From: Candidatus Buchananbacteria bacterium
GTDB taxonomy: Bacteria; Patescibacteriota; Patescibacteriia; 2-01-FULL-39-33
Reading direction: 5' to 3'
Length of the DNA: 64,000 nt
Assembly (NCBI GenBank): GCA_903888345.1
Contig: CAISTG010000007.1
Span: forward strand, 1,075 to 65,074
Part shown: piece after piece, positions 1 through 64,000 of the stretch
How positions within the stretch are numbered: the first letter of the stretch is position 1
How the letters are laid out: each line of letters starts with the position of its first letter
Program-made: the position numbers and the translations under genes
Notes under the pieces: generated by a model
The model's input: only the letters and a program-made list of their open reading frames with translations
Databases searched by the model: none
What the model was told of the DNA's origin: nothing

Positions 1-1
1 C

Positions 2-739
2 GGCTTATCCGACAAAGAAGCTAAAGTATATTTGGCGACCTTAGAATTAGGACAAGCGTCAGTTCAAGATATTTCCAAAAAGGCGAGCGTGAATCGTCCC
101 ACTACTTATGTAATCCTGGATTCCTTAATTAAAAAAGGTTTATGCAGCACTTATACCCATAAAGATAAAAAAGTTCGCTATATCGCGGAATCACCGGAAA
201 TGATTATTAGCGCCTTGGAATTAGAGAAAACAGAAATTGAAGAAAAACAGAAAAGAATTAATGATCTCATGCCACAGTTACGAGCGATTTATAACAAGCA
301 AGAAAATAAACCAGTAGTGAGATTTTTTGAAGGTAAAGAAGGCTTGCGAACCATGGTCCAAGAGCAGATGTCTACTAAGCCGGAAATCTTACGCTCCTTT
401 TATTCAATGGATGATTTGCGCAAAGTTTATTCGTCAGAAGAAATGAATAAGGCATATCAGGATCGGGTCTCCAGCAAAACTAAAAACAAGGCCATGTTCA
501 CCTTAAAGGAAGGCGAGGATCGTGCTAATCCTAGTTCCCTTGATGCCCGCATGAGAATTCCTGCCGATAAGTTTCCTATCAATTGCGATATTGCTTTTTT
601 TGATAATAAGGTCCGAATTGCCTCGCTTAAAGATAAGTTAAATGGCGTGATTATTGAGGATAAAAATATTTATGAAACTTTTGTATCGTTATTTGAATTG
701 GCCTGGATCGGTGCACAAAATCTGAATAAGAAAAAATAA
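2..739 (+). CDS. TrmB-family winged-helix transcriptional regulator, 5' partial (reading frame is open to the window edge; the track ORF starts at a TTG at 32)
   Basis: Frame 2 has no stop from nt 2. N-terminus LSDKEAKVYLATLELGQASVQDISKKASVNRPTTYVILDSLIKKGL matches the TrmB-type HTH. ~235 aa body follows. Confidence 0.6.
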   Translation, partial: GLSDKEAKVYLATLELGQASVQDISKKASVNRPTTYVILDSLIKKGLCSTYTHKDKKVRYIAESPEMIISALELEKTEIEEKQKRINDLMPQLRAIYNKQENKPVVRFFEGKEGLRTMVQEQMSTKPEILRSFYSMDDLRKVYSSEEMNKAYQDRVSSKTKNKAMFTLKEGEDRANPSSLDARMRIPADKFPINCDIAFFDNKVRIASLKDKLNGVIIEDKNIYETFVSLFELAWIGAQNLNKKK

Positions 740-756
740 CTAACATCAACTAAAAA

Positions 757-788
757 CGACCAGCCCGCAAGCTGGTCGTTTTGTATTG
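757..788. terminator. hairpin plus T-tract between convergent genes (bidirectional intrinsic terminator candidate)
   Basis: cgaccagc / gctggtcg stem with 6-nt loop, followed by ttttgtattg. Lies between the + TrmB-like gene and the - gene at 794..1102. Confidence 0.5.
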
Positions 789-793
789 CCGAA

Positions 794-1102
794 TTAAAAT
801 TTTTCTAAGCGCAGATTTTCTAAATCTGTCCCGCATAAATTGCAACTGTCCAAGCCAATATATACCTCTGTCTGGTCTACCGGAATTTCTAGTTTGGTTT
901 CTTCTAATATGTATTCCAGTCCCTCTTGATCAATGCCCTGCGTGAAGCCGCAGCCATGGCAAAATAAGGCCATTGTTGCTCCTTCTGCTAGAGTTGCTTT
1001 GATAGTATCAGGCTTAGGAAGGTGTCCTCCAGTAGCCGCCGGCCGGCGTACGCGGCCGAGCAGTTCGGCGGGAATTTTGTTATCTTGCTCGTTTGATTTC
1101 AT
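794..1102 (-). CDS. hypothetical small protein with zinc-ribbon-like CxxC...CxxC pairs
   Basis: 102-aa ORF with ATG start. Motifs CHGCG and CNLCG. Overlaps the upstream gene by 23 nt. No family recognised. Confidence 0.45.
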   Translation of the reverse strand: MKSNEQDNKIPAELLGRVRRPAATGGHLPKPDTIKATLAEGATMALFCHGCGFTQGIDQEGLEYILEETKLEIPVDQTEVYIGLDSCNLCGTDLENLRLEKF

Positions 1103-1676
1103 TTTTTTCTAATTTATATTTAAACCATTGTACAACGGCCAAGGCCTCGCTGGAAATAAAGTCTTTCCATTTAGCGCTTTCAGTTTTTGAATCAATGCCC
1201 TCGTAAATTATCAATTGATCCGCTTTGTATTCTGGCTTTTGCCAGCCAGAAGCATCCAGCGTCACTTCGATGTAAGAAATATCATCAAGATAGATTTTAA
1301 AATAGCCATCGACTCCCAGAGCATAGTCCATGGGTGAGCCGACCGCAGTATAAAATTTAACTTGATCGTAACTTATACCTTTAAATAAGTCTTTCTTGCC
1401 CGCTCTCTCAAAAATTTCTTGGCCTTGAGCAGTTAATATTTCCGCTATGGCACATTGAACTTGATAGGCAAAATCAGCCTCCGCATCGGTCGGCTCTGAA
1501 CCTTCTGGTTGGTTGGCTTCGACTAAGCGATACATTTCACCTTTCGACATTCTGAATTTGTCATAGTTGTTTTTCCAGTATTCGAAGGAGATTCGTTTTG
1601 GCTCAGCCACTTCTCCGAGTAGTTCTGCTTCAATTTGATTGCCGGTATAGCCGTAATCTCGTTTTACAAAGCCCAT
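1080..1676 (-). CDS. hypothetical protein
   Basis: 198-aa ORF with ATG start, 10 nt downstream of the LCP gene on the same strand. No recognisable motif. Confidence 0.5.
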   Translation of the reverse strand: MGFVKRDYGYTGNQIEAELLGEVAEPKRISFEYWKNNYDKFRMSKGEMYRLVEANQPEGSEPTDAEADFAYQVQCAIAEILTAQGQEIFERAGKKDLFKGISYDQVKFYTAVGSPMDYALGVDGYFKIYLDDISYIEVTLDASGWQKPEYKADQLIIYEGIDSKTESAKWKDFISSEALAVVQWFKYKLEKNEIKRAR

Positions 1677-1686
1677 ATTTTTATAA

Positions 1687-3288
1687 TTATTTACCTAAGA
1701 TGATCAAAATGTCTGACGTTGACTTCAAACCAGTGGGAGGCGTTGAAACTTTAACGCCGTAAATCGCTTGCAATTCAGAAATGGTTAATTGGTTTTTGCC
1801 ACCACTATAATCATAAATCTTGACGCTAGTGTAGCCCTTCGAGGCTGAATTGCCGGCGCCAGAAACAGTGAAGCCTTTAGCTCGAAGAGCGGCCGCTTCT
1901 TTGCTGGCCCAACCCTCGATAACCGTGCCATTTAAGACTTGAATGCTTGCCTTTTCATTTTGGTAGGTTAATTCTTTATCGGCTGATGGTTCTAGACTGG
2001 GAACCTCGGTGGTGGTATTAATTTGATTATTCACACTAGTAGGTGTCGTGGTAGCAGTACTAGTGGTAGTTGATTTGCTGGTAGAAGTGGCTGGCGTAGT
2101 GCTAATATTCTTGAATTCGGCCCACTTGGTTTGATCAATGGCAATCGTTGAGGTGCCCATGGTGAAGATGTTGTCAAAAACATAACTGATTTTATCGTAA
2201 TTGCCGCCATAAGGCAAGAGCACATAAGCGCCATTAGCCATCTGATCGTAAAGTAGGGGATTTTTGCCGTCTACTAGACTATAGGTAATTGGATGTTCGT
2301 AATCAACTTTGTCAGCGAACTTTAATAATTTCAACATTTCCCAAAGTTGTAAATTGGTATGTACATTTTTATTGTAGGAATCAAGCAAGCTAGAAATCTT
2401 CGTTGGATTGAGAGCAAAGTTGTATTTGAGGATTTTATCTTTCAGAGCTAATAAGATTTTTTGTTGGCGTTTGGAACGCGCAAAATCAGAACCTTCACCG
2501 CCCAAACCATGGCGGGAACGCGCATACTTCAGAGCAGTGGCGCCATCGAAATGATGCCAGCCAGTTTTAATCACTAACCTTTCGAAACGTGATTCGATTG
2601 GATAAGCATCCTCACGGCCGCGAATCGGATAAGCATTATCAATTAAATCATTATCAACGTAAACATCGATGCCACCGAATTCATCAATTAGCTTTTCAAA
2701 ACCATCAAAGTCAATTACGGCGTAATATTGGATATCGGTTTTGAGTAGATCGCTTAAAAAGGTGCGCGTGGCTTCACCGCCGGAATTTGGTTCTTTTCTT
2801 TCCGCATAAGCATTGATCGCGTTAATTTTGACCCAGCCCAAGTTCTGTGCCTTGACGTATAAATCACGAGGGATCGACATCATGGCAATTTGATTGGTTG
2901 ATGGCTTCAGTGACCCCATAATAATAGTATCGGCGAGAGTGCCACCCTCATGATCCTGGCCACCAATACCGATGAGGGCAAAGTTAATACGATCATTAGC
3001 TTCACCTTGCAGGGAGCGGTCTCCAGAAACAATTAAGCCACTGACTTGACCCAAAAAGTTTAAACTACTGAGGTTTTTGATCAAATTCTCATTAGAAAAG
3101 GCCACCGATGAGGCAAAAACCGTAAAAGCAATGACTGCCACAATTACTAGGCTGGCCAAAAGTTTCTTGATTTTTCTGCCCCGGCTCGGTTTTCTTATTT
3201 TTGTCGCCTCCGGCTTGGTAAAATTGACGGAATCGTCGTTATGTGGTGGGGTATTAGCAATAAAGTTAATTTTAACTTGGTCGGACAT
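1687..3288 (-). CDS. LytR-CpsA-Psr (LCP) family cell-envelope phosphotransferase with N-terminal TM anchor, Thr/Ser-rich linker and LytR_C-like C-terminal domain
   Basis: 533 aa. TM segment LLASLVIVAVIAFTVFASSVAF. LCP core FALIGIGGQDHEGGTLADTIIMGSL...IAMMSIPRDLYV. Linker TSTSKSTTTSTATTTPTS. Confidence 0.8.
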   Translation of the reverse strand: MSDQVKINFIANTPPHNDDSVNFTKPEATKIRKPSRGRKIKKLLASLVIVAVIAFTVFASSVAFSNENLIKNLSSLNFLGQVSGLIVSGDRSLQGEANDRINFALIGIGGQDHEGGTLADTIIMGSLKPSTNQIAMMSIPRDLYVKAQNLGWVKINAINAYAERKEPNSGGEATRTFLSDLLKTDIQYYAVIDFDGFEKLIDEFGGIDVYVDNDLIDNAYPIRGREDAYPIESRFERLVIKTGWHHFDGATALKYARSRHGLGGEGSDFARSKRQQKILLALKDKILKYNFALNPTKISSLLDSYNKNVHTNLQLWEMLKLLKFADKVDYEHPITYSLVDGKNPLLYDQMANGAYVLLPYGGNYDKISYVFDNIFTMGTSTIAIDQTKWAEFKNISTTPATSTSKSTTTSTATTTPTSVNNQINTTTEVPSLEPSADKELTYQNEKASIQVLNGTVIEGWASKEAAALRAKGFTVSGAGNSASKGYTSVKIYDYSGGKNQLTISELQAIYGVKVSTPPTGLKSTSDILIILGK

Positions 3289-3528
3289 GGTGATTAAATT
3301 AAATATTCTTAAAAAACGCCAACAGTTTGTGGTTATTTAGGCGTTAAAGTTGGCTGATAAATCAATTGTTATTATATCAGATATTTGGCATATCGCCAAG
3401 TTTGATCAATTGAGGTCAATTGGTGGTGGTTACCCCTTGATTTTATCTTGCCTTTTATGTTATTATTATATTAGTTATCAACAGGTTATGAGAGTCGATA
3501 TACTAATTTAAAATTTAGATATTTTTTC

Positions 3529-4122
3529 ATGGACAACTTATTAAGTAGTAACTTACCTCAAGAGAGTAAGTCAAAATGGCAGGCTATTTCTGAATTTTTC
3601 TGGGAAATGGTTCGGGTCGCCATTATATCACTGGTCATTATCTTACCGGTTCGCTATTTTTTGATCCAACCCTTTTATGTTAAAGGAGCTTCAATGGAGC
3701 CGAATTTTTTTGATCATGAATATCTGATTATTGATGAAATCGGCTATCGTTTTACGCCACCACAACGTGGAGATATTGTGGTCTTTAAATATCCTAAGGA
3801 TCCGAAACAATACTTCATTAAGCGTGTAATCGGCTTGCCCGGGGAAAAGATTAAAGTCCAGAATAATGCCATTTATGTTAATGGTACTAAATTAAACGAG
3901 TCCTATTTACCAGCAACCACCGAAACTTTACTGCCTTTACGTGGCTATGGTGATATTACTCTAGCAAATGACGAATATTTTTTATTAGGAGATAATCGAG
4001 AGCAAAGTTTGGATTCCCGAATTTTTGGACCAGTGCAAAGAGATTTTATTGTCGGTCGCACCTGGATTCGAGGTTGGCCCTTTAACCGGGTAACTGTTTT
4101 TGATCGTCCTAATTATCAATAA
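3529..4122 (+). CDS. lepB: signal peptidase I
   Basis: 197 aa. N-terminal TM. Catalytic Ser motif GASMEP. Box D/E GDNREQSLDSRIFGPV. Confidence 0.85.
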   Translation: MDNLLSSNLPQESKSKWQAISEFFWEMVRVAIISLVIILPVRYFLIQPFYVKGASMEPNFFDHEYLIIDEIGYRFTPPQRGDIVVFKYPKDPKQYFIKRVIGLPGEKIKVQNNAIYVNGTKLNESYLPATTETLLPLRGYGDITLANDEYFLLGDNREQSLDSRIFGPVQRDFIVGRTWIRGWPFNRVTVFDRPNYQ

Positions 4123-4165
4123 ATCAATCCTGATCGGATTTAAAAATTTTCAACTTTAATTTAAT

Positions 4166-5680
4166 ATGCCACGCATGAAAAAAACAATGATTGAAGAAGT
4201 ACCCAAAAAGAAAACAAGTCGCGGTAAGAAAGAAATTATTACCGTTACTGGTATGAGGGATATTTTGCCGCAAGACCAGAAATACTGGCAAGCGGTTTAT
4301 AATTCCACCAAAAAAATCGCCAATGATTACGGTTATGGCTTGATTGATACGCCAATTTTGGAATACGCTGAACTGTATGTTAAAAGTACCGGCAAACAAA
4401 CTGATCTTGTTGAAAAGGAGATGTATTCTTTTACTGATCAGGGAGGTGACTTTTTGGCCGCTAGACCAGAAGGAACTCCGGGAGTGGTTCGAGCTTATAT
4501 CCAGCATGGCATGGTTAATTTACCGCAGCCAGTTAAGATGTTTTATCATGGTCCGATGTTTCGACATGAAAAGCCTCAGACCGGACGTTATCGCCAATTG
4601 CATCAAGCGGGATTTGAAGCAATCGGTGAAGATGGTCCAACTCTTGATGCCCAGTTAATTTTGATGGGTTATAATATTATGAATGATCTTGGTGTCGATG
4701 TTGTTGTTCAAGTTAATTCAATTGGTTGCGTTAATTGCCGCGAAGAATATAAGAAGGCTTTAGTTAAATATTATAAGCAACACAGTAAGGTCTTGTGCGA
4801 AAATTGCTTATTGCGCATGAATAAGAATCCGATGCGCTTATTGGATTGTAAGGAACTAGGCTGTCAGCCGATCAAGGAGGAAGCACCGCAGATTTTGGAT
4901 TATTTGGATGATGATTGCAAAAAGCATTTCATGAAGGTTCTAGAATATTTGGATGAGTTGAATCTTCCTTATAACTTGAATCCACGAATCGTTCGTGGCC
5001 TTGATTATTATAACCGTACCGTTTTTGAGTATTGGTCTGCCGATGACATTGAGGGCAAAAGCGCTTTGGGCGGTGGCGGTCGTTTTGATGGCTTAGTCGA
5101 GTTAATGGGTGGTCGTGAGAACACCCCGGCCTGTGGTTTTTCTTTAGGAGTTGATCGCGTCGTGGCGAAACTAAGAGAAAAAGAAACTATAGTGCCAGAT
5201 GATTATCAACCCGATATCTTCTTTGCTCAGTTAGGTGAGAGCGCCAAGAAGCAAGCGATTGTTTTGTATGAAAGTTTGAGGAAGAAATTCAAAATGTCGC
5301 AAGCCTTTTATAAGGATAGCTTAAAGGCACAACTAGAATCTGCTAATCGCTTTAAAGTTAAATACTGTTTGATCCTGGGTCAGAAAGAAGTTAATGAGGA
5401 TACGATCATGTTGCGCGATATGAATGGTGGTGTCCAAGAAATTATTGGTTTAGGAAAGCTAGAAGCAGAATTGATTAAACGCTTAGAGAAGTATACTAGC
5501 GAAGATGGCGTCGAGATTATTGATACTGATGAAACCCGCGCCGCTTTGGTTAGCAAGAAACGTCCGCACACTCAAGAACGTGATACTGAAGAAAATAATC
5601 TAGATGATATTGGAGATTTGAGCAGCGGCTTTACGGCCATCGAGGATGAAGTTGAAGCCGGTACTCCCGACGACTACTAA
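4166..5680 (+). CDS. hisS: histidine--tRNA ligase with Cys4 zinc-ribbon insertion and acidic C-terminal tail
   Basis: 504 aa. Class II motifs. HIS-A GGGGRFDGL. HIS-B ACGFSLGVDR. Insertion CVNC...CENC. C-terminal Asp/Glu-rich ~60 aa. Confidence 0.9.
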   Translation: MPRMKKTMIEEVPKKKTSRGKKEIITVTGMRDILPQDQKYWQAVYNSTKKIANDYGYGLIDTPILEYAELYVKSTGKQTDLVEKEMYSFTDQGGDFLAARPEGTPGVVRAYIQHGMVNLPQPVKMFYHGPMFRHEKPQTGRYRQLHQAGFEAIGEDGPTLDAQLILMGYNIMNDLGVDVVVQVNSIGCVNCREEYKKALVKYYKQHSKVLCENCLLRMNKNPMRLLDCKELGCQPIKEEAPQILDYLDDDCKKHFMKVLEYLDELNLPYNLNPRIVRGLDYYNRTVFEYWSADDIEGKSALGGGGRFDGLVELMGGRENTPACGFSLGVDRVVAKLREKETIVPDDYQPDIFFAQLGESAKKQAIVLYESLRKKFKMSQAFYKDSLKAQLESANRFKVKYCLILGQKEVNEDTIMLRDMNGGVQEIIGLGKLEAELIKRLEKYTSEDGVEIIDTDETRAALVSKKRPHTQERDTEENNLDDIGDLSSGFTAIEDEVEAGTPDDY

Positions 5681-5743
5681 ATTAAACTACAAAAGTTAGC
5701 AATTGCGCTTTTGGTTTAAATAAATATTAAAAAAGAAAGTGAG

Positions 5744-5998
5744 GTGAAATTTGTGGCAGAAGTAAAAAGAAAAAAAGGAGAAACTTTCGAGTCTTTAGTT
5801 AGACGTTTTTCTAAGAAGGTCCAGCAAAGCGGCCGTTTATTACAGGTGCGTAAAATCAGATTCAAGACGAAGCAAAAAAACAAAACCGCCGTCCGTTCTG
5901 CTGCTGCCCGACGACAGGAAATTACTGCTAAGAGAGAATATTTGAAGAAAATCGGCAAGCTTATTGAAGAACCAAAATACCAAAATCGAAAAAAGTAA
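5744..5998 (+). CDS. rpsU: 30S ribosomal protein S21 (GTG start)
   Basis: 84 aa, very basic. VKRKKGETFESLVRRFSKKVQQSGRLLQVRKIRF matches bS21. SD-like gaggtg just upstream. Confidence 0.8.
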   Translation: MKFVAEVKRKKGETFESLVRRFSKKVQQSGRLLQVRKIRFKTKQKNKTAVRSAAARRQEITAKREYLKKIGKLIEEPKYQNRKK

Positions 5999-6107
5999 TC
6001 TAAATCTTTAGATCTGGCGCCAAGCTAGTTTAGTAATAAACGAGGTTGGTGCCGCTGTGAAGAGTTAGTATTATGCTTTTAACTTTCAACTTTAAGACCA
6101 AAACAAT

Positions 6108-6563
6108 ATGTTGGATCAACAAATTAATCAGGCTTTTATGGAAGCCTACAAAGCTAAGGATGAATTTGCCGTCTCTATTTTAAGGATGATCAAAAGTTCG
6201 ATCATGAATAAGAAGATTGATAAGTTAATGCCGAAGGAAGAGGCTCTTGCTGATGAGGAAGTTTTGGCAGTTTTAAAATCTGAAGTTAAGAAGCGCTTAG
6301 ATTCCGTTACTTCCTATACTCAAGGTGGACGTAGCGACTTAGCCGAAACCGAACAAAAAGAAGCGGAGTTTATTAAGAAGTTTTTGCCCGAAGAAATGAC
6401 GGAAGAGGCGGTTAGAGAGATTGCTGTAGCGGTTATCACTGAAGTCGGTAATCCGGGAATGAGTGGTTTTGGTAAGATTATGGGAGCAGTGATGGCTAAA
6501 ACCAAAGGCGCTGCCGATGGTACTGTTGTTTCTAAGGTGGTTAAAGAAGAATTGGCGAAGTAA
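6108..6563 (+). CDS. yqeY: GatB/YqeY domain protein
   Basis: 151 aa. YqeY-like helical protein. rpsU-yqeY adjacency is a conserved gene pair. Confidence 0.7.
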   Translation: MLDQQINQAFMEAYKAKDEFAVSILRMIKSSIMNKKIDKLMPKEEALADEEVLAVLKSEVKKRLDSVTSYTQGGRSDLAETEQKEAEFIKKFLPEEMTEEAVREIAVAVITEVGNPGMSGFGKIMGAVMAKTKGAADGTVVSKVVKEELAK

Positions 6564-6573
6564 CTCCACCGTC

Positions 6574-6593
6574 ATTCCCGCGTCGGCGGGAAT
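6574..6593. repeat. perfect 8-bp-stem palindrome attcccgc-gtcg-gcgggaat preceded by GTC, related to the GTCATTCCGG element family
   Basis: Seen directly: gtcattcccgcgtcggcgggaat starts 8 nt after the yqeY stop. No T-tract follows. Confidence 0.4.
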
Positions 6594-6748
6594 CCAGTGA
6601 ACAGACAGAGTATCGGTGATTGACGAAGTAGGGTTATAATTTTATCGTTGCGATTTCTTTAATGGGGGATCAAAAACGATTTCAATATAAAAATTAAGGA
6701 AGGTGACATTATGACAGGCTTTAACCGGCTGGTCATAAAACAAACAAT

Positions 6749-9700
6749 ATGAATAAAAAACGACTTTTTTCCATGCAAAGGTCGAGCAGCACCAAAAACA
6801 CTTTGGCGGTTTTTTTGGTGTTTTGTATTACTTTGCTTGGTTATGGTTTATTGGCGGTTCCGGCGCAAGCGGTCAGTCAGCTCGTTCCAACAATGGATCA
6901 GAGTTTTACTGGATCAGGTCTGCCAATGGTAAGCTTAACGGTGTTTATTGTTGGAATCATTCGTATTTTCTTTGGCTTGTTAGGCGTGATTGCTTTGGCA
7001 CTATTAATCTACGGAGGCGTGATCTGGATGACTTCAGCTGGTGATCCGGGTAAAGTTACAAAAGCTAAACAAATTATTTATAACACTGTTATTGGTTTAA
7101 TTGTTATCTTTTCGGCTTTTGCGATTTCTTCATTTTTAATTAATTTTTTAAGAGGTACGACTGGCACTGGAGGCACTGGTGGTGGCAATATCCCTGGTGG
7201 TATCGGCGATTTTGGTCGTTCTGGTATTGGCGCCGGTCCAATTGAAAGTGTTTACCCTCACCCCAATCAGATTAATGTCCCAATTAATTCGCGAATTGCT
7301 GTTACCTTTAAGGAGGCAATTATACCGAATAGTATTTGTGTTCCCGCTGGCAATGGCACTTGCGACGGTGGCGAAATGAAAAATATTAGTATCTGTGAAA
7401 TTTCCGCTACTAGTACTAATGCTGCTTGCTTGGGCGGGGTATATGATGTTGCTGCTTATGGTAGTACAACCGTGGCTCAAGTTTCTCCGACTGATTTCAA
7501 GACGTTCGTTTTTAGAACTAAGAAATATTTAGGTGCCGATGATGGTAAAACTCGTATTTTTAAAGTAGTTTTGGGTAATGGTATCATGGCCTCTTCGACC
7601 GGTAAATCAATTTTTACTGGTTATCGCTCCGATTCCTATGTTTGGTCTTTTAAGACTAACGGCGTTTTGGATCTAACACCGCCAGAAGTTGCGCAATTTC
7701 AAATTTATCCAAATCCTGATAATGTCGCCGACGATTACTTTGTTGATACTGCGGCTATTGCCGGTAATGCTCGTATTACAATGACTGGCCAGCCAACCGC
7801 TTATCATCCAGTAATGGTGCGAAATGCTGATACTGGTAAGGATATTCCATATTTTGCTAACGCATTAGTTAACGTCCCCTTAGCTACGACAACTAACGGC
7901 GAGTTAGCTACTGGATTTAAGTTGTATTTTAATGGAACGATTTATAGCTCAAGCACTGGTACAGCAGCTAAGAATTATGATTTTACTGTTAGTTCTGATG
8001 GTATGACGGCCAATTTAATTGGCGATTGGTCTGAATTGGGTGTTTCTGGTAACTCTTTGCCAATTCGAAGTCATCGACAAATCAGTACTAACGCCGGCTT
8101 TTCCTTGACGGCAACCGGAGACTTACCTCAGGCGAGTGGTTGGAGGTTAATTGTTACTCCCGAAACTCCTCTAACTCAGGCCAATACAATTATTTTTGCT
8201 AATGGTAGTACGACCTATCCTTTTGCTTATGTTTCTTTATCTCAATATGCTTATCCGAGTACGTTGACGGCCAAAGTTACACAACCAGATGGTTCGCTTG
8301 CGGTTAAGACGGTGAATACGATTGCGATTGGTCTTAATTCAGAAGCAACGATTGCCAATACGGTCAGTGCATTTAATCGAGTTTTAAGAACTTTAATTAC
8401 TGCTACCGCTACCGAGACAGGCGTTTCAATCGTCCCTGTTAGTGCTGGTCGGAACAGTTTAACTTTGACTGGTTTTGGCGTGGGAACAGCTAACTTATCT
8501 GGTACCGATCGCATCTCTGGGCGGCGCGCCTTGCCGGTTGGCACTAAACTCGATCCTTATAATAATTCAATTTTTAGAATAACTTTTACTGAAGCAATTG
8601 CGCCACTTAATCTTGATAATTCAATTATTGTTACTGTTAATGGCGTGGCTGTAAATGCTTCAACCACGATTACTAACGGCTATAGAACTATCGAATTAGC
8701 TGGAACAAAAAGTTGTGGCTTGGCTAATTCCTGTGGTCAACCGATGTATTGTTGGCTGGATCCAAATGCTTCTACTGGAAGTTCTAGTCCGGTTAGTATT
8801 GAAATTAAAGCGGCGCGTTTACGTTTTTGTATTAATGGTGATGAAACTCAACCAGCTAATTCTTGGTGTAGTAGTTTTGGCGGTTCTTGTAATTCAAATA
8901 ATGATAATGGCCGTTGTAAGTTGACCAGCGGCTTATATTACCCGCAAGCATTTTGGGTTGCTGATAATCTTGCGACATTACGAGGGTTGGTCACTGGCGA
9001 CGAGGGGATTGTGGCGGCGCAAAATTTAGGCGTGGTTGATATGGCGGAAAATTCCTTTAATGGTAGTTTTGATCAAGCACCAACGAGCAAGGGTTATTTA
9101 AGTGGCAACGCTCAAGGGCGATCGGGGAGTGGTTTTGGTATGGGTAATAGCGATTCCTATAGCGCCAACAGCCATTTGACCGACAATAAATTCAATTACG
9201 AACCAAGTACTGTTTATGGTGATAATTTTAAATGGTCTTTCTTTGTTTCGTCACAAATCGATACTGCTTCACCTTTAATAAAGACCTTAGAACCGGTAGG
9301 CGATTATGCCTTGGGTAATGCGGTTGGTGAAAGTTTTGGACAGCCGGTTAAATTGGTTTTTAACACTTTAATGCGTTTAAGCAGCTTGAAGGGTGGTTTC
9401 GGTTATGGTAAAAACCAAGCTGATCCGGCCTGGAATATTCGTTATTTATTATTGAATACTATCACTAAAAGCGCTAACCCCGTCGGTTATTGGGCGAGTT
9501 CTGCTGATGTTGATTTTGATCAAGATGGCCTAGCAGATTATACGTCTACTGATTTAAATCATAATCCCTTTGATCAATCTGTTAGTTATGGGCCAGTGGC
9601 CGGTTCTGGTATCCAATCGATCACGCAAAATTGTTTCTTGCCTGGTAATGGTCCGCAGGGTGCCGGCGCATCCACAACGGCACCGGGAGCACCACTTAAT

Positions 9701-9973
9701 TCTTGTAATTATACTGCCGGGGGAGACACCCGTGGCTGTGTTACAGATTCTAACATTACTGATAGGGCTAAAATAGTTACTTCGACCAACCCCTCTTCTT
9801 ATGGTTATATGAATTGTGCCGATATTAGTGGCGCGGTAACTTGTGCAAATTCTTGCAAGGTACATAATGCAACCTCTACTAACTCGGCAAATGGTAGTTG
9901 GATTGTCACTAAGGACAAGTCCAATTTAAATGGCACCGGCGCTACTGGTTGTTGTTTTGGCAAATGTATATAA
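6749..9973 (+). CDS. giant surface protein 1 (1074 aa): N-terminal two-helix pilin-like membrane module, Gly-rich linker, beta-rich repeats, Cys-rich C-terminus
   Basis: Long uninterrupted ORF. N-terminal module GLLGVIALALLIYGGVIWMTSAGDPGKVTKAKQIIYNTVIGLIVIFSAFA is shared with the next gene. Followed by GTTGTGGTGGGNIPGG. C-terminal Cys cluster. Confidence 0.8.
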   Translation: MNKKRLFSMQRSSSTKNTLAVFLVFCITLLGYGLLAVPAQAVSQLVPTMDQSFTGSGLPMVSLTVFIVGIIRIFFGLLGVIALALLIYGGVIWMTSAGDPGKVTKAKQIIYNTVIGLIVIFSAFAISSFLINFLRGTTGTGGTGGGNIPGGIGDFGRSGIGAGPIESVYPHPNQINVPINSRIAVTFKEAIIPNSICVPAGNGTCDGGEMKNISICEISATSTNAACLGGVYDVAAYGSTTVAQVSPTDFKTFVFRTKKYLGADDGKTRIFKVVLGNGIMASSTGKSIFTGYRSDSYVWSFKTNGVLDLTPPEVAQFQIYPNPDNVADDYFVDTAAIAGNARITMTGQPTAYHPVMVRNADTGKDIPYFANALVNVPLATTTNGELATGFKLYFNGTIYSSSTGTAAKNYDFTVSSDGMTANLIGDWSELGVSGNSLPIRSHRQISTNAGFSLTATGDLPQASGWRLIVTPETPLTQANTIIFANGSTTYPFAYVSLSQYAYPSTLTAKVTQPDGSLAVKTVNTIAIGLNSEATIANTVSAFNRVLRTLITATATETGVSIVPVSAGRNSLTLTGFGVGTANLSGTDRISGRRALPVGTKLDPYNNSIFRITFTEAIAPLNLDNSIIVTVNGVAVNASTTITNGYRTIELAGTKSCGLANSCGQPMYCWLDPNASTGSSSPVSIEIKAARLRFCINGDETQPANSWCSSFGGSCNSNNDNGRCKLTSGLYYPQAFWVADNLATLRGLVTGDEGIVAAQNLGVVDMAENSFNGSFDQAPTSKGYLSGNAQGRSGSGFGMGNSDSYSANSHLTDNKFNYEPSTVYGDNFKWSFFVSSQIDTASPLIKTLEPVGDYALGNAVGESFGQPVKLVFNTLMRLSSLKGGFGYGKNQADPAWNIRYLLLNTITKSANPVGYWASSADVDFDQDGLADYTSTDLNHNPFDQSVSYGPVAGSGIQSITQNCFLPGNGPQGAGASTTAPGAPLNSCNYTAGGDTRGCVTDSNITDRAKIVTSTNPSSYGYMNCADISGAVTCANSCKVHNATSTNSANGSWIVTKDKSNLNGTGATGCCFGKCI

Positions 9974-10006
9974 TTTTTAATAAGATAAAACTCTTATCTA
10001 TTTAAC

Positions 10007-13000
10007 ATGTCTAAGAGCATTAAAAATATAATTTTTCTAACGGTCGCTACTTTAGTTTTAGCAATTCCGTTTTTAGCTTTGGCGAGTAGTGGAGTAACTG
10101 CTGGCACGCCAACTTTGGCGGGACTACAGAGTGTCTTTGGTGCGGGCAATTTAACGCAGATTATTGCTAGAATTTTGCAATTATTTTTTGCTTTGCTGGG
10201 CGTAATTGCTTTAGTAATTTTGTTGTATGCTGGTTTTATTTGGATGACGTCGCAAGGTGATCCGGGCAAAATAGAAAAAGCTAAAAACATGATTTATGGA
10301 GCAGTTATTGGTTTGATTATTATTTTTTCTGCTTATGCTGTGGCGAGTTTAATTTTTAATTATTTCCGACCACAGACTACTACCTGTACGACTCCGGGTG
10401 AACAACAAGATTGTTCAGTTGCTTATTGTAATAGTACTCGTACCGGATATCGTGAATGTTCCGCTGGCAAGGTTTGGAGCTCCTGTCATTATGACACTTC
10501 CTGTGGCGATGATTCGATTGATTTTTATTCTCAGGCTTTTGCCAATATCTTTAAATTTAGTGATAGCGCAAGTTTTCCAAATTGGCCGGGCGTAGCTTGG
10601 GATTATTCTCGAAATCGCTCCAAGTTAGTGGCCTTGCCGCGTTCTGCCACATTGCAGGTAGAGGCGTACGCCCACATTACTGGCGTTAATTCAAAAATCG
10701 ATAATCTTCACTTATGGGAAACGAGTTCCACAGAGCGTGATTTAGCTGCTTTTACTATTACTGGGGCGGGAGCTCGTGGTACTTACAATTTTGCTTGGGC
10801 TTCAACAACTTGGGGTACAAAAGATTTCGCTTATGATACGACTGCTATTAAAGTTAGAATTAACGAGAATAATAGTCTCGAGTCTAAGCCAGTCAAGGTT
10901 CTATTTTGTGCCGACCATTATTTTGATGGTCTCAAAAACTATGATGAAACCGGCATTGACTGTGGTCCGGGCTGTTTGAATTGTGCTGGCGAAGCTTGTA
11001 AGAAACCAGGGTCGGATGTTTGTAGTGCCGATAATTGCGCTTCTGGAATTTGTAATACTGATTGTCGTTGCGCTAGTGCTCCGGAAATCACTTATGTGGA
11101 TCCAGCGCTCGATGTCAATAATGACACGAATCGTTTGAATTTGGTGGCGAGTCAAATTGATGATGATATTAGTAATGGCGCGGTTAATAATTACGTGACA
11201 ATTTTTGGTCGGAACTTCGGTAGTGCCACCGGCACCGTAAAATTTTCTCCCCTGGCTGGTAATCTCCAGGTTCCAGCGGTCGTCGCTTGTGCAAAATCGT
11301 GGAGCAACAATCAAATTGTGGTGCTGATTCCCAGCACCTTAGTTCCTAATGAATCGATTACGACGGACAGTGCAATCGCCGCCGCTACACCAGTGCGCAA
11401 TTACACCATTAATGTTCAACCGGCTGCCTCTACTTTGTTCTCAAATGCTTGGGGCTTTCAGGTTAATAAAATTGAGCGTCCCGGTATTTGTCAGATGACT
11501 CCAGGTAGTGGAGCTTATCCGACCATCACCACCGCTAATGGTTCGAATTTTCCAACCACTGGAGTTCAGTCGGTTATCTGGTCAATCAGCGGGGAGTTTA
11601 GCACTACTTCAGCTGCGGGGCGAGTTACTTGGTATTCGGCCCCATTTAATGTTACTTCAACGGCTGCTACCAATTGGACGGCTGCTAGCGTGAAAGACGT
11701 AGTACCACAGAATCGTCTTGGCCGTAGTGGCGTCCGAGTTTATAATGGTAATGTTTATAGTAATTATTATGTTTTTCAAATTTCTGATGGCAAAGTTGGT
11801 AGTCCTTGCGGCTATGACTCCCAAGTTTGCGATCAAGATTTAGATACCTGTGGCGATAGTGCCGTTACTGGCTTGCAATGTCAGAATTGTCAGCGAGGGG
11901 ACTTCAGTTGTGATTCTAGTAAAAATTGTACTTGCCAACCGTTGGTGGCCCCGACCTGTACTTCTGATCAGGCTTGTTCTAGCGGTGGTTGTTCTGGAAC
12001 CCAACAATGTCTGCAAGGAAAGTTACAGCCCTGTGTCACGGTTCCCGGCTGTGTTGGCTTTTTAGGTAAGTCGTCAACTAACTCACTGTTTTCTTGGGCG
12101 TTCTTAGCTAACAAACAAATCGGTCCGGGCAAACAATGCTTGTCAGAATTATGGAATGATGAGACTTGTAGTTTGTCGGGTTGTCTTGATAGTAATCTGG
12201 CTTGTGATACTGAAAGTTCAACTGACGAATTTGTTGAATTGTATAATCCGACCGGCGTCGCTAGTGACTTATCGGGTCTGGGCGTGGTTTATGGTGAATC
12301 ACCAGTAGTTACTGATGGTTTACTTGGTTATTATCAGTTTAATAATAGTCTCAAGAATTCCGCTCCTGGGTCGGTAGACTCCTTAATGGTTGTTAATGGT
12401 GGTAATTTGAGTAATAATATAGATTGTATTAATTTGGGTTGTGTTAATTCACGTGGTGCTCGCTTCATGGTGGCGGAGTCTAAGGTTAATTCTTCTACGC
12501 TAGCTAACTTTACTTGGTCGGTGTGGTTTAAACCAGAAAACTTGGATAATGCGGCACAGTTTACTGATCTACTCACTAAAATTGGTTCAAACGCCAGTCA
12601 ATATATCCAATTGTTCTGGCTGAATTCCACCCAAGAGTTAGGCTTTAAATGGACTAATTCCTTCCGTCTCGCAAAAGCTGGTAATGCTAGAAATAAGTGG
12701 CATCAAGTCGCGGTAACTTTTGATGACGCTTCAAATTTAGCAACGTTATATATTGATGGTGAGGAGATTGGCAAGAGAACGGTAGCCGCTAGTATTTCAG
12801 ATAATAAATATGCTGACCTTAATATTAAATTAGGTTCAACGTCCTTAACTAATCAGGCATCGTTTGATGATATCTTAATTTATGATCGTGTCTTGAATCT
12901 AGCTGAAATTAAAAATATTTATACTTATCGCGGGCGTAGCTTATCAGGTAATTTAGCGGCGGGAACGGTTTTGAGTTTACGGGGCACGGCCACTACGCCT

Positions 13001-16000
13001 TTGGGTTTGCCAAAAACCTCTGGCTTTGTTAGTTTAGTTAGCTCAACTGGTCAAGTGATTGATGGTTTTAATTATGGATTAAATTCCAATCAAGTTGTTC
13101 CGGGCTATTATCCTGGCTCTGTCGGCCGAAAAAATGATGGCTTAGACACTGACGCTAATAGTGATTTTATTTACTTCAGCAAGAATTCTGAAGAAGCGCT
13201 CAACACACCTAAGGCCGTTAAGACTAATACTCATTTAGTGATTAATGAGTTTGCATTAACCCATAATCCTTGTACTTGTGTACAGAAGGCGCAAATGTGT
13301 AGTTTGGGTCAGGTTGATAACACTGCTTGTGCCCCGGCCAGTCAGTGTCAACAAGTTAAACGATGTCAGGCTAATGGCCGCTTTGGTAGTTGCGAATTAG
13401 CTAAGGCTAATTGCGTGCCCTACTTACCAACCTCGTCAACTATCGCTGTTTATGCCTGGAGTTTTAATACTAATCCAGCACCACCATCGAAGGGGCCATT
13501 TATTGTTTCTGGTTGCCAAGGTAATGGCAGCTGTAATGATAATAATGTTTTGCCAAGTCCAACCCCTTGGAATGTCAAATGGAATCAATTGGCGCAACCG
13601 GAATTAAAAATTGATAATGCTTCGTCTTGTTTGAATGCGGTTATTTCCGCTCGATTTTCTGAGTCAATGGATGCCAACTCCCTTAACACTGATAATATTA
13701 AAATTTTTAAAGCGACTGGTGCTAATTGGGAAGAGGTGACTGGAGCGCTAGTTGGTAGTATTGATAAACTTACAACTGGTGAGGCGGGTGTGAATTATTT
13801 CAAGATTACTCCTAGAGATCGTTTAGCCGCCGATAGCAAATATCTAGTGTTTGTTAGTAAAAAGGTTAGCGATGAATTGGGTCGCAACCTAATAGATAAT
13901 CCGAGTGGGGTTAACAGTAGTTATTGTACTAGCACCGGTAGTGGCTTGCCAACGACGCCTGGCGTCTGCTGGCAATTTAGTACGCGCAGTGCTGGTAGCA
14001 GTAATTTATTATGCCCAGTAGGTTGTATTAGTGTTAGTCCGAAGAATTATTTTAATCGTTATTATCTTCAAGATAAGTTGCATGAGGCTACACCAATTAG
14101 TGCTGATAATGTTTGTTTGGCTTTAAATAAGCAGGATTATGCTTGGAATTGGTCTGAGTATGAACAGAGCGGGGGAGCTACTGCTCGACAATGGACTTTA
14201 CAGACGGTTGTCGAGAATGGGTTTGCACAAATGAAAGACTACTTTACCAATGTTTTTAGTGCGGGAATTTTCCATCAGAATGCTGGCCAATGGTATTCCG
14301 GTCAGGCGACGACCACTGCTTTACGAGAAACAAATTTCAGACCGTATGATATTAATAGTTGGTTTAGTTATGAAGATATTGGATATTTTAGGGTTACCGC
14401 AAAAGAAGTAGCCAGTGAGCATTTTGGCTCCGCTCCAGTCCACAATGATTTTACTGACCCAGTGGTGGTTGAAAATCAGTATTGTTCGCGCTCTGAAGAT
14501 CCCGCCAAACAAATCTTACAAAGTCCTAGTCCCTGGAAAAATCAGCAAGACGCTTGTATCAACGCTGTCGTGTTTGCGTTGTTCAGTCGTAATATGAAAA
14601 ATAGCTCGCTGGTTGATGCGACTACTGGTAAGCCGGTTAATGTTGAAGTTTATAATTGTGGCAATAATGCTGGAAAAGCAACTTCCACCGATTATAATAG
14701 TGGTTGCACTAAAGTATCTGATAATAATGGTTGGACCGCCAGTATCTTTAATTATACCCAGAAGAATTTAACACTACAGCAATTAGTTGCAGCGCAGTCG
14801 ACTGATAATTCCACTAAGTTGGAGGGCCTGCGAATTTTCCCCAAAGGAAATTTAGAAAAAAATAGTTGGTATCGAGTAGTGATTAAGGGCGGTCTTAATG
14901 GTGTTCGTGGCGGTACGGCAGGTACAGAAATAGCTGAAGGTATTTTACAGATTCCGAGCAAGAATGCGTTAATGAAAACTGGTTCTGATAATTCCTATTA
15001 TTGGTATTTCAAAACTGGATCGGGAATTTGTCCAATTGATCAAGTCGCTGTTTTGCCTCAATTTAATTATATGGATCGGGTTGGACTGACTCAAGAGTAT
15101 GAAGCTGATCCAATCGCTACTAACTGCAACCATTTAAATCCCTTTAATTATTCTTGGAATTGGCAGTCCTTACTTAATCCTTTTGATGATCGCTGTATTG
15201 ATCCGGCGACCGGTAATGGCGTAGCAACTATTTGTGCCTTAACTAGTGTTAATTGCACAAATTCTGATACTAAAATTCGCCAGCCGTTTGTTAAAGCTTT
15301 TGGTCAGACTGAAGGTGAAACAAATATTACGGCTCGTGTTGAAACGTCAACTGCCAATGAAACTTGTGTTACTGATAAGTGGGGCTATAGTCAATTACAA
15401 ATTGGTTTAGGTGCCTTCGCGGTCAGTAGTCTCAATAATTCAGATTGTTTAAATGCTGAATTAAGTTTAAATTTCTCGACTGCGGCTAGCAGCACAACAC
15501 TTCATCCCGCCTCTGCCTCTAATACTAATGGCAATATTCTATTATATCGTTGTGGTACCGGAGTTGCTGGGTGTGATAATCTCACCACCGCAAATTTAGT
15601 GGACTTAACCTTGAAATATCCCACTAATTGGCCTGCTCCAATGAAGCAAATAGTATTTGAGCCAATGACACATTTACTTGCCAATAATACTTATCGCATG
15701 GTAATTAAGGGCGGCACTAATGGTGTTATGTCTGCCAACAATACTCAACTTGAACATCTTAATTATAATATTGGCGGTGCTGCCGGTGGCGAAGCTTGTG
15801 ATCGTTCGACCGAGCCGAATAATCCATTATTAGCTAGTGTTTGTAGTGATACTTGTATTTTTAGGCCGACGGCAAATTTATGTAACACCAAATATCAAGA
15901 ATGTAATAATAAACAGGGTTTATTAGCTTATTATAATTTTGATAATAATTATAGCAATCAAGTAAATATTGGTATTGTGAGTACTTCAAGCACTTCCTTT

Positions 16001-19000
16001 GTGGCTGGTAAATTCAATCAGGCACTACATTTTGGCGCGGCTAGTCATAGCTATGCTTCGTTGCCATCAAATTGGATTAATGCGAACCAGGGGACGATTT
16101 CTTTCTGGGCTAGACCACTGGATTTGGTTGGTACACAGGGTTTATTGTATACCACTAATAATACCAATAAATTAGTAATTAACGCCGTTAATAATACCAG
16201 TACTAATAGCCGCAATTTCACTGTTTTTTATGGAACTGATAGCCGTAATGTACAATTGGTTTCAGCTGTCTCTAATATTAGTAATAAATGGAGTCAGTTA
16301 GTTTTAACTTATAATCAAAATCAATTACAATTATATGTTGATGGCCAGTTAGCCGCGACCGCTGCCAATACGACTGCACTTAGTGGTGGTTTTGGCGCCA
16401 TCTATCTTGGCAAAAATAATACTGGTCAGTTTTTTGATGGTGACTTGGATGAATTGGCAACTTATGAGTCGGTTTTAACTGTTTCCGAGATTAAGAGTTT
16501 AGCGACTCGAGGCTATCCGGAGTCTACGGCCTATCGCTGTAATAGTCTTTGCCAAAAAATGGGTATCCCTACCGCCTCTAATTATCCGTCGGGAAGTTGT
16601 AGTAATGGAAAAATTGATGCCGGTGAGCAATGTGATGATGGTAATAGTAATAATAATGATTTATGTAATAATAAGTGTTTGTGGAATGGTGTTAGTGGCG
16701 GAACCTGTGGCAATAAGGTTGTAGATAATGGACAATTTGATAGCTATTATTGGGATTTCAAATTAAGTGCTACCGCCAAAGTCTGTAATACATTAGATTG
16801 GTCTGGTTTGAATCCGTGTCCTAACGGTATTTGGTCAGTTGGTGCCGATCAGGGTGTTACTGGTTTAGCGTTGACCGCTTATCGCGGCAGTTCTGCTAAA
16901 GAAAATGATCTTTGTATCAAAGATGAGGAATTACAAAAAATTGGTTTCTGGCACCGCATTATTAATTATATTGTTAAAATCGCTAAGTCTTTCTTGGGTC
17001 TTAAGGTTGTCAGCGCCGCCGCTTACTGGTGTCCGATTAACCACTTGAATTTTGGAACAAGTGAATTGCAGGCCATGGCGCGAGGGAATTATAGCAGTTC
17101 AACGCAGTTTGCTGATGGAGCAACTGCGGAGTTAGTAGCTTATACTGATGATACTAATAACTTTAAGATAAATATTATTAGAAGTGCTGATTGGGCGGCG
17201 AGCACCGAATATAAGTTCATAGCTAGTTATAATAAAAATGGGATCATTGGAACTAGTACTGCCAATATTACTACTTTTAATAATGCAAATAGTTGCCAAT
17301 TAAAGAATATTCGTTTTGATGTTTGGCCTCGTGGCTTAGCTAAAACTGCTGATGCCTTCAATTGTGCTTCGGATCCAAAGACCGGCAAGCCGGATGATTG
17401 CGGTCGTTATTCCAGTGATCTTTATGATGATGATATGTCAGCGGCCTGGACTAAAGAATATCCAGCCAATGGTTACGATTTACATAGCGACGCTAATGTT
17501 GGCACAGCCACTAGTTATTTGCCTGGCAATCAGCATTTATATCGTCTGTGGGCTTTGACTTCAGATAAATACGTGGTGCGAGCTAATTTTTCTGCTTTGA
17601 ATTTGACTAACGTTTCGGCAGAATCAACTTCCACCTTAATCTCTGGTACGGGTTATACTGGCGATTTATGGCTAACTTCGGGCTTTAAGCCAGGCAAGTC
17701 CTTACTAAGTGCCACTGCTATTGATCAAAATGGTCGTGGTGAGTTAGGCCAAGCCGATACGGCTCTGCCGATTTATACTTTCTTCTGTAACAATCCTTGG
17801 CCCAATGCTAAGAATTTCCCTTTTATCGATTCTGCTAGCAATTGTTCGGTTGGTTCTGGTTCTTGTATTAATAGTAACTTCGGTACTTATTATTGCCGTG
17901 ATACTGGTGTCGCTAAGAGTTGTGTTCAGGGTAATAATATTGGCAAAGAATGTACTATTAATGCTGATTGTTGGACTAATAAAGCATTAGCAATAGAGGG
18001 CAGTTGCCAACTAAATACCGATGATGATTTGCCAAGTATCGGTGAATATGATGCTTTAAGTGGCAAGATTACAAAGGGTGTGGCGATGGGATTCAGCGGA
18101 GAGACCTGCCAAACTTTGCCTAGCTCATTTAAGCTAAGGTTAGGTTATCAATCTTACGTTGATAATACTAATTACGTTTGGGATACAAATTATACTAGTA
18201 TTTATCGTAACTCAGGTAATGGTTGGGAAAAGATTGATAAGGGTTTGTGGCAATTAAATGGTTTGTCGGCTAATTTCAAACCTATTTTTGGATATTCGGT
18301 TAGGGTTGGCAGTGATCCATTAGTCAATCATGATTATCTTTGGAGTGGTTCTGAAATTTATGTTTATAATGGCGCTAGTTGGCAATCCGATGCTAGTTTA
18401 AAAGCTAAAATGCAGTCAATTGGGTTCTGGCCGACTGGCGGTTATTTCTGGCAGGGTCATAATAAGGTTGGATTATTTGATGCTAATGGTAGAATTGTTA
18501 ATTTAGATTATGATGCTAATGGCAATTTTATTAACGTTTCTGCCGATACTACTTATACAGCTGTTGGCTTTACAGCGCGACCGAAGTTATTCATCGATTA
18601 TCATCAGGGTGATCGTGGTCCGTTAATGTTGGATGTTAATGGTAATGTTTGGCAGGTAACTAGCACCGCGAATCGTTTCCAACAGCAGACAATTATGCCG
18701 GCATTTACTGCCAGCTTTAATCCGCTGTGGGGTGGCACTAATTCTGACGGCTCAGTTTTCTTTGGCCTAGATCCGAAATATTTTACCCTGAATTATACGG
18801 GCAATAATCAATGGTTAGCAGCGGTCAGCGCTACGGAAAATTATAAGACCTGTGATAATAAACTGAAAGAGTTTTTGTTTGCTGGCATTAAACCTGAGGG
18901 CGGTAGTGATCTTGTTAAGGCTGGTGATGAATATAATTCGGCAACTAATGCAGCCACAGCGACTTTTACTAAAAACACTATCGATCATAGCGTTTACACT

Positions 19001-22000
19001 CTGGTCAATAATACTACGACCTATGATTTTGCTTTACCGGAAGCGGGTAATTATTATGTTACTCTAGAAACAGCCAATCACAATAATGCTAATCCCAGAG
19101 CGTCAGCGATCACTGTTTTGCCATTAGGTTTTAATGGTGCTTACGGTGATTGTGCTCAGGGGAGTAGTCTTAATGGACGCGACGTTTATCAGAAAGTCAG
19201 AATTTCTATTGATGGAAAAAACACTTCTACTTTGACTTTACTCGCCACCAATCCGGATAATCGCCAGGTTAATCGGTTGACGGCTCCAATTTTTGTTGAC
19301 GCTAAAGGCATACATCGGGTGGCGATTGAGTGGGTCAATGATTGTTATTGTTCAACTTATTTCGGCGATGCCTGCCAATATGGTGATTTAGATTCTAATT
19401 TACAAATTTACAGCGTGCGCCTGACTAATGCTAATAATCTTAGTACTAGTGATGCTATTGGTATGAGAGTTTATAATAATAATCAACATTATTCGGCCGC
19501 GCTTTGGTATCGAACTAAGTTTAATCCTTATACGCAAGGAAATCTACAAGCCATCAATGTTGATGGTAATAAAGCGGTGAGCGAGGGACGAACGGTTTAT
19601 GTTAATGCACCAGATTTCGGCGTTATTGATCCTAGTGGAGTGGGCCAGTCAGGTACCTCAATTTATTCGACTATATACTTAATGTCCTATAATGAAGGGG
19701 TTTCGCCAACTACTTTGAATATTTTCAAGCAACTGACTAATAATTGGTTTTTTAACGCTGGCGGTCATAGTGCTGGCGGTTTAGACGAGGCGGAAGATGT
19801 TGGTGTCTGTAGTGGTGGCAGCAGTGTTAGTGCTAATACCTGTGTTACGGACATTGATTGTATGAAGCGGGGCGCTGGTTACTGTGACTCCACCAAAGCA
19901 AAAGCAACCCGTGATACGGTTAGACTGAGTGATCTACAAGACATGTATTTGGCTTTAGGAAGTTATTATAATAAAACTCGTTGTTCCAATGATTTGACTC
20001 GTAGCTGTACTAATAATGCTAATTGTTTTGGTGGTGGAGTATGTGGTAATTTCTATCCGAATTTGCTTTCTGGTACTTATATTTCTGGTAAGACTTATAG
20101 TGTCTGGCCTTCGTGGCAACAAACACTCGGTAAAGAATTGGGCGTGACCTTACCAGTTGATCCCTTAAATTTGATTTATTCTAATAATTCTGGGACGGCG
20201 GTTAAATGCTCCGATCCGTATAATCCTGATACTTGTTGGAGTGAAAAAGACGCTAAGATGGATTGTCGTATTCATGCTAGTTCCAGTTTTTATACCTATT
20301 ATGGTACCAGCTTTGGTTCAACTAATGGCGGCACTGTTCAACCAGGAACCGCAGTCAGTATTTATGCTAAGGGCGAGTTATTTCCATATAATAGTGGCAA
20401 CTGGCGACCCGATTGGAATACTGTTACTAATTTACGTTATAATCCGTTTGCCAGCTACTCTTCTCAAATTAGTGGTCAGCAGTTCTGTGAACGAATTACC
20501 AATACTTGTGGTAATGGCCGGGTAGATACCGGAGAGAATTGTTCCAACTGCCCGATGGATATGGGATGCGAGGTGGGCAAGGCCTGTCAAAATTATAGTG
20601 GTAATTGGACTTGCGGACCATTACGCTTATGTGGCGATGGCCAGCGTCAGGTGGGGGAGGAGTGCGATGATCATAATACTAGTAATAATGATGGCTGTAA
20701 TAGTGAGTGCCTATGTGAAAATGGCTATGATTGCAGTGGAGGGGTTCCAGTTACGAAATGTGGTGATGGTGTGATTACGGGCAGCGAACAGTGTGAACAG
20801 ACCAGTAATGGCCCAAGTTGCGGTAACCAAACTTATCAAGGGCAGAGTTGTTGTAATACTGAAACTTGCCGATTGAATAGTTGGTATCGTACCAATATGT
20901 CTTGTGGTGATGGTATTAAAATCGATCAAGAGGATTGTGATTGTGGCACTGTTGGTAATTCCATCTTTGCGTCGCGTACAGCTGATGGTTCGCCGCCAAA
21001 TCCCTTTGCTTGTCGAGTTAGTAATCAAGACGCTGCAGTTGTGTCATCAACCGTTTGGAATCTAACTCCTTTAGCTTATCAATATTGTCTCAAAGATACT
21101 TGTCAGGGTCGTACGGCCGAAGCGCTATATTGCGGCGATGGTATTTTAACGCCAGCCAATGAAGCCTGCGATAAGGCAGTAAATGGCAGTAAATATTGTT
21201 CTGATACTTGCCAGTGTGCGGCTGGAGCAACTTGCGATGGAACCCATACTTGTGGTTATAAACCAGGCGATGGCGTGTGTGATAGTGCTTGCGGTGAAAC
21301 GCATATTGCTAATACCTGCGATGATTGCGCCCCTTGTCATAACGGTGAAGCTTATACCGGTGGCACCTATAATAATGATGCTTGTTGTGGCGCTGATTGC
21401 AATTTAGTTACTGGAAAAATTGATCCTTTTGATACGCCAACTTTTTGTGGAGCTGGCAGTTCACTGACTTGCAACGCCCTTTGTACGGCTACCAGTTATA
21501 GTACTGGTTGCGGTCAAACACATAATAATGCTGATTGCACGCCGGCCACTCCCGCCTGGAGCTGTACGCAACAGGTGAGTACTTGTGTCCATTATCCCGA
21601 CTGTACTAATGCTGTTACTAATTCGGTCTTCGGACCATTTTGCGGTGATCTAACGCGTAATGGCTCTGAGACAACTGCTATTGGAACTGGTTATTTCTGT
21701 GGTCAAGATTTACCGCCGACAAACATTCAAAGTGGCTGGGATATCCATATTTCTCAAGTTACTAGTCCTTGTACTTTGGCGCAAACCTACACGTCATTTG
21801 ATGACGAAAAGTCAGGCAGTAGAATTACAGCTAAGGGATCGACTGCTGATTTAGCTACTAATTTTAGGATTAATTTTAATACAGATCCGACTTCTGATTT
21901 CCTGTTTCAGTTAAGTCCTCGAAGAAGCGATGGCAACTATTATAGTCCTATTGTTAGAGAGGGGAAGAATTTTTGGGGCACGCCAGTCAATGAGTTTACG

Positions 22001-22258
22001 GCCGATGGTTCCGTTTGTGCTGGTGGCGGCGCTTGTTGGTTCAAATTAGTCGATCTTAATGGCAATGATGTGCATCGGGATACGCTTCGATATGGCGTAC
22101 CTTATAAACTACAATATACTGATGCGGAAATGGGCAATGGAACAGCAGGAGCAGTTTGGCGAACCGTTGGTTTGAATGGTGTCAGTCCAGCTGAGTGGCG
22201 CGCTAATGGTTCCGACGATATGATAATTATGCTATTTAATAATCAGGGCAACTTATAA
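10007..22258 (+). CDS. giant surface protein 2 (4083 aa): pilin-like N-terminal module, two LamG/concanavalin-like domains, EGF-like and Myxococcus-type cysteine-rich repeats
   Basis: 12.25 kb uninterrupted ORF. N-terminus ALLGVIALVILLYAGFIWMTSQGDPGKIEKAKNMIYGAVIGLIIIFSAYA. LamG_3-like signatures (FTWSVWFKPE...WHQVAVTFD...LYIDGEE...FDDILIYDRVLNLAEI and ISFWARP...WSQLVLTYN...LYVDGQL...LDELATYESVLTVSEI). CGDG-x-ECDDGN repeats near the C-terminus. Confidence 0.85.
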   Translation: MSKSIKNIIFLTVATLVLAIPFLALASSGVTAGTPTLAGLQSVFGAGNLTQIIARILQLFFALLGVIALVILLYAGFIWMTSQGDPGKIEKAKNMIYGAVIGLIIIFSAYAVASLIFNYFRPQTTTCTTPGEQQDCSVAYCNSTRTGYRECSAGKVWSSCHYDTSCGDDSIDFYSQAFANIFKFSDSASFPNWPGVAWDYSRNRSKLVALPRSATLQVEAYAHITGVNSKIDNLHLWETSSTERDLAAFTITGAGARGTYNFAWASTTWGTKDFAYDTTAIKVRINENNSLESKPVKVLFCADHYFDGLKNYDETGIDCGPGCLNCAGEACKKPGSDVCSADNCASGICNTDCRCASAPEITYVDPALDVNNDTNRLNLVASQIDDDISNGAVNNYVTIFGRNFGSATGTVKFSPLAGNLQVPAVVACAKSWSNNQIVVLIPSTLVPNESITTDSAIAAATPVRNYTINVQPAASTLFSNAWGFQVNKIERPGICQMTPGSGAYPTITTANGSNFPTTGVQSVIWSISGEFSTTSAAGRVTWYSAPFNVTSTAATNWTAASVKDVVPQNRLGRSGVRVYNGNVYSNYYVFQISDGKVGSPCGYDSQVCDQDLDTCGDSAVTGLQCQNCQRGDFSCDSSKNCTCQPLVAPTCTSDQACSSGGCSGTQQCLQGKLQPCVTVPGCVGFLGKSSTNSLFSWAFLANKQIGPGKQCLSELWNDETCSLSGCLDSNLACDTESSTDEFVELYNPTGVASDLSGLGVVYGESPVVTDGLLGYYQFNNSLKNSAPGSVDSLMVVNGGNLSNNIDCINLGCVNSRGARFMVAESKVNSSTLANFTWSVWFKPENLDNAAQFTDLLTKIGSNASQYIQLFWLNSTQELGFKWTNSFRLAKAGNARNKWHQVAVTFDDASNLATLYIDGEEIGKRTVAASISDNKYADLNIKLGSTSLTNQASFDDILIYDRVLNLAEIKNIYTYRGRSLSGNLAAGTVLSLRGTATTPLGLPKTSGFVSLVSSTGQVIDGFNYGLNSNQVVPGYYPGSVGRKNDGLDTDANSDFIYFSKNSEEALNTPKAVKTNTHLVINEFALTHNPCTCVQKAQMCSLGQVDNTACAPASQCQQVKRCQANGRFGSCELAKANCVPYLPTSSTIAVYAWSFNTNPAPPSKGPFIVSGCQGNGSCNDNNVLPSPTPWNVKWNQLAQPELKIDNASSCLNAVISARFSESMDANSLNTDNIKIFKATGANWEEVTGALVGSIDKLTTGEAGVNYFKITPRDRLAADSKYLVFVSKKVSDELGRNLIDNPSGVNSSYCTSTGSGLPTTPGVCWQFSTRSAGSSNLLCPVGCISVSPKNYFNRYYLQDKLHEATPISADNVCLALNKQDYAWNWSEYEQSGGATARQWTLQTVVENGFAQMKDYFTNVFSAGIFHQNAGQWYSGQATTTALRETNFRPYDINSWFSYEDIGYFRVTAKEVASEHFGSAPVHNDFTDPVVVENQYCSRSEDPAKQILQSPSPWKNQQDACINAVVFALFSRNMKNSSLVDATTGKPVNVEVYNCGNNAGKATSTDYNSGCTKVSDNNGWTASIFNYTQKNLTLQQLVAAQSTDNSTKLEGLRIFPKGNLEKNSWYRVVIKGGLNGVRGGTAGTEIAEGILQIPSKNALMKTGSDNSYYWYFKTGSGICPIDQVAVLPQFNYMDRVGLTQEYEADPIATNCNHLNPFNYSWNWQSLLNPFDDRCIDPATGNGVATICALTSVNCTNSDTKIRQPFVKAFGQTEGETNITARVETSTANETCVTDKWGYSQLQIGLGAFAVSSLNNSDCLNAELSLNFSTAASSTTLHPASASNTNGNILLYRCGTGVAGCDNLTTANLVDLTLKYPTNWPAPMKQIVFEPMTHLLANNTYRMVIKGGTNGVMSANNTQLEHLNYNIGGAAGGEACDRSTEPNNPLLASVCSDTCIFRPTANLCNTKYQECNNKQGLLAYYNFDNNYSNQVNIGIVSTSSTSFVAGKFNQALHFGAASHSYASLPSNWINANQGTISFWARPLDLVGTQGLLYTTNNTNKLVINAVNNTSTNSRNFTVFYGTDSRNVQLVSAVSNISNKWSQLVLTYNQNQLQLYVDGQLAATAANTTALSGGFGAIYLGKNNTGQFFDGDLDELATYESVLTVSEIKSLATRGYPESTAYRCNSLCQKMGIPTASNYPSGSCSNGKIDAGEQCDDGNSNNNDLCNNKCLWNGVSGGTCGNKVVDNGQFDSYYWDFKLSATAKVCNTLDWSGLNPCPNGIWSVGADQGVTGLALTAYRGSSAKENDLCIKDEELQKIGFWHRIINYIVKIAKSFLGLKVVSAAAYWCPINHLNFGTSELQAMARGNYSSSTQFADGATAELVAYTDDTNNFKINIIRSADWAASTEYKFIASYNKNGIIGTSTANITTFNNANSCQLKNIRFDVWPRGLAKTADAFNCASDPKTGKPDDCGRYSSDLYDDDMSAAWTKEYPANGYDLHSDANVGTATSYLPGNQHLYRLWALTSDKYVVRANFSALNLTNVSAESTSTLISGTGYTGDLWLTSGFKPGKSLLSATAIDQNGRGELGQADTALPIYTFFCNNPWPNAKNFPFIDSASNCSVGSGSCINSNFGTYYCRDTGVAKSCVQGNNIGKECTINADCWTNKALAIEGSCQLNTDDDLPSIGEYDALSGKITKGVAMGFSGETCQTLPSSFKLRLGYQSYVDNTNYVWDTNYTSIYRNSGNGWEKIDKGLWQLNGLSANFKPIFGYSVRVGSDPLVNHDYLWSGSEIYVYNGASWQSDASLKAKMQSIGFWPTGGYFWQGHNKVGLFDANGRIVNLDYDANGNFINVSADTTYTAVGFTARPKLFIDYHQGDRGPLMLDVNGNVWQVTSTANRFQQQTIMPAFTASFNPLWGGTNSDGSVFFGLDPKYFTLNYTGNNQWLAAVSATENYKTCDNKLKEFLFAGIKPEGGSDLVKAGDEYNSATNAATATFTKNTIDHSVYTLVNNTTTYDFALPEAGNYYVTLETANHNNANPRASAITVLPLGFNGAYGDCAQGSSLNGRDVYQKVRISIDGKNTSTLTLLATNPDNRQVNRLTAPIFVDAKGIHRVAIEWVNDCYCSTYFGDACQYGDLDSNLQIYSVRLTNANNLSTSDAIGMRVYNNNQHYSAALWYRTKFNPYTQGNLQAINVDGNKAVSEGRTVYVNAPDFGVIDPSGVGQSGTSIYSTIYLMSYNEGVSPTTLNIFKQLTNNWFFNAGGHSAGGLDEAEDVGVCSGGSSVSANTCVTDIDCMKRGAGYCDSTKAKATRDTVRLSDLQDMYLALGSYYNKTRCSNDLTRSCTNNANCFGGGVCGNFYPNLLSGTYISGKTYSVWPSWQQTLGKELGVTLPVDPLNLIYSNNSGTAVKCSDPYNPDTCWSEKDAKMDCRIHASSSFYTYYGTSFGSTNGGTVQPGTAVSIYAKGELFPYNSGNWRPDWNTVTNLRYNPFASYSSQISGQQFCERITNTCGNGRVDTGENCSNCPMDMGCEVGKACQNYSGNWTCGPLRLCGDGQRQVGEECDDHNTSNNDGCNSECLCENGYDCSGGVPVTKCGDGVITGSEQCEQTSNGPSCGNQTYQGQSCCNTETCRLNSWYRTNMSCGDGIKIDQEDCDCGTVGNSIFASRTADGSPPNPFACRVSNQDAAVVSSTVWNLTPLAYQYCLKDTCQGRTAEALYCGDGILTPANEACDKAVNGSKYCSDTCQCAAGATCDGTHTCGYKPGDGVCDSACGETHIANTCDDCAPCHNGEAYTGGTYNNDACCGADCNLVTGKIDPFDTPTFCGAGSSLTCNALCTATSYSTGCGQTHNNADCTPATPAWSCTQQVSTCVHYPDCTNAVTNSVFGPFCGDLTRNGSETTAIGTGYFCGQDLPPTNIQSGWDIHISQVTSPCTLAQTYTSFDDEKSGSRITAKGSTADLATNFRINFNTDPTSDFLFQLSPRRSDGNYYSPIVREGKNFWGTPVNEFTADGSVCAGGGACWFKLVDLNGNDVHRDTLRYGVPYKLQYTDAEMGNGTAGAVWRTVGLNGVSPAEWRANGSDDMIIMLFNNQGNL

Positions 22259-22276
22259 TAATAAATTTCTTATAAT

Positions 22277-23089
22277 ATGTTTGACGATCAAAATCAACCA
22301 CAATCTAATCCACAGGTACCAAGTAATTTGCCTTTCGGACAGCCGCAAAGTCCGTTTGTGTCGCCACCGCCAGTTATGCAACAGGCAATGCCACAAGCGC
22401 AGCCAATCGCTACTCAATCGCAGCCAACAAATTTCAGTCAGTCTATCGCACCAGTTGCTGATATGTTTGCGGAGACCGATCCTTTGGCTGGTGGACGAGC
22501 AAATCCTGCTGGTTATCCAGGTACGACTTATAATTCGCAAGCGGGAGTTCCTGGGTATCCACCAGCTGGTAGTGCGATGACCGACGATTTGTTTGGTCGT
22601 CGAAGTTTCCCCTGGGGAAAAGTTGTAACTATTATTATTATTGTATTGGTGGTTGTGGTCGGAATCGGTTCTATTTATTACGGTTATCAATACTTTTCGT
22701 CTGGCAACACTACCAAAGTTACTGGTACTCCAGTAACGACTACGCCGACTGTTCCGGCGGCAACAGCTAATACGTCAGCCGAGTTGGCACCATTAGCCAC
22801 TAGTACTGAGGTTACTCCGGCAGTGACCGAGGACAATAAAGATTCCGATGGTGATGGTTTAACTGATCAAGAAGAAAAAGTTCTAGGCACCAAGATTGAT
22901 GTTGCTGATACTGATGCTGATGGTTTGACTGACTGGGCCGAAGTTAAGATTTATAAAACCAATCCGTTAAATCCCGACACCGATGGTGACACTTATAAGG
23001 ATGGCCAAGAGGTAATCAATGGTTATGATCCATTATTGCCGGGCAGCGCTCGTTTGTATGAGGTGCCAAAGGCTACTAGTACTAATTAA
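22277..23089 (+). CDS. bitopic membrane protein: Pro/Gln-rich cytoplasmic N-terminus, one TM, Thr-rich stalk, TSP3-like Ca-binding repeats
   Basis: 270 aa. TM VVTIIIIVLVVVVGIGSIYYG. Repeats DSDGDGLTDQEE, DTDADGLTDWAE, NPLNPDTDGDTYKDGQEV. 18 nt after giant gene 2. Confidence 0.65.
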   Translation: MFDDQNQPQSNPQVPSNLPFGQPQSPFVSPPPVMQQAMPQAQPIATQSQPTNFSQSIAPVADMFAETDPLAGGRANPAGYPGTTYNSQAGVPGYPPAGSAMTDDLFGRRSFPWGKVVTIIIIVLVVVVGIGSIYYGYQYFSSGNTTKVTGTPVTTTPTVPAATANTSAELAPLATSTEVTPAVTEDNKDSDGDGLTDQEEKVLGTKIDVADTDADGLTDWAEVKIYKTNPLNPDTDGDTYKDGQEVINGYDPLLPGSARLYEVPKATSTN

Positions 23090-23241
23090 TTTTAGTACGC
23101 GTGTCATCCCCGCGAAGGCGAGAAGCTACCCCCTATTATTTTTCTAGATCCCCACTTCTGCCTACCGGTAGACACGTGGGTGGGAATGAAAAGGGTGTGG
23201 GGTAATAATGTTAAGAAATAAAATTTTAATTTAAAAAAAAT

Positions 23242-24459
23242 ATGTTCGGTTTCGGTAAGAAACAAACAACTGCTGTTGCAGACAAAGTCGATACAACGCC
23301 GCCACCAGTAACAGCGGATGTTTATGTTATGCCCGAAAAATATATCGTGCAGGGACCAACTGGTAACAATAAGGGCTTGATTATTGCTAGTATTATATTG
23401 TTGCTGGTTATAGTAGTTACGGGAAGTTATTTGATTTATGATATGGTCGGTCGACAACAAGCAACACCGACACCCCAAACAACGCCACCAGTAATTGAAG
23501 CAATCGAACAGCCAGTAGTTGAACCATTGGTTGCTACAACTTCCACTGAGGCGACAACGACTGAGATAACCGAAGAAACGGTGACGACCACGCCAACCAC
23601 TACACCAGCACAATCCGCCGTCATTATTAATAGCCAGGATTCAGATGCTGATGGTTTAACCGATGTGGAAGAAAACGTCTTTGGGTCTTTACCGACCAAT
23701 CCGGACACTGATGCTGATGGATATAAAGATGGCAATGAAGTTGCCAGTGGTTACAATCCGACCAAGGCGGGTACTTCTCGTATCAGTGATTCACCCTTTA
23801 TTGCGACACAAACAACTGATTTTGGGACAGATGATTTTTCGCTGCTGTATCCTAAGGATTGGCAAACCTCAATCATTAAGGCGAGTGAGCAATTATTACT
23901 GACTGCTCCGAGCGGTGAAATAATAAAAATTTCCGTTCGAGTTAACCAGCAGGCGCTATCGGCGCTATCTTGGTATTTACAAGATCATCCAGAGACTTCA
24001 GTCAGTCAGCTTAAGCTTGTAGACACGCTTGATGGTCAATTGACCGGTATCTATGCTCCTGATAGCTTAGCGGCCTATTTAACTGATGCTAGTAAATCTA
24101 AGTTTTATGTATTTGAATATTTAACTGGTCGACAAAGTGAGATTCGTTATCCGGCTATCTTTAATATGATTATTAAAAGCTTGAAGGTCTTACCAAAAGC
24201 AGCCACGACCGCCGTTGTTTCTTTTAATAATAACGCCAATCCCTTACTTAAGAGCCAATGTGTCAGCACTCGAACCTTCTGTCAGCTTAATCCTTGTGGT
24301 CCCTTGGCTGATGGCAGTAATAGCTGTACTGATGATAATCAGGGTTATTGTTACGAAAAAGAATGCGTAGTCGATGCTGATTGTATTAGCGGCAAGAAAT
24401 GTCAGCCGCTGGAGTGTTATAGTGGTGATGCTGCTCGCGGTGTTAAATTGTGTCAATAA
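23242..24459 (+). CDS. paralogue of the preceding gene with extra C-terminal Cys-rich domain
   Basis: 405 aa. TM LIIASIILLLVIVVTGSYLIY. Thr-rich stalk. DSDADGLTDVEE, NPDTDADGYKDGNEV. C-terminal CQLNPCGP...CTDDNQGYCYEKECVVDADCISGKKCQPLEC. Confidence 0.65.
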   Translation: MFGFGKKQTTAVADKVDTTPPPVTADVYVMPEKYIVQGPTGNNKGLIIASIILLLVIVVTGSYLIYDMVGRQQATPTPQTTPPVIEAIEQPVVEPLVATTSTEATTTEITEETVTTTPTTTPAQSAVIINSQDSDADGLTDVEENVFGSLPTNPDTDADGYKDGNEVASGYNPTKAGTSRISDSPFIATQTTDFGTDDFSLLYPKDWQTSIIKASEQLLLTAPSGEIIKISVRVNQQALSALSWYLQDHPETSVSQLKLVDTLDGQLTGIYAPDSLAAYLTDASKSKFYVFEYLTGRQSEIRYPAIFNMIIKSLKVLPKAATTAVVSFNNNANPLLKSQCVSTRTFCQLNPCGPLADGSNSCTDDNQGYCYEKECVVDADCISGKKCQPLECYSGDAARGVKLCQ

Positions 24460-24462
24460 CCT

Positions 24463-24909
24463 ATGATAAATTTTGAAATTACTAATCAAACTCGGAGCCA
24501 AATTAATTTAAAGTTAATAAAATCAATCATCAATAATTTTTCGGAAGTTGCTCAAATCAAGGAAGCAGTTAATTTATCGTTAGTCTTTGTTGATCGGCGT
24601 TTAATTAAAAAATGGAATTTGATTTATCGTGGGAAAGACAAGGCAACTGACGTCTTAAGTTTTGCTCAAAGTGACGGGGAGGCTATTCCCGGGGAGATTA
24701 ATGAACTCGGTGAAATATTAATTTGTTTGCCAGTAGCCAAGGATCAAGCCAAGGAATATGGTTGGAGCGTAGACCAAGAAGTGACTCGGTTACTGGTTCA
24801 TGGTTTAGCGCATTTAATTGGTTATGAACATGAAAATGTTTCGCAGCGAGAGGCAGCGAAGATGACTAAATTCGAAGCTAAGGCGTTGGAAAAATTTAAG
24901 ATTAAATAA
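24463..24909 (+). CDS. ybeY: rRNA maturation endoribonuclease YbeY
   Basis: 148 aa. Zinc-binding motif HGLAHLIGYEH. Starts 3 nt after the preceding gene. Confidence 0.85.
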   Translation: MINFEITNQTRSQINLKLIKSIINNFSEVAQIKEAVNLSLVFVDRRLIKKWNLIYRGKDKATDVLSFAQSDGEAIPGEINELGEILICLPVAKDQAKEYGWSVDQEVTRLLVHGLAHLIGYEHENVSQREAAKMTKFEAKALEKFKIK

Positions 24910-24965
24910 TAATTATTTTATTAATTTTTAGCCAAATTGAACACAAATTTTGTTCAGTTCGCTAA

Positions 24966-24994
24966 TTGCCAAGAAGATTTTAATTTGTTATAAT
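24966..24994 (+). promoter_or_regulatory. sigma70-like promoter upstream of ftsA (TTGCCA-17-TATAAT with TG-extended -10)
   Basis: ttgcca at 24966, 17-nt spacer, tgt-tataat at 24987..24994. Preceded by palindrome tgaaca-N7-tgttca. Confidence 0.4.
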
Positions 24995-25019
24995 TTACTA
25001 AGCTTTTAAAAAATATCTC

Positions 25020-26264
25020 ATGCTCAAGGATAATCTCATAACTGGACTCGATATCGGTTCAACCTCTATTCGTATGGTAGTGGGTGAAAAACCACGCCAC
25101 GAAGCAAAAATCCGCATAATTGGGGCGGTTGAGGGCCCGTCGAAAGGTATCTCTAAAGGCGTCGTAGTTGATATTGACGATGCTATTTCTGCTATTTCTG
25201 CTGTTTTAGAAAAAACCGAACGCATGATCGGGCAACCGGTCGGACATGCCTGGGTCGGAATTAATGGTGGTCATATCATTACTACGGAAAGTCGTGGTGT
25301 TGCCGCTGTTTCTAAGGTGAACGGAGAAATTCGTGAAGCTGATGTTGAGCGGGTTATTGATAATGCGCGCTCAGTTTCGGCACCGCCAAATTATGAAGTT
25401 TTGCATGTTATTCCTAAGAGTTTTGCCGTCGATTCCCAGACTGGCATTAAGGATCCGGTTGGTATGACTGGCATTCGCTTGGAGGTGGAAACGCAAATTA
25501 TTCAGGGCTTATCTGCTCAAATTAAAAATCTCACTAATTGTATCTATCGTACTGGCTTGGAAATTGATGATTTAGTGTTATCAATTTTGGCTGCCTCCGA
25601 AAGCGTCTTGACTAATCGTCAGAAGGAATTGGGAGTCGTGGTGATTAATCTTGGTGGCCGCACCACGTCTCTGGCCGTGTTTGAGGAAGGTGATTTATTG
25701 CATTCTGCGGTAATTCCGATTGGTTCCGATCACATTACTTCAGATATAAATTTGTTGTTTAGAATTTCTATTGATACAGCTGAAAAAATTAAGGTGCGTG
25801 AGGGTAGCTGTTTAGCCAAGGAATTTAAACGTCATGATGAAATGAAATTTGCTGCAGTTGGTGGTATCGAAGAGGGCTATTTCTCGAAGAAACAAGTGGC
25901 CGAGGTGATTGAAGCGCGAGTCGAAGAAATTTTTCAATATGTGGACAAAGAACTGAAGAAATTGGCACGTTCGGGTCGGTTACCGGCAGGCGCAGTGATT
26001 ACGGGTGGCGGCGCGAAGTTAGACGGAATTGTGGAAGTAGCTAAACGAGTTTTGCATTTGCCGGCCTCTATCGGTTATCCCCATGATTTAGTTTCCTCCT
26101 TAGATAAAGTTTCTGATCCGTCCTTTACGACTGCTGTGGGTTTAGTCTTGTGGGGCAATCAAATGGTCAACAAAAAAATGGATTTAGGTATGGGAGGTGG
26201 ATTTGGCAGTATGAACAAGGCCATGGAGGGAATTCAAAAATTATTAAAATCATTTTTACCTTAA
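25020..26264 (+). CDS. ftsA: cell division protein FtsA
   Basis: 414 aa. Actin-fold motifs GLDIGSTSIRMVVGE and VINLGGRTTSLAVFEEG. Position just upstream of ftsZ. Confidence 0.9.
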   Translation: MLKDNLITGLDIGSTSIRMVVGEKPRHEAKIRIIGAVEGPSKGISKGVVVDIDDAISAISAVLEKTERMIGQPVGHAWVGINGGHIITTESRGVAAVSKVNGEIREADVERVIDNARSVSAPPNYEVLHVIPKSFAVDSQTGIKDPVGMTGIRLEVETQIIQGLSAQIKNLTNCIYRTGLEIDDLVLSILAASESVLTNRQKELGVVVINLGGRTTSLAVFEEGDLLHSAVIPIGSDHITSDINLLFRISIDTAEKIKVREGSCLAKEFKRHDEMKFAAVGGIEEGYFSKKQVAEVIEARVEEIFQYVDKELKKLARSGRLPAGAVITGGGAKLDGIVEVAKRVLHLPASIGYPHDLVSSLDKVSDPSFTTAVGLVLWGNQMVNKKMDLGMGGGFGSMNKAMEGIQKLLKSFLP

Positions 26265-26291
26265 TTAATAAGTCACTGAATTGAAACAAAT

Positions 26292-26993
26292 ATGATTAAT
26301 CAAAAAAACAGCCTATTAATTGCTGGTTTGGGGGGAGCATTAGTGGCCATCGTCGTCATCGGCGGCGCTCTGTTCGTTTATTTTCAATTTTTTAAAGGAG
26401 CTGATTCTAGCGATGGTAACAATAAGAATTTAACTGCCGTTAGTAGTACCGCCGATTATCAGATTCCAATGGGTGTGAATGTTCCGAGTCAAGATACTGC
26501 CTCAACCCAAGATCCAACAGCTGGATGGTTGTCATTTAGTTTGCCTGATACAAGCACTAAGTTGTCGGCATCCTCAAGCGTAAGTTCGACTTTGTTTTCC
26601 TTTAAGTACCCGCAAGACCTGACCTTGAAACAAAATAAGACCAATATAACTTTATCTAGTGCCTCAATTACTTCAACGATGTTAACTGTCAATTGGGAAG
26701 TTACGCCGAAAAGTTTAACGTCGTATCTTAAGGATCTAGACAAGGTTAATGCTAAGGCTTGGGAGGGTCAACCGTCTGTTAGCATTGTCACCTCTACTGA
26801 TCAGGCAGCGATTGGTAATTTGCCAGCTATTGTACGTGAACAAAAGCTCTTGGCGGCTGATTTAAGTCAGTATGTTGTTTATTTTAAGAATTCTAGTACT
26901 GTTTACTCGATTAGTGTCATTGCTCCAGCTCTCAGTCAGGATTTACTAAGTTTGTTGGTGGTGTTTATTAACAATTTTAAGTTAGGCAATTAA
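26292..26993 (+). CDS. hypothetical bitopic protein (N-terminal TM, Ser/Thr-rich extracytoplasmic part) between ftsA and ftsZ
   Basis: 233 aa. TM LLIAGLGGALVAIVVIGGALFVYF. No recognisable family. Confidence 0.5.
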   Translation: MINQKNSLLIAGLGGALVAIVVIGGALFVYFQFFKGADSSDGNNKNLTAVSSTADYQIPMGVNVPSQDTASTQDPTAGWLSFSLPDTSTKLSASSSVSSTLFSFKYPQDLTLKQNKTNITLSSASITSTMLTVNWEVTPKSLTSYLKDLDKVNAKAWEGQPSVSIVTSTDQAAIGNLPAIVREQKLLAADLSQYVVYFKNSSTVYSISVIAPALSQDLLSLLVVFINNFKLGN

Positions 26994-27029
26994 GTTCAGA
27001 TCTTATTAAATAAACGTTTTTAACATACT

Positions 27030-28406
27030 ATGCCAGAAGTAAAACCAGAAATCGAGACCATAGCTAAGATTAAGGTAGTCGGAATTGGAGGATCCGGCGG
27101 CTCCGCCGTTAATCGGATGATCGCAGCCAAAATTCGTGGTGTTGATTTTATTGCAATCAACACCGATGTCCAAGCCTTGCATCATAGTATTGCCAAGACC
27201 AAGTTTCATATTGGCCAAAAAATTACTCGCGGTTTGGGTGCTGGTATGAATCCAGCGGTTGGATTGGCAGCGGCGCAAGAAAATTCTTCCGACATTAAGG
27301 ACATGCTCAAGGGTACTGATATGGTGTTTATTACCTGTGGCTTGGGTGGTGGTACCGGTACGGGTGCCTCACCGATTATCGCGCAAATTGCTCGAGAAGC
27401 CGGAGCTTTGGTAGTGGCCGTTGTCACTAAACCATTCGCGTTTGAGGGTAAACAACGTAGCCAAATCGCCGAAGAGGGACTTGAAGTGTTGCGTCCGATG
27501 GTTGACGCTATTATCACTATTCCCAATGAAAAGATTTGGCAGGTAGTTGATCAGAAGACTTCATTTTTAGATGCCTTTAAAGAAGTTGATGATATTTTAA
27601 GACAGGGAATTCAAGGTATTTCAGAAATTATCACTGTCCCAGCCTTAATTAATGTCGATTTTGCTGATGTGAAGGCAATTATGAAGGAGGCGGGCTCGGC
27701 TTTGATGGCGATTGGTGAGGGATCGGGTGAAAATCGTGCGGCCATGGCAGCGAAGGCTGCTGTATCATCACCTTTACTTGATTTATCGATTGATGGCGCT
27801 AAGGGCGTGCTGTTTGTGATCTCCGGCAGCAGTGATTTAGCCATGAGCGAAGTTAATGAAATCGCTTCTATTATTACGGCTGGCGTTGACGAGAATGCCA
27901 AGATTATTTTTGGTGCCAATATAGACGAAGGCCTAAAAGATAAGGTTCGGGTTACTTTAGTGGCAACCGGTTTTGGTGAAAATTTCAAAAAACAACAACG
28001 AGCCGGAGATAAAGATTCTTGGACTAGTAAAATAAACAATATTTTTGTGGAACGTCCGATTGGCAAAGAAGAGGCTGAACCCGTTAAATTTAGTAATCGG
28101 GCGGCGATTGGCAGTGATGAGCCACGAGTAGTGAGGGTGCGAACGGCGCCAGTGGAAGAACCGAAGAAATCCTTCTTTGGCTTTGGTGGTGGTCGCGAAG
28201 AAGCGAAAGACGAGCTAGATGTTCCACCGATCTTGCGACGAGGTGGGAACTTCAAGCCGCTCGACACTGTTAGTCAGGAAGAGGATGATAATGAGGTCCT
28301 TTCCGCACCAACTTTTAGTGATCGTGAGCCCCTAATGCCGGAAAACGAAGAGGCTGATGAAGACGATTTGGAATTGCCTAGCTTCATTAGAAAAAAGATG
28401 AAGTAA
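27030..28406 (+). CDS. ftsZ: cell division GTPase FtsZ with long C-terminal extension
   Basis: 458 aa. Tubulin signature GLGGGTGTGASPIIAQIA. VVGIGGSGGSAVNRM. T7 loop region. Confidence 0.95.
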   Translation: MPEVKPEIETIAKIKVVGIGGSGGSAVNRMIAAKIRGVDFIAINTDVQALHHSIAKTKFHIGQKITRGLGAGMNPAVGLAAAQENSSDIKDMLKGTDMVFITCGLGGGTGTGASPIIAQIAREAGALVVAVVTKPFAFEGKQRSQIAEEGLEVLRPMVDAIITIPNEKIWQVVDQKTSFLDAFKEVDDILRQGIQGISEIITVPALINVDFADVKAIMKEAGSALMAIGEGSGENRAAMAAKAAVSSPLLDLSIDGAKGVLFVISGSSDLAMSEVNEIASIITAGVDENAKIIFGANIDEGLKDKVRVTLVATGFGENFKKQQRAGDKDSWTSKINNIFVERPIGKEEAEPVKFSNRAAIGSDEPRVVRVRTAPVEEPKKSFFGFGGGREEAKDELDVPPILRRGGNFKPLDTVSQEEDDNEVLSAPTFSDREPLMPENEEADEDDLELPSFIRKKMK

Positions 28407-28436
28407 AAATAAAAGTCAAGTTTAGAAATATTCTTA

Positions 28437-28465
28437 AAAACTCGGTATTTTACTGAGTTTTTTTG
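28437..28465 (+). terminator. intrinsic terminator after ftsZ
   Basis: aaaactcggta / tactgagtttt stem (one G-U) with 3-nt loop and T7 run. Confidence 0.5.
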
Positions 28466-28581
28466 ATAATTAAGAATATCTTTTAGGTGTTTTTGTTGAT
28501 AAAATATAATGGGCGTTTTTGGGTGTGGATAACACTTCTAAACTAAAATATTTAACACAAAAATAGCTAATTACAACCGCT

Positions 28582-28610
28582 TTGACAGTGACTTCTGGGA
28601 CGGGTATAAT
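28582..28610 (+). promoter_or_regulatory. consensus sigma70 promoter for nrdD (TTGACA-17-TATAAT)
   Basis: ttgaca 28582..28587, 17-nt spacer, tataat 28605..28610. About 40 nt upstream of the nrdD ATG. Confidence 0.55.
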
Positions 28611-28652
28611 GATACTAATTAAAGCCTTAAAAATAAAAATTGATTGCTACTT

Positions 28653-30701
28653 ATGGAGACGCAAATTAAGCAAATTCGCAAACGAAACGGTGAAATTTCT
28701 GATTTTGACCAAAAAAAGATTACCGCAGCTATTTATAAATCATTAGCGGCAGTAGGTCGTGATGATGAGGCTTTAGCTAGTAAGCTTTCGGATCAGGTTG
28801 TTCATATTATGAACAGCAAGTTTCATCCTCGATCAATCCCGGCCATTGAAGAAGTTCAGGATACCGTAGAAGAGGTTTTAATTAAAGAAGATTTAGTCAA
28901 AGCGGCTAAGTCCTATATTATTTATCGCGAACAACATGCTCGTTTGCGTGAACTCAAGCAATTATTGGATTCTAATGATATTATTGAAGGCTATTTAAAG
29001 AAAATGGATTGGCGCGTCAAAGAAAATGCTAACATGGCCTATTCTTTACAGGGCTTAAATAACCACGTGGCTTCCGCTGTTTCCTCTCACTACTGGTTAA
29101 ATAAGATTTATCCGCCGGAAATTAGAAACGCTCATAATGATGGCACTGTCCACTTGCATGATTTACAGATTTTGGCAGTTTACTGTTGTGGTTGGGATTT
29201 ACAGACTTTATTGCGCGTCGGTTTTAGTGGCGTGGAGGGAAAAGTTCAGTCCAAGCCACCAAAGCGCTTTCGTTCGGCCTTGGGTCAAGTAGTTAATTTT
29301 TTCTATACCTTGCAGGGTGAGGCCGCTGGCGCTCAAGCCTTTGCTGACTTTGATACTTTGCTCGCTCCTTTTATCCGATATGAAGCACTCGATTATAAAC
29401 AGGTGAAGCAAGCGATCCAGGAATTCGTCTTCAATATGAATGTGCCGACTCGAGTAGGGTTCCAAACTCCTTTTACTAACTTAACTTTTGACCTAGCCTG
29501 CCCGAAGACTCTGGCCAATGAGCCAGTAGTTATTGGTGGTGTGCCGCAGCGTGAAACTTACAAGGATTTTCAGCGAGAGATGGATATGATCAATCGCGCC
29601 TTTGCTGAGGTGATGATGGAGGGTGATGCCAAGGGACGTGTATTTACTTTTCCAATTCCGACCTATAATATTTCCGAAGATTTCAATTGGGATAATGAGG
29701 TGTTAGATCCAATTTGGGAAATGACCGCCAAGTATGGTATTCCATATTTTGCCAACTTTGTTAATTCCGACATGAAAGCGGAAGACGCTCGTTCCATGTG
29801 TTGTCGCTTACGTTTAGATAATCGTGAATTGCGCAAGCGTGGTGGTGGAATGTTTGCCGCCAACCCTTTAACTGGTTCAATTGGTGTCGTTACGATCAAT
29901 TTGCCGCGCATTGGTTATTTATCTAAAGGTAATAAGCAGGCTTTCTTTTCGAGATTATCTCAGACTATGGATTTGTCTCGTGTTTCTTTGAAATTAAAGC
30001 GCAATGTTTTAGAAAATTTCACTGAAATGGGGCTCTATCCTTATTCTCGTTTTTATTTGGGTGACATTAAAGAGCGCTTTGGACAGTATTGGCGTAATCA
30101 TTTCAATACTATTGGGTTAAATGGCATGAATGAGGCGATGGTCAATTTCTTGGGCAAGCCCTTGTCTTCGAAAGAGGGCGGCGAATTTGCGACCGAAGTG
30201 ATGGATTTCATGTTACAACGTTTGGGCCAGTATCAAGAAGAAGATGACCAGTTATATAACTTAGAGGCTACGCCAGCTGAGGGCGCCACTTATCGTTTCG
30301 CCAAACGCGACAAAGAATTGTACCCAGACATTGTTGTCGCCAATGAAGAAAACTTCCAGAGCAAGGGTGCCGCTCCCTATTATACTAACTCCACTCATTT
30401 CCCCGTTAATTATTCCACCGATATTTTTGATGTTTTAGAAAAGCAAGATGGTTTGCAAATTAAGTATACTGGCGGAACAGTCGTGCATATTTTCTTGGGT
30501 GAGAAATTACCAGATATTAAGAGCACAAAAGCCTTAGTCAAAAAAGTTGCCGAATCCTTCAAGCTACCTTATTACACCTTAACCCCAACTTTCTCGATTT
30601 GTCCGAAACACGGCTACTTGCCAGGTGAGCATCGCTTCTGCCCGATGTGCGACAACGAAGTCGGTTACATCCGGGAGCAGAAAGAAAAATTACCCCTTTA
30701 A
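28653..30701 (+). CDS. nrdD: anaerobic ribonucleoside-triphosphate reductase (class III), ATP-cone plus catalytic body plus Zn ribbon; the ORF ends before a complete glycyl-radical domain
   Basis: ATG at 28653 (the track uses a TTG at 28644). N-terminal ATP-cone IRKRNGEISDFDQKKITAAI. C-terminal Zn ribbon CPKHGY...CPMC. Ends ...DNEVGYIREQKEKLPL then TAA. Confidence 0.85.
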   Translation: METQIKQIRKRNGEISDFDQKKITAAIYKSLAAVGRDDEALASKLSDQVVHIMNSKFHPRSIPAIEEVQDTVEEVLIKEDLVKAAKSYIIYREQHARLRELKQLLDSNDIIEGYLKKMDWRVKENANMAYSLQGLNNHVASAVSSHYWLNKIYPPEIRNAHNDGTVHLHDLQILAVYCCGWDLQTLLRVGFSGVEGKVQSKPPKRFRSALGQVVNFFYTLQGEAAGAQAFADFDTLLAPFIRYEALDYKQVKQAIQEFVFNMNVPTRVGFQTPFTNLTFDLACPKTLANEPVVIGGVPQRETYKDFQREMDMINRAFAEVMMEGDAKGRVFTFPIPTYNISEDFNWDNEVLDPIWEMTAKYGIPYFANFVNSDMKAEDARSMCCRLRLDNRELRKRGGGMFAANPLTGSIGVVTINLPRIGYLSKGNKQAFFSRLSQTMDLSRVSLKLKRNVLENFTEMGLYPYSRFYLGDIKERFGQYWRNHFNTIGLNGMNEAMVNFLGKPLSSKEGGEFATEVMDFMLQRLGQYQEEDDQLYNLEATPAEGATYRFAKRDKELYPDIVVANEENFQSKGAAPYYTNSTHFPVNYSTDIFDVLEKQDGLQIKYTGGTVVHIFLGEKLPDIKSTKALVKKVAESFKLPYYTLTPTFSICPKHGYLPGEHRFCPMCDNEVGYIREQKEKLPL

Positions 30702-30719
30702 TTAATAACATAAAAACCT

Positions 30720-30890
30720 ATGGAAGGTGACAACAAAGAGCAGTTACGACAACCCTGCGAAGTGTATTCTCGCATCGTTGGCTACATTCGACCAGTCGAC
30801 CAATGGAACCCGGGCAAGCAAGCGGAATTTTCCGACCGGAGTACCTTTGAATCAGGCTGTTCGTGTACTGGTGAGGAATTCACAGTCTAA
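30720..30890 (+). CDS. stand-alone glycyl-radical module of NrdD (56 aa), same frame as nrdD, separated by two TAA stops
   Basis: MEGDNKEQLRQPCEVYSRIVGYIRPVDQWNPGKQAEFSDR... aligns with the E. coli NrdD C-terminus RRVCGYLGSPDARPFNAGKQEEVKRR (radical Gly). Below the 60-aa cutoff of the ORF track. Confidence 0.55.
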   Translation: MEGDNKEQLRQPCEVYSRIVGYIRPVDQWNPGKQAEFSDRSTFESGCSCTGEEFTV

Positions 30891-30936
30891 CTTGACTTGG
30901 TTAGGAGGTTTGTTGTAATAAAAAGAACTACAGTTT

Positions 30937-31626
30937 ATGCTTATTGGCGGCTTACAGCCCGTAACCCTTTTAGATTATCCGCAAAAAGTGGCAGCAATCA
31001 TATTCACCGCAGGGTGCAATATGCGCTGTCCTTTTTGTTATAATTTCAAATTGGTTTTGCCGGAATTGATTAATCGTGATAATCTATATGAAGAAGACAA
31101 GGTCATTGATTTCTTAAAAAGGCGTAAGAAATACCTTGACGGCTTAGTAATTACCGGTGGTGAACCGACACTGCAGCCAGACCTACCTGAGTTTTTGCGG
31201 AAGATGAAAAAAATTGGCTATTCGATTAAGCTCGACACTAATGGTCTCTGGCCGGAAGTGGTGGCGGCCTTGATCGAAGAGGGTTTGGTAGATTATATTG
31301 CCATGGACATCAAGGGCCCGAAAGATAGTTACGAAAAATTTGCCGGTGTTAAAGCGGGTCGGATTGAAGAAACTATTAGTTTAATAATGAATTCCGCTTT
31401 ACCTTATGAATTTCGTAGTACGCTCGTCAAGGGCTTGCATATGGCGGAGGACATTACGTTAATGGCAGAGTTGATTAAGGGTTCCGATTTGTATTATTTA
31501 CAAAATTATGGCACCAGTGATCCACTCGCTGGTCCAAATTTTAAGGGGCGCTCCTTTACGATCAAAGAATTGACTGAGTTTCAGTCGTTAATTGGTAATC
31601 AAGTTAAAAGTTGCTCAATTAGATAA
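30937..31626 (+). CDS. nrdG: anaerobic ribonucleotide reductase activating protein (radical SAM)
   Basis: 229 aa. Radical-SAM CNMRCPFCYN cluster. GGEPTL SAM-binding motif. Confidence 0.85.
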   Translation: MLIGGLQPVTLLDYPQKVAAIIFTAGCNMRCPFCYNFKLVLPELINRDNLYEEDKVIDFLKRRKKYLDGLVITGGEPTLQPDLPEFLRKMKKIGYSIKLDTNGLWPEVVAALIEEGLVDYIAMDIKGPKDSYEKFAGVKAGRIEETISLIMNSALPYEFRSTLVKGLHMAEDITLMAELIKGSDLYYLQNYGTSDPLAGPNFKGRSFTIKELTEFQSLIGNQVKSCSIR

Positions 31627-31638
31627 AGTGACGCCACT

Positions 31639-31787
31639 GTGTCATTCTGGACTCTCTTTATGTCGTGGATGGTTCACTGTATGTCATTCCGGGCTTGATC
31701 CGGAATTTGCGCCCTTACTAATGACACGCAACGAGATTCCGGCTCAAGGCCGGAATGACAAGGGGAGGGGCCGGGAATAAGGCCGCC
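31639..31787. repeat. solo copy of MITE-like palindromic element (GTCATTCCGG...CCGGAATGACA termini)
   Basis: tgtcattctgg (degenerate), tgtcattccgggcttgatccggaat, attccggctcaaggccggaatgaca. Homologous to copies at 45.1-45.5 kb and 46.57 kb. Confidence 0.7.
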
Positions 31788-31826
31788 AATATAGTTATTA
31801 TACTAATTCTCAATTAATCCAAAAAT

Positions 31827-32072
31827 ATGCCCAACAATGAATTAGAAGAACTGAAAAGTCTGGTTGTTGAAAATAACGTCGCGCTTAAATTATTAACCGA
31901 AGATATGCAGGGCGTTAAGAGATATATGAAGATTCGGATGTGGGTCAGTATTTCTTGGGTGGTTTTATTTATTTTATCAACCTTACTAGCGGCGATTTCG
32001 TTACCGGGCATTATTAAGGGTTACACTGGTAATTTTCCCGCAATCATGGATACAGTAAAACTTCTGTATTAA
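31827..32072 (+). CDS. hypothetical small tail-anchored membrane protein
   Basis: 81 aa. C-terminal TM VSISWVVLFILSTLLAAISLPGII. No family recognised. Confidence 0.4.
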   Translation: MPNNELEELKSLVVENNVALKLLTEDMQGVKRYMKIRMWVSISWVVLFILSTLLAAISLPGIIKGYTGNFPAIMDTVKLLY

Positions 32073-32083
32073 TTTTAATTATT

Positions 32084-33188
32084 ATGAACGAGCTCAGCGA
32101 GCAAATAAAGGTTTTGGCAGAAAAAATTTCTGCTACTTGGAGGTTACTTTGACCTTGATCAAACCAAAAAAGAATTAGCTGAATTAGAAACGGAGTTACA
32201 AGCTCCGGATTTTTGGGCTGATCAAGATCGGGCCAAAGAACTTTCTCAGCGCTATCAGAATTTAAAATCTGAATTGGGGGTATGGGATCAATTGACTAAT
32301 GATGTTAAGGACTTGGAGGAGTTAGCGGAATTATTTTCCGCCAATCATGACGAAGATGGTCAACAGCAGGAACTCAAAGAAAAATTAACCAAACTATCAG
32401 AACAATTTAAAAAATTAGAATTTAATGTGTTATTCGCCGGTCCGCATGATGCTAGTAATGCGATTTTGTCGTTACATGCTGGTACTGGTGGTGTTGACGC
32501 CATGGACTGGGCAAGCATGTTGCTAAGAATGTATTTGCGTTTTTGTGAACGGCATGGCTTTACCGCGAAAATCATTGACGAAACTCCAGGCGCGGAAGCG
32601 GGGATTAAAAGTGTTACGCTCGAGATCACTGGTCGCTTTGCTTATGGTTGGTTAAAGTCCGAAGCGGGAGTGCATCGTTTAGTACGAATTTCGCCATTTG
32701 ATGCGGAAAAAATGCGCCATACTTCTTTTGCTTTAGCCGAAGTCTTGCCGGAAATTATTGAAACTGATGATAATTCGATTATTAAAGAAGAGGATTTAAA
32801 GATCGACGTTTTTCGCTCTGGTGGCAGTGGCGGTCAATCAGTTAATACGACTGATTCGGCGGTGCGCATTACTCATTTGCCGACGGGGATCATGGTAAAA
32901 TGTCAAAATGAACGATCACAACTACAAAATCGTAATTTAGCGCTCAAAGTTTTAAAGGCGAAGTTGGCGGTATATTATGAAGAACGCGCCAGTAAGAATT
33001 TGGAAGAGATTAAGGGAGAGCATCGTCGCGCTGAGTGGGGCAATCAGGCCCGATCTTATGTCTTAGCGCCCTATCGCCTCGTTAAGGATCATCGCACTGA
33101 ATATGAGACGGCGGATACTGATCGCGTTCTTGATGGCGAGATTGATGATTTTGTCGAAAAATTTCTACGTTTTAAAATAGAAAAATAA
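32084..33188 (+). CDS. prfB: peptide chain release factor 2, expressed via programmed +1 frameshift (join 32084..32149, 32151..33188)
   Basis: ORF0 MNELSEQIKVLAEKISATWRLL stops at UGA 32150..32152. The +1 frame continues LDLDQTKKELAELETELQAPDFW... through to the GGQ motif SGGSGGQSVNTTDSAVRITHLPTG. Confidence 0.85.
32139..32153 (+). promoter_or_regulatory. RF2 autoregulatory frameshift site: internal SD GGAGG, 3-nt spacer, CUU UGA C
   Basis: ggagg tta ctt tga c. Identical spacing to the canonical E. coli prfB site. Confidence 0.8.
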
Positions 33189-33192
33189 TTTC

Positions 33193-34650
33193 ATGCTGGA
33201 GGGCAGCCAAATTTTCTTTTGGGCTTTAATATTTTATGTTGCCGGGATTATTCTCGGCAATTTTTTTGCGTCTTGGCCGTTAGCATTTTTTATTTTATTA
33301 TTAGTCAGTATTATTTTGGCGGTGGCTAGCAATAGTTATTTGCGAATTTTATTTATATTTTTAGCTTGTCTGTTTTTCGGCTTGTGGCGATTTCAGATGG
33401 CCTTACCTGATTATGCTGACCAAACTAAGATTTATCATTATAATTCCAGCACGGTGGAATTTAGTGGGCAGGTGACAGAAGCAGCGAGTAGTTTGGGGTG
33501 GCAAAACTTAACGGTGGCCGCCCAGACCTTGTCCGCTACGAAAGGCAGGCCAACGGTTAGTGGTAAAGTAAAAATTAGCGCGCCACTGTATCCAGAATAT
33601 CGCCCGGGAGATGTTTTAAAAATCAGTTGTCGTCTTGAAGATTATCGCCAAACCGAAAATACTGGCTATGCCAATTATTTATTTAAAGAAAACACTTTTT
33701 CCACTTGCGGTTTTGCGCAGCTGCGTTATTTAAGTAGCCATTATTCGGTAGCGCGATTTCTATTTCAATTGCGTGGCTATGCTAAGGAACGCATTAATCT
33801 AACTCTCAAAGAACCAGCGGCGGCGATTATAAATGGCATGTTGCTCAACGACACCAAAAATATTCCGCCCAATCTTAATCAATTATTTTCACGCTTGGGG
33901 CTGACCCATATTATCGCTATTTCCGGATCACATTTAGTGATTATTATCTATCTGTTACTTGAGTTACTAATATTTTTTGGCCTTAACCGTTTACAAGCTT
34001 TTTGGCCGGCGGTGGGTTTTATTGTTTTTTATGTGGCACTCGTGGGGGCACCAGCCTCCGCCGTTAGATCTGCCGTGATGGCGATTTTGATGATGTATGC
34101 ACAAAAAATTGGGCGGTTGAGTGATAATAAAAATTTATTAGTCTTAGCGGCTGCGACCATGTCACTGTTTAATCCCAAAGTTTTATTATTTGATGTTGGT
34201 TTTCAGTTATCATTTTTGGCGGTGGTGGGTTTGAGTTATTTTTCGGGAACCTTAAAGCAATGGTTGAAGTTTATTCCAGAAAAATTTGATTTACGAGAAA
34301 TCATCGCCGCAACTGCTAGTGCTCAGTTATTAACTTATCCACTGATTATCTACTATTTCGGTGGCTTCTCTCCTTATTCACTTTTGGCTAATGTGCTGAT
34401 TTTACCAATCGTACCCTTACTAATGGGAATCGCCATTCTAAATTTAGGCGTCGCTTTAGTCTGGATTTTTGGTGGTCAAATTATCGGAATATTAACAATG
34501 TTAATGGTCGCATACTGGTTAAAGGTGTCAGAATTATTGGTTGGTTTACCGGGGAGTTATTGGCAGGTAACTTTGCCTTGGTGGGTGTTGTTATCTATTT
34601 ATGGCTTAATTGGTTGTGGCTATTATTTTTTGCATCGAAAACGCACTTAG
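33193..34650 (+). CDS. comEC: ComEC/Rec2 DNA-uptake channel (DUF4131 plus competence domain, lacks the metallo-beta-lactamase domain)
   Basis: 485 aa polytopic. LGLTHIIAISGSHLVIIIYLLLE signature. Multiple TM segments. Confidence 0.8.
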   Translation: MLEGSQIFFWALIFYVAGIILGNFFASWPLAFFILLLVSIILAVASNSYLRILFIFLACLFFGLWRFQMALPDYADQTKIYHYNSSTVEFSGQVTEAASSLGWQNLTVAAQTLSATKGRPTVSGKVKISAPLYPEYRPGDVLKISCRLEDYRQTENTGYANYLFKENTFSTCGFAQLRYLSSHYSVARFLFQLRGYAKERINLTLKEPAAAIINGMLLNDTKNIPPNLNQLFSRLGLTHIIAISGSHLVIIIYLLLELLIFFGLNRLQAFWPAVGFIVFYVALVGAPASAVRSAVMAILMMYAQKIGRLSDNKNLLVLAAATMSLFNPKVLLFDVGFQLSFLAVVGLSYFSGTLKQWLKFIPEKFDLREIIAATASAQLLTYPLIIYYFGGFSPYSLLANVLILPIVPLLMGIAILNLGVALVWIFGGQIIGILTMLMVAYWLKVSELLVGLPGSYWQVTLPWWVLLSIYGLIGCGYYFLHRKRT

Positions 34651-34705
34651 GTTTTGGCATTTTTTATTGTCTGGTGTTATAATATAGGTAACTAAATATT
34701 TTTTT

Positions 34706-35770
34706 ATGAAAAAAATACTATTCTTATTGTTTGCTTTGGCATTAGTTTTAACGGTAAGTAATAAACCGGTTCAGGCCGCCTACACCCCAATGGCCGGGGA
34801 CTTAATTAAAACGACCAAATCGCCGGCGGTTTATATTGTTGATGATAATTTGAAGCGTCATTTATTTCCGAATAGTATCACCTTTTGGACTTGGTATTCG
34901 GGAACCTGGGCGGATCAAAATATTAAAGTGATCACTCAAGATGAATTTGATAATCTTGATCCCGGAAAAAATGTTATTGCTCGTCCGGGCGCTAATCTGA
35001 TCATGTTTGATAATAGCAGTAAGTCTTATGCCGAAACGCCTGGTGGAATTTTGTGTGAAACGCGCGCACTTTATGGCGACAATTGGCAAAGTCGAGTTAT
35101 TTCGATTCAATCATCATTTGAAACTGATTATATTAAGGATAATTCTTGTATCATCGGTTCTACCAGCAAGTTTCCCGATGGTACCTTGATTCAATATGTT
35201 AAATCAGCCGATATTTATTTGATTGATGGTGGCAAAAAACGCAAAATCAGCGCCGAAGGTTTTAAGGCGAATGGTTTTAAGACTAATTCGATCATGACTA
35301 ATGTTCCAGTCGCGATGTCCTATACTGCTGGTACGGCGATTAATGTCTTTGACTACAATTTAGGAATTCTATACTCCTTAGCCGACACGCGGGGCGGAGA
35401 AATCGCAGGGCGTCCTGACTTGATTATTTCTGATATTGTTTTTCCGGTGGCCAAAACGGTTGTGAATCAGAGTGTTGCGATCAAATTAATTGTCAAAAAT
35501 ATTGGTGGTAATCTGACCTCGGAGAGCGGAGTACGCAACATTGTTTTTACGGCTGCCGATTGGAGTACGATTAGCGTCTCACATCCTGATTACCCTAGTG
35601 CGACCAATCCCTTACGTACTGGCCAGACTTTTGAGATAACTTATACCGGTAAGTTTATTGCCGCCGGAACCAAGAGTTTTACTGCGAAAGTTGATGAGCC
35701 GAGTGAAGTTATCGAAATAAATGAAAAAAATAACGCTTACTCCGAAGCACTTGTCGTCGCAGCTAACTAA
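34706..35770 (+). CDS. secreted protein with C-terminal CARDB domain
   Basis: Signal peptide MKKILFLLFALALVLTVSNKPVQA. C-terminus ...IKLIVKNIGGNLT...VDEPSEVIEINEKNNAYS (CARDB E-x-NE-x-NN signature). Confidence 0.65.
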   Translation: MKKILFLLFALALVLTVSNKPVQAAYTPMAGDLIKTTKSPAVYIVDDNLKRHLFPNSITFWTWYSGTWADQNIKVITQDEFDNLDPGKNVIARPGANLIMFDNSSKSYAETPGGILCETRALYGDNWQSRVISIQSSFETDYIKDNSCIIGSTSKFPDGTLIQYVKSADIYLIDGGKKRKISAEGFKANGFKTNSIMTNVPVAMSYTAGTAINVFDYNLGILYSLADTRGGEIAGRPDLIISDIVFPVAKTVVNQSVAIKLIVKNIGGNLTSESGVRNIVFTAADWSTISVSHPDYPSATNPLRTGQTFEITYTGKFIAAGTKSFTAKVDEPSEVIEINEKNNAYSEALVVAAN

Positions 35771-35782
35771 AACCTAATTTGA

Positions 35783-35810
35783 GGCGGGCGATTAATTCGC
35801 CCGCTTTTCT
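35783..35810 (+). terminator. intrinsic terminator
   Basis: ggcgggcg-attaatt-cgcccgc followed by ttttct. Confidence 0.5.
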
Positions 35811-35813
35811 AAT

Positions 35814-36701
35814 ATGACAAAAAAGAATTTAAAATATATTATTGCCGTACTGGCTTTACTAGTCAGCTTTGGGATATATTATTTACAAACTCCGAACACT
35901 GGAAAAGTGTTAGGGCAGTTTATCAATGCTTCTTCGACTGATTTGCGGTTAATGTTTTTTGATGTTGGGCAAGGAGATAGCAGTTTGATTATTACGCCAA
36001 ACGAGCAGAAAATTTTAGTTGATGGCGGACCGGATCGCTCACTAATTGGTAAACTCGATGGAGTCTTGCCTCTCGCGGATCGTCGGATCGATTATATAAT
36101 TTTAAGTCATCCTCATGCTGATCATCTGACCGCTCTGCCGGAGGTGCTGCGCCGCTACCAAGTCGGTGCAGTGATTATGACTGGTGCGGCGCATACGGCG
36201 CCCGATTATTTGGATTTTTTACGATTGATTAAAGAAAAAAATATTCCCACCAAAATTATCGAGCAACCACAGGAGTTAGTGATCGATGGAATTAAATTAG
36301 AATTTTTAGAACCGACTAAATCTTTTTTTTCGGCACGACCGGAAAACTTAAATGATAGCTCGATTGTTTTTAAATTAGTTTATGCTTCGACCTCGGCATT
36401 GTATCTGGGTGATTTTGAGAATGAAGAATCGTTAGTCATTAGTTCGACTGTACCTCTGAAGTCTGACTTAATTAAAATTGGCCATCACGGATCGACTAAT
36501 GCCAATGATCAAAGTTTTCTGGCGGCCGTTAGTCCGACCTATGCCGTTATTTCGGTTGGCAAGAATAATAGTTATGGCCATCCGCATTATCGGACACTCT
36601 ACTATCTAAAGCAATTAGGCGCACAGATCTTGCGGACTGATGAACGGGGCGATATATTTTTTACTAGTAATGGCCAGACTCTGCAATCCTTGACAAAATA
36701 A
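35814..36701 (+). CDS. membrane-anchored metallo-beta-lactamase fold hydrolase (ComEC C-terminal-domain-like)
   Basis: N-terminal TM IIAVLALLVSFGIYYL. MFFDVGQGDSSLII. HxHxDH motif ILSHPHADHLTAL. Confidence 0.75.
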   Translation: MTKKNLKYIIAVLALLVSFGIYYLQTPNTGKVLGQFINASSTDLRLMFFDVGQGDSSLIITPNEQKILVDGGPDRSLIGKLDGVLPLADRRIDYIILSHPHADHLTALPEVLRRYQVGAVIMTGAAHTAPDYLDFLRLIKEKNIPTKIIEQPQELVIDGIKLEFLEPTKSFFSARPENLNDSSIVFKLVYASTSALYLGDFENEESLVISSTVPLKSDLIKIGHHGSTNANDQSFLAAVSPTYAVISVGKNNSYGHPHYRTLYYLKQLGAQILRTDERGDIFFTSNGQTLQSLTK

Positions 36702-36779
36702 CACAAATTAAGTAGTATCAGATTGAGTTCGTTGAACTTTACAACTAGTTTAAATGTCTTAAACAACAGGAGCCAGACG

Positions 36780-38171
36780 ATGAAAAGACGTAAAACGCAG
36801 GGATTTGTTGGCGAAAATAAGCTGAAAGACTCTATTGTTTCTTTGCTCGCCGCGGCCAAGGTTAAGGTTCAGGAATTTAATGCTGAAGTCATTACACCCG
36901 CCGTGGACCGTGGTCGCGATTTGACCAAACAGGCCAAACAGAATTTGCAAGCGTTAGCGGAACATCCGCGCGTCATTAAAGCCAAAGAGGTAACTTCGGC
37001 TTCAGCGGAAAAAATGCTGGCCGTGGCCAAGAGTTATTTTCCGAGTTCAGCCAAAGAATTCTGGGCGGTTGATATTGCGCCGGATGGCATTCGCTTGGCC
37101 CGCCTTTCATTGAATGATGAGCAGGACGACGAGGATGATGATGGGCCGCAATATTGTTTGCGTGACTATTATCGGGCCAGTTTTGATGTTGATTTATCAA
37201 AACGTAATTCGGCTGATAGTGACCGAGTCAAACTCGAAGTTTTGCGGAGCTTGCTCGAGCGCGCCGGTGTTAAGAACAAGGATGTTGTGCTTTCCATAAA
37301 TGGTGAGCATGTCTTTACCAGGGTTCGGACTTTGCTCCCCGTGCCTCGCTCCAAGGTGGCGCAGTCAGTTAAATACCAGATTCAGCAACAGATTCCTTTT
37401 GGTCTTGATGATCTCTATATTGATTATGAGGTTATGAAGGTTAATACTGATGGTTCTTATCAGGTACTGATGGCAGCCATCAAGCAAAGTGTGGTTGATA
37501 GGTTTATTGAAATCTTGACGGCAGCGGAGTGTCGTGTGCATGGCGTGACAATCGCGGGCATCGCCGCCTATAATTGGTTAAAATGGCTGGGTGCTATTAA
37601 TAGTACTACTACGCCAACTGCCTTGGTTTTGGTTCGTGCTGGGGTTGGTGAAATCTTTTTGGAAATAGTTTGCGAAGTAGACAATCAGTTCCATTTCACT
37701 AGGCCTTTGAAGATCACTAGTTCGGACAAGTTACAGGCGGCTCGAGTCAAACTCGAGCAGGAGAATAAAAAGCTCAGTGAGGCGGGTCAGGAAGTGAAAA
37801 AAATTCCTGAACTCACCGAAATGATCGCGACCGAAGTTGTGTCGAAAGTTAGTCAGTCCTTTTCATACTTCCGCTCGATACCTGGCGGCAAAGCAATTAA
37901 GCAGGTAATGGTGTTTGGTGCCGAAGCCATCTCCGAACGAATGGGTGGCGTCTATCTGGAGGATTTGTTGACCGATCAGCTTGGTCTGCAGGTGGTTTAT
38001 CCCAATATTTTGCGCGAGCTGACGATTAAGGATGGCGATATTTTGGATCCGGATCAGATGGCCGTGGTGCTGGGACTAGCATTGAGCTGTCAGCAGAATG
38101 CGGCGATTGAAATCAACTTGTTGCCCAAGACGAAATTACAGCAGGCCGTTAGCGCGGTTACTGGTAAATAA
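36780..38171 (+). CDS. PilM-like actin-fold protein with N-terminal extension and C-terminal INLLP (PilN-type) motif
   Basis: ATG at 36780 with aggag SD 7 nt upstream (the track starts at TTG 36723). QIQQQIPFGLDDLYIDYEVMKV and VLMAAIKQSVVDRFIEILTAAECRVHGVTIAG resemble PilM conserved blocks. Ends AIEINLLPKTKLQQ. Confidence 0.6.
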   Translation: MKRRKTQGFVGENKLKDSIVSLLAAAKVKVQEFNAEVITPAVDRGRDLTKQAKQNLQALAEHPRVIKAKEVTSASAEKMLAVAKSYFPSSAKEFWAVDIAPDGIRLARLSLNDEQDDEDDDGPQYCLRDYYRASFDVDLSKRNSADSDRVKLEVLRSLLERAGVKNKDVVLSINGEHVFTRVRTLLPVPRSKVAQSVKYQIQQQIPFGLDDLYIDYEVMKVNTDGSYQVLMAAIKQSVVDRFIEILTAAECRVHGVTIAGIAAYNWLKWLGAINSTTTPTALVLVRAGVGEIFLEIVCEVDNQFHFTRPLKITSSDKLQAARVKLEQENKKLSEAGQEVKKIPELTEMIATEVVSKVSQSFSYFRSIPGGKAIKQVMVFGAEAISERMGGVYLEDLLTDQLGLQVVYPNILRELTIKDGDILDPDQMAVVLGLALSCQQNAAIEINLLPKTKLQQAVSAVTGK

Positions 38172-38190
38172 CAATAATTGTTCGTTAGTC

Positions 38191-38230
38191 GCCCCGTCTC
38201 AGTTTAATAAACTGGCACGGGGCTTTTTTT
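38191..38230 (+). terminator. strong intrinsic terminator
   Basis: Extended hairpin gccccgtctcagttta...taaactggcacggggc followed by a T7 run. Confidence 0.65.
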
Positions 38231-38290
38231 GACTAAAGCCCAAGTATTTGTTATGCTATAAGCATAAATTTACTAGATTAATAAAAATAT

Positions 38291-38668
38291 ATGAGCGACA
38301 AAAAACCTAAAATCTTACTGGTTGAGGATGAGGCGATGATCGTGGAAATGTATAAATTAAGGTTAGAAGAAGAGGGCTATGAAGTTTTGACGACTGATAA
38401 GGGTTCGGAAGCAATTAAATTAGCTTCGTCAGAAAAGCCCGATGTCATTTTGTTGGATATTATTTTGCCGGAAGTTGATGGTTTCACAATCCTTCAAACA
38501 ATTAGATCACAAGTAGCGACTAAGAAAATTCCTGTTTTGTTACTAACTAATTTAGGACAGGAAAGTGATCAGAATAAGGGAACCGAACTTGGAGCTGATG
38601 GTTATTTCGTCAAAGCAGCTCATACCCCGGCAGACATTATTAATGAAGTAAAAAAAGTTTTAAAATAA
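38291..38668 (+). CDS. stand-alone response-regulator receiver (CheY-like)
   Basis: 125 aa. ILLVEDE. Phospho-acceptor context VILLDIILPEVDG. Conserved K in YFVKA. Confidence 0.8.
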   Translation: MSDKKPKILLVEDEAMIVEMYKLRLEEEGYEVLTTDKGSEAIKLASSEKPDVILLDIILPEVDGFTILQTIRSQVATKKIPVLLLTNLGQESDQNKGTELGADGYFVKAAHTPADIINEVKKVLK

Positions 38669-38685
38669 ATAAATAAGCAATTAAT

Positions 38686-39177
38686 ATGATTGAAAGAACT
38701 CTAGTCTTACTGAAGCCCGATGCGGTTAAGCGTGGACTTATGGGAGAAATTATCACCCGCTTTGAAAAAGTTGGTATGAAGATTGTGGCTATGCGCCTAG
38801 TAGCGGTTACCGAAGAACAGGCCAAAAAACATTACACTGAAGATATTTCAATTCGCCGTGGCGAACATGTTCGTCAATATTTGGTAGATTTCGTTGTTCC
38901 GGGTCCGGTTGTGGCGATGATTATTGAAGGTGTTGATGCGATCGAAAACGTGCGCATGATGGTTGGCGCGACTGAACCAAAATCAGCGGTTCCGGGAACT
39001 ATCAGAGGGGATTACTCTCATGTCAGTTATAGTCATGCTGATGCCGAAAAGAAAGTCGTGGCTAATTTGATTCACGCTTCTTCTGACAAAGCAGATGCGG
39101 AAAGAGAAATTGGCGTCTGGTTCGAACCTCAGGAAATTGCTGAGTATAAAACCGTTCACGAAATCCATACTTTATAA
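38686..39177 (+). CDS. ndk: nucleoside diphosphate kinase
   Basis: 163 aa. ERTLVLLKPDAVKRGLMGEII. Active-site region GTIRGDY...NLIHASSD. Confidence 0.9.
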   Translation: MIERTLVLLKPDAVKRGLMGEIITRFEKVGMKIVAMRLVAVTEEQAKKHYTEDISIRRGEHVRQYLVDFVVPGPVVAMIIEGVDAIENVRMMVGATEPKSAVPGTIRGDYSHVSYSHADAEKKVVANLIHASSDKADAEREIGVWFEPQEIAEYKTVHEIHTL

Positions 39178-39181
39178 ACAC

Positions 39182-39218
39182 AAAAAAAGAGTCCGCCGTA
39201 ATAGCGGACTCTTTTTAT
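39182..39218. terminator. bidirectional intrinsic terminator between ndk (+) and rpmB (-)
   Basis: A-run, then agagtccgc-cgtaata-gcggactct, then a T-run. Serves both convergent genes. Confidence 0.6.
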
Positions 39219-39233
39219 AAATAAAAAATAATT

Positions 39234-39401
39234 TTATTTGTTTTTGGTCTTAATGCATTTAGCACAAACCTTAGCCTTAACGCCAGCGATTTTCTTGCTT
39301 TGCATATTGATCTTCATCGTTCTCTTGGTTTTTCGATTTGAGTGAGAGACGTTATTGGCACTAGTAGTACCGCGTCCGCACATTGCGCAAACATTAGCCA
39401 T
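39234..39401 (-). CDS. rpmB: 50S ribosomal protein L28 (Zn-ribbon type, 55 aa; below the ORF-track cutoff)
   Basis: Reverse-strand translation MANVCAMCGRGTTSANNVSHSNRKTKRTMKINMQSKKIAGVKAKVCAKCIKTKNK matches the bL28 N-terminal consensus (C..CGK..T.GNN.SHS.N.TKR) with CxxC...CxxC. Confidence 0.8.
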   Translation of the reverse strand: MANVCAMCGRGTTSANNVSHSNRKTKRTMKINMQSKKIAGVKAKVCAKCIKTKNK

Positions 39402-39521
39402 ATATACTTGTGATTAAGAATTGGTGTTAGTGATTAAAATATTAGCATAATTGTCTAATTAAGTCAAATTTGCTATACTATTAATTATAAATAAAGACAA
39501 TATATTCGTAATTAATTCTAT

Positions 39522-40151
39522 ATGCCTCTAACTTGGCTTTTTTCTGAACCGTTATTCTTTGTTGCTTGGGTGTTGGCGATTATTGCCGCTCTGACCATCC
39601 ACGAGTTTTCCCACGCTTTGGCTGCTTATTGGCTCGGCGACAAAACAGCCGGGGATGATGGTCGTTTAAGCCTTAATCCCTTGGTTCATATCGATTTTTT
39701 GGGATTTTTAATGTTGCTTTTAGTTGGTTTCGGTTGGGCTAAGCCGGTGTCAGTTAATCCTTACAATCTTCGAAATCAGCGCTGGGGGATGGCAATTGTC
39801 TCCCTGGCAGGGCCACTTTCTAATTTATTGGGAGTTTTTGTTTTTGGTCTTCTATTAAAATTTCTATCTCCCTCGTTGGGGGCAGCGAATTTATTGGCAA
39901 ATTTCTTATTTTTGCTAACTTTAGTAAATGTTTCGTTGTTTGCCTTTAATTTGATCCCAATTCCTCCACTAGACGGCTCTAAGGTGCTTTTTGCCGTTTT
40001 ACCCGACAAATTTAACGAATTTAAGGATAAATTTAGCCAATATGGTCCCTATATTTTAATTGGCTTGGTGATTGCTGATGGTTTTTTGCCAGTCAGTATC
40101 TTTGGGACGCTATTTAATGGTATTATTGGCCTCTTATCCGGCTTATTCTAG
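39522..40151 (+). CDS. site-2-protease-like M50 family zinc metalloprotease
   Basis: 209 aa polytopic. HEFSHAL HExxH motif inside a TM helix. Second ligand context LIPIPPLDGS. Confidence 0.7.
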   Translation: MPLTWLFSEPLFFVAWVLAIIAALTIHEFSHALAAYWLGDKTAGDDGRLSLNPLVHIDFLGFLMLLLVGFGWAKPVSVNPYNLRNQRWGMAIVSLAGPLSNLLGVFVFGLLLKFLSPSLGAANLLANFLFLLTLVNVSLFAFNLIPIPPLDGSKVLFAVLPDKFNEFKDKFSQYGPYILIGLVIADGFLPVSIFGTLFNGIIGLLSGLF

Positions 40152-40438
40152 AATTGACTTTTGGGGCGAAATCAGTTAAAATAATAAACGTTGATAGGTG
40201 CTGACTGTCAATGCTAAATATTATCTAAATTTAGTAAAATATTGAAATGGTCCCGATATCCGGTTGGGATTTTTTCGTCTAATTTTGGCGGCTTCGGCTA
40301 AGAACGAGCAGGGGTCTTAAAAATTAGGCGACATTTCTTTTTTAAGGAATAATGATCCCTCGGGTCGACATCTTTTCGCCAGCTAGCGAAAGGATTTGAC
40401 GCTCGGGATGACGTTTTAAGGAATAAATTCTCATTACT

Positions 40439-40864
40439 ATGCCAACTATTAATCAATTGTTGAAAAACCCTAGACGGGCTAAGCCAACCAAATCCAAGAC
40501 TCCAGATTTGCAGTCTACTTTGGACAGTTTGCACCGCAAAAAACGCACCATGAAAAAAGGTAATTCTTTTAAGCGTGGTGTTTGTACTGTTGTTAGAACC
40601 ACTACTCCAAAAAAGCCTAACTCTGCGTTACGTAAAATCGCTAGAGTTCGTTTAAGTAATGGCCAAGAAGTCACTGCTTATATCCCAGGTATTGGTCATA
40701 ATTTACAAGAGCACTCGATCGTTATGGTCCGTGGTGGAAGAGTTAAAGATCTTCCTGGTGTTCGTTATCACATTGTCCGTGGTGTTTATGATGCCGCTGG
40801 CGTTGCTAATAGAAAGAAAAGTCGAAGCTTGTACGGTATGAAGAAAGCTAAGGCTGCCAAATAG
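40439..40864 (+). CDS. rpsL: 30S ribosomal protein S12 (with ~15-aa N-terminal insertion)
   Basis: [49 protein letters not shown]. Confidence 0.9.
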
Positions 40865-40966
40865 AATAGTCAAAAGCCGAAAGTGGAAAGTCTTTAAGGT
40901 AGTTACCTTTTAAACTTCCCCCACTTTATGACTTTACGACTTTATAAACTTTAAACTACTTATTAT

Positions 40967-41434
40967 ATGCGAGGAAAACCAGCACCAAGAAGAACTATCA
41001 AACCGGACGAGAAATTCGGCCGTGAAGATATCGCCAAGTTCACTAATTATATTATGGAACGTGGCAAGAAAACCATTGCTAAGGGTATCATTTATGAGGC
41101 CTTAGATCTTATTTCTGAAAAAACCAAAGCTGATCCGATTGAAATTTTTGAAGCAGCTATTAAAAATGTTTCACCTTCAGTCGAAATCAAGGGCCGCCGT
41201 GTCGGTGGTGCCAACTATCAAGTGCCAATGGCTGTTCGTCCAGAACGTAGCTATGCTTTGGGTTGCCGTTGGTTAATTGATGCCGCCAAAGCCAAGAAGG
41301 GCAAAAAGATGGCGATTAAATTAGCCGATGAATTGATTGCCGCTTTCAATAATGAAGGTAATGCCATCAAGAAGAAGCAAGATACCTATAGAATGGCTGA
41401 AGCTAATAGAGCTTTCGCTCATTTCTCTAGATAA
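40967..41434 (+). CDS. rpsG: 30S ribosomal protein S7
   Basis: 155 aa. RRVGGANYQVPMAVRPERSYALGCRWLIDAA. C-terminus ANRAFAHF. Confidence 0.9.
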   Translation: MRGKPAPRRTIKPDEKFGREDIAKFTNYIMERGKKTIAKGIIYEALDLISEKTKADPIEIFEAAIKNVSPSVEIKGRRVGGANYQVPMAVRPERSYALGCRWLIDAAKAKKGKKMAIKLADELIAAFNNEGNAIKKKQDTYRMAEANRAFAHFSR

Positions 41435-41486
41435 GATATTTTTTTGAACCTTACATAATTAAAAATCAACCAAAAGGAGTCGTGTC

Positions 41487-41846
41487 ATGATTAGTCAGAT
41501 TGACTTGATGGTAATTCAGCGTCGTGGAGACGATGTTAAATGTACTTATGGCGGGCCCTCCAAAAAAAGAGGCAAGTTTGTTGCTTGGATAGAGTTGTTT
41601 AATGGTGATGATTTTCATCGTCACATTCTCAACACCAATGACATTTTTGATTCGGCAGAGGCGGCCAAGTCTTGGGCCGAAAAGTTCGTGGCGGCTGTCA
41701 GAAAGATGCCGGAAGGAGATTTATTCAAGGCTATTCCACAAGAAGATTTGCTGGTTCTTACTGCAGTTATTGATGAAGTTGTTGCTCTGGAAAAAACATT
41801 GGCACTCGCAGAAAAATCTGCACTCGCAGAGGGAGCTGAGTCATGA
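41487..41846 (+). CDS. hypothetical protein, unit A of duplicated cassette
   Basis: 119 aa. aaggag SD 7 nt upstream. Core FVAWIELFNGDDFHRHI...FDSAEAAKSWAEKFVAAVRKMP is paralogous to 42144..42383. Confidence 0.55.
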   Translation: MISQIDLMVIQRRGDDVKCTYGGPSKKRGKFVAWIELFNGDDFHRHILNTNDIFDSAEAAKSWAEKFVAAVRKMPEGDLFKAIPQEDLLVLTAVIDEVVALEKTLALAEKSALAEGAES

Positions 41847-42106
41847 GTACTGTTGAAGCACGTATCGAGAGATTGAAAAAAAGGTCTGAGATCATTAAGA
41901 AAGCACTGCGACAGGAAGACGCAAAATTAAGGCGCGCACTTAAACGGATTCAGAAGGATTGCCAGCATAAATGGGGCGATTGGCAAGCTGATGGCTTCAG
42001 GATTCTTAGAGAACCCGGTGAAACCTATACGGATTATAGGGTTTGTAATATCTGCGGTCACAAGCAAGAAAAAAGCGTGGTGCATCAGAGACGATCATAT
42101 TATTGA
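41843..42106 (+). CDS. hypothetical coiled-coil / zinc-ribbon protein, unit B of duplicated cassette
   Basis: 87 aa. ATGA overlap with unit A. CQHKWGDW...RVCNICGHK. Paralogous to 42433..42768. Confidence 0.55.
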   Translation: MSTVEARIERLKKRSEIIKKALRQEDAKLRRALKRIQKDCQHKWGDWQADGFRILREPGETYTDYRVCNICGHKQEKSVVHQRRSYY

Positions 42107-42143
42107 TTCTTCAGGTTTATCGACCTAAATGGAGGATACTGCG

Positions 42144-42383
42144 ATGAAGATTAGTGCTCTGGATGTTAGAGCGATTCAGTCTAATGAGGCTGGCATTGAA
42201 GTCAGAAGTTGTTTTCAATATAGTACTGTTGGTTTGTATATAGCAGTAATTGAATTGTGGCGTTCAGGTGCATTTGATCATGAAATAAAAAGAACCCGAC
42301 CATTGTTTGCTTCCGAAGAAGAGGCTCTTGCTTGGGCAAATGGTTTTGTGCAGGCCATTAGAGAGCTACCTATTGTCAGCTGA
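42144..42383 (+). CDS. hypothetical protein, unit A' (paralogue of 41487..41846)
   Basis: ATG 42144 with ggagga SD 8 nt upstream (the track starts at 42129). YIAVIELWRSGAFDHEI...FASEEEALAWANGFVQAIRELP. Confidence 0.5.
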   Translation: MKISALDVRAIQSNEAGIEVRSCFQYSTVGLYIAVIELWRSGAFDHEIKRTRPLFASEEEALAWANGFVQAIRELPIVS

Positions 42384-42432
42384 TTTCTCAAATTATGGTC
42401 ATTGCAATTAACTAGCCAAGAGGAAACAGAAA

Positions 42433-42768
42433 ATGCTAAAGAGTAGACGCGTTTTATCGCCAGCGGGAAAGATAGACCCGCGGAGAAAAAAACTTATTAA
42501 GTTGGCCGTGCAATTGGTAGCGGTCGAAACTCGGGCGAAAAAAGAAAAGCAAGCCATCGAGAAAAAGATTACTAAGTTACGAGATGAGTGTCCTCATGAT
42601 TGGGGAAAGTGGACTCGAGCAAAGCCCCGTAACTACTATGCCGGCAATATCGGTAATTTCTATGGTCAAAGTAAATGCTTTAATAGGTTCAGTTTTCGTA
42701 AGAGGGTCTGCAGTATTTGTGGTAAGATAGAGCATAAGAAAGGCAAGCTAATGTTTCTTTACAGTTGA
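42433..42768 (+). CDS. hypothetical coiled-coil / zinc-ribbon protein, unit B' (paralogue of 41843..42106)
   Basis: 111 aa. CPHDWGKW...RVCSICGKIEHK. Lys-rich helical N-terminus. Confidence 0.55.
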   Translation: MLKSRRVLSPAGKIDPRRKKLIKLAVQLVAVETRAKKEKQAIEKKITKLRDECPHDWGKWTRAKPRNYYAGNIGNFYGQSKCFNRFSFRKRVCSICGKIEHKKGKLMFLYS

Positions 42769-42895
42769 TTTTTTTGAGGCGACTGTTTACGCTTTCGCCT
42801 CTCCTAATTATTTTTTAAAAATTTATATATTTCGCAATGACGACTAAATTCGTTATTTTACATTATAACTTTAAAGACTTTTAACTAATTCATTT

Positions 42896-45028
42896 ATGCC
42901 CCGTAAAACTCCCTTAGAAAAAATTAGAAATATCGGTATTATCGCTCACATCGATGCTGGTAAGACCACCGTTTCCGAACGCGTTTTATTCTACACCGGT
43001 AAAAAACATAAGATTGGCGAAGTTCATGAAGGTGAAGCCACCATGGACTGGATGGAACAAGAAAAAGAGCGTGGTATTACTATTACCTCAGCTGCCACTA
43101 CTTGCTATTGGCCAAATCCTGAATGGTTAGGTGGCGGAGAAATCCAGATCAACTTAATCGATACCCCAGGCCACGTTGACTTTACTGCCGAAGTGGAGCG
43201 CTCTTTGCGCGTGCTTGATGGCGGTGTCATCGTGTTTGATGGTGTTGCTGGCGTGGAGCCACAATCCGAAACTGTTTGGCGTCAATCGGAAAAGTATCAT
43301 GTGCCAAAATTAGGCTTCGTCAACAAGATGGATCGTATGGGTGCTAACTTTTATAACGATTTGAAATCTATTCATGATCGTTTAACAGCTCATGCTCATC
43401 CAATCCAATTGCCAATCGGCGCTGCCGAAACTTTCACTGGTATTATCGACTTGTTCGAAATGAAAGCCGAAATCTACAAAGATGAAATGGGTACCAAGTT
43501 TGAAGAATCTGAGGTCCCAGCTGATGAATTAGAACGCGCCAAAGAATACCGCGCTAAATTAGTTGAAGCCATCGTTGAAACCGACGAAGTTTTGATGGAA
43601 AAATATTTAGCTGGTGGCGAAATTTCTATTCCTGAATTAAAGAAGGCTTTAAGACAAGCCGTTATTGGTAATAAATTAGTGCCAATTCTTTGCGGTTCTG
43701 CTTTGAAGAATAAAGGTGTTCAATTTTTATTAAACGCGATTGCTGATTACTTGCCAAATCCTTTGGATATTCCAGCACCACTGGGCCATGCCGTTGAAGA
43801 TGAAGAAAAAGCGATTCCAGTTTCCGTTGTAGACTCTGTACCAATGGCTGGTTTGGCTTTCAAGATTGCCACTGATCCGTTTGTTGGTAAATTAGTATTT
43901 TTCCGCGTTTACTGTGGCGTTTTGAAATCAGGATCATATATCGTTAACAATAAGAATGGCAATAAAGAACGTGTCGGTCGTATTTTAAGAATGCATGCTA
44001 ACTCGCGTGAGGAAGTTGAGGAAGTTTATGCTGGTGAAATCGCCGCTTTGGTTGGTATTAGAGATGTTACTACGGGTAACACTTTATCCGATCCTTCTTT
44101 CCCAATTTTGTTAGAATCAATTACTTTCCCAGAGCCAGTTATTGATATTGCGATTGAGCCTAAAACAAAAGCCGATCAAGAAAAGATGGCTTTGGCCTTA
44201 TCAAAATTAGCTGAAGAAGATCCAACTTTCCGTGTACATACCGATGAAGAAACTGGTCAAACGATTATTTCTGGTATGGGTGAGCTTCATTTGGATATTA
44301 TCGTTGATCGTATGCGCCGTGAATTTAAGGTGGAAGCTAATGTGGGTGAACCGCAAGTCGCTTATCGTGAAACTATCAAGAGCAAAGCGGAAGCTGAAGG
44401 TAAATACATTCGTCAATCCGGCGGTCGTGGTCAATATGGCCATTGCTGGTTGCGTGTTGAGCCATCAGAACCTAATAAAACTTTTGAATTCGCCGACGAA
44501 ACCAAGGGCGGTTCTATTCCTAAGGAATATATTAAGCCGATTGAAAAAGGCGCTCGTGAAGCAATGGATCGTGGTATTTTGGCTGGTTACACTTTAATTG
44601 ATATTAAGGTAACTGTCTTTGATGGTTCCTATCATGAAGTTGACTCTTCTGAAGCGGCTTTCAAAATTGCTGCTTCGATGGCTTTCCAAGAGGCGACTAG
44701 AAAAGCGACTCCGATTATTTTGGAACCAATCATGAAAGTTGAGGTGGTGACTCCAGAACAATTTATGGGTGATATCATTGGTGACTTAAACTCTCGCCGT
44801 GCAATCATCAACTCCATGGAAGATCGTGGATCGGGAGCGGCAGCCGTTAAAGTCATTAGCGCTCAAGTGCCATTAGCTGAAATGTTTGGCTATACCACTG
44901 CGATGCGTTCCATGACTCAAGGCCGTGCTTCCTCCTCAATGGAATTCTTCCGTTATAGTGAAGTACCAAAGAACGTTGAACAAAAGATTATTGAAGGTCG
45001 TTCTGGTAAAACCACTGAAAGAAAATAA
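42896..45028 (+). CDS. fusA: elongation factor G
   Basis: 710 aa. G1 [21 protein letters not shown]. Domain IV/V motifs. Confidence 0.95.
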
Positions 45029-45045
45029 AGTCTCATTATATAAAA

Positions 45046-45080
45046 ACACGCTCGGATTAATTTCCGAGCGTGTTTTTTTA
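45046..45080 (+). terminator. intrinsic terminator after fusA
   Basis: acacgctcgga-ttaatt-tccgagcgtgt followed by a T7 run. Confidence 0.6.
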
Positions 45081-45085
45081 TGTCC

Positions 45086-45524
45086 TCTGTCATTCCGGGC
45101 CTGACCCGGAATCTGAGCCCTTGTTTCTGACTCGCACATAGATTCCGGCTCAAGGCCGGAATGACACAAAGGGAGGCCGGAATGACAAAAAAAGGGGGGT
45201 GAGTGGGTAGAGTAGAGTAGGTCCAGCATGCAAGTCATCGTGGGCACCAGTTCAAGTCATTCCGGGCCTGACCCGGAATCTGGGCCCTTGTTTCTGACTC
45301 GCACATAGATTCCGGCTCAAGGCCGGAATGACACAAAGGGAGGCCGGAATGACAAAAAAAAGGGGGGGTGAGTGGGTAGAGTAGAGTAGGTCCAGCATGC
45401 AAGTCATCGTGGGCACCAGTTCAAGTCATTCCGGGCCTGACCCGGAATCTGGGCCATTACTTATGACTCGTAACGAGATTCCGGCTCAAGGCCGGAATGA
45501 TACAAGGGGAGGCCGGAATGACAG
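45086..45524. repeat. tandem array (2.6 units of 167-169 bp), each unit carrying one MITE-like palindromic element plus a ~68-bp G-rich flank
   Basis: gtcattccgggcctgacccggaat...attccggctcaaggccggaatgaca...ggccggaatgaca starts at 45089, 45256 and 45425. Units are near-identical including the flanks. Confidence 0.8.
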
Positions 45525-45609
45525 AGGAGAATTAAGTTATCAACAGTTTTTATATTTTAACTTTAAGCCCATTTTGTGTTATAATAATAGCAATGGATGA
45601 CAAAATTTA

Positions 45610-48600
45610 ATGATCGAATTTAAGAAAAAAGTGCTTAAACATTTACAATCAGAACGATTGCGAGTGTTGGCACTTCAAGCCAAAAAATTTGCTCAAGCCA
45701 AGAAGGCTCACGCCGTTTTTCTAATTAAATTAACGGTGATTTTAGTCGCTTTTTTTAGTGCTGCCGGGATTTTGATTCCCCAGTATAAAATTGATGAGTC
45801 TTTGGTTATTAAAAATCCGGCAATCAAACAAACGACGGCCATTGTGGCGGGTGGGAAGCCGATTAAATATAGTGTTTTGGTAAGACGAACAGAAATTTCC
45901 GATGGTAGTTATTTACTTAAACTGCCTAAGACTGCTAATAACATTGAAGTGGCGACGGCGACTACTAAGCAAATCAAAACCTTATTGTCTGCACCAGAGC
46001 AAATTACTCCCTTAAAGCAACGTGAATTGCTAGCTAAACAGCACCCCAATCTCCAGTCCGGCCTGATTATTAATACCTATCAAGCTTTGGCTGTTCCTTT
46101 GAAATCAATGGTGACCGATCTGTCTTGTCGTTTAACATTGCGACCAAGAGACGCCGTGGTTGTTAATTTAGCGCAGGAGATTAATTTGACGTCAGTCAGA
46201 CAGACGCGATTAAGTAATCATTTGAGTCCGAGTTTATTGGCGATTTTTGTGAGTCCAGAGCTTAGTTGGTCTCGCTATCTAAATGAGCTTATTGGTAATT
46301 TCATTAAAGTGGCCGCGGCTCAGACAGTGGAAGAAATTCCGACTGCCGCTAGCGAATCACCAACTATTGGCTCAGATCCGTTACAAAATTTAATTGACTC
46401 TTTGACGGCTGAACCAAGTGATGTTGTTCCGCCGATTAAGGTTCCTGAGGTTGTGGCTCCCATTGTTGCTTCAGTTTCTAGCACTTTGCCAGAAGTCAAG
46501 GTAGAGCCGATTGATATTGATGTCGCAACCAATGGTTTGCCAGTAGTGCCAACGGTCGTCACCTCTAGTCATTCCGGGCTTGAACCGGAATCTGAGCCCA
46601 CCTCATCAACAACTCAAATGGAGATTCCGGATCAGGTCCGGAATGACAATAGCGGCCTTCCAGAATCTGCCCCCGCTTCCTCCACCGAATTCGTCAAAAT
46701 TGACTTCGAAACCCCGGCTCCAATTATCACCGAACAAAACACTGACTCTGGCAAGTTGGTAACGATTTCTGACCCCAATGAAAATCCAGAAACACCGATG
46801 GTTGACGTTCTCGCCTCTACCAAAATTCCGCCGATTTACAAAGTCGGGCAAGAAGCCAAAATTCACATCAAATGGAAAAACAACGGCGACCAAAACATGA
46901 GTTTCCAGGCTTATGATAGCGACGCCGATGGTTACCTTGATTACGTCGAATGGACTGTCCCGCATCTATCCGAGCAAGTTTTTGAAATTATCTTCATCTC
47001 CAAGGCTTTTCAACTCGATAATGATAAAAATATTATTGCCGATATTTATTCTCAAACTTCCGCCAAAGACGGTAATTACGCTTCCGTCGCTGACGGGCAA
47101 TACGTCCGTGCAACCTTTGATTATGAATTAAATAGTGCAAATGACATTACTATTTATGCCAAAGCGTCGACTACTAATAATCATGGATCAATAGCGGTCT
47201 ATCCAGTCTACACTGACGCCGATGGCAATCAAACCGAAGGCCCGAAACTCGAGACAGTTTATGATGGCAATAACCCTGATTTCAAAAATATTGATCGCGA
47301 TGGCAAATATCGAATCTTGCTAACAAACCTAGATAAGCCAACGGACGTTTTTGATCTCAAAATTTCTGGCGATGTCGATATTGACTTCATCGTTGATCCA
47401 GTCAGCTGGCTCACGGGTTGGAATTATCGCAAATCTCTCACAGTCAATCACTTATATGTTGGCGGTGGCAATGGCAGTGCGGGGGGATCAGAAGACGAAA
47501 CGAATTTTCCAGTCGAAATTTCACTCACTGGATTATCTAATGTTAATGCTAGCGGAACAGATATTAGATTTACAGCCTCAGACGGCGTGACTCCACTTGC
47601 TAGAGAAATCGAATCATATTCTACCACCACTGGTACTCTTGTTGCTTGGGTTAAAGTGCCGACAGTTTCCTATACCGTCGATACCATGATTTATGTTTAT
47701 TATGGCAACTCTTCAGCCACAGAACCGGCTGCCAATTCCACTTATGGCGCGCAGAATGTTTGGACTAATGGCTTTGCTGGAGTTTGGCATTTGGCTGGAG
47801 CAACAAATTCGAGTGATTTAGATTCTACTAGTAATAATAGTACTGGTACGCCATTAGGTGCGACCAAGCCAACTCAGACAACAGGGCAGATTAATGGCGC
47901 CCTAAGTTTTAATGGCAGTACGAGTTATGTTGATATTGCTGAGCCAGGCTCAAGTTTAAATTTTTCTTCTACAAATAATTTCTCATATTCGGCTTGGGTT
48001 AAAACAACTCAGAGCAGTACTCGCTCGGAAATCGTTGGTGATTTTAATAACAACCCGGCGACTAATATGGAGGTGGCGACCGTTGCCAATAGCTCAAATA
48101 TTGATGGAGCCTTTCGAGTTTACTTGGCTGATGGTACTTCAAATATCAAGGATTATCGCACGAATATTTCTATCGCTGACGGAGCTTGGCATAAAGTCGG
48201 CTTCTCATATGCTTCTACTAGCCAAGTGCTGACACTATTTGTTGATGGTGTGGCTCAATCAAACCCGCAAAAAGTATATGATGCCGCGCTTTCTGGCAAT
48301 CTTTATAATGCTTCTACAATAAAAATTGGCGAAGACAATCGACCCGTTACTTTTTTCTTCAATGGCTTAATTGACGAGCTTGGTATTTCCTCAGTCGCTC
48401 GTTCAGCCGGTTGGATAAAAACAGAATACAATAATCAAAACGCCCCGAGCAGTTTTTATGCCACGGGCGCGGAAGAAGCACTGGTCACTCCGGCTAGCAA
48501 CTTCACTTGGACTAATGGCTCCGGTGATGGTAAATGGAGCACTGCCGGAAACTGGCAAGGTGGGGTAGTGCCGGGACCGAGTGACACGGCAACATTTAGC

Positions 48601-51600
48601 GGTTCTGCGACTGGCAATTGTTCGATTGATGTTGATGCTAGCGTCACTGGACTCAACATCGCTTCGGGCTATACTGGCATAGTAACAATGAATGCAAATT
48701 TGGCCATCTCCGGAAATCTGACAGTCTCCGCCGGAACTTTGGCAGTTGGAATTTATAATCTAGCGGTAACTGGAAATTCGACAGTTACTAATGGCACGAC
48801 GACGATTGGTGTTTCTTCATCAACCGGTTGGACAACAACTAATTTAACAATCGGAGCGGGAGGCACAGCATCATCAACAGCGCCGGGCACAATTTATTAT
48901 AATCAGGTGACGGTGAGTGGGACCTTGTCGCCAGATGTTACTGGTACTTATACGGTTGCGGGCATGTCAAACGGAATGCCATATTATTCAAAATTGATTA
49001 ACGGCACTACCTGGTATTTACAGTATTCTCCAAAGAATAATGCGTTAGTATTTTATCTTGCTTCAGCTCTTGATCCTGACAATATGGGGGCGACTAGTCC
49101 AAATCGATGGTTTATGTCTTTTAGCGGTACTCCATATTCTAATTCTTTTGCTGGAGCTTATAGCGCTGGATCAGGTGGAGCAACTGGCATTCCGACCGTC
49201 GCCAACGTCACCGCCTCAGGTGAATACACCAGATTAAACAATTCCAAAATCACCATCTCCGGCAACTTTGATCAGTCCAGTATCTCCTCTAAATTTCTCT
49301 CCGCTTCCTCGCTGATTACTGTCAATGGCAATGGTAGTTTTACTGCGGATGGGACAGTAAATGGTACACAATATAACTCAGTAAGTTTGGTTTTGAATGG
49401 GGTGAATAATCTAAGGTATAACAATAATGCCATTGTTAATAATGGATTCAATAATTTAATTGCCGGACAAGGCGGAAGTACTACGACAATAGCAACAGAT
49501 ATTGGAATTAGTAATACCCTGACTATCGGTTCTGGTAGCATCGCCGGTTCTGCCTATAATTTCTGGCTAACAGGGGCAAATCCACTAAGTTTTGATACAT
49601 CATCAAGATTGGCAGTAGGTTCAATATTGTTCAGAGGAACCACTCAAATAATACCAACTCTTATTAATGGTTATGATTCGACCATACAGGTCAGTCAAGG
49701 TGGGACTACCGTCACCCAAACTGGTAATATCGTAATTAATGGTGTTAATAATATTTATCTAGATAATATTGCAAGACCAGCTGGAATAATAACCTGGAAT
49801 ACGGCTGGTTATAATTTATCTGTTGGTGGGAATATTAAAATTGGCGCTGGCTCTGACTCCGCTCTTAAAAAACTTGACGCCAATGGCTCGGGCGGACGTA
49901 ATTCCATCATTACAGTCGGGGGCAATTGGCTCAATTATGGCACGGCAACTGGGTGCTCGGGAACATGCGTGCCGTCGCAATTTATAGCCGCAAGCTCAAC
50001 GGTTGTCTTTAACGCTACTTCTACTACTCGCACTATAACTAACGGCTCAACTACTTCACCTTTCTATAACCTCACCATTAATGGCACAAGCAGTACTTTC
50101 ACTTTGACTGATAATGCGCGCGTGTCTGGTGACCTTACTGTCACCAATAGTACCTTGGCCATCGGCACAAATGATTTGCTCGTCACTGGCAACTCAATCA
50201 TTACCAACGGCACCACTTCCATCGGCGCCTCAGCAAATACTGGCTGGACGACGAATAATTTAACTTTGGGCGCGAATGGTATAGCTTCGTCCACAGCCGG
50301 AGGAACGGTTTATTATAATCAGGTGACAGTGAGTGGAACGCTGAGTCCAAATGCCGCGGGAGTTTATACGGTAGCGGGGATGTACAATGGAGCGCCATAC
50401 TATACAAACGGAACTTATTATATTTGGTGGCGAACAACGGGGAATTGGCGACTTTCTGACGGTCTCGGAGTAATTTCTGGTGTTTGTTGGTATTTGTATA
50501 CCTCATCTAATATAAATATTATTACTGGGTCTTTTGCCGTATATAATGCAAATGAAACCGGCGAGGCAACTGTCTCCAACGTCACGGCCTCGGGCGAGTA
50601 CACCAGATTAGATAATTCAAAAATTACTGTCAACGGAATTTTTGACCAGTCCAATACAAATTCTAAATTCCTCGCTGCCTCGTCACTTATTACCATCAAT
50701 GGTAATGGAAGTTTTACAGCCGACGGAACACTTAATTCGCTACAATATAATGGCGCTAGCGTTACTTTAAATGGCTCCAGCACGCTGAGCTATAATAATT
50801 TGGCGAATAATTTTGGTAATGGCTTTAATAATTTAACAACTGGGCAGAGTGGTGGGACGACGACTCTTTCTTCCGTTGGTTTGACGGTCAAAAATCAATT
50901 ATCAGTAGGGTCAGGCACTTTCAATGGGCCGGGTTATGTATTTTTGGCAGGCTCCGCGCCCTTAAATTTTAATGTTTCCTCTCACTTGGCAATTTCCTCA
51001 CTATATTTTTTGACGACCTATGTCACCACCACGATTCCGACTTTGACCAATGGTTATGATTGCGACATTATTGCTATCGGCAATCCTAATGTAATTATTC
51101 AAACTGGCGATGTCACTCTTAACAATAGTAAGTTCCTCGGCATCAATGGCAATAATAATGATTTCCCGACAACTTGGAAGACGGACGGATATAATTTAAC
51201 AGTTGGCGGAAATATCCAAATCGGTACTTTTAATAATAATGTAAATCTACAAAAACTCGACGCCACTCATAATGGGGCGCGCACTTCAACTATCACTGTC
51301 GGCGGTAATTGGCTCAACTATGGCACAGCGACGATTAATGGTAGGTTTGTGGCCGACAACTCCACGGTGATTTTGACTAGCACCAGTTCGAGTGCCAAAA
51401 TCACGTCTGGTTCTTCGACCTCTCCGTTTTATAATCTAACTATCAACGGCGCAGGCGGAACTTATACTTTGCAAGATGCATTAGCTGTTGCACATAATCT
51501 AACACTGACAAACGGCACGCTTGATACAAAATTAAACAGTAACTATCCCGTGACGATTGGCAGTGCTGATCCGATTAATGGTGATTTCTCGCAAACTACC

Positions 51601-54600
51601 ACCGCCAAATTCTTAGCGCGCAGTTCCGTCATAACTTTAAACGGCAATGGTAATTTTACGGCGGATGGTACGATTGATGGCACGCAGTTTAATGGCGTAA
51701 GCTTAACACTTAATGGAATTAATACGCTTACTTATAATAACTTGGCAGCTCCGTTTGCCTATGGATTTAATAATTTAACCGTCGGACAAGGCGGAAGCAC
51801 TACTACCTTAGCGAGTCATTTGGCTGCAATTAATACATTAACTATTGGCTCAGGCACATTATCTGGGACTACTAGAACTCTCTTTGTGTTGGGAGCAAAT
51901 CCTTTAAATTTTGATGTAAGTTCGAGACTTGCAGTAGGTCAGCTTGAGTTTATAGGTGCAAATCAAACTATTCCCGCCCTGGTGAATGGCTATGATTCAA
52001 GTATCTATTTGGTGCATACAAGCGGAACCGTTACTCAAACCGGAAATGTTATTATTAATTCGCCAAATACCTTAACTATTGGATTAACATCCGCTCAGCC
52101 GGAACGTAAAGATACTTGGAATACATCTGGATACAACTTAACAGTCGGAGGCAATCTTCAAATCGGCGTTGGGAATGACTCCGGTCTCAAAACTCTCGAC
52201 GCCACTGGTGCTGGTGGACGTACTTCAACTATTACCATCAGTGGTAACTGGCTTAATTATGGAAATGGCACGGCGTCATCAACTTTTATTTCGGCAAATT
52301 CAACTGTGATTTTTAATTCAACGACAACTGGCAAAACGATTACCTCTGGTGCGATCAACTCGGCTTTTTATAATGTGAATTTTGCTGGCGTTGGCGGGGC
52401 TTACACCTTGCAAGATAATTTTAGTGTGCTGGGTGATTTGAATGTTGTCGCTGGCGTATTAAACGCTGGAACTTATAACCTGGCGGTCACGGGTAATTCC
52501 ACTGTGTCTAACGCTACCACGACTATCGGCATTTCGGCGGGTACTGGTTGGACGACGAATAATTTGACAATTGGGGCGAACGGCACGGCTTCGTCTACAG
52601 CTAATGGCACTATTTATTACAATCAAGTGATAGTGAGCGGAACTTTGAATCCAGATGCGACGGGGACTTATACTGTCGCGGGGATGTATGGAGGGAAACC
52701 GTATTATAGAAGGGGCTCTGATTCTTGGTATTTATCATGGAGATTTAATTCAGTTTGGGACATAACACCGCAATCTCCTGAGCAAGGTGCTGTTACAGCA
52801 TGGAGAAGGACCGGAGACCCTTTAGTTGGTAATTATTACCCAGTTGGAAGTATACCCCCAACCGGCACTGCCACCGTTGCCAACGTCACTGCCTCAGGCG
52901 AATATGCTAGATTAGATAATTCCAAAATCACCATCGCTGGCAACTTCGACCAGTCCAATATCTCCTCAAAATTCCTCGCCGCTTCGTCGCTGATTACCGT
53001 CAATGGCAATGGCAATTTCTCTGCGGACGGAACTTTGGATTCGACACAATATAATAATTCGATCTTGGTTTTAAATGGTACGAATACGTTGGCATATGTT
53101 AGTTTGGCTAATACTAATGCTAATGGATTTAACAAATTAGTTGTAGGTCAAAACGGTAACACAACGGAAGCGCCTGGTTTACAAGTAGCGATTCAAAATC
53201 TGACTGTGGGATCGGGGACACTGCATGGATCTTCCGCGTATTTTAATTTACTCGGGCCTAATCCATTAACTTTCGACACTGATAATTCATCTTTTAATAT
53301 TTATGGGTTGCAGTTTTTTGGTACCAACCAGACGATTCCGGCCTTAACGAAGGGGTATAATTGTCATGTGTTTATTCCCAATAGTAGTTCCATTGTGACA
53401 CAAACAGGGAACGTTAACATCTTGAGTCCGCGGTCTTTATTTCTTGGTGGTTATGCTGGTATTACTGGCACAGGACCGTCAAGATCGCAGTCATGGAAAA
53501 CTGACGGTTATAATTTGACTGTTGGTGGCAGTATTCAAATTGGTAATGGCTCTGACACGGGGCTTAAGACGCTTAATGCTTTTAGTGGCGCGACTAGTAC
53601 TCGCAATTCCACCATCACCGTTGGTGGAAACTGGCTCAATTATGGTAATGGTTCAGCTCCGTCGCAATTTATTGCTGGTAGCTCTACGGTCGTGATGGCG
53701 GGCACGAGTGCTTCTGGCACAATTATCTCTGGCACCACAACTTCGCCATTTTATAACTTGACTATAAACGGGGTAGGCGGGACCTACACGTCGCAAGATA
53801 AAACATCAGTTAGTGGAACTTTGACGGTGACGGCGGGGACTCTAGCTATTGGCACTAATGACTTAGCGGTCACTGGAGCTTCAACTATCAACGGTGCTTT
53901 AACTCTTGGTAATTCATCGAGTACTGGTTGGACAACAGGGGACTTGAATCTCGGCGCCAGCGGAACAATTACTTCAAACGCCACGACTTATTACAACCAA
54001 GTGACGGTTAGTGGGACGCTGAGCCCTGATGCGAGTGGGACCTATACTGTCTCGGGAACTGCAAATGGTTATCCAAGGTATGTAAAAGGTGCTATGTCAA
54101 TAATTAACACTGGCACTGGTCTCTGGAGAATATATACAGACGCGACTAATTTTTATTATTATAAGATTAGCGCAGAAATGGCTGGAGCATACACCAACTT
54201 TAATGGTTCTACTGGTGTTGCTACTGTCGCCAATGTCACGGCTAGCGGGATTTATTATGGAGTGACTTCTGACGTGACGATCTCGGGCAATTACACCCAA
54301 ACCGCTGGCGGATATTTCAACGCCGGACCGTCTTTGATTACCCAAAATGGTAATGGCAATTTCACAGCGGATGGGAATAATGACAACACAAAGTCGGCAC
54401 AATTTAATAATGCAAGTTTGGTTTTGAATGGGAATAATACGCTGACTTATAATAATAATTCAAACTATGGTTACTATGGATTTAATAATTTAACCGTTGG
54501 GCAAGGAGGAAGCACCACCACAATAGCGTCACATTTTACTGTAAAAAACATATTAACGATAGGATCGGGAACTTTAACAGGCAATTATTGGGTATATTTG

Positions 54601-57600
54601 TTTGGGGCAAATCCTTTAAGTGTTGATACTGCTAACTCAGCTATTTCAATTGGCTTTTTAGCTTATAATGGGACAAGCCAGACTATACCTGCTTTAACCA
54701 AAGGTTATGGTTGCAGTATAGAAGTGGATAGTGGTAATGATGTTATTACTCAGACGGGGGCTGTTGTATTGAATGGTACAGGGTTGCTTAATGTGACTTC
54801 TAATCCGGCTGGGATAGCCACATGGAAAACTGATGGTTATAACTTGACCGTTGGTGGACGGATCCAAATCGGTGTCGGTTCTGACACTGGTCTCAAAAAA
54901 CTCGATGCCACCGGTTCTGGCGGACGTAATTCTACCATCACTGTCGGAGGTAACTGGCTCAATTATGGCAATAGCGCTGACCCGGCTAATTCTTCTCGAT
55001 TCATTGCGGCGAGCTCAACTGTTATCTTTAATAAAATCTCAGGCACACAAACTTTAAATGCTGGTGCTAATTATTCTTCATCTACTTTCTATAACCTAAC
55101 GCACTCTGGCGCTGGCATTTTACGGATTATCACTAACCCAATTACAATTACCAACAATTTCACCAATTCCGCAGGAACTTTTGATGCAAATGGCCAGGTG
55201 GTAAACGTGGGAGGGAATTGGAATAATACGGCAACTTATTTGCATGGCACTAGCACGGTCAACTTGATCGGTTCTGTGGCTCAAGCGATTATGGGCACCA
55301 CCACTTTCTATAACTTAGTCAAAACCGTCACAACTGCTGCGACGCTCACTTTTGAAGCCGCCAAAACTCAGGTGATCGCTGGTACTCTGACCTTACAAGG
55401 CGCGGCTAATCAATTACTAACTCTTGTTTCTTCTGTCCCGGGTACTGCTTGGTTCATTAATCCTTTGGGATCGGTTGTGATGAGTTTCTTAAATATTTCT
55501 GATGCCATAAATAGTTCGGCTAGTCCTATTGTCGCGACTTTTTCTAAAAACTTAAGCAACAACCCTAATATCACTTTCTCGGCGACGACCGTCACTTGGA
55601 CGGGAGCCTCAAGCACTGACTGGAACACGGCGGGTAACTGGGACACGGGCTATGTGCCAAACACTACCGACAACGTTGTGATTTCAAGTGCTTCCAATCA
55701 ACCCATACTTTCCACCTCGACTACTGTTAATAATTTGACAGTTAATTCTGGTGCGATTCTCGCTATTGGTACTAATAACATGACGGTGACCGGAAATTCC
55801 ATCATCAACGGCACCACGACTATCGGCATTTCCGCTGGGACGGGTTGGACGACGAATAATCTGACTATTGGAGCAGGCGGCGTGGCTTCGTCTACGGCTA
55901 ATGGCACGATTTATTATAATCAAGTGACGGTGAGTGGAACTTTATCGCCGGATGTTGCTGATACATATACCGTAGTAGGGATAAAAAATGGATATCCCGA
56001 TTATGCATCAAATTCACAGCATAATGGATATACTTATCATATTTGGCGATATACAAACGGAAACTACTATATCACGCCAGATTATTTAGTATTCTCTTCA
56101 GACCCGGGTCATTGGGTTAACACAAATGGTACAGCGGCTGGAACATATCCCGCCAATAGTCCATCAGTTACAGGGTCTGCAATCGTCGCCAACGTCAACG
56201 CCTCAGGCGAATATACCAGAATGGATAATTCCAAAATCACCATCGCTGGCAACTTCGACCAGTCCAACATTACTTCAAAATTTCTCGCTGCTTCGTCGCT
56301 GATTACCGTTAATGGCAATGGTACCTTCATTGCCGATGGGACGGTGAATAGCACGCAATATAATAGTGCTAGCTTAGTTTTGAATGGAAACAATACTCTG
56401 ACGTATGGCAATTTAACAGCTAACTGGGCAAATGGATTTAATAGTTTAACTACTGGACAAGGAGGGGCTACTACAACTTTGGCAAGTACTGCTACGATTA
56501 GGAGTTTATTGACGGTTGGGTCGGGAGCATTGACGGGTAACGCTTCGCTATCATTACTGAGTCCCAATCCTTTAAGCTTTAATGTTGCTTCGATCTTATC
56601 AATTAATTTATTATATTTTAATGGTGGCTCAAATCAAACTATACCTACCTTAGTTAACGGGTATAGCTGTAATATTTATGATTATCATAATGGACAATCA
56701 ATGCAACAAACTGGTGATGTTGTTTTAAATGCTGGAAAGTCTTTGTATGTTGGAAATACTGCGACAGGTTGGATTGATACTTGGAAAACTGATGGTTACA
56801 ATTTAACTGTCGGCGGTAATTTAACAATTGGATATGGCGCTGACACCGGACTCAAAAAACTTGATGCTACAAATTATAGCTCACCCGGTAATCGCACTTC
56901 AACAATTACAATTGGAGGTAATTGGTTCAATTATGGAACAGCAACGGGATGTGCAGGCTCATGTACACCATCCTCCTTTATCGCTGCCAGCTCAACAGTT
57001 ATCTTCAATGCCACCTCAACCACAAGAACTATTACTTCTGGCTCATCAACTTCGGCTTTTTATAACCTAACAATTAATGGCACGAGCAGTACTTTCTCTC
57101 TTGTTGATAATTTGAGTGTTGCCGGAAATTTGAATGTCACTGCTGGCACCTTAGCTATTGGGGTTAATAATTTGGCAGTCACGGGTTCTTCCACTATTAA
57201 TAGCACCTTAACACTTGGTAATTCATCGAGCACCGGTTGGACAACAGGTGATTTGAATCTTGGCGCAAGTGGAACAATCACCTCCAACGCCACAACTTAT
57301 TACAACCAAGTGACGGTGAGTGGAACGCTGAGCCCGGATACGGCGGGCACTTATACGGTTGATGATGTAGGCTATCCAGCTGGATATAATGGGCAACCAG
57401 TATACAAACGAAATGGCTTAGTTGGTGGAGTACAATTTTGGAATTGGCTATCTTATAATGGGTACAGGTATACAACTGGACTTTTGCCTGGAGTCGCAAC
57501 GGGTAATGTGTGGCAAAAAAATCCTGGATCTATGATCGGTACGTATACAGCGGCGGGCACATATACGGGCACCGCCACCGTAGCTAACGTTACGGCTAGC

Positions 57601-60600
57601 GGGATTTATTATGGTGCTACTTCTGACGTGACTATCTCGGGCAATTACACTCAGGCTGCTGGCGGATATTTCAACGCCGGGCCGTCACTTATCACAGTCA
57701 ATGGTAATGGAAATTTCACGGCTGATGGCACGGGAACTAAGCAGACTCAATTCAATAATGCGAGTTTAGTTTTGAATGGGGTGAATACGTTAGCATATAA
57801 TAATTTGGCAGCGTTTAGCACTAATGGATTTAACAATTTAACCGTTGGGCAAGGCGGTAGTACTACAACTTTATCTAACCATATCAGCGTTAGGTCTGGC
57901 TTAACAATTGGTTCCGGCACATTGAGTGGAAGTAGTTATGTTATATATATGGCGCAATTCTTGGGCGCTCTCAGTTTTGATGCTAATTCCCATCTTAGTA
58001 TTTCAAGTTTGAACTTTAGAGGTAATATCTCATTACCCACCCTCGTTAATGGCTATTGTTCTATTAATGTGGAGGAAAATGGTACGATAATAACCCAAAC
58101 GGGTAGCATTATTATCAGTTCTAACTTGATTATGGGTCAAACTGCAGGGTATGTCAGTACGTGGAATACCGACGGTTACAACTTATCAGTAGGCGGTAAT
58201 CTCCAAATAGGTAATGGTTCTGATTCCGGTCTCAAAACTCTTAACGCTAATGGCTCGGGAGGACGTACATCCACCATTACCGTTGGTGGTAACTGGCTCA
58301 ACTATGGCAATGGTACAGCACCATCGCAATTTATGGCAGCAAGTTCGACAGTTATCTTCAACAAAACTTCTGGCACGCAGACATTAAACGCTGGCGCTAA
58401 TTATGCTTCATCAACTTTTTACAACTTAACTCATTCTGGATCCAGCACTTTACAGTTGTTAGTTAATCCTTTGACGATTACCAATAACTTCACCAACTCC
58501 GCCGGTACTTTTGATGCTAACGGTTTCAATATCAATGTCGGTGGTGGTTGGAATAATACTGCGACCTATTTACACGGCACTAGCACCGTAACACTTTTTG
58601 GCTTGTCTCAAGCGATTATGGGCACCACGACTTTCTATAACCTAGTCAAAACCGTCACAACTGCAGCGACGCTGACCTTTGAAGCCGCCAAGACTCAAGT
58701 AATTGCTGGTGCTCTAACCTTGCAAGGCGTTGCCAATCAATTATTAACTTTAGTTTCCTCTATACCTGGCACCTCGTGGTTCATTAATCCACTGGGTTCG
58801 GTTGTTTTGAGTTATTTAAATATCTCTGACGCCATTAATAGCTCAGCCAGTCCGATTATCGCGACCTTTTCAAAAAACTTAAGTAACAATTCCAATATCA
58901 CTTTCTCCGCTACGACCGTCACTTGGACGGGAGCCTCAAGCACTGACTGGAATAATGCCAGCAACTGGGACGTTGGATATGTGCCTAATATGACTGACAA
59001 TGTGGTAATTGCTAGCACGACTAATCAACCTGTGCTCTCCACTTCGACCTCTGTTAATAATATTACAGTCAATTCTGGTGCGATTCTCGCTATTGGTACT
59101 AATAACATGATAGTGACCGGAAATTCCATCATCAATGGCACCACCACCATCGGCATTTCCGCGGGCACTGGTTGGACAACGACTAATTTGACGATTGGAG
59201 CAGGTGGTACGGCTTCGTCTACGGCCAATGGCACGATTTATTATAATCAAGTTACGGTGAGCGGGACTTTGTCACCGGATGCAAGCGGTACGTATACGGT
59301 GGCGGGGATGTATGCAGGAAAGCCATATTATAGACGAGGGACTGACAATTATTATATTTATTATAATATGACGGGGTCGGGATTTGATTATTATCGTATT
59401 GGAACCACGTTGGGTTCTACATACCCAGTTTGGAATTTTGTTGTTACTGAAAGTCTATTTAATCTTCCTAGCTCGTCATACTTTAATAATGGAACCACAG
59501 GCACCGCCACAGTCGCCAACGTCACCGCCTCGGGTGAATACACTAGATTAGATAATTCCAAAATCACCATCGCTGGCAACTTCGACCAGTCAGCGACATC
59601 ATCCAAATTCCTCGCCGCTTCATCTTTGATCACTCAAAATGGCAACGGCACATTCACGGCTGATGGCACATTGAATTCGACACAATATAACGGGGCGAGC
59701 TTGGTTTTAAATGGTGTAAACACTCTGGCTTATAATCATATATATGCCGGAACATCAAATGGATTCAATAACCTAACTGTAGGCCAAAACACTAATACTA
59801 CGACATTTGTTTCTGACTCCAACTTCGCCATCTTAAATACTCTTACTGTTGGCACGGGCACATTCTACAGTGTTACTAATTCTCATTTTTATCTATATGG
59901 AGCTATTCCATTAAGCGTTGATGCAGCATCCCATATTTCTATTGCTGCACCAAATAAGCTTTACTTTTATGCCTCAAATGTAACAATTCCGGCCCTTACA
60001 AATAATGGTTATGATTGCAGTATTGCTATTAGGGGGACAAATACTACAATTACACAAACAGGAAATGTAGTTATTAATGGTTCTAATACATTAACTATTG
60101 GTTTAGCGGTGGCTGGCTCCATTGATACCTGGCTAACCAACGGTTACAACTTAACTGTCGGAGGAAATCTTCAAATAGGATGGGGTTCCGACACTGGTCG
60201 CAAAACCCTTGATGCTACTGGTTCAGGCGGACGCAATTCCACTATCACCGTCGGAGGTAACTGGCTCAACTATGGCAATAGCGCTGACCCTGCTAATTCT
60301 TCACGATTTATTTCCGCAAGTTCAACTGTTATTTTAACTAGTACCAGTTCAGGAGCGACAATCACTTCAGGTTCTTCAACGTCCGCTTTTTATAATCTCA
60401 CTATCAACGGCACGGGCGGGACTTACACTTTGCAAGACAATGCTAGTGTTGCTGGAGCTTTGAATGTGACAGCTGGCACCTTGGCTATTGGCGTTAACAA
60501 TTTAGCGGTCACGGGTATTTCAACTATCAACAGCGCCTTAACGCTCGGCAACTCATCTAGCACTGGCTGGACAACAGGGGACTTGAATCTTGGCGCCACC

Positions 60601-63600
60601 GGCATAATCACCTCCAACGCCACGACTTATTACAATCAAGTGACGGTGAGTGGGACTTTGAGTCCTGATGTGACGGGGATATATACTGTGGCGGGGGTTT
60701 ATGGTGGGAAGCCTTATTATAGGCGGGGAACCGATAATTATTATATTTATTATAATTCAGGATCAAATTATTGGGATATATCAATTAGTGTTAATGATGG
60801 AACTCGTCGATGGACACAAGTTTCTGGTATTTTTGCCGCAAATTATGAACCTATAAATAGTGCCTCAGGCACCGCCACCGTCGCGAACGTCACAGCAAGC
60901 GGACTTTATTATGGTGCGACTTCTGACGTGACGATCTCGGGCAATTACACTCAAACCGCTGGCGGATATTTCAACGCCGGTCCGTCTTTGATTACGCAAA
61001 ATGGCAACGGAAATTTCATCGCTGATGGCAACAACGACGCCACCAAATCAGCTCAATTTAATAATGCGAGTTTAGTTTTGAATGGAATGAACACGCTGAC
61101 TTATGGACATAATTTTTCTGTAGTTGGTGATGGATTTAATAATCTTACTACAGGACAAAACGCGAATACGACAACTCTCGCCAGTTCATTCACGGTTAAA
61201 AACACTCTAACCGTTGGGACGGGGACAGTTACTGGTTCGTCAATATTAAATTTACTCGGAGCAACACCCCTTAATGTCGTAGCTAGCAGCTCTATCATAT
61301 CCGTAACGACTCTAAACTTTTATACTGGTGTTACTCTGACTCAGACGATACCGAATATCACTAATGGTTATAACTGTAATATCCAAGCGACGGGCTATGG
61401 ACAAACAATAAATCAATTAGGTGATATTAAAATTAACGGATCAAATTATTTTTATATCGGAACCTTTGTTGATGCTGGTAATTCTGTAGCATGGTTAACT
61501 AATGGGTATAATTTGACGGTGGGCGGCAATGTAAGGATTGGCCTAAATAATGACTCTGCTCTCAAAAAACTTGACGCTACCAATTATACCAACCCCACTT
61601 CGACTGCTAGCTCTACCATTGTCGTCGGTGGCAACTGGACTAATTATGGAACTGGTTCCGCCCCATCACAGTTCACTGCCGCCAGCTCCACGGTCATTTT
61701 CAACAAAACCTCTGGCACACAAACCTTAGCCGCTGGCGGTAATTACGCTTCGTCCACTTTCTTCAATCTGACTCATTCCGGTTCTAGTACTCTGCAATTA
61801 ATCACTAACCCTTTAACGGTCACTAATAACTTTGTTAATTCTGCCGGAACTTTTGATGCCAATGGGTTTAACATTTACGTTGGTGGCAATTGGAATAATA
61901 CTGCGACCTACTTGCACGGCACCAGCACTGTCACTCTTTTTGGCTTGTCTCAAGCGATCATGGGCACCACGACTTTCTATAATTTAGTCAAAACCGTTAC
62001 CACCGCTGCGACCCTAACTTTTGAGGCCACCAAAACTCAGGTGATTGCTGGTGCTCTGACTTTGCAAGGCGTTGCCAATCAATTATTAACTTTAGTTTCT
62101 TCAATTCCTGGCACCTCGTGGTTCATTAATCCATTGGGTTCAGCCGTGCTTAATTTCTTAAACATTACTGATGCGGTTAACAGCTCTGTTGGTGCAATTA
62201 TTGCCACTAACTCCAAAAACTCAAGCAACAATTCTAACATAACGTTCCCAGCCGCGACCGTCACTTGGACTGGTGCTTTGAGCACTGACTGGAACACGGC
62301 AGGCAACTGGGATGTTGGTTATGTGCCTAACGCTACTGACAACGTCGTGATCGCTAGCACCACTAATCAACCAGTTCTTACTACTACAACTTCAGCGAAC
62401 ACTCTTACTATTAATGCTGGAGCAACTTTAATAGTCGGAACAACCAGTTTGGCAATAGCTGGAACTTCAACCATTAACGGCACACTGACGATTGGTACTT
62501 CAGCTGGTGCGGGTTGGACAACTGGGGATTTGATCCTTGGTGCCAGCAGTACTATTACTTCGAATGCTACGACTTATTATAACCAGGTGACGGTGAGTGG
62601 GACTTTGAGTCCGGATGTGACGGGGACTTATGTCGTGGCAGGAGTATATAATGGGAAACCATATTGGAAGCATAATTCTTTGAATTGGTGGGTATGGGCC
62701 AATCCGCTAGGAGATTATAGAATTACCGATGGTCTCGGACAACAGAATACTTATCGATGGAATGCCGCTGGTGGCCCAATAACAAATTATAATCCTGTAA
62801 ACCCAACAACCGGCACCGCCACCGTCGCCAACGTCACAGCTAGCGGAATTTATTATGGTGTGACCTCAAAGGTAACGCTCTCAGGAAATTACACTCAAAC
62901 CGCTGGCGGATATTTCAACGCTGGTCCATCACTTATTACCGTCAACGGCAATGGTAATTTCACGGCCGATGGCTCGGGTAACTCTGGAGCTTATTCTACT
63001 CAATTTAATAACGCGAGTTTGGTTTTAAATGGAGTAAATACGCTGACATATAATAATATATCTAGTTACTGGGGAAATGGGTATCATAATTTGACTGTTG
63101 GACAAGGAGGTAGCACCACCACAATTGCTAGTAGTTTTAATATTCGAAATATTTTAACCATTGGATCTGGTAGCTTAACTGGTAATAAAACTTTGTTCTT
63201 AACGGGCTTAAACCCACTTAGTTTTGACGTCAATTCTAGATTATCTATAACAACCTTAGAGTTTTTTGCAGTTGGACAAACAATCCCAACTCTTGTAAAT
63301 GGTTATGATTGTAACATGGAGATTTCTACAACAAATGCCTCTGTTACTCAGACCGGAAATGTAACTTTTAATAATGCTCATTACTGGGACATTGGAGCAG
63401 GTGATAATGGTAATGCTGGACATACTATTACTTGGAATACTAATGGCTATGATCTAACAGTAGGCGGTACTCTTTCAATCGGCGCGGGCTCTGACACGGG
63501 GGTCAAAAAACTTGACGCCACTGGCTCAGGCGGACGCAACTCTACCATCACTGTCGGCGGTAACTGGCTCAATTATGGCAATGGCACTGCTTCTTCAACT

Positions 63601-64000
63601 TTCGTTGCCGCAAGCTCCACAGTAATTTTCAACGCTACTACAGCTCGTACCATTACCAACGGCTCAACCACTTCACCTTTTTATAATCTTACTATCAATG
63701 GGGCAGGAGGCACATTTACTTTAACTGACAATGCCAGTGTGGCCGGAAATTTAAATGTTGCTACGGGGACTCTAGCGGTTGGAGCGAATAACTTAGCCGT
63801 CACTGGCTCGTCAACGATTAATGGAACTCTGACTTTGAGTAATTCGGCCAACACTGGCTGGACAACAGGGGATTTGAATCTTGGTGCCAGCGGGACAATC
63901 ACTTCCAACGCCACGACTTATTATAATCAAGTGACGGTGAGTGGGACGCTTAGTCCGGATGTGAGTGGGACTTATACTGTGGCGGGGGTTTATGGTGGGA
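45610..64000 (+). CDS. giant surface protein 3 (more than 6130 aa, 3' partial): N-terminal TM anchor, DUF2341-like plus LamG domain, then tandem beta-helix / autotransporter-passenger-like repeats
   Basis: Frame is open from ATG 45610 to the window end. TM AVFLIKLTVILVAFFSAAGILI. WNYRKSLTVNH...DIRFTASDG...VAWVKVP...IYVYYGN (DUF2341-like). VWHLAGATNS...GALSFNGSTSYVDIA...WHKVGFSY...LFVDGV (LamG). Repeats with TWTGASSTDWNTAGNWDxGYVPNxTDNVVI. Confidence 0.85.
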   Translation, partial: MIEFKKKVLKHLQSERLRVLALQAKKFAQAKKAHAVFLIKLTVILVAFFSAAGILIPQYKIDESLVIKNPAIKQTTAIVAGGKPIKYSVLVRRTEISDGSYLLKLPKTANNIEVATATTKQIKTLLSAPEQITPLKQRELLAKQHPNLQSGLIINTYQALAVPLKSMVTDLSCRLTLRPRDAVVVNLAQEINLTSVRQTRLSNHLSPSLLAIFVSPELSWSRYLNELIGNFIKVAAAQTVEEIPTAASESPTIGSDPLQNLIDSLTAEPSDVVPPIKVPEVVAPIVASVSSTLPEVKVEPIDIDVATNGLPVVPTVVTSSHSGLEPESEPTSSTTQMEIPDQVRNDNSGLPESAPASSTEFVKIDFETPAPIITEQNTDSGKLVTISDPNENPETPMVDVLASTKIPPIYKVGQEAKIHIKWKNNGDQNMSFQAYDSDADGYLDYVEWTVPHLSEQVFEIIFISKAFQLDNDKNIIADIYSQTSAKDGNYASVADGQYVRATFDYELNSANDITIYAKASTTNNHGSIAVYPVYTDADGNQTEGPKLETVYDGNNPDFKNIDRDGKYRILLTNLDKPTDVFDLKISGDVDIDFIVDPVSWLTGWNYRKSLTVNHLYVGGGNGSAGGSEDETNFPVEISLTGLSNVNASGTDIRFTASDGVTPLAREIESYSTTTGTLVAWVKVPTVSYTVDTMIYVYYGNSSATEPAANSTYGAQNVWTNGFAGVWHLAGATNSSDLDSTSNNSTGTPLGATKPTQTTGQINGALSFNGSTSYVDIAEPGSSLNFSSTNNFSYSAWVKTTQSSTRSEIVGDFNNNPATNMEVATVANSSNIDGAFRVYLADGTSNIKDYRTNISIADGAWHKVGFSYASTSQVLTLFVDGVAQSNPQKVYDAALSGNLYNASTIKIGEDNRPVTFFFNGLIDELGISSVARSAGWIKTEYNNQNAPSSFYATGAEEALVTPASNFTWTNGSGDGKWSTAGNWQGGVVPGPSDTATFSGSATGNCSIDVDASVTGLNIASGYTGIVTMNANLAISGNLTVSAGTLAVGIYNLAVTGNSTVTNGTTTIGVSSSTGWTTTNLTIGAGGTASSTAPGTIYYNQVTVSGTLSPDVTGTYTVAGMSNGMPYYSKLINGTTWYLQYSPKNNALVFYLASALDPDNMGATSPNRWFMSFSGTPYSNSFAGAYSAGSGGATGIPTVANVTASGEYTRLNNSKITISGNFDQSSISSKFLSASSLITVNGNGSFTADGTVNGTQYNSVSLVLNGVNNLRYNNNAIVNNGFNNLIAGQGGSTTTIATDIGISNTLTIGSGSIAGSAYNFWLTGANPLSFDTSSRLAVGSILFRGTTQIIPTLINGYDSTIQVSQGGTTVTQTGNIVINGVNNIYLDNIARPAGIITWNTAGYNLSVGGNIKIGAGSDSALKKLDANGSGGRNSIITVGGNWLNYGTATGCSGTCVPSQFIAASSTVVFNATSTTRTITNGSTTSPFYNLTINGTSSTFTLTDNARVSGDLTVTNSTLAIGTNDLLVTGNSIITNGTTSIGASANTGWTTNNLTLGANGIASSTAGGTVYYNQVTVSGTLSPNAAGVYTVAGMYNGAPYYTNGTYYIWWRTTGNWRLSDGLGVISGVCWYLYTSSNINIITGSFAVYNANETGEATVSNVTASGEYTRLDNSKITVNGIFDQSNTNSKFLAASSLITINGNGSFTADGTLNSLQYNGASVTLNGSSTLSYNNLANNFGNGFNNLTTGQSGGTTTLSSVGLTVKNQLSVGSGTFNGPGYVFLAGSAPLNFNVSSHLAISSLYFLTTYVTTTIPTLTNGYDCDIIAIGNPNVIIQTGDVTLNNSKFLGINGNNNDFPTTWKTDGYNLTVGGNIQIGTFNNNVNLQKLDATHNGARTSTITVGGNWLNYGTATINGRFVADNSTVILTSTSSSAKITSGSSTSPFYNLTINGAGGTYTLQDALAVAHNLTLTNGTLDTKLNSNYPVTIGSADPINGDFSQTTTAKFLARSSVITLNGNGNFTADGTIDGTQFNGVSLTLNGINTLTYNNLAAPFAYGFNNLTVGQGGSTTTLASHLAAINTLTIGSGTLSGTTRTLFVLGANPLNFDVSSRLAVGQLEFIGANQTIPALVNGYDSSIYLVHTSGTVTQTGNVIINSPNTLTIGLTSAQPERKDTWNTSGYNLTVGGNLQIGVGNDSGLKTLDATGAGGRTSTITISGNWLNYGNGTASSTFISANSTVIFNSTTTGKTITSGAINSAFYNVNFAGVGGAYTLQDNFSVLGDLNVVAGVLNAGTYNLAVTGNSTVSNATTTIGISAGTGWTTNNLTIGANGTASSTANGTIYYNQVIVSGTLNPDATGTYTVAGMYGGKPYYRRGSDSWYLSWRFNSVWDITPQSPEQGAVTAWRRTGDPLVGNYYPVGSIPPTGTATVANVTASGEYARLDNSKITIAGNFDQSNISSKFLAASSLITVNGNGNFSADGTLDSTQYNNSILVLNGTNTLAYVSLANTNANGFNKLVVGQNGNTTEAPGLQVAIQNLTVGSGTLHGSSAYFNLLGPNPLTFDTDNSSFNIYGLQFFGTNQTIPALTKGYNCHVFIPNSSSIVTQTGNVNILSPRSLFLGGYAGITGTGPSRSQSWKTDGYNLTVGGSIQIGNGSDTGLKTLNAFSGATSTRNSTITVGGNWLNYGNGSAPSQFIAGSSTVVMAGTSASGTIISGTTTSPFYNLTINGVGGTYTSQDKTSVSGTLTVTAGTLAIGTNDLAVTGASTINGALTLGNSSSTGWTTGDLNLGASGTITSNATTYYNQVTVSGTLSPDASGTYTVSGTANGYPRYVKGAMSIINTGTGLWRIYTDATNFYYYKISAEMAGAYTNFNGSTGVATVANVTASGIYYGVTSDVTISGNYTQTAGGYFNAGPSLITQNGNGNFTADGNNDNTKSAQFNNASLVLNGNNTLTYNNNSNYGYYGFNNLTVGQGGSTTTIASHFTVKNILTIGSGTLTGNYWVYLFGANPLSVDTANSAISIGFLAYNGTSQTIPALTKGYGCSIEVDSGNDVITQTGAVVLNGTGLLNVTSNPAGIATWKTDGYNLTVGGRIQIGVGSDTGLKKLDATGSGGRNSTITVGGNWLNYGNSADPANSSRFIAASSTVIFNKISGTQTLNAGANYSSSTFYNLTHSGAGILRIITNPITITNNFTNSAGTFDANGQVVNVGGNWNNTATYLHGTSTVNLIGSVAQAIMGTTTFYNLVKTVTTAATLTFEAAKTQVIAGTLTLQGAANQLLTLVSSVPGTAWFINPLGSVVMSFLNISDAINSSASPIVATFSKNLSNNPNITFSATTVTWTGASSTDWNTAGNWDTGYVPNTTDNVVISSASNQPILSTSTTVNNLTVNSGAILAIGTNNMTVTGNSIINGTTTIGISAGTGWTTNNLTIGAGGVASSTANGTIYYNQVTVSGTLSPDVADTYTVVGIKNGYPDYASNSQHNGYTYHIWRYTNGNYYITPDYLVFSSDPGHWVNTNGTAAGTYPANSPSVTGSAIVANVNASGEYTRMDNSKITIAGNFDQSNITSKFLAASSLITVNGNGTFIADGTVNSTQYNSASLVLNGNNTLTYGNLTANWANGFNSLTTGQGGATTTLASTATIRSLLTVGSGALTGNASLSLLSPNPLSFNVASILSINLLYFNGGSNQTIPTLVNGYSCNIYDYHNGQSMQQTGDVVLNAGKSLYVGNTATGWIDTWKTDGYNLTVGGNLTIGYGADTGLKKLDATNYSSPGNRTSTITIGGNWFNYGTATGCAGSCTPSSFIAASSTVIFNATSTTRTITSGSSTSAFYNLTINGTSSTFSLVDNLSVAGNLNVTAGTLAIGVNNLAVTGSSTINSTLTLGNSSSTGWTTGDLNLGASGTITSNATTYYNQVTVSGTLSPDTAGTYTVDDVGYPAGYNGQPVYKRNGLVGGVQFWNWLSYNGYRYTTGLLPGVATGNVWQKNPGSMIGTYTAAGTYTGTATVANVTASGIYYGATSDVTISGNYTQAAGGYFNAGPSLITVNGNGNFTADGTGTKQTQFNNASLVLNGVNTLAYNNLAAFSTNGFNNLTVGQGGSTTTLSNHISVRSGLTIGSGTLSGSSYVIYMAQFLGALSFDANSHLSISSLNFRGNISLPTLVNGYCSINVEENGTIITQTGSIIISSNLIMGQTAGYVSTWNTDGYNLSVGGNLQIGNGSDSGLKTLNANGSGGRTSTITVGGNWLNYGNGTAPSQFMAASSTVIFNKTSGTQTLNAGANYASSTFYNLTHSGSSTLQLLVNPLTITNNFTNSAGTFDANGFNINVGGGWNNTATYLHGTSTVTLFGLSQAIMGTTTFYNLVKTVTTAATLTFEAAKTQVIAGALTLQGVANQLLTLVSSIPGTSWFINPLGSVVLSYLNISDAINSSASPIIATFSKNLSNNSNITFSATTVTWTGASSTDWNNASNWDVGYVPNMTDNVVIASTTNQPVLSTSTSVNNITVNSGAILAIGTNNMIVTGNSIINGTTTIGISAGTGWTTTNLTIGAGGTASSTANGTIYYNQVTVSGTLSPDASGTYTVAGMYAGKPYYRRGTDNYYIYYNMTGSGFDYYRIGTTLGSTYPVWNFVVTESLFNLPSSSYFNNGTTGTATVANVTASGEYTRLDNSKITIAGNFDQSATSSKFLAASSLITQNGNGTFTADGTLNSTQYNGASLVLNGVNTLAYNHIYAGTSNGFNNLTVGQNTNTTTFVSDSNFAILNTLTVGTGTFYSVTNSHFYLYGAIPLSVDAASHISIAAPNKLYFYASNVTIPALTNNGYDCSIAIRGTNTTITQTGNVVINGSNTLTIGLAVAGSIDTWLTNGYNLTVGGNLQIGWGSDTGRKTLDATGSGGRNSTITVGGNWLNYGNSADPANSSRFISASSTVILTSTSSGATITSGSSTSAFYNLTINGTGGTYTLQDNASVAGALNVTAGTLAIGVNNLAVTGISTINSALTLGNSSSTGWTTGDLNLGATGIITSNATTYYNQVTVSGTLSPDVTGIYTVAGVYGGKPYYRRGTDNYYIYYNSGSNYWDISISVNDGTRRWTQVSGIFAANYEPINSASGTATVANVTASGLYYGATSDVTISGNYTQTAGGYFNAGPSLITQNGNGNFIADGNNDATKSAQFNNASLVLNGMNTLTYGHNFSVVGDGFNNLTTGQNANTTTLASSFTVKNTLTVGTGTVTGSSILNLLGATPLNVVASSSIISVTTLNFYTGVTLTQTIPNITNGYNCNIQATGYGQTINQLGDIKINGSNYFYIGTFVDAGNSVAWLTNGYNLTVGGNVRIGLNNDSALKKLDATNYTNPTSTASSTIVVGGNWTNYGTGSAPSQFTAASSTVIFNKTSGTQTLAAGGNYASSTFFNLTHSGSSTLQLITNPLTVTNNFVNSAGTFDANGFNIYVGGNWNNTATYLHGTSTVTLFGLSQAIMGTTTFYNLVKTVTTAATLTFEATKTQVIAGALTLQGVANQLLTLVSSIPGTSWFINPLGSAVLNFLNITDAVNSSVGAIIATNSKNSSNNSNITFPAATVTWTGALSTDWNTAGNWDVGYVPNATDNVVIASTTNQPVLTTTTSANTLTINAGATLIVGTTSLAIAGTSTINGTLTIGTSAGAGWTTGDLILGASSTITSNATTYYNQVTVSGTLSPDVTGTYVVAGVYNGKPYWKHNSLNWWVWANPLGDYRITDGLGQQNTYRWNAAGGPITNYNPVNPTTGTATVANVTASGIYYGVTSKVTLSGNYTQTAGGYFNAGPSLITVNGNGNFTADGSGNSGAYSTQFNNASLVLNGVNTLTYNNISSYWGNGYHNLTVGQGGSTTTIASSFNIRNILTIGSGSLTGNKTLFLTGLNPLSFDVNSRLSITTLEFFAVGQTIPTLVNGYDCNMEISTTNASVTQTGNVTFNNAHYWDIGAGDNGNAGHTITWNTNGYDLTVGGTLSIGAGSDTGVKKLDATGSGGRNSTITVGGNWLNYGNGTASSTFVAASSTVIFNATTARTITNGSTTSPFYNLTINGAGGTFTLTDNASVAGNLNVATGTLAVGANNLAVTGSSTINGTLTLSNSANTGWTTGDLNLGASGTITSNATTYYNQVTVSGTLSPDVSGTYTVAGVYGG
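46568..46648 (+). repeat. MITE-like palindromic element inserted in-frame (about 81 nt, 27 codons) in the giant gene
   Basis: gtcattccgggcttgaaccggaatctgagccc...attccggatcaggtccggaatgaca. About 90 % identical to the intergenic copies. Translated as SHSGLEPESEPTSSTTQMEIPDQVRND. Confidence 0.65.
48400..64000 (+). repeat. intragenic tandem repeats: at least 9 units of 1.36 kb (type A) or 1.95 kb (type B) alternating as a ~3.3 kb higher-order repeat
   Basis: The TATVANVTASG anchor motif recurs at about 49192, 50568, 52868, 54223, 56188, 57573, 59511, 60873 and 62821. Type A continues GEYTRLDNSKITIAGNFDQS. Type B continues GIYYGATSDVTISGNYTQTAGGYFNAGP. Confidence 0.8.

Follow-up and report, generated by a model that had tools for sequence, protein, structure and literature searches.

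The anaerobic (class III) ribonucleotide reductase (RNR) encoded in the 64,000-nt stretch of Candidatus Buchananbacteria DNA analysed here (hereafter, the window) is very probably a natural, obligate two-subunit enzyme, specified by an operon composed of nrdD-large, nrdD-small and nrdG. Glycyl-radical enzymes are generally viewed as single chains, whose radical domain must swing outwards for contact with the activase and inwards again for catalysis. In the window, the nrdD gene is split, and the glycyl-radical domain resides in a separate 56-aa open reading frame (ORF) that follows two in-frame TAA codons. An earlier note on this DNA had described this arrangement, and it is borne out by the sequence, the ORF list and profile searches. 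A genuinely two-piece enzyme, one of the three options considered in that note, is supported by the conservation of the split, the presence of dedicated start codons and the signature of purifying selection.

Organization of the nrdD Locus

According to the sequence and the ORF list, nrdD-large (28653–30701), nrdD-small (30720–30890) and nrdG (30937–31626) are arranged in this order on the + strand. The nrdG product is a radical-SAM activating enzyme of 229 aa that scores 204 bits with NCBIfam TIGR02495 (NrdG2), whose cut-off is 131, and the cognate activase is therefore encoded alongside NrdD. The same order, nrdD-large/nrdD-small/nrdG, is unchanged in the relatives L081–L084.

A promoter-like site, TTGACA-17-TATAAT (28582–28610, + strand), is located about 40 nt 5´ of nrdD and agrees with the consensus at 12 of 12 positions, the call being a consensus match only. 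It comes next after a hairpin with a T-run that follows ftsZ. No promoter-like or terminator-like site was found in the two gaps that flank the small ORF, towards the main ORF and towards nrdG. The single strong promoter-like site upstream, the lack of internal ones and the adjacent nrdG are taken as operon signals.

Shine–Dalgarno sites are nearly absent from the window, with only one found among 25 genes, and the leaders are AT-rich; the small ORF also lacks such a site, as do 24 of the 25 other genes. TAA terminates 23 of the 28 long ORFs, and a release factor 2 (RF2) gene with its own frameshift site is encoded near nrdD. No tRNA genes were found in the 64-kb window, hence no suppressor tRNA is visible there. 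An Rfam scan, run with a view to an intron or other known RNA at the junction, returned no match anywhere in the window.

The Large Subunit

The large subunit (28653–30701, + strand) is a protein of 682 aa comprising an ATP-cone, an alpha/beta barrel, a finger loop with the sequence SMCC(383/384)RL, a zinc ribbon and a short tail. It matches NCBIfam PRK08270 with 1029 bits (cut-off 548; profile positions 2–653 of 684) and TIGR02487 with 531 bits (cut-off 326), while Pfam places the ATP-cone at residues 7–96 and the NRDD domain at residues 124–669 (E = 1.6e-184). The barrel core passes the curated cut-off and the protein thus belongs to the class III RNR NrdD family (PF13597/TIGR02487/PRK08270). 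An identical 682-aa protein (P0115) is present in a public collection.

The ORF ends with ...FCPMCDNEVGYIREQKEKLPL followed by TAA (30699–30701). The NRDD match covers positions 1–530 of the 562 in the profile, and no same-chain C-terminal glycyl-radical loop (RxxGY ... NxGK) was found on the large ORF. As previously noted, the main ORF stops just past the zinc ribbon, without a radical domain.

The codons for Cys383 and Cys384 in the finger loop occupy 29799–29804 (+ strand). Cys384, the predicted thiyl-radical cysteine, lies opposite Cys416 of Prevotella copri (P. copri) NrdD in a phmmer alignment (residue numbering from PMC11226230) and is invariant in alignment A4, which contains the fused window sequence with unsplit homologues only. 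The MCCR sequence corresponds to the double-cysteine type of finger loop (PMC9669993). The zinc-ribbon region, read from the sequence as C650-P-K-H653 ... C663-P-M-C666 (30600–30650, + strand), has its four columns C650, H653, C663 and C666 likewise invariant in A4.

The zinc ribbon is followed by the tail DNEVGYIREQKEKLPL (30651–30698, + strand), which carries the clade motif CPxCDxE[IVM]G[YF]. The core of this motif, CD-x-[ED]-x-G, is shared by every one of the 120 best large-ORF homologues, with Y or F after the Gly in all but three, and some of these tails stop just 2–3 residues past the GY. It is also found in most split loci of the GTDB genomes, the exceptions being the Bipolaricaulota/Acetothermia group and L058. 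In comparisons with close relatives, the tail shows a pN of 0.03 and a pS of 0.6–0.7. A role for the tail EIGY as a decoy plugging the slot of the radical loop was considered unlikely, since its Gly lies 5 residues past the last zinc-ribbon Cys, compared with about 8–11 in the unsplit proteins examined, and AlphaFold places the tail as a surface helix.

The Small Subunit

The small subunit (30720–30890, + strand) begins at the ATG at 30720, which opens the 56-aa ORF MEGDNKEQLRQPCEVYSRIVGYIRPVDQWNPGKQAEFSDR..., and comprises the glycyl-radical loop RIVG21YIRP, the sequence WNPGK, a helix and an acidic tail with a Cys-x-Cys motif. It is a stand-alone protein with its own ATG, consisting essentially of one glycyl-radical loop, and its length falls within the 39–97 aa of its stand-alone homologues. 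The ORF matches positions 532–562 of the 562 in Pfam NRDD (E = 3e-10) and 648–682 of the 684 in PRK08270. PF13597 is its sole Pfam match, and the profile searches gave no match to PF01228, the pyruvate formate-lyase (PFL)-type glycyl-radical family. The analogy with GrcA/YfiD drawn in the earlier note stands as regards a small, stand-alone radical protein; it fails as regards the PFL-type family and the role of a spare for an intact enzyme.

The predicted radical glycine, Gly21, is encoded by ggc at 30780–30782 (+ strand) and lies opposite the radical Gly711 of P. copri NrdD. Residues E14, S17, R18, G21, Y22, R24, P25, W29, K33, E36 and R40 are invariant among stand-alone small proteins, which keep all the residues known to matter for catalysis. 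The exact 56-aa sequence occurs on nine contigs. At the C-terminal end, the sequence reads C47-S-C49 (30858–30866, + strand); two or more Cys residues occur there in 40 of 111 close small proteins, compared with none of 119 unsplit Paceibacteria NrdD proteins.

The Junction between the Two Subunits

The two ORFs are complementary on the profiles, covering positions 1–530 and 532–562 of NRDD, and 2–653 and 648–682 of PRK08270. They are separated by an AT-rich spacer of 18 nt (30702–30719, + strand), which reads in-frame tta ata aca TAA aaa cct up to the ATG at 30720, with the second in-frame TAA at 30711–30713.

Nothing but the stop codons themselves, in a gene that is normally continuous, speaks for a recent pseudogene or for an error of sequencing or assembly. 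Five contigs assembled independently from other samples carry this junction without a single difference over 180 nt, and the small protein recurs unchanged on its nine contigs. Pseudogenization, another option of the earlier note, is opposed by the conservation of both pieces: on either side of the break, pN is much lower than pS (0.11–0.16 against 0.68–0.91 for the small ORF in comparison with close relatives), and hundreds of diverged genomes show the same arrangement. The protein sequence of the tail and the small ORF is kept despite saturated synonymous change, and strong purifying selection acts on both pieces. The probability left to an artefact or a decayed gene is negligible.

The presence of both ORFs in one frame, only 18 nt apart and with VGYIR on either side, could also indicate that read-through of both TAA codons, or ribosomal bypass from one VGYIR to the other, yields a single-chain NrdD. 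The repeated VGYIR in the main ORF tail and the small ORF is confirmed, but the two copies differ synonymously at four of the five third codon positions, so the take-off and landing codons would be unmatched. The RNA structure at the junction is not unusual (z = -1.0), no tRNA gene lies in the 64 kb, and TAA is the standard stop in this window, where the RF2 gene with its own frameshift site is nearby. Moreover, the length and frame of the spacer vary among close relatives whose small ORFs are 79–87% identical, with lengths of 32 nt (in another frame), 39 nt and, interspersed with many stops, 105 nt. Across the split GTDB loci, the gaps range from -68 to +179 nt, overlaps included, and frame relations 0, +1 and +2 are all represented. 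Bypass or read-through, as suggested in the earlier note, is thus extremely improbable.

The same note took the repeated VGYIR as the mark of a local event, a duplication or insertion of about 100 nt, by which the stops arose. This does not hold, because the VGYIR of the tail forms part of the clade-wide motif CPxCDxE[IVM]G[YF], some tails stop 2–3 residues past the GY and the unsplit relative L025 possesses the same linker in one piece.

Finally, the spacer could be what remains of a mobile element (an intron, an intein or a homing endonuclease) that split the gene and was then lost, in which case the split would be tolerated without serving any function. RNR genes are prone to invasion by such elements, as illustrated by the 322-aa intein of P0116, a protein 99% identical to the large protein of the window, and by the intein at the catalytic Cys of L025; split phage RNR genes have also been documented (PMC3653736). 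Nevertheless, both inteins sit at sites other than the break, the 18-nt spacer contains neither an element remnant nor an Rfam match, and the split at the same linker occurs in very distant lineages, where it has long been kept with dedicated and conserved termini (the tail motif and the MEGD start). This explanation appears very improbable and, in any case, it concerns only the origin of the split, being compatible with a working two-subunit enzyme.

Distribution of the Split

The split architecture is common to hundreds of related genomes and protein clusters. Comparison of nrdD with its counterparts in sister genomes, which the earlier note had proposed, revealed that the split is conserved: the radical motif is absent from all of the 120 best large-ORF homologues (66–100% identity), from Buchananbacteria, Falkowbacteria, Kuenenbacteria and others. 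Stand-alone radical-domain proteins of 39–97 aa form 114 clusters at 90% identity, some of them on contigs of up to 381 kb. At 50% identity there are at least 150 clusters, and the best 150 representatives are all 49–159 aa long.

Among the 80 best GTDB loci, a truncated large ORF is accompanied by a small one in at least 22. L012 (Saccharicrinis) was left out of this count, as it resembles a frameshift-ridden long-read assembly. The small ORF is always placed between the large ORF and nrdG, both in the split loci and in the relatives L081–L084, and several split loci have a clear Shine–Dalgarno site 5´ of the small ORF. For the Bipolaricaulota group, this is an AAGGAGG located 7–8 nt 5´ of a TTG or GTG start, within the end of the large ORF. 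A frameshift was rejected for these loci in favour of an overlapping small ORF with this AAGGAGG and its own TTG or GTG start.

Other contexts of the small protein were also observed. Elsewhere in the family, there are small subunits that carry their own zinc ribbon. L035 encodes a stand-alone radical-domain protein beside a full-length NrdD, and the orphan small copies of L037 and L010 adjoin rubrerythrin or hemerythrin genes. Many orphan small-subunit genes are located on phage contigs where the large subunit is absent (e.g., L095 and L113).

These contexts make a spare-part role plausible for some family members. For the window, the corresponding explanation would be that the small ORF encodes a GrcA/YfiD-like spare that would only stand in for the radical domain of an otherwise complete, oxygen-damaged enzyme encoded elsewhere, with the large ORF as a decaying or non-catalytic copy. 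The pairing with a full-length NrdD (L035), the orphans near rubrerythrin or hemerythrin genes and the phage copies speak in its favour. On the other hand, neither the large ORF of the window nor any of its 120 closest homologues has a radical domain of its own, the large ORF is highly conserved and keeps every other catalytic element, and the small ORF invariably lies between it and nrdG. A search of the 64-kb window found no second radical-domain sequence, and the small protein is considered an obligate subunit rather than a spare because it is the sole source of the radical glycine in the window. A spare for an enzyme encoded elsewhere is thus very improbable here.

Structural Model

The two pieces, joined end to end, were modelled by AlphaFold with a pLDDT of 83 and a pTM of 0.78. 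The input was a covalent fusion together with alignment A4 and, as a consequence of this fusion and of the unsplit homologues in the alignment, the model leans towards the canonical arrangement. Two further alignments were dropped from the modelling: A3, which placed the VGY of the tail on the radical loop of unsplit proteins, and A2, in which the short proteins were scattered.

The modelled fold resembles solved NrdD structures with TM scores of 0.74–0.77. The small piece is predicted to form the hairpin-plus-helix of a glycyl-radical domain (pLDDT of about 80–87), with Gly21 at the apex of the hairpin built from strands 696–701 and 704–707 (fused numbering). The natural ends of the two pieces correspond to a disordered linker (680–690), and the tail of the large subunit is modelled as a helix (664–677) on the surface. 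Confidence is low in the finger loop around Cys384 (pLDDT of about 52–59), and the Cys-x-Cys tail of the small subunit is predicted to be disordered (pLDDT below 50 for 727–738).

Proposed Mechanism and Biological Meaning

In the obligate two-subunit enzyme favoured here, the large subunit would contribute the ATP-cone, the zinc ribbon and the catalytic barrel along with the thiyl Cys384. The small subunit, translated from its own ATG, would add nothing but the Gly21-bearing glycyl-radical finger and, after it, a short helix. NrdG, with S-adenosylmethionine, would take a hydrogen from Gly21 of the small subunit. The Gly21 hairpin would then dock non-covalently in the barrel beside Cys384, at the site occupied by the covalent radical domain in single-chain NrdD, and the radical would move between Gly21 and Cys384 in every turnover. 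On this reading, the two proteins would assemble, the small one would be activated by NrdG and the complex would be catalytically active. The phage orphan small-subunit genes, which lack a large subunit, argue that the small protein acts in trans. The fission most likely occurred inside the linker ...CDxEIGY-K-EGD...CEVYSR, which L025, the unsplit relative, still has in one piece.

In the searched full-text literature, which lies mostly outside the subscription journals, no description of a split NrdD or of an NrdD spare part was found. According to a 2026 review, formate lyases are the only enzymes for which spare-part proteins are known (PMC13450708), and Andorfer et al. have speculated that they may exist for other glycyl-radical enzymes (PMC8683613). 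A broader possibility, put forward tentatively and with less than even expectation, is that the glycyl-radical loop of class III RNR is an exchangeable, consumable protein cofactor, acting as an obligate subunit or as a spare part depending on the locus. If so, CPR bacteria, DPANN archaea and certain other anaerobes would make it as a separate subunit of 5–10 kDa. Once O2 has destroyed the radical, with cleavage of the chain at the glycine, only about 50 residues would have to be replaced instead of an enzyme of 680 residues, and the small subunit could be activated by NrdG off the enzyme. It would be an obligate subunit in the window and a spare part beside the full-length NrdD of L035 or among the orphans near rubrerythrin or hemerythrin genes. 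The phage orphans would keep or take over host dNTP synthesis, as the class III counterpart of T4 Y06I. These phage genes are suggested to represent a new kind of auxiliary metabolic gene.

A separate radical domain of 56 residues offers a direct system for the study of activase recognition, docking of the radical loop and repair by subunit exchange after exposure to O2. The split also bears on the dNTP supply of the ultra-small, oxygen-exposed CPR and DPANN symbionts. In addition, automatic annotation gives the one name NrdD to both the 50-aa protein and the truncated 680-aa protein, and such same-name pairs could be taken for pseudogenes or fragments.

Comparison with Known Systems

The window pair belongs, by profile and fold, to the same family as the single-chain NrdD enzymes of phage T4 (1H7A), E. 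coli, P. copri (8P23) and Thermotoga maritima (4COI). Shared features are an ATP-cone, a finger-loop cysteine, a zinc ribbon, an RxxGY radical loop and an adjacent NrdG. However, the radical loop is the covalent C-terminus in the single-chain enzymes, whereas in the window it stands alone as a 56-aa protein and the large chain ends with a conserved tail of its own.

The bypass of T4 gene 60, and read-through in general, share with this locus a stop that interrupts a continuous frame and a repeated peptide motif on either side. They differ in that, here, the codons are unmatched, the RNA is unstructured, and both frame and spacing vary in the relatives.

RNR genes broken into separately translated fragments are also known from phages, including nrdA-a/nrdA-b of Aeromonas phage Aeh1 and the nrdD fragments of phiAS4 and Lactococcus phage 949 (PMC3653736). 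Those pieces are sporadic and recent, arise at various sites and involve introns, inteins or homing endonucleases, while the NrdD split takes place at one linker, is free of such elements and is conserved across phyla.

According to PMC9669993, which cites Crona et al. (2015), the class II RNR of Pseudomonas aeruginosa is split into NrdJa and NrdJb. As in the window, the catalytic subunit of an RNR is encoded by two adjacent genes, with a C-terminal module on the second polypeptide. NrdJa/NrdJb, however, is a B12-dependent, class II enzyme and its separate piece contains zinc-finger and redox modules without the radical-bearing residue. Splitting is treated in PMC9669993 as distinct to class II.

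A further parallel is provided by GrcA/YfiD of E. coli and Y06I of phage T4, autonomous glycyl-radical cofactors of pyruvate formate-lyase (PMC8683613). They are likewise small radical-loop proteins, presumably activated by the activase of the parent enzyme, that dock in a domain-deficient large subunit. Phage-encoded versions are known both for the PFL spare parts (PMC8683613) and, from the phage contigs found here, for the NrdD small subunit. Nevertheless, GrcA is a PFL-type protein of about 14 kDa that rescues an enzyme normally owning the domain, whereas the protein of the window is NrdD-type and has only 6.5 kDa. Its partner, unlike that of GrcA, never has a radical domain, and a GrcA-like arrangement is encountered only at loci such as L035.

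Anatomy of the Split nrdD Locus

The split of nrdD is a real finding, and the window sequence and its ORF list bear out the arrangement that the earlier note described. The large nrdD ORF runs on the forward strand from an ATG at 28653 (with an alternative TTG start at 28644) to a TAA at 30699-30701, ending ...FCPMCDNEVGYIREQKEKLPL. It is followed in the same frame by the spacer tta ata aca TAA (30711-30713) aaa cct and by a 56-aa small ORF from the ATG at 30720 to 30890. TAA is the usual stop, ending 23 of the 28 long ORFs of the window. The activase gene nrdG (30937-31626, TIGR02495) lies 3' of the small ORF. A promoter-like site, identified by consensus match alone (12/12 positions), is located about 40 nt 5' of nrdD, and the consensus scan found no promoter-like or other signal within the nrdD-small ORF-nrdG operon, so the three genes would be transcribed together.

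By profile matching, the NrdD family models are shared out between the two ORFs. The large ORF covers positions 1-530 of Pfam NRDD (562 positions) and 2-653 of NCBIfam PRK08270 (684 positions), while the small ORF covers 532-562 and 648-682, respectively. The thiyl Cys416 and radical Gly711 of Prevotella copri NrdD (numbering from PMC11226230) align with Cys384 of the large ORF and Gly21 of the small ORF. No second radical-loop sequence is present in the 64-kb window.

The small subunit ends in GCSCTGEEFTV (30858-30890), a Cys-x-Cys with an acidic tail. Of 111 close small proteins, 40 have an ending of this kind, as against none of 119 unsplit Paceibacteria NrdD; it is reminiscent of the tails that act as redox shuttles in class I and II RNRs.

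Elsewhere in the window, palindromic repeats of the GTCATTCCGG...CCGGAATGAC type (31640-31790) lie 3' of nrdG, overlapping a 62-aa ORF that looks spurious. At locus L005, an element of similar type occupies the spacer that separates the large ORF from the small one. Two giant ORFs of about 4083 aa (10007-22258) and 6130 aa (45610-64000) are apparently typical large CPR proteins.

Maintenance of Both Termini as Protein

The exact 56-aa sequence occurs on nine contigs, in a cluster whose members are labelled Candidatus Buchananbacteria or Patescibacteria MAGs, and five contigs from other samples, each assembled independently, match the window exactly over the 180 nt spanning the junction. These matches rule out an assembly or sequencing artefact.

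Selection was estimated against three close relatives, in which synonymous sites are saturated and non-synonymous change is low overall. For the small ORF, pS was 0.68-0.91 and pN 0.11-0.16. For the tail of the large ORF after its zinc ribbon, pS was 0.60-0.71 and pN 0.03 against L081 and L083; L084 is more diverged there (pN 0.15, synonymous sites saturated). With low pN and saturated pS on both sides, selection thus preserves the protein sequence of the two termini that the split created. The same contrast, together with a widely conserved architecture, refutes the recent pseudogenisation that had been offered as one explanation.

Independent Translation of the Two ORFs

Translational bypass or read-through of the stops had also been put forward. 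Across split loci, the large and small ORFs overlap by as much as 68 nt or lie up to 179 nt apart, in any of the frame relations 0, +1 and +2. Even among close relatives, with 79-87% identity to the window in the small ORF, the 18-nt in-frame spacer is replaced by 32 nt in another frame (L083), 39 nt in the same frame (L084) or 105 nt with many stops, again in the same frame (L081 and L082). The junction RNA structure is not unusual (z = -1.0). The varying spacers, the three frames and the unstructured junction contradict recoding. No tRNA genes were found and no Rfam families matched in the 64-kb window. The RF2 gene prfB (32084-33188), 1.2 kb 3' of the locus, carries a classical +1 programmed frameshift site (ATG 32084, GGAGG 32139-32143, CTT TGA C 32147-32153), beyond which the ORF continues to 33188; this canonical gene indicates that the organism uses the standard stop-codon set.

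A clear Shine-Dalgarno site precedes the small ORF in several split loci. In five loci of the Bipolaricaulota/Acetothermia group (L038, L050, L056, L065 and L069, around 3900-4020), the small ORF begins before the large one has ended, and AAGGAGG lies 7-8 nt 5' of its TTG or GTG start within the last large-ORF codons. Given this distance, the stretch that encodes QGGIK in the large ORF also serves as the ribosome-binding site of the small ORF. Of 25 long ORFs in the window, just one has a site resembling Shine-Dalgarno; the starts are preceded by AT-rich leaders, like the nrdD spacer.

Distribution and Origin of the Split

The small-ORF search returned 114 stand-alone protein clusters (90% identity; 39-97 aa). 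All match NRDD, and several are encoded on contigs 50-380 kb long. Invariant residues in the aligned proteins are E14, S17, R18, G21, Y22, R24, P25, W29, K33, E36 and R40. Among 1.84 billion 50%-identity representatives there were 4853 profile matches, the best 150 all of 49-159 aa. When GTDB was scanned with a single genome for each species, 591 stretches with a small-ORF relative were confirmed; at least 22 of the best 80 of these loci have a truncated large ORF with the small ORF directly 3'. They belong to Patescibacteria (Dojka-, Veblen- and other lineages), DPANN archaea (Micrarchaeota, Woesearchaeota, Nanobdellota) and the Bipolaricaulota/Acetothermia group.

The best 120 large-ORF homologues (66-100% identity) all lack the radical motif, and each ends in a tail with the core CD-x-[ED]-x-G, whose glycine is followed by Y or F except in three cases. 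The motif D-x-E-[IVM]-G-[YF] extends throughout the Patescibacteria clade and most DPANN split forms, and some proteins stop just 2-3 residues past GY (e.g., ...CDEEIGYKE). The window tail is one case of this conserved motif, so the two VGYIR copies were wrongly read as a recent duplication of about 100 nt.

The unsplit Nanoarchaeota relative L025 reads ...CPTCDKENNYKEGDAESALKRTKCEVYSRVVGY, a linker resembling the ...EIGYK(E)* and MEGDNKE.LRQPCEVYSR of a split pair, joined; fission therefore probably occurred inside a pre-existing linker. In a neighbour-joining tree, the Patescibacteria split forms make up one clade, and the DPANN split forms are interleaved with unsplit Bathyarchaeia and L025. 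This crude tree tentatively suggests more than one fission, or re-fusion.

Inteins occur in some relatives. P0116, 99% identical to the window large subunit, carries one of 322 aa between VGFQ and TPFTN; intein-bearing versions are about 1004 aa (P0116; L084:947-3961), and the window allele is intein-free. In L025 (1013-4198), an intein lies exactly between the two finger-loop cysteines.

Ribbon-Bearing, Orphan and Phage Copies

About a quarter of the small proteins (63/262) have their own CxxC...CxxC ribbon ahead of the radical loop. In a second split architecture (L085, L086, L088 and L089, around 2350-5280), nrdR is followed by a large NrdD with a zinc ribbon, ending ...CPKCVAEAERVKPQKITIE, and by a 91-93-aa small subunit that adds its own ribbon before the radical loop. 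L035:1901-5262 encodes a full-length NrdD that includes a radical loop; 36 nt further on comes an extra 86-aa zinc-ribbon and radical-loop ORF and then nrdG, the gene order expected of a true class III RNR spare part. Orphan proteins of this zinc-ribbon type adjoin genes for rubrerythrin (L037:3027-4108) and a hemerythrin-domain protein (L010:3809-4622), families tied to oxygen or oxidative stress.

In viral contigs (IMG/VR, L095-L174), small ORFs standing alone make up 67 of the best 80 matches, and only one has an NrdD body within 3 kb. These orphan NrdD-type glycyl-radical minigenes encode 46-147 aa, with genes for minor head protein, large terminase, head-tail adaptor, endonuclease VII and exonuclease among their neighbours; L087 is a further phage contig with such an orphan.

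Structure Model and Proposed Mechanism

The two window proteins were modelled as an end-to-end fusion; the input alignment, made up of unsplit Paceibacteria NrdD, has the true radical loop correctly aligned. The AlphaFold model (mean pLDDT 83, pTM 0.78) has a helical tail at 664-677 and disorder at 680-690, the natural C- and N-termini. The small protein forms a hairpin (696-701/704-707) with Gly703, equivalent to Gly21, at its tip and then a helix at 713-721 (pLDDT around 80-87). Foldseek matched solved NrdD structures (TM 0.74-0.77). The model is consistent with canonical docking, towards which the fusion and alignment bias it.

In the proposed mechanism, NrdG would generate the glycyl radical on Gly21 of the small subunit, whose hairpin would sit in the barrel beside Cys384 in an active assembly. 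The finger loop of the large subunit is of the MCCR double-cysteine type, compatible with either formate or thioredoxin as reductant (PMC9669993).

Comparison with Known Systems

The earlier proposal of a two-piece glycyl-radical enzyme akin to GrcA/YfiD was essentially right, with the correction that, judging from the gene content, the small protein here would be an obligate subunit. Its nearest functional analogues are GrcA/YfiD and T4 Y06I of pyruvate formate-lyase, the sole validated spare parts, others being speculated to be possible (PMC8683613). Proteins of that family are PFL-type, and the enzyme they rescue has a radical domain of its own.

No description of a split NrdD was found in the full-text literature searched, with incomplete coverage, and it is apparently undescribed. 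Among RNRs, the closest precedent is NrdJa/NrdJb, a split class II enzyme, splitting being regarded as distinct to class II (PMC9669993). Phage RNR genes-in-pieces (PMC3653736) are sporadic and element-driven. The split NrdD is widespread, experimentally tractable and reaches phage-encoded copies.

Follow-up and report, generated by a model that had tools for sequence, protein, structure and literature searches.

A tandemly duplicated small-gene cassette between rpsG and fusA of a Candidatus Buchananbacteria-like bacterium, a possible accessory mini-operon in a slot with variable cargo

The described systems that come closest to the locus reported here are the HicAB and other type II toxin-antitoxin modules, the rpsU gene (encoding bS21) of Flavobacteriia, and the accessory cassettes of phages known as 'morons'. 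The topology of HicA is alpha-beta-beta-beta-alpha and dsRBD-like. Among small ribosomal proteins, several are basic and carry a zinc ribbon, as do proteins of this locus. In Flavobacterium johnsoniae, rpsU is the sole gene strongly led by a Shine-Dalgarno (SD) sequence, and it is translated by ribosomes that lack bS21 (PMC9976891, PMC13000453, PMC7797042). About half of Parcubacteria are without any anti-SD motif (PMC9297842).

The host of the locus is an uncultured groundwater bacterium from the Candidate Phyla Radiation (CPR), similar to Candidatus Buchananbacteria. The window, the whole stretch of 64,000 nucleotides that was analyzed, carries four small open reading frames (ORFs) between rpsG and fusA in the order rpsG, A, B, A', B', hairpin, fusA, with every ORF on the plus strand (Table 1). 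The original prediction, drawn from the sequence alone, described this A-B-A'-B' layout, an ATGA overlap of A and B, and motifs common to each pair of genes; the ORFs and their paralogy bear out the layout, the start of B overlaps the stop of A, and the motifs are present in the sequences. A' and B' are closely spaced. A and A' are 32% identical over 74 aa (E=1e-11), and B matches B' at E=3e-5 through the common motif C-x-H-x-WG-x-W ... RVC-x-ICG, so that paralogy within both pairs is beyond chance. The start of A' is most likely at 42144, a choice that follows from the public gene model P0003 and the GGAGGA site 7 nt upstream.

Table 1. Features of the locus from rpsL to fusA, in window positions.
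Feature	Position	Strand	Basis and remarks
rpsL (ribosomal protein S12), upstream flank	40439..40864	+	ORF; no SD
rpsG (ribosomal protein S7), upstream flank	40967..41434	+	ORF; no SD
Conserved cassette leader	41435..41486	+	Alignment with the leaders of relatives
A, 119 aa	41487..41846	+	ORF, family profile, AF2
B, 87 aa	41843..42106	+	ORF, paralogy with B'
A', 79 aa (84 aa from 42129)	42144..42383	+	Paralogy, HMM, P0003
B', 111 aa	42433..42768	+	ORF, paralogy with B
Trailer hairpin GAGGCGA-loop-TCGCCTC	42776..42801	+	Unique in window; compensatory pairs
fusA (EF-G), downstream flank	42896..45028	+	ORF; no SD; 127 nt AT-rich spacer on the 5' side

The flanking genes are conserved. The rpsL gene shares 87-95% identity with its counterparts in related loci, with PF00164 detected on the orthologues; the closest match of rpsG (86%) is in Candidatus Buchananbacteria JBAYGU010000002, and the identity of fusA to its counterparts in related loci is 83-89%. 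The GC content of the cassette (0.41-0.44) is not anomalous against that of the window (0.42), which fits a long residence at this site. The cassette sequence recurs at 99.8-100% identity in four other metagenome assemblies, and the population SNPs seen number only two, each of them non-synonymous and within A'. An Rfam search of the window and of the locus found nothing.

Among related genomes, the interval between rpsG and fusA is occupied in several ways. Locus L091 has four A paralogues and no B, L094 and L098 have the order rpsG-A-fusA, L097 has rpsG-A, L005 has rpsG-B-fusA with A absent from the slot, and the slot is empty in L006 and L007. An A orthologue lies directly downstream of rpsG in five of the eight related genomes, and the copy number of A in the slot ranges from 0 to 4. 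A orthologues adjoining rpsG are 41-63% identical across genomes in which the flanking fusA is 86-89% identical; the extra copies are 18-38% identical to anything.

The boundaries of the cargo are more constant. The leader reads TTTGAACCTTA...AAAAATCAACC...AAGGAG, with the SD site AAGGAG at 41474-41479, and alignment recovers it ahead of the first cargo gene in L091 (two copies), L094, L097, L098, and L005, where it precedes B-only cargo. At the other end, TCCTAATTA and a T-run (42811-42816) come after the hairpin. The hairpin is unique within the window and is specific to the rpsG-fusA slot, not a dispersed repeat. It occurs once per cassette unit in L005, L091 (two copies), and L094, with a variant in L098, and its conservation in relatives is backed by two compensatory pairs. 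L091 carries two copies of the complete unit, each made up of leader, two genes, and hairpin. The motif ATTCGTAATT, found upstream of fusA in relatives, shows no enrichment within the window. A consensus terminator scan made no call on the hairpin because the T-run is displaced from the stem, beginning 9 nt past it. The element is terminator-like but is not a canonical intrinsic terminator. A terminator-like hairpin had been predicted after B', and the hairpin proved conserved and unique. Taken together, the alignments indicate that the rpsG-fusA gap is a conserved slot with a common leader and hairpin, in which the cargo turns over.

The gap is also a general landing site in CPR genomes. Among 73 fetched rpsG-fusA loci, 16 carry more than 400 nt of unrelated cargo, and all 16 are in CPR-type genomes; the cargo includes ParE (L063), a PD-(D/E)XK protein, a tRNA-binding domain, and a weak YafQ match (L025). 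The position of the cassette inside the str operon had been called striking, and these counts make it less remarkable than was assumed. In addition, in this clade a hairpin comes between fusA and rpsG (or the cassette), so the cassette follows an rpsL-rpsG unit at its 3' end, and no single transcript is split by it. The order of the S12, S7, and EF-G genes, supposedly fixed, is thus one that accessory genes have entered repeatedly in CPR bacteria. We hold with middling confidence that the cassette is a lineage-specific accessory mini-operon in this conserved slot, at the 3' end of rpsL-rpsG in a Candidatus Buchananbacteria-like CPR clade.

Profile searches place A in a wider family. The search with A and A' yields 68 cluster representatives, which are mostly acidic and about 75 aa long; A itself is acidic (pI 5.0). 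Three large repetitive proteins from the family search (P0010, P0016, and P0051) were discarded as repeat artefacts. The core pattern of the family (alignment A5) is IQxxGDD(V/I)KC ... GK(W/Y/F)xGWIxL ... H ... T ... (S/T)xEEA ... V..(I/V)R, and the A5 HMM scores A at 1.3e-36 and A' at 7.7e-24, which places both in the family. A' is diverged: the family positions GDD, Cys19, Gly23, and Lys30 are lost, the C-terminal helix is absent, and column conservation shows most of the conserved polar positions of the family to be missing. Family members come from several CPR genomes and two phage-like contigs.

The AF2 model of A, built from a 37-sequence alignment, has a pLDDT of 94. In it, residues 4-73 form a predicted alpha-beta-beta-beta-alpha core, with helices at 4-12 and 57-73 and strands at 17-22, 31-39, and 42-49 by DSSP, followed by a long C-terminal helix (85-117). 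A small alpha/beta domain ending in an amphipathic helix had been expected; the helix is there, but within the alpha-beta-beta-beta-alpha core, and the extra C-terminal helix of A had been missed. A orthologues in genomes without B still have this helix. The topology is that of a dsRBD, a reading not supported for A, on the grounds of no significant structural match, no Pfam dsrm match, and a mostly acidic family. Foldseek of the A model against the PDB and BFVD gives no match at E<=0.001; the top PDB match is 1qu6 (E=0.16, TM 0.30, rmsd 7.8), and the non-significant top fold matches are dsRBDs and HPF/protein Y, all at E>=0.16. A PDB profile search with A returns only TBP (E=0.024). Searches of Pfam, PHROGs, NCBIfam, and PADLOC with the four cassette proteins, the family alignment, and the relatives in L091 and L005 gave no significant match, and the only strong PHROG match (phrog_18256) is to P0012, where it falls on the zinc-ribbon extension and outside the A domain. 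Neither A nor B matches anything characterized, which counts against any assigned function. The A family is thus an unannotated family of small proteins with a confidently modeled fold and no known relative.

The breadth of the family bears on whether the genes are real. That the four ORFs are spurious or are decaying junk DNA has next to no probability and is already largely refuted. Single-sequence searches of a 5.8-billion-protein collection with A and B return self matches only, as junk would, and the placement of both non-synonymous SNPs in A' points the same way. These points are set against the 68 family representatives from profile searching, the pLDDT of the A model, the Cys/His ligands that B, B', and the L005 protein have in common, SD sites and intact ORFs kept across several genomes, and the near-identical copies in four other assemblies. 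Absence of the ORFs from this site in all relatives, together with poor expression, had been named in advance as the mark of recently acquired junk; relatives do occupy the slot, so the cassette is not of that kind.

The B proteins are of a different type, and the charges complement each other: A is acidic and both B and B' are strongly basic. B (pI 9.9) has a helix at residues 3-39, then a zinc ribbon with C40-x-H42 ... C68-x-x-C71. B' is very basic (pI 10.4, net charge +22), with a basic helical N-terminus followed by CPHDWGKW ... RVCSICGK. The C/H-C/C zinc ribbon behind a Lys/Arg-rich N-terminus that the original prediction gave for both proteins is therefore what is found, a basic helix and a C-H-C-C ribbon, and the Cys/His ligands are kept in the L005 protein as well. 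That protein, at the equivalent rpsG-fusA site, is the sole clear relative found for B. A PDB profile search with B yields only coiled-coil noise, and Foldseek of the B model against the PDB finds no match at E<=0.001. An IMG/VR scan with the B alignment gives one weak zinc-ribbon match (L095) and an unrelated multi-zinc-ribbon surface protein (L096). B was also considered as a DksA/TraR-type or zinc anti-sigma protein; this reading was dropped because Pfam support is absent and the ligand spacing differs.

A and B may be functionally unrelated passengers in a permissive slot, with A-B-A'-B' arising from a single duplication and not forming a two-component system, which we regard as fairly unlikely. 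Each family is found without the other, the slot takes many unrelated genes across CPR, and there are essentially no B relatives near other A homologues, all of which a passenger origin would explain. It would explain less well that A and B overlap by ATGA with the SD site of B inside A, that the A homologues P0012 and P0043 have a zinc ribbon fused C-terminally to the A domain, that A homologues in L090 and L102 have other zinc-ribbon proteins encoded one to two genes further downstream, and that the duplication kept both families.

A tighter relationship, in which acidic A neutralizes basic zinc-ribbon B in a toxin-antitoxin-like or anti-phage module and the pair was duplicated, is distinctly improbable. 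Here the genes have the form of a type II module, being small, overlapping, and translationally coupled, with the acidic product first and the basic one second; the cassette is duplicated and diverging rapidly, and true toxins sit in the equivalent gap of other CPR genomes (ParE in L063, with the weak YafQ match in L025). Co-inheritance is not seen, however: B is alone in L005 behind the conserved leader, an A homologue is alone in L094, L098, L086, and L100, A is fourfold without B in L091, and most A homologues are single and have no small partner gene. Slots with A alone, B alone, four copies of A, or nothing mean that A and B are no obligate pair, which makes a toxin-antitoxin module unlikely. 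Homologues that occur singly, with no pairing, had been named in advance as grounds for refutation, and to a large extent that is what is found: an ATGA pair here, but mostly single A homologues elsewhere.

Searches for the relevant families agree. The original prediction saw a faint HicB/UPF0150 resemblance in A; none of the 37 A-family members matches HicB, HicA, or dsrm even at E<=10, and hmmscan against Pfam-A with A, A', and 35 homologues finds no HicB, HicB_lk_antitox, or related family at E<=0.01 or E<=10. A HicB antitoxin was further rejected on the absence of an adjacent HicA, as the neighbors B and B' are each a helix plus zinc ribbon without a HicA_toxin match. PADLOC-DB v2 has no match among the 37 A-family members and none for B, B', A', or the three L091 paralogues, and the L005 relative of B gives only noise at the coiled-coil level. 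With no toxin, antitoxin, or defense match in PADLOC, Pfam, or NCBIfam for any member, no recognizable DNA-binding antitoxin domain in A, and partners that occur apart, the proposed toxin-antitoxin or defense role did not find support.

Translation signals set the cassette apart from its surroundings. Good SD sites had been predicted for the four cassette genes, and each has a GGAG/GAGG motif 6-7 nt ahead of its start codon; the site of B is GAGGGAG. By the same GGAG/GAGG definition, none of the 27 other genes of the window has an SD, and there is one AGGA about 15 nt upstream of rpsL. The contrast is repeated for A homologues in L086, L087, and L100 and at the L091, L094, L098, and L005 loci.

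Another reading is a link to translation, in which A, with or without B, would be a lineage-specific protein that binds RNA, an elongation factor, or the ribosome. It would be expressed along with S12 and S7 and be SD-gated through anti-SD availability, by analogy with Bacteroidia rpsU (bS21). We consider it unlikely. The A orthologue is fixed in position after rpsG in five of eight related genomes, A homologues in CPR lie beside translation and tRNA genes (rpsG/fusA, dus/cysS, cca, and rplJ-rplL), strong SD sites occur only on cassette-type genes in SD-poor genomes, and the F. johnsoniae rpsU gene provides a precedent (PMC9976891, PMC13000453, PMC7797042). The dsRBD and HPF/protein Y folds that top the matches of A would also suit such a factor, as would the basic, zinc-ribbon character of B. 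Yet every fold match is at E>=0.16, the slot lacks A in three close relatives (L005, L006, and L007), and the copy number of A is variable (0 to 4). The orthologues have diverged far more than the flanking fusA, and A is mostly acidic and is also found in phage-like contigs and beside integrases. Neighbors involved in translation are expected by chance because CPR genomes are dense in such genes, and the anti-SD is missing in about half of Parcubacteria (PMC9297842). No Pfam or NCBIfam match identifies A or B as a ribosomal protein or known translation factor. A more general form of the idea is that CPR bacteria have two tiers of initiation, with SD-free housekeeping genes and an SD-led set made up of the A family, B zinc ribbons, and a few small ORFs, A being a ribosome-state-dependent factor that is anti-SD-gated like Bacteroidia bS21; this would be a long shot. 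If general, the split between SD-led accessory and SD-free housekeeping genes bears on CPR translation initiation, and it is relevant as CPR ribosomes are reduced and the anti-SD motif is sometimes missing.

The link of the cassette to phages and mobile elements is thin. Integrases adjoin A homologues in L086 and L087, small SD-led ORFs surround the L087 homologue, and the L090 and L103 homologues are in phage-like contexts. IMG/VR scans with three A sub-alignments and P0036 detect no A homologue, and tblastn of GenBank phages with A, P0036, B, and B' gives no match.

The likeliest identity of the cassette is an accessory operon that evolves fast and is not essential. As an accessory mini-operon, it would have its four genes read through either from the leader or from rpsL-rpsG, with the transcript ending at the trailer hairpin. 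A would be the primary functional unit and B an optional partner that putatively binds A, nucleic acid, or both; against binding to A stand the loss of the acidic C-terminal helix in A' and the retention of a C-terminal helix by A orthologues in genomes without B. The extra copies would have come from tandem duplication of the unit followed by fast divergence. The products would be non-essential modulators, most plausibly in mobile-element or phage-host conflict or in regulation, and probably neither a toxin-antitoxin pair nor a core ribosomal component. As the results establish no function, the practical value of the cassette is as a well-defined target for tests of expression, interaction, and ribosome binding.

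Each of the described systems shares part of this pattern. Like HicAB and other type II modules, the cassette has two small coupled genes with one acidic and one basic product, and the topology order of HicA is that predicted for A; unlike them, it has no family match, partners that are not co-inherited, a zinc ribbon in B, and only non-significant fold matches. ParE/RelE, PD-(D/E)XK_3, and other CPR cargo occupy the same rpsG-fusA insertion site, but ParE/RelE and PD-(D/E)XK_3 are unrelated proteins that Pfam recognizes, whereas A and B are not recognized. The rpsU gene of Flavobacteriia resembles the cassette in its setting of few strong-SD genes, SD-free AT-rich housekeeping leaders, and ribosomal-gene neighbors; neither A nor B is bS21 or, by any test, a ribosomal protein, so the likeness is one of analogy only. 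Phage morons consist, as here, of a few small genes with their own leader and 3' hairpin between conserved syntenic genes; close relatives may have them, lack them, or have others in their place, and the flanking genes do not need them. A conserved leader and hairpin around variable cargo are observed at this locus, with a hairpin that fails the consensus terminator scan. The cassette differs from morons in its place behind a ribosomal protein gene of a bacterial chromosome, in its host-like composition, and in its tandem amplification, which is seen both in L091 and in the window.

The gap between rpsG and fusA holds four small genes in the order A-B-A'-B', as originally predicted and as borne out by ORF calls and pairwise E-values. 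A and A' share 32% identity across 74 residues (E=1e-11, pairwise alignment); B and B' (E=3e-5) both begin with a basic helical segment and carry the motif C-x-H-x-WG-x-W ... RVC-x-ICG. The four features are real, and A, B, A' and B' are almost certainly expressed proteins. A' most likely starts at 42144, on the strength of a GGAGGA 7 nt ahead of this codon and of the public model P0003, which has the same start. The hairpin after B' is not called by a consensus terminator scan because its T-run is displaced, beginning 9 nt past the stem. The GC content of the cassette is that of the window. Among species-representative genomes, rpsG has its best match (86%) in Candidatus Buchananbacteria and its next matches in other Patescibacteria, and the window is therefore from a bacterium of the Candidate Phyla Radiation (CPR). 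By eye, S12 carries an insertion of ~17 residues after the N-terminal segment, relative to E. coli S12; this insertion is common to related loci.

Features of the window
Feature	Position	Strand	Remarks
SD-led ORF	794-973	-	59 aa; CxxC...CxxC, a zinc-ribbon-like pattern
Giant ORF	10007-22258	+	4083 aa
rpsL	40439-40864	+	S12, 141 aa
rpsG	40967-41434	+
A	41487-41846	+	119 aa
B	41843-42106	+	87 aa; start overlaps A stop in ATGA
A'	42129 or 42144-42383	+	84 or 79 aa
B'	42433-42768	+	111 aa
Span of contigs L001-L004	41501-42708		cassette only, ending short of rpsG and fusA
Hairpin	42776-42801	+
fusA	42896-45028	+
168-nt element	45020-45523		three tandem copies directly after fusA, 70-93% identity among copies
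Giant ORF	45601-63999	+	>6133 aa, runs past window end

The rpsG-fusA gap is a recurrent insertion site. Among 73 fetched loci having both genes, 16 have a gap of >400 nt, and all 16 are CPR-type genomes; in non-CPR loci (n=6) the gaps are at most 81 nt. Nothing in the 16 large gaps is related to A or B; the cargo includes a ParE toxin with a small upstream ORF (L063), a weak YafQ-like toxin match (L025), a PD-(D/E)XK_3 protein (L036), a tRNA-binding domain protein (L016), pilin-like proteins (L017, L019, L050), membrane proteins and another zinc ribbon (L018). Throughout the Buchananbacteria clade, rpsG (or the cassette) is set off from fusA by a hairpin, and the cassette is therefore the tail of the rpsL-rpsG unit and not part of one indivisible transcript. 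The position that first appeared striking is less exceptional given the frequency of cargo and the hairpin before fusA, although it is worth recording in itself that CPR genomes repeatedly fill this gap. Each copy of the 168-nt element after fusA, which resembles a REP or MITE element, holds a 27-nt inverted repeat (TGTCATTCCGGGCCTGACCCGGAATCT / AGATTCCGGCTCAAGGCCGGAATGACA), and similar motifs are present in the rpsG-fusA gaps of L016, L017 and L075.

Relatives with fusA 83-89% identical to that of the window differ in the content of the slot. The order is rpsG-A-fusA in two loci (L098, L094), rpsG-A followed by a glycosyltransferase in L097, and rpsG-B-fusA, lacking A, in L005; two gaps (L006, L007) have no ORF and measure 230 and 145 nt, respectively. 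The empty spacer of L007 (6469-6610) consists of CCACGAATC-type short repeats with a predicted long hairpin of -47.7 kcal/mol. All occupied loci, including L005 with its B cargo, keep the leader TTTGAACCTTAA..AAAAATCAACC..AAGGAG 5' of the first cargo gene. The trailer 3' of the last is also conserved, with the hairpin GAGGCGAC..TCGCCTC, whose stem is backed by two compensatory pairs, followed by TCCAATTATTTTT or TTCCAAAAAGTTTT; the hairpin was absent from the rest of the window and from 99 other loci. In L091 (5001-6514), two tandem units lie between rpsG and fusA, each complete with leader, two genes and hairpin, giving four diverged A paralogues; the second has a Cys-rich insertion, CEGVCPGGICDDKRKESC. 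The rpsG-adjacent A copies are orthologues of one another (41-63% identity). For the additional copies, A' and copies 2-4 of L091, identity to anything is only 18-38%, and A' has lost most of the family's conserved polar positions. From the conserved borders, the orthologous first copy and the diverged extras, the slot is therefore old and vertically inherited, with a cargo of genes that are gained, lost, duplicated and rapidly diverged.

A founds an undescribed family of small proteins. Single-sequence searches of a 5.8-billion-protein collection with A and B returned nothing but the proteins themselves, and an exhaustive HMM search with an A/A' profile yielded 68 cluster representatives at E<=1e-3 (12 at E<=1e-10), nearly all of 75-120 aa; the list includes three large repetitive proteins that are artefacts. 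The core of the family reads IQxxGDD(V/I)KC...GK(W/Y/F)xGWIxL...H...T...(S/T)xEEA...V..(I/V)R, and 24 of the 37 aligned members are acidic. The A domain has no match in Pfam, NCBIfam, PADLOC or PHROG. The AlphaFold2 model of A, built from the 37-sequence alignment (pLDDT 94), predicts a helix (4-12), three strands (17-22, 31-39, 42-49) and a helix (57-73), the element order of a dsRBD, plus a long C-terminal helix (85-117). The best PDB structure match is indeed a dsRBD (E=0.16, TM 0.30), and BFVD offers uncharacterised phage proteins alone (E>=0.05). Matches this weak give A no functional assignment, and the proposed HicB resemblance fails all the tests applied.

B is an optional zinc-ribbon companion of A. 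B and B' are basic (pI 9.9 and 10.4), and a model of B at moderate confidence (pLDDT 73) predicts a helix (3-39) and a three-stranded zinc ribbon. The sole clear relative is the 93-aa ORF of L005 (CPHEWGIW...RTCSYCGK), at the identical genomic site; one IMG/VR contig matches weakly, and PDB, GenBank phages, NCBIfam and PADLOC gave nothing. There is evidence that A and B are functionally linked: the ATGA overlap places the Shine-Dalgarno (SD) sequence of B within A, acidic A complements basic B in charge, and two A homologues (P0012, P0043) are fused to a C-terminal zinc ribbon, that of P0012 matching phrog_18256 (5e-18). In L090 and L102, A homologues are followed one or two genes later by other zinc-ribbon proteins. 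The pair is not obligate, however, as A is solitary in most contexts, B is solitary in L005 and all four paralogues of L091 are of the A family, with B missing; the original prediction itself named such unpaired occurrence as counting against a two-gene module. This distribution is also hard to reconcile with the suggested toxin-antitoxin system: B in L005 would be a toxin on its own behind the same leader, and would kill.

Outside the slot, the A homologue of L086 (Falkowbacteria) has an integrase on one side and the CCA-adding enzyme on the other; further homologues lie in a small-ORF islet adjoining a truncated integrase 5' of rplJ-rplL (L087) and next to dus in a conserved cysS...dus...corA region (L100, L102). 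L090 and L103, which also carry A homologues, are phage-like contigs of ~97 kb on which a superinfection-exclusion PHROG, a sigma factor and a GIY-YIG endonuclease are found. Searches of IMG/VR and GenBank phages found no A homologues, and the tie to mobile elements is suggestive but thin. Other metagenome assemblies yielded four short contigs (L001-L004) that match the cassette at 99.8-100% identity, with two SNPs in all, both in L002, non-synonymous and in A'. The contig breaks would fit co-occurring strains with the same flanks and different cargo.

There is about an even chance that the cassette is an accessory mini-operon, specific to the lineage, in a slot after rpsG that is conserved and bounded and has variable content. 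This estimate covers the nature of the locus; confidence in the mechanism is much lower. A, with or without B, would be a non-essential, fast-evolving module, transcribed with rpsL-rpsG or from its own leader as far as the hairpin; in it, acidic A may act on a protein or nucleic-acid target with basic B as binding partner. A translation-linked role for the cassette proteins is possible but unproven.

The initiation signals set the cassette apart. With SD defined as GGAG or GAGG at -15 to -5, the 27 non-cassette genes (window 32-45028) all lack one and have AT-rich leaders; in contrast, all four cassette genes do have it (AAGGAG, GAGGGAG, GGAGGA, AGAGGAA). When the whole window was scanned for a strong SD ahead of a start codon and an ORF of >=40 aa, there was only one further intergenic case, at 794-973, which has no match in PADLOC or NCBIfam. 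L091, L094, L098 and L005 show this contrast too, as do A homologues of Falkowbacteria and other CPR loci (including L086, L087 and L100). Small lineage-specific ORFs with strong AAGGAG(G) beside housekeeping genes without it suggest that these CPR genomes have translation-initiation signals of two classes. The window does not contain the 16S rRNA of this organism; an anti-SD motif is detectable in just 48% of Parcubacteria (PMC9297842). In SD-blind Bacteroidia, rpsU alone is strongly SD-led, and its autoregulation works through the availability of the anti-SD (PMC9976891, PMC7797042, PMC13000453). Together with these precedents, the SD contrast underlies the most novel, though improbable, reading of the cassette, in which its genes would be under similar, rpsU-type control gated by the anti-SD.

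Follow-up and report, generated by a model that had tools for sequence, protein, structure and literature searches.

A palindromic repeat translated in frame in the linker of a giant surface protein is a probable member of the CGTC-tagged REPs

The locus studied here raises the question of how a palindromic element came to lie in frame inside the gene for a giant surface protein, and whether its resemblance to the palindromic elements of Rickettsia (RPEs) reflects convergence or common descent. The giant gene begins with an ATG at position 45610 on the forward strand of the window, by which we mean the whole 64-kb stretch of DNA that was analyzed, and its reading frame (45610-64000) extends over 6130 codons with no stop up to the window end. 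The original prediction that a palindromic repeat is located in frame within this open frame held up, and the sequence at positions 46568 to 46648 was as quoted. The repeat is a head-to-head pair of tagged hairpins, here referred to as a dimer, on the forward strand at about 46567 to 46648, with a left arm at 46568 to 46594 (GTCATTCCGGGCTTGAACCGGAATCTG), a center at 46595 to 46621, and a right arm at 46622 to 46648 (AGATTCCGGATCAGGTCCGGAATGACA). Position 46568 is the second codon base in the giant reading frame, in which the copy is read as ...SSHSGLEPESEPTSSTTQMEIPDQVRNDNSG... and contributes the peptide S-HSGLEPES-EPTSSTTQM-EIPDQVRND. It was the fifth double hairpin of ~80 nt identified in the window, the remaining 4 copies being intergenic.

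Each arm consists of a (C/T)GTC-tagged hairpin with the layout GTCATTCC-stem-loop-GGAATC, in which the stem is formed by ATTCCGGG and CCCGGAAT and the loop is 5 nt long, and the 2 arms are placed head-to-head. Alignment of the in-gene copy with the 4 intergenic copies showed identities of 25/27 for the left arm and 23-24/27 for the right arm, close to the 29/32 and 24/28 given previously for the 2 halves, whereas the center was identical at just 11-13 of 27 positions and was 3 nt longer. The GTC tag and the C that follows the palindrome are preserved in both arms of the in-gene copy (GTC-ATTCC...GGAAT-C). The 8-bp stem of the right arm is intact, and the left arm starts from AGTC in place of C/TGTC and has a G.A mismatch as its uppermost stem pair. 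The fold of the copy as single-stranded DNA had an energy of -23.8 kcal/mol (z = -7.4). From GTC to GAC, the in-gene copy measured 80 nt and the intergenic copies 77 nt. Of the earlier statement that about 81 nt, or 27 codons, were inserted with the frame kept, the part about the frame stood, but an insertion of exactly 27 codons could not be established, since the spans differ and the insertion boundaries need an empty site.

The 4 intergenic dimers were all located on the forward strand. One was identified at 31682 to 31760, downstream of a radical-SAM gene (30937-31626) and with a degenerate TGTCATTCTGG 41 nt upstream, and the other 3 (45088-45166, 45255-45333, and 45424-45502) belonged to an array of 3 tandem units of ~168 nt each (45020-45523, forward strand), every unit of which contained one dimer and an extra GGCCGGAATGACA half-site. 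The array was flanked by an EF-G gene with a terminator-like hairpin and by the promoter-like site of the giant gene (45557-45585, forward strand; TTAACT-17-TATAAT with a TG extension and 10/12 matches), which is located between the array and the ATG at 45610. Two further elements were identified on the same strand: a decayed dimer (TGTCATCCCCGCGAAGGCGAGAAGC ... GGGTGGGAATGAAAAG) at 23102 to 23188, between 2 genes with TSP3 repeats, and a single hairpin (CGTCATTCCCGCGTCGGCGGGAATCCAG) at 6569 to 6597, directly after a YqeY-like gene and upstream of the gene for a 1074-aa protein with a T4SS-pilin domain. The 64-kb window contained 5 of the ~80-nt dimers, in which ~25-27 nt separate the arms. 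TGTC was found on 6 arms, including the right arm of the in-gene copy, CGTC on the single hairpin at 6569, and AGTC on the left arm of the in-gene copy as well as on 2 intergenic left arms; the tag of the right arm at 45492 to 45502 was degraded to TATC.

The window contained 13 exact GTCATTCCGG sites, every one of them within the elements, and 18 sites at no more than 1 mismatch, compared to 2.6 ± 1.4 in shuffled sequences. Given these numbers and the fold z of -7.4, a chance origin of the repeats in the window is excluded. No direct repeats of the kind left by target-site duplication were visible beside any copy. A comparison of the whole window with Rfam gave no family at the gathering score, and over the elements just chance-level matches to miRNA and leader families.

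A scan for the fixed outer bases of the arms (GTCATTCCGG-N7-CCGGAAT ... ATTCCGG-N7-CCGGAATGAC) identified at least 115 loci, with several copies per genome, in hosts from at least 6 phyla, among them Firmicutes, Desulfobacterota, Alpha-, Beta-, and Gammaproteobacteria, Saccharibacteria, and Nomurabacteria. The dimers at these loci had a total length of 65-93 nt, and the top base pair of the stem covaried within each arm (G-C, A-T, or C-G). Copies from other phyla mostly had a C at position -1, and the tail after the stem, CTG(A/G) in the window copies, was mostly CCAG in copies from other genomes.

A published group of repeats that matches this description is that of the CGTC-tagged REPs, with the families CGTC-1 to CGTC-4 (Di Nocera, De Gregorio, Rocco, BMC Genomics 2013; PMC3733652). 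They are defined by a CGTC tag (or TGTC/CCTC), a stem of 8-9 bp starting from AT (ATTCC...GGAAT), a loop of 4-5 nt, and the tail consensus CCA, and occur mainly as head-to-head dimers with spacers of 20-100 bp that may fold into a single long hairpin (PMC3733652). Most are located downstream of genes, and some intragenic dimers encode 20-30 residues that probably fall within linkers or loops (PMC3733652). The superfamily takes in dRS3/NTS of Neisseria as well as RPE-4 (= CGTC-4) and RPE-6 (= CGTC-1) of Rickettsia, and the 2013 survey described CGTC repeats in 5 phyla, mostly in Alphaproteobacteria, with no associated enzyme (PMC3733652). We consider it likely, with a probability of roughly 0.8, that the element studied here belongs to the CGTC-tagged REPs and shares its module with the NTS/dRS3 of Neisseria and the Ssn-related motifs, and that it entered the linker of this Patescibacteria-type surface protein, where it now lies in frame, from the genome's own repeat family. 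The original prediction had regarded the RPE-like behavior as convergence in an unrelated lineage, a view that we abandon because the arms fit a superfamily that includes RPE-4, RPE-6, and dRS3. Since RPE-4 and RPE-6 were already reported in this superfamily, along with intragenic dimers (PMC3733652), the resemblance to RPEs most likely reflects common descent of the element family.

The segment of the giant protein that contains the copy is apparently disordered, according to the structural model. In this model, an N-terminal helix (residues 2-51) that includes a hydrophobic stretch is followed by a small β-rich domain that extends to about residue 143, a segment of low model confidence (residues 144-357), and a conserved β-sandwich domain at about residues 358-600, after which the gene encodes DUF2341, Laminin_G_3, and repeats that recur about every 3.3 kb. 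The element peptide is located at about residues 320-347, with pLDDT values of 27-33 over the peptide versus 70-84 and 80-90 in the flanking domains. Among homologs, the linker was hypervariable and both flanking domains were conserved. The suggestion that the element adds ~27 residues to a linker thus agrees with a low-confidence segment placed between 2 folded and conserved domains, and as for an RPE-type element, the copy occupies an in-frame site in an intact-looking gene with conserved domains on either side. No ortholog of the giant gene close enough to reveal an empty site was present in the collections searched. At the protein level, just the N-terminal 355 residues as the query gave no significant match, and a metagenome scan with the N-terminal 600 residues recovered distant family members only (6 loci), 5 of which were without the GTCATTCC/GGAATGAC word, the sixth having a single word ~70 nt upstream of the gene.

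In-frame copies were also identified in other genes. Strict hairpin-derived peptides were found in the linkers or loops of 10 of the 68 homologs of the N-terminal module, compared to 0.02 expected, and the hairpins were confirmed at the DNA level in all 4 homolog loci examined (L124-L127). One gene of this surface-protein family contained at least 6 hairpin units within 1.9 kb. Outside the family, the gene for a betaproteobacterial helicase (P0069, in locus L002) contained 2 in-frame dimers of the same arm type, read in the HSGLDPES frame, and here empty sites were observed, with one dimer missing from 10/10 orthologs and the second from 9/10 (66-77% identity). The idea of a single stop-free frame was not confirmed, as 2 of the 3 frames contain no stop in the arms, whichever the orientation, and real genes make use of both. 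The NCBIfam library contains RPE domain models, and a scan of the encoded peptides against it gave no RPE or other model at E <= 10. Long reading frames across elements in 5 high-GC loci (L017, L038, L069, L095, and L100) were rejected as spurious by composition. The copy in L053 appears to be an upstream one that is not translated.

The Ssn GIY-YIG nucleases, which cut single-strand DNA, have hairpins of the NTS type as their targets (Chenal et al., Nat Commun 2025; PMC11893778); for the Neisseria enzyme, the critical bases are the upstream GTC and the C that follows the palindrome. The NTS, with the consensus CGTCATTCCCGCGMAVGCGGGAATCYRG, are handled as single 28-nt hairpins and are rare in genes (2% in N. 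meningitidis 8013), and in Neisseria they are clustered around surface-protein genes and modulate the recombination of transforming DNA (PMC11893778). The dimer arms do not fit the published consensus, and the sole close match in the window was the single hairpin at 6569 to 6597, at 26/28 positions. The SRM pattern HGTCWYN(0-2)YYVSBRHN(0-5)WNVSBRGN(0-2)RNCYNB, as transcribed from the text of PMC11893778, gave one match in the window, at 23102 to 23129, compared to a mean of 0.18 in shuffles, and did not match the CCGG-stem arms. In the literature searched, the CCGG-type arms could be traced neither by their literal sequence nor by the encoded peptides, and the NTS-type string GTCATTCCCGC matched the Ssn paper (PMC11893778).

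The gene for the small single-domain GIY-YIG protein (cd10448) is typically arranged as repeat-gene-repeat, and the activity demonstrated for Ssn is cutting, not transposition (PMC11893778). We found that GIY-YIG ORFs of 95 aa (PF01541, E 1e-15 to 1e-17) accompany the arm type described here in 2 genomes. In Desulfopila (L014), dimers at 108 to 177 and 807 to 876 flank the ORF at 299 to 574, and in Uliginosibacterium (L011) the ORF is embedded in a dimer cluster; both proteins were assigned at the Pfam level (PF01541), not specifically to cd10448. No GIY-YIG gene was identified within the 64-kb window or in the 8 Patescibacteria or unclassified loci examined. A search of solved structures with the GIY-YIG protein gave just spurious WD40 matches. 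Since the dimer form flanks GIY-YIG genes, the question of what multiplies the repeats becomes directly testable.

The history that we propose is that one of the genome's own repeats would have entered the linker and been tolerated there, in a segment with no fold to disrupt and in a landing frame (xHSGLxPES ... IPxQxRND) that is stop-free in both arms. The center, which contains no stop, may later have drifted or have come from another subtype, and the arms would have remained near the consensus. A small Ssn-type nuclease with a single GIY-YIG domain probably multiplies, or at least recognizes, the repeat family; it would bind the hairpin on single-stranded DNA and cut a short distance (a few bases) upstream of GTC. 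The arms of a head-to-head dimer present the motif on opposite strands. We infer the presence of such an enzyme in this genome, together with any role in mobility or recombination. A speculative and rather unlikely extension is that in Patescibacteria the hairpins are more than neutral passengers. With an Ssn-type single-strand nuclease at work on incoming or replicating DNA, the copies located upstream of and within surface-protein genes would mark points of cutting or recombination and thereby shuffle or diversify the linker-delimited modules of host-contact proteins, with translation supplying linker segments. The stacking of hairpins in one family, seen both in the 10/68 homologs and in the 1.9-kb gene, is consistent with such diversification.

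An alternative that we regard as unlikely is that the copy is a scar of recombination, left at the junction when the N-terminal anchor module (45610 to ~46560) was joined or exchanged via repeat copies, with the array remaining upstream. This module of ~1 kb is bracketed by copies (45088-45502 upstream and 46568-46648 downstream), the N-terminal module is joined to various C-terminal domains in homologs, and the NTS near surface-protein genes in Neisseria provide a precedent in their effect on transforming DNA (PMC11893778). However, the N-terminal domain and the domain at residues 358-600 co-occur across the linker in the aligned full-length homologs (such as P0010, P0025, P0032, P0038, and P0050), which argues against an obvious shuffling boundary at the element, and the helicase gene shows that this arm type can enter a gene by plain insertion, its orthologs having clean empty sites.

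It is also quite improbable that the in-gene copy was kept for a function of its own, either as a hairpin in the mRNA that slows down translation once the membrane anchor has been made or as a site at which single-stranded DNA is cleaved or recombined, with diversification of the surface protein as the outcome. Its arms are conserved and its center has diverged, but the intergenic copies likewise have arms that are better preserved than their centers, so that arm conservation characterizes the repeat family irrespective of coding context. Folding of the long hairpin is favored on the sense strand (-23.8 versus -20.5 kcal/mol for the antisense strand), which points to G-T/G-U wobble pairing there, and hairpins recur in the protein family, up to the gene with at least 6 of them; the 2013 survey, however, described intragenic inserts in many unrelated proteins, often encoded by DNA-repair genes, and argued for neutrality in linkers and loops (PMC3733652). 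Finally, that the intergenic copies descend from an ancestral peptide-coding sequence, already judged the less likely option in the original prediction, is rejected here as extremely improbable: the in-gene copy has the most divergent center and could be old, but the peptide is encoded by 0/10 full-length homologs, the linkers of which cannot be aligned, the same arm ends are intergenic in at least 6 phyla and flank GIY-YIG genes, and conservation is seen at the DNA level (palindrome and covarying stem), with different frames in different genes.

The RPE-like behavior most likely represents another outpost of one ancient, cross-bacterial repeat family rather than an invention of a tiny genome, and the palindrome of this CGTC family tolerates translation in 2 of 3 frames. 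The host range of the family is hereby widened to Patescibacteria, Firmicutes, and Desulfobacterota, with a CCGG-stem variant that escapes the published pattern for Ssn-related motifs as transcribed. The same module was described in the 2013 paper on CGTC REPs (PMC3733652) and in the 2025 paper on NTS and Ssn (PMC11893778), which does not cite the former. In surface proteins of candidate phyla, the hairpins are a frequent translated part of linkers and loops, and may plausibly generate differences in length and epitopes among proteins with a probable role in host contact.

The RPEs described by Ogata et al. in 2000 and 2002 are said to lie in frame in functional-looking genes, where they add a short peptide at a permissive site, and the classic RPE-1, of ~100-150 bp, reportedly encodes a conserved peptide. 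The in-gene copy is likewise in frame in an intact-looking gene, with a short peptide added at a permissive site, but it is shorter than RPE-1, and its possible link to the RPE families goes through the published classification of RPE-4 and RPE-6 (PMC3733652). REPINs or BIMEs, which are mobilized by RAYT transposases of the IS200/IS605 tyrosine type, and MITEs (ERIC, Correia, QMITE) are similarly short inverted hairpin doublets that occur in many copies and are occasionally intragenic and translated. A MITE was rejected, as there was no target-site duplication at any copy and no adjoining transposase, and so was a REPIN/RAYT system, as the window tag is (C/T)GTC and not GTAG, no RAYT or IS-derived transposase was located nearby, and the only gene seen flanked by repeats is that for GIY-YIG. 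With the NTS and Ssn-related motifs, the arms share the GTCATTCC-hairpin-GGAATC-YRG module, including the critical GTC and the C after the palindrome, as well as the location of repeats beside surface-protein genes and of a small GIY-YIG gene between repeats (L014 and L011), but they contain a palindrome of 21 nt, compared to 20 nt in NTS, and another stem interior. The likeness to CGTC-REPs covers the outer CGTC/TGTC tag on window arms, the sizes of the stem (8 bp, from A-T) and the loop (5 nt), the multiple copies, mainly head-to-head dimers with spacers within 20-100 bp and able to fold as one long hairpin, the usual placement downstream of genes, and the insertions in the helicase gene, which parallel those published for DNA-repair genes. 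The differences are the hosts, which here are a Patescibacteria-type genome, Firmicutes, and Desulfobacterota, the CCGG-type stem interior of the window arms, their CTG tail instead of CCA, the AGTC tag, among others on the left arm of the in-gene copy, which is outside the variants listed in PMC3733652, and the recurrent stacking of many units in a single surface-protein gene family, which is absent from the 2013 description.

The palindromic sequence at positions 46568-46648, inside the giant surface-protein open reading frame (ORF), agreed exactly with that of the original prediction and is here called the CDS copy. It consists of 2 tagged hairpins, the left arm (46568-46594) and the right arm (46622-46648), on either side of a centre (46595-46621), and is translated in the giant-ORF frame as ...TSSHSGLEPESEPTSSTTQMEIPDQVRNDNSG... 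By repeat and word searches, 4 further copies were identified in the window, all intergenic: one at 31682-31760 and 3 in an array of 3 tandem units of about 168 nt (45020-45523) that lies between the EF-G and giant genes. The exact sequence GTCATTCCGG was present at 13 sites in the window, all 13 within these elements, and with at most 1 mismatch at 18 sites, compared with 2.6 ± 1.4 in shuffled sequences. In a five-way alignment, the CDS copy matched the intergenic copies at 25 of 27 positions in the left arm and 23 to 24 of 27 in the right arm, whereas its centre, which is 3 nt longer, matched theirs at only 11 to 13 of 27. The arms were also better kept than the centres among the intergenic copies themselves (24 to 27 of 27 versus 15 to 23 of 24 positions). 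Both arms of the CDS copy retain the GTC and the trailing C, and as single-stranded DNA it is predicted to fold into one long hairpin (-23.8 kcal/mol, z = -7.4). From GTC to GAC, the CDS copy spans 80 nt and each intergenic copy 77 nt. The predicted 81-nt in-frame element thus stands as a palindromic copy in frame, but an insertion of exactly 27 codons cannot be confirmed.

We noted that the copies at 45020-45523 represent one tandem triplication, not independent insertions; units 2 and 3 were 93% to 100% identical, and each unit contained a dimer together with some 90 nt of additional sequence (GGGGGTGAGTGGGTAGAGTAGAGTAGGTCCAGCATGCAAGTCATCGTGGGCACCAGTTCAA). Downstream of the array, at 45557-45585, is a good promoter-like site. 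An extra half-site, GGCCGGAATGACA, GGGGATGACA or GAGAATGACA, followed each right arm at a distance of 8 to 12 nt (45174-45186, 45341-45353, 45510-45522 and 31765-31777) and recurred in unrelated genomes, such as at position 2036 and 3135 of locus L125 and 4570 of locus L126, so the repeat unit may comprise a third, partial arm in addition to the dimer. A singlet hairpin, CGTCATTCCCGCGTCGGCGGGAATCCAG, at 6569-6597, between a YqeY-like gene and the gene for a 1,074-aa T4SS-pilin-domain protein, was identical to the Neisseria NTS consensus at 26 of 28 positions, and the source genome therefore contains at least 2 stem variants of the repeat family. A decayed dimer with CCCGCG-type stems was located at 23102-23188, between 2 genes with bacterial TSP3 repeats, and was the sole site in the window that fitted the published SRM pattern.

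The giant ORF starts with an ATG at 45610 and is stop-free over 6,130 codons to the end of the window. Its first 600 residues retrieved 68 relatives, mostly from Patescibacteria, such as Staskawiczbacteria, or from unclassified metagenomes, of which 10 full-length sequences could be aligned on both sides of the element. Among these 10, the N-terminal helix and small domain were weakly conserved (about 35% overall identity), the domain at residues 358 to 600 approximately was well conserved (about 60%), and the segment between them was hypervariable, in sequence as well as in length, with a high content of P, S, T, and E. The HSGLEPES...VRND peptide was absent from all 10 aligned relatives. In an AlphaFold model based on this alignment, the pLDDT was 70 to 84 at residues 60 to 143 approximately, 80 to 90 at 358 to 600, and only 26 to 47 over residues 144 to 357, with 27 to 33 over the element peptide. 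Because the domains on both sides are conserved and the segment between them is hypervariable with low pLDDT, the element resides in a translated, probably disordered linker of an apparently intact gene. There was no support for an antisense ORF at 46606-46965.

Further downstream, the giant ORF encodes DUF2341 and Laminin_G_3 domains and long internal repeats. Its body (49000-64000) is a series of diverged repeats, at 60% to 84% DNA identity, whose period is about 3.3 kb and whose sub-periods are about 1.35 to 1.95 kb; TWxTDGYNLTVGGN...ITVGGNWLNYG is a recurring motif. Giant putative surface proteins were unusually abundant in the window; a second very large ORF of 4,083 aa (10007-22258), in which no tagged hairpins were found, directly follows the 1,074-aa pilin-domain ORF (6749-9973).

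Searches of protein and metagenome databases, as well as a protein look-up, did not identify any close orthologue of the giant gene, and the direct empty-site test failed. However, a UvrD/AddA-type helicase of 1,166 aa (P0069) in a betaproteobacterial metagenome-assembled genome contained 2 dimers with CCGG stems that are read in the frame of the window copy, encoding GHSGLDPES...WIPGQARND and RHSGLDPES...GFRRDDG. The first copy was missing from all 10 orthologues (66% to 77% identity) and the second from 9, part of it being shared by one closer relative; these orthologues provide clean empty sites. The helicase also had a third insert, about 31 aa long (GSAGRTFPHPHPIPPLREAHPKGCEGEGVS; residues 95 to 125 approximately), which was missing from most orthologues and seems to be another kind of translated repeat.

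Strict hairpin-derived peptides (VIPxxxGIQ, WIPxxxGMT, DSxxQGND) were also identified in 10 of the 68 members of the giant-protein family, with 17 occurrences, compared with 0.02 proteins expected from shuffles. Hairpins were confirmed in the DNA at all 4 loci examined: a dimer of 120 nt in the homologous linker (L124), at least 6 units including one CCGG-type dimer and one dimer in a domain loop (L125), 5 units in the coding sequence and a dimer just past the stop codon (L126), and a singlet in place of a conserved-domain loop (L127). The left arms detected in these genes all read V-I-P, whereas that of the window copy reads S-H-S-G in another frame. The arms are open in 2 of the 3 frames in either orientation, the third being closed by TGA within CTTGA and AATGAC. 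Together, the empty sites in the helicase and the recurrence in the surface-protein family provide strong, although indirect, support for in-frame insertion by this type of element. Repeated TPRNDE, APRNDES, and DTRNDES motifs in the linkers of 4 proteins (P0003, P0005, P0025, and P0046, residues 250 to 450), which in P0046 form three 45-aa tandem units, may be right-arm remnants amplified in linkers. In L126, the surface-protein gene rich in hairpins (P0009) was followed, about 1 kb downstream, by a bAvd-type gene (5486-5827); bAvd is an accessory gene of diversity-generating retroelements.

The best supported reading is that a dimer copy of the CGTC-REP/NTS-like type from the same genome entered the linker of the giant gene, where the lack of structure at the site and a frame free of stops would explain why it was tolerated. 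In that frame, 2 intergenic copies have a TAG in the centre and the CDS copy has none; the centre of the CDS copy either originates from a different sub-type or has been purged of stops. A recombination scar at a module boundary is a possible origin of the CDS copy, but we do not favour it, since both flanking domains occur together in relatives, and it is improbable that the copy is under selection as an RNA or DNA site. An ancestral coding sequence as the source of the intergenic copies was rejected, as were a MITE (no target duplication or parent insertion sequence) and a RAYT-type REPIN (no GTAG tag).

To examine the spread of the module, we scanned one genome per species, with only the outer arm bases fixed (GTCATTCCGG-N7-CCGGAAT ... 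ATTCCGG-N7-CCGGAATGAC), and obtained at least 115 loci. Among the matches listed, the hosts included Peptococcaceae, Gracilibacteraceae, Syntrophomonadaceae, Desulfocapsa and other Desulfobacterota, Propionivibrio, Uliginosibacterium, Sulfuritalea, Gammaproteobacteria, Sphingomonadales, 3 Saccharibacteria, and one Nomurabacteria; a genome usually contained many copies, and the whole element was 65 to 93 nt with a genome-specific centre. The module, GTCA-TTCCGGN-CTTGA-NCCGGAA-TCCAG, was conserved also at positions left free in the scan, its stem-top N...N pair covaried (G-C, A-T or C-G), and the stems of the two arms of an element may differ. The unit is therefore a tagged hairpin, about 27 nt long, deployed as an inverted doublet. 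The degenerate SRM pattern, as transcribed, did not match the CCGG-stem arms, the palindrome of which is one base longer.

The same module has been described in 2 papers, the later of which does not cite the earlier. CGTC-tagged REPs have a CGTC or TGTC tag, an 8-9 bp stem that opens with A-T pairs, a 4-5 nt loop, and a short tail, and mostly form head-to-head dimers, the spacers of which measure 20-100 bp; no associated enzyme was found (PMC3733652, 2013). Intragenic dimers encode 20 to 30 residues, many in repair genes and probably in linkers or loops (PMC3733652), so translated CGTC dimers in linkers have been known since 2013. The Neisseria NTS is defined as CGTCATTCCCGCGMAVGCGGGAATCYRG; its units are clustered near surface-protein genes and rare inside genes (2%) (PMC11893778, 2025). 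The 94-aa GIY-YIG protein SsnA requires single-stranded DNA for binding to the hairpin and cleaves a few bases upstream; the critical positions are the 3 bases preceding the palindrome and the C following it (PMC11893778). Our literature searches retrieved no description of the CGTC-REP family in Patescibacteria, of heavy recurrent hairpin use in one candidate-phyla surface-protein family, or of the CCGG-stem variant flanking GIY-YIG genes.

In various bacteria, genes homologous to ssnA typically have such motifs on both flanks, a repeat-gene-repeat layout that the authors themselves likened to an insertion sequence (PMC11893778). We observed the same layout, with the gene recognized by its GIY-YIG domain match, in a Desulfopila contig, where a 95-aa ORF (E = 1.4e-17) lies between 2 CCGG-type dimers, and in Uliginosibacterium flavum, where an ORF 62% identical to it (E = 2.3e-15) lies within a dense cluster of CCGG-type hairpins. 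The latter array (4399-5500 of locus L011) contained more than 10 hairpins, some of them in tandem units about 75 nt long; the cultured U. flavum would be a convenient isolate for work on the nuclease-repeat pair. No GIY-YIG gene of this kind was present in the 64-kb window. The Ssn-type GIY-YIG nuclease is the only candidate mover of these repeats with evidence of association. The window element works like the Rickettsia palindromic elements (RPE), a likeness originally attributed to convergence. However, CGTC-1 corresponds to dRS3 of Neisseria, and in R. conorii CGTC-1 and CGTC-4 correspond to RPE-6 and RPE-4 (PMC3733652); by these equivalences the window element falls within the superfamily of RPE-4 and RPE-6, and the resemblance is therefore most likely not convergent.
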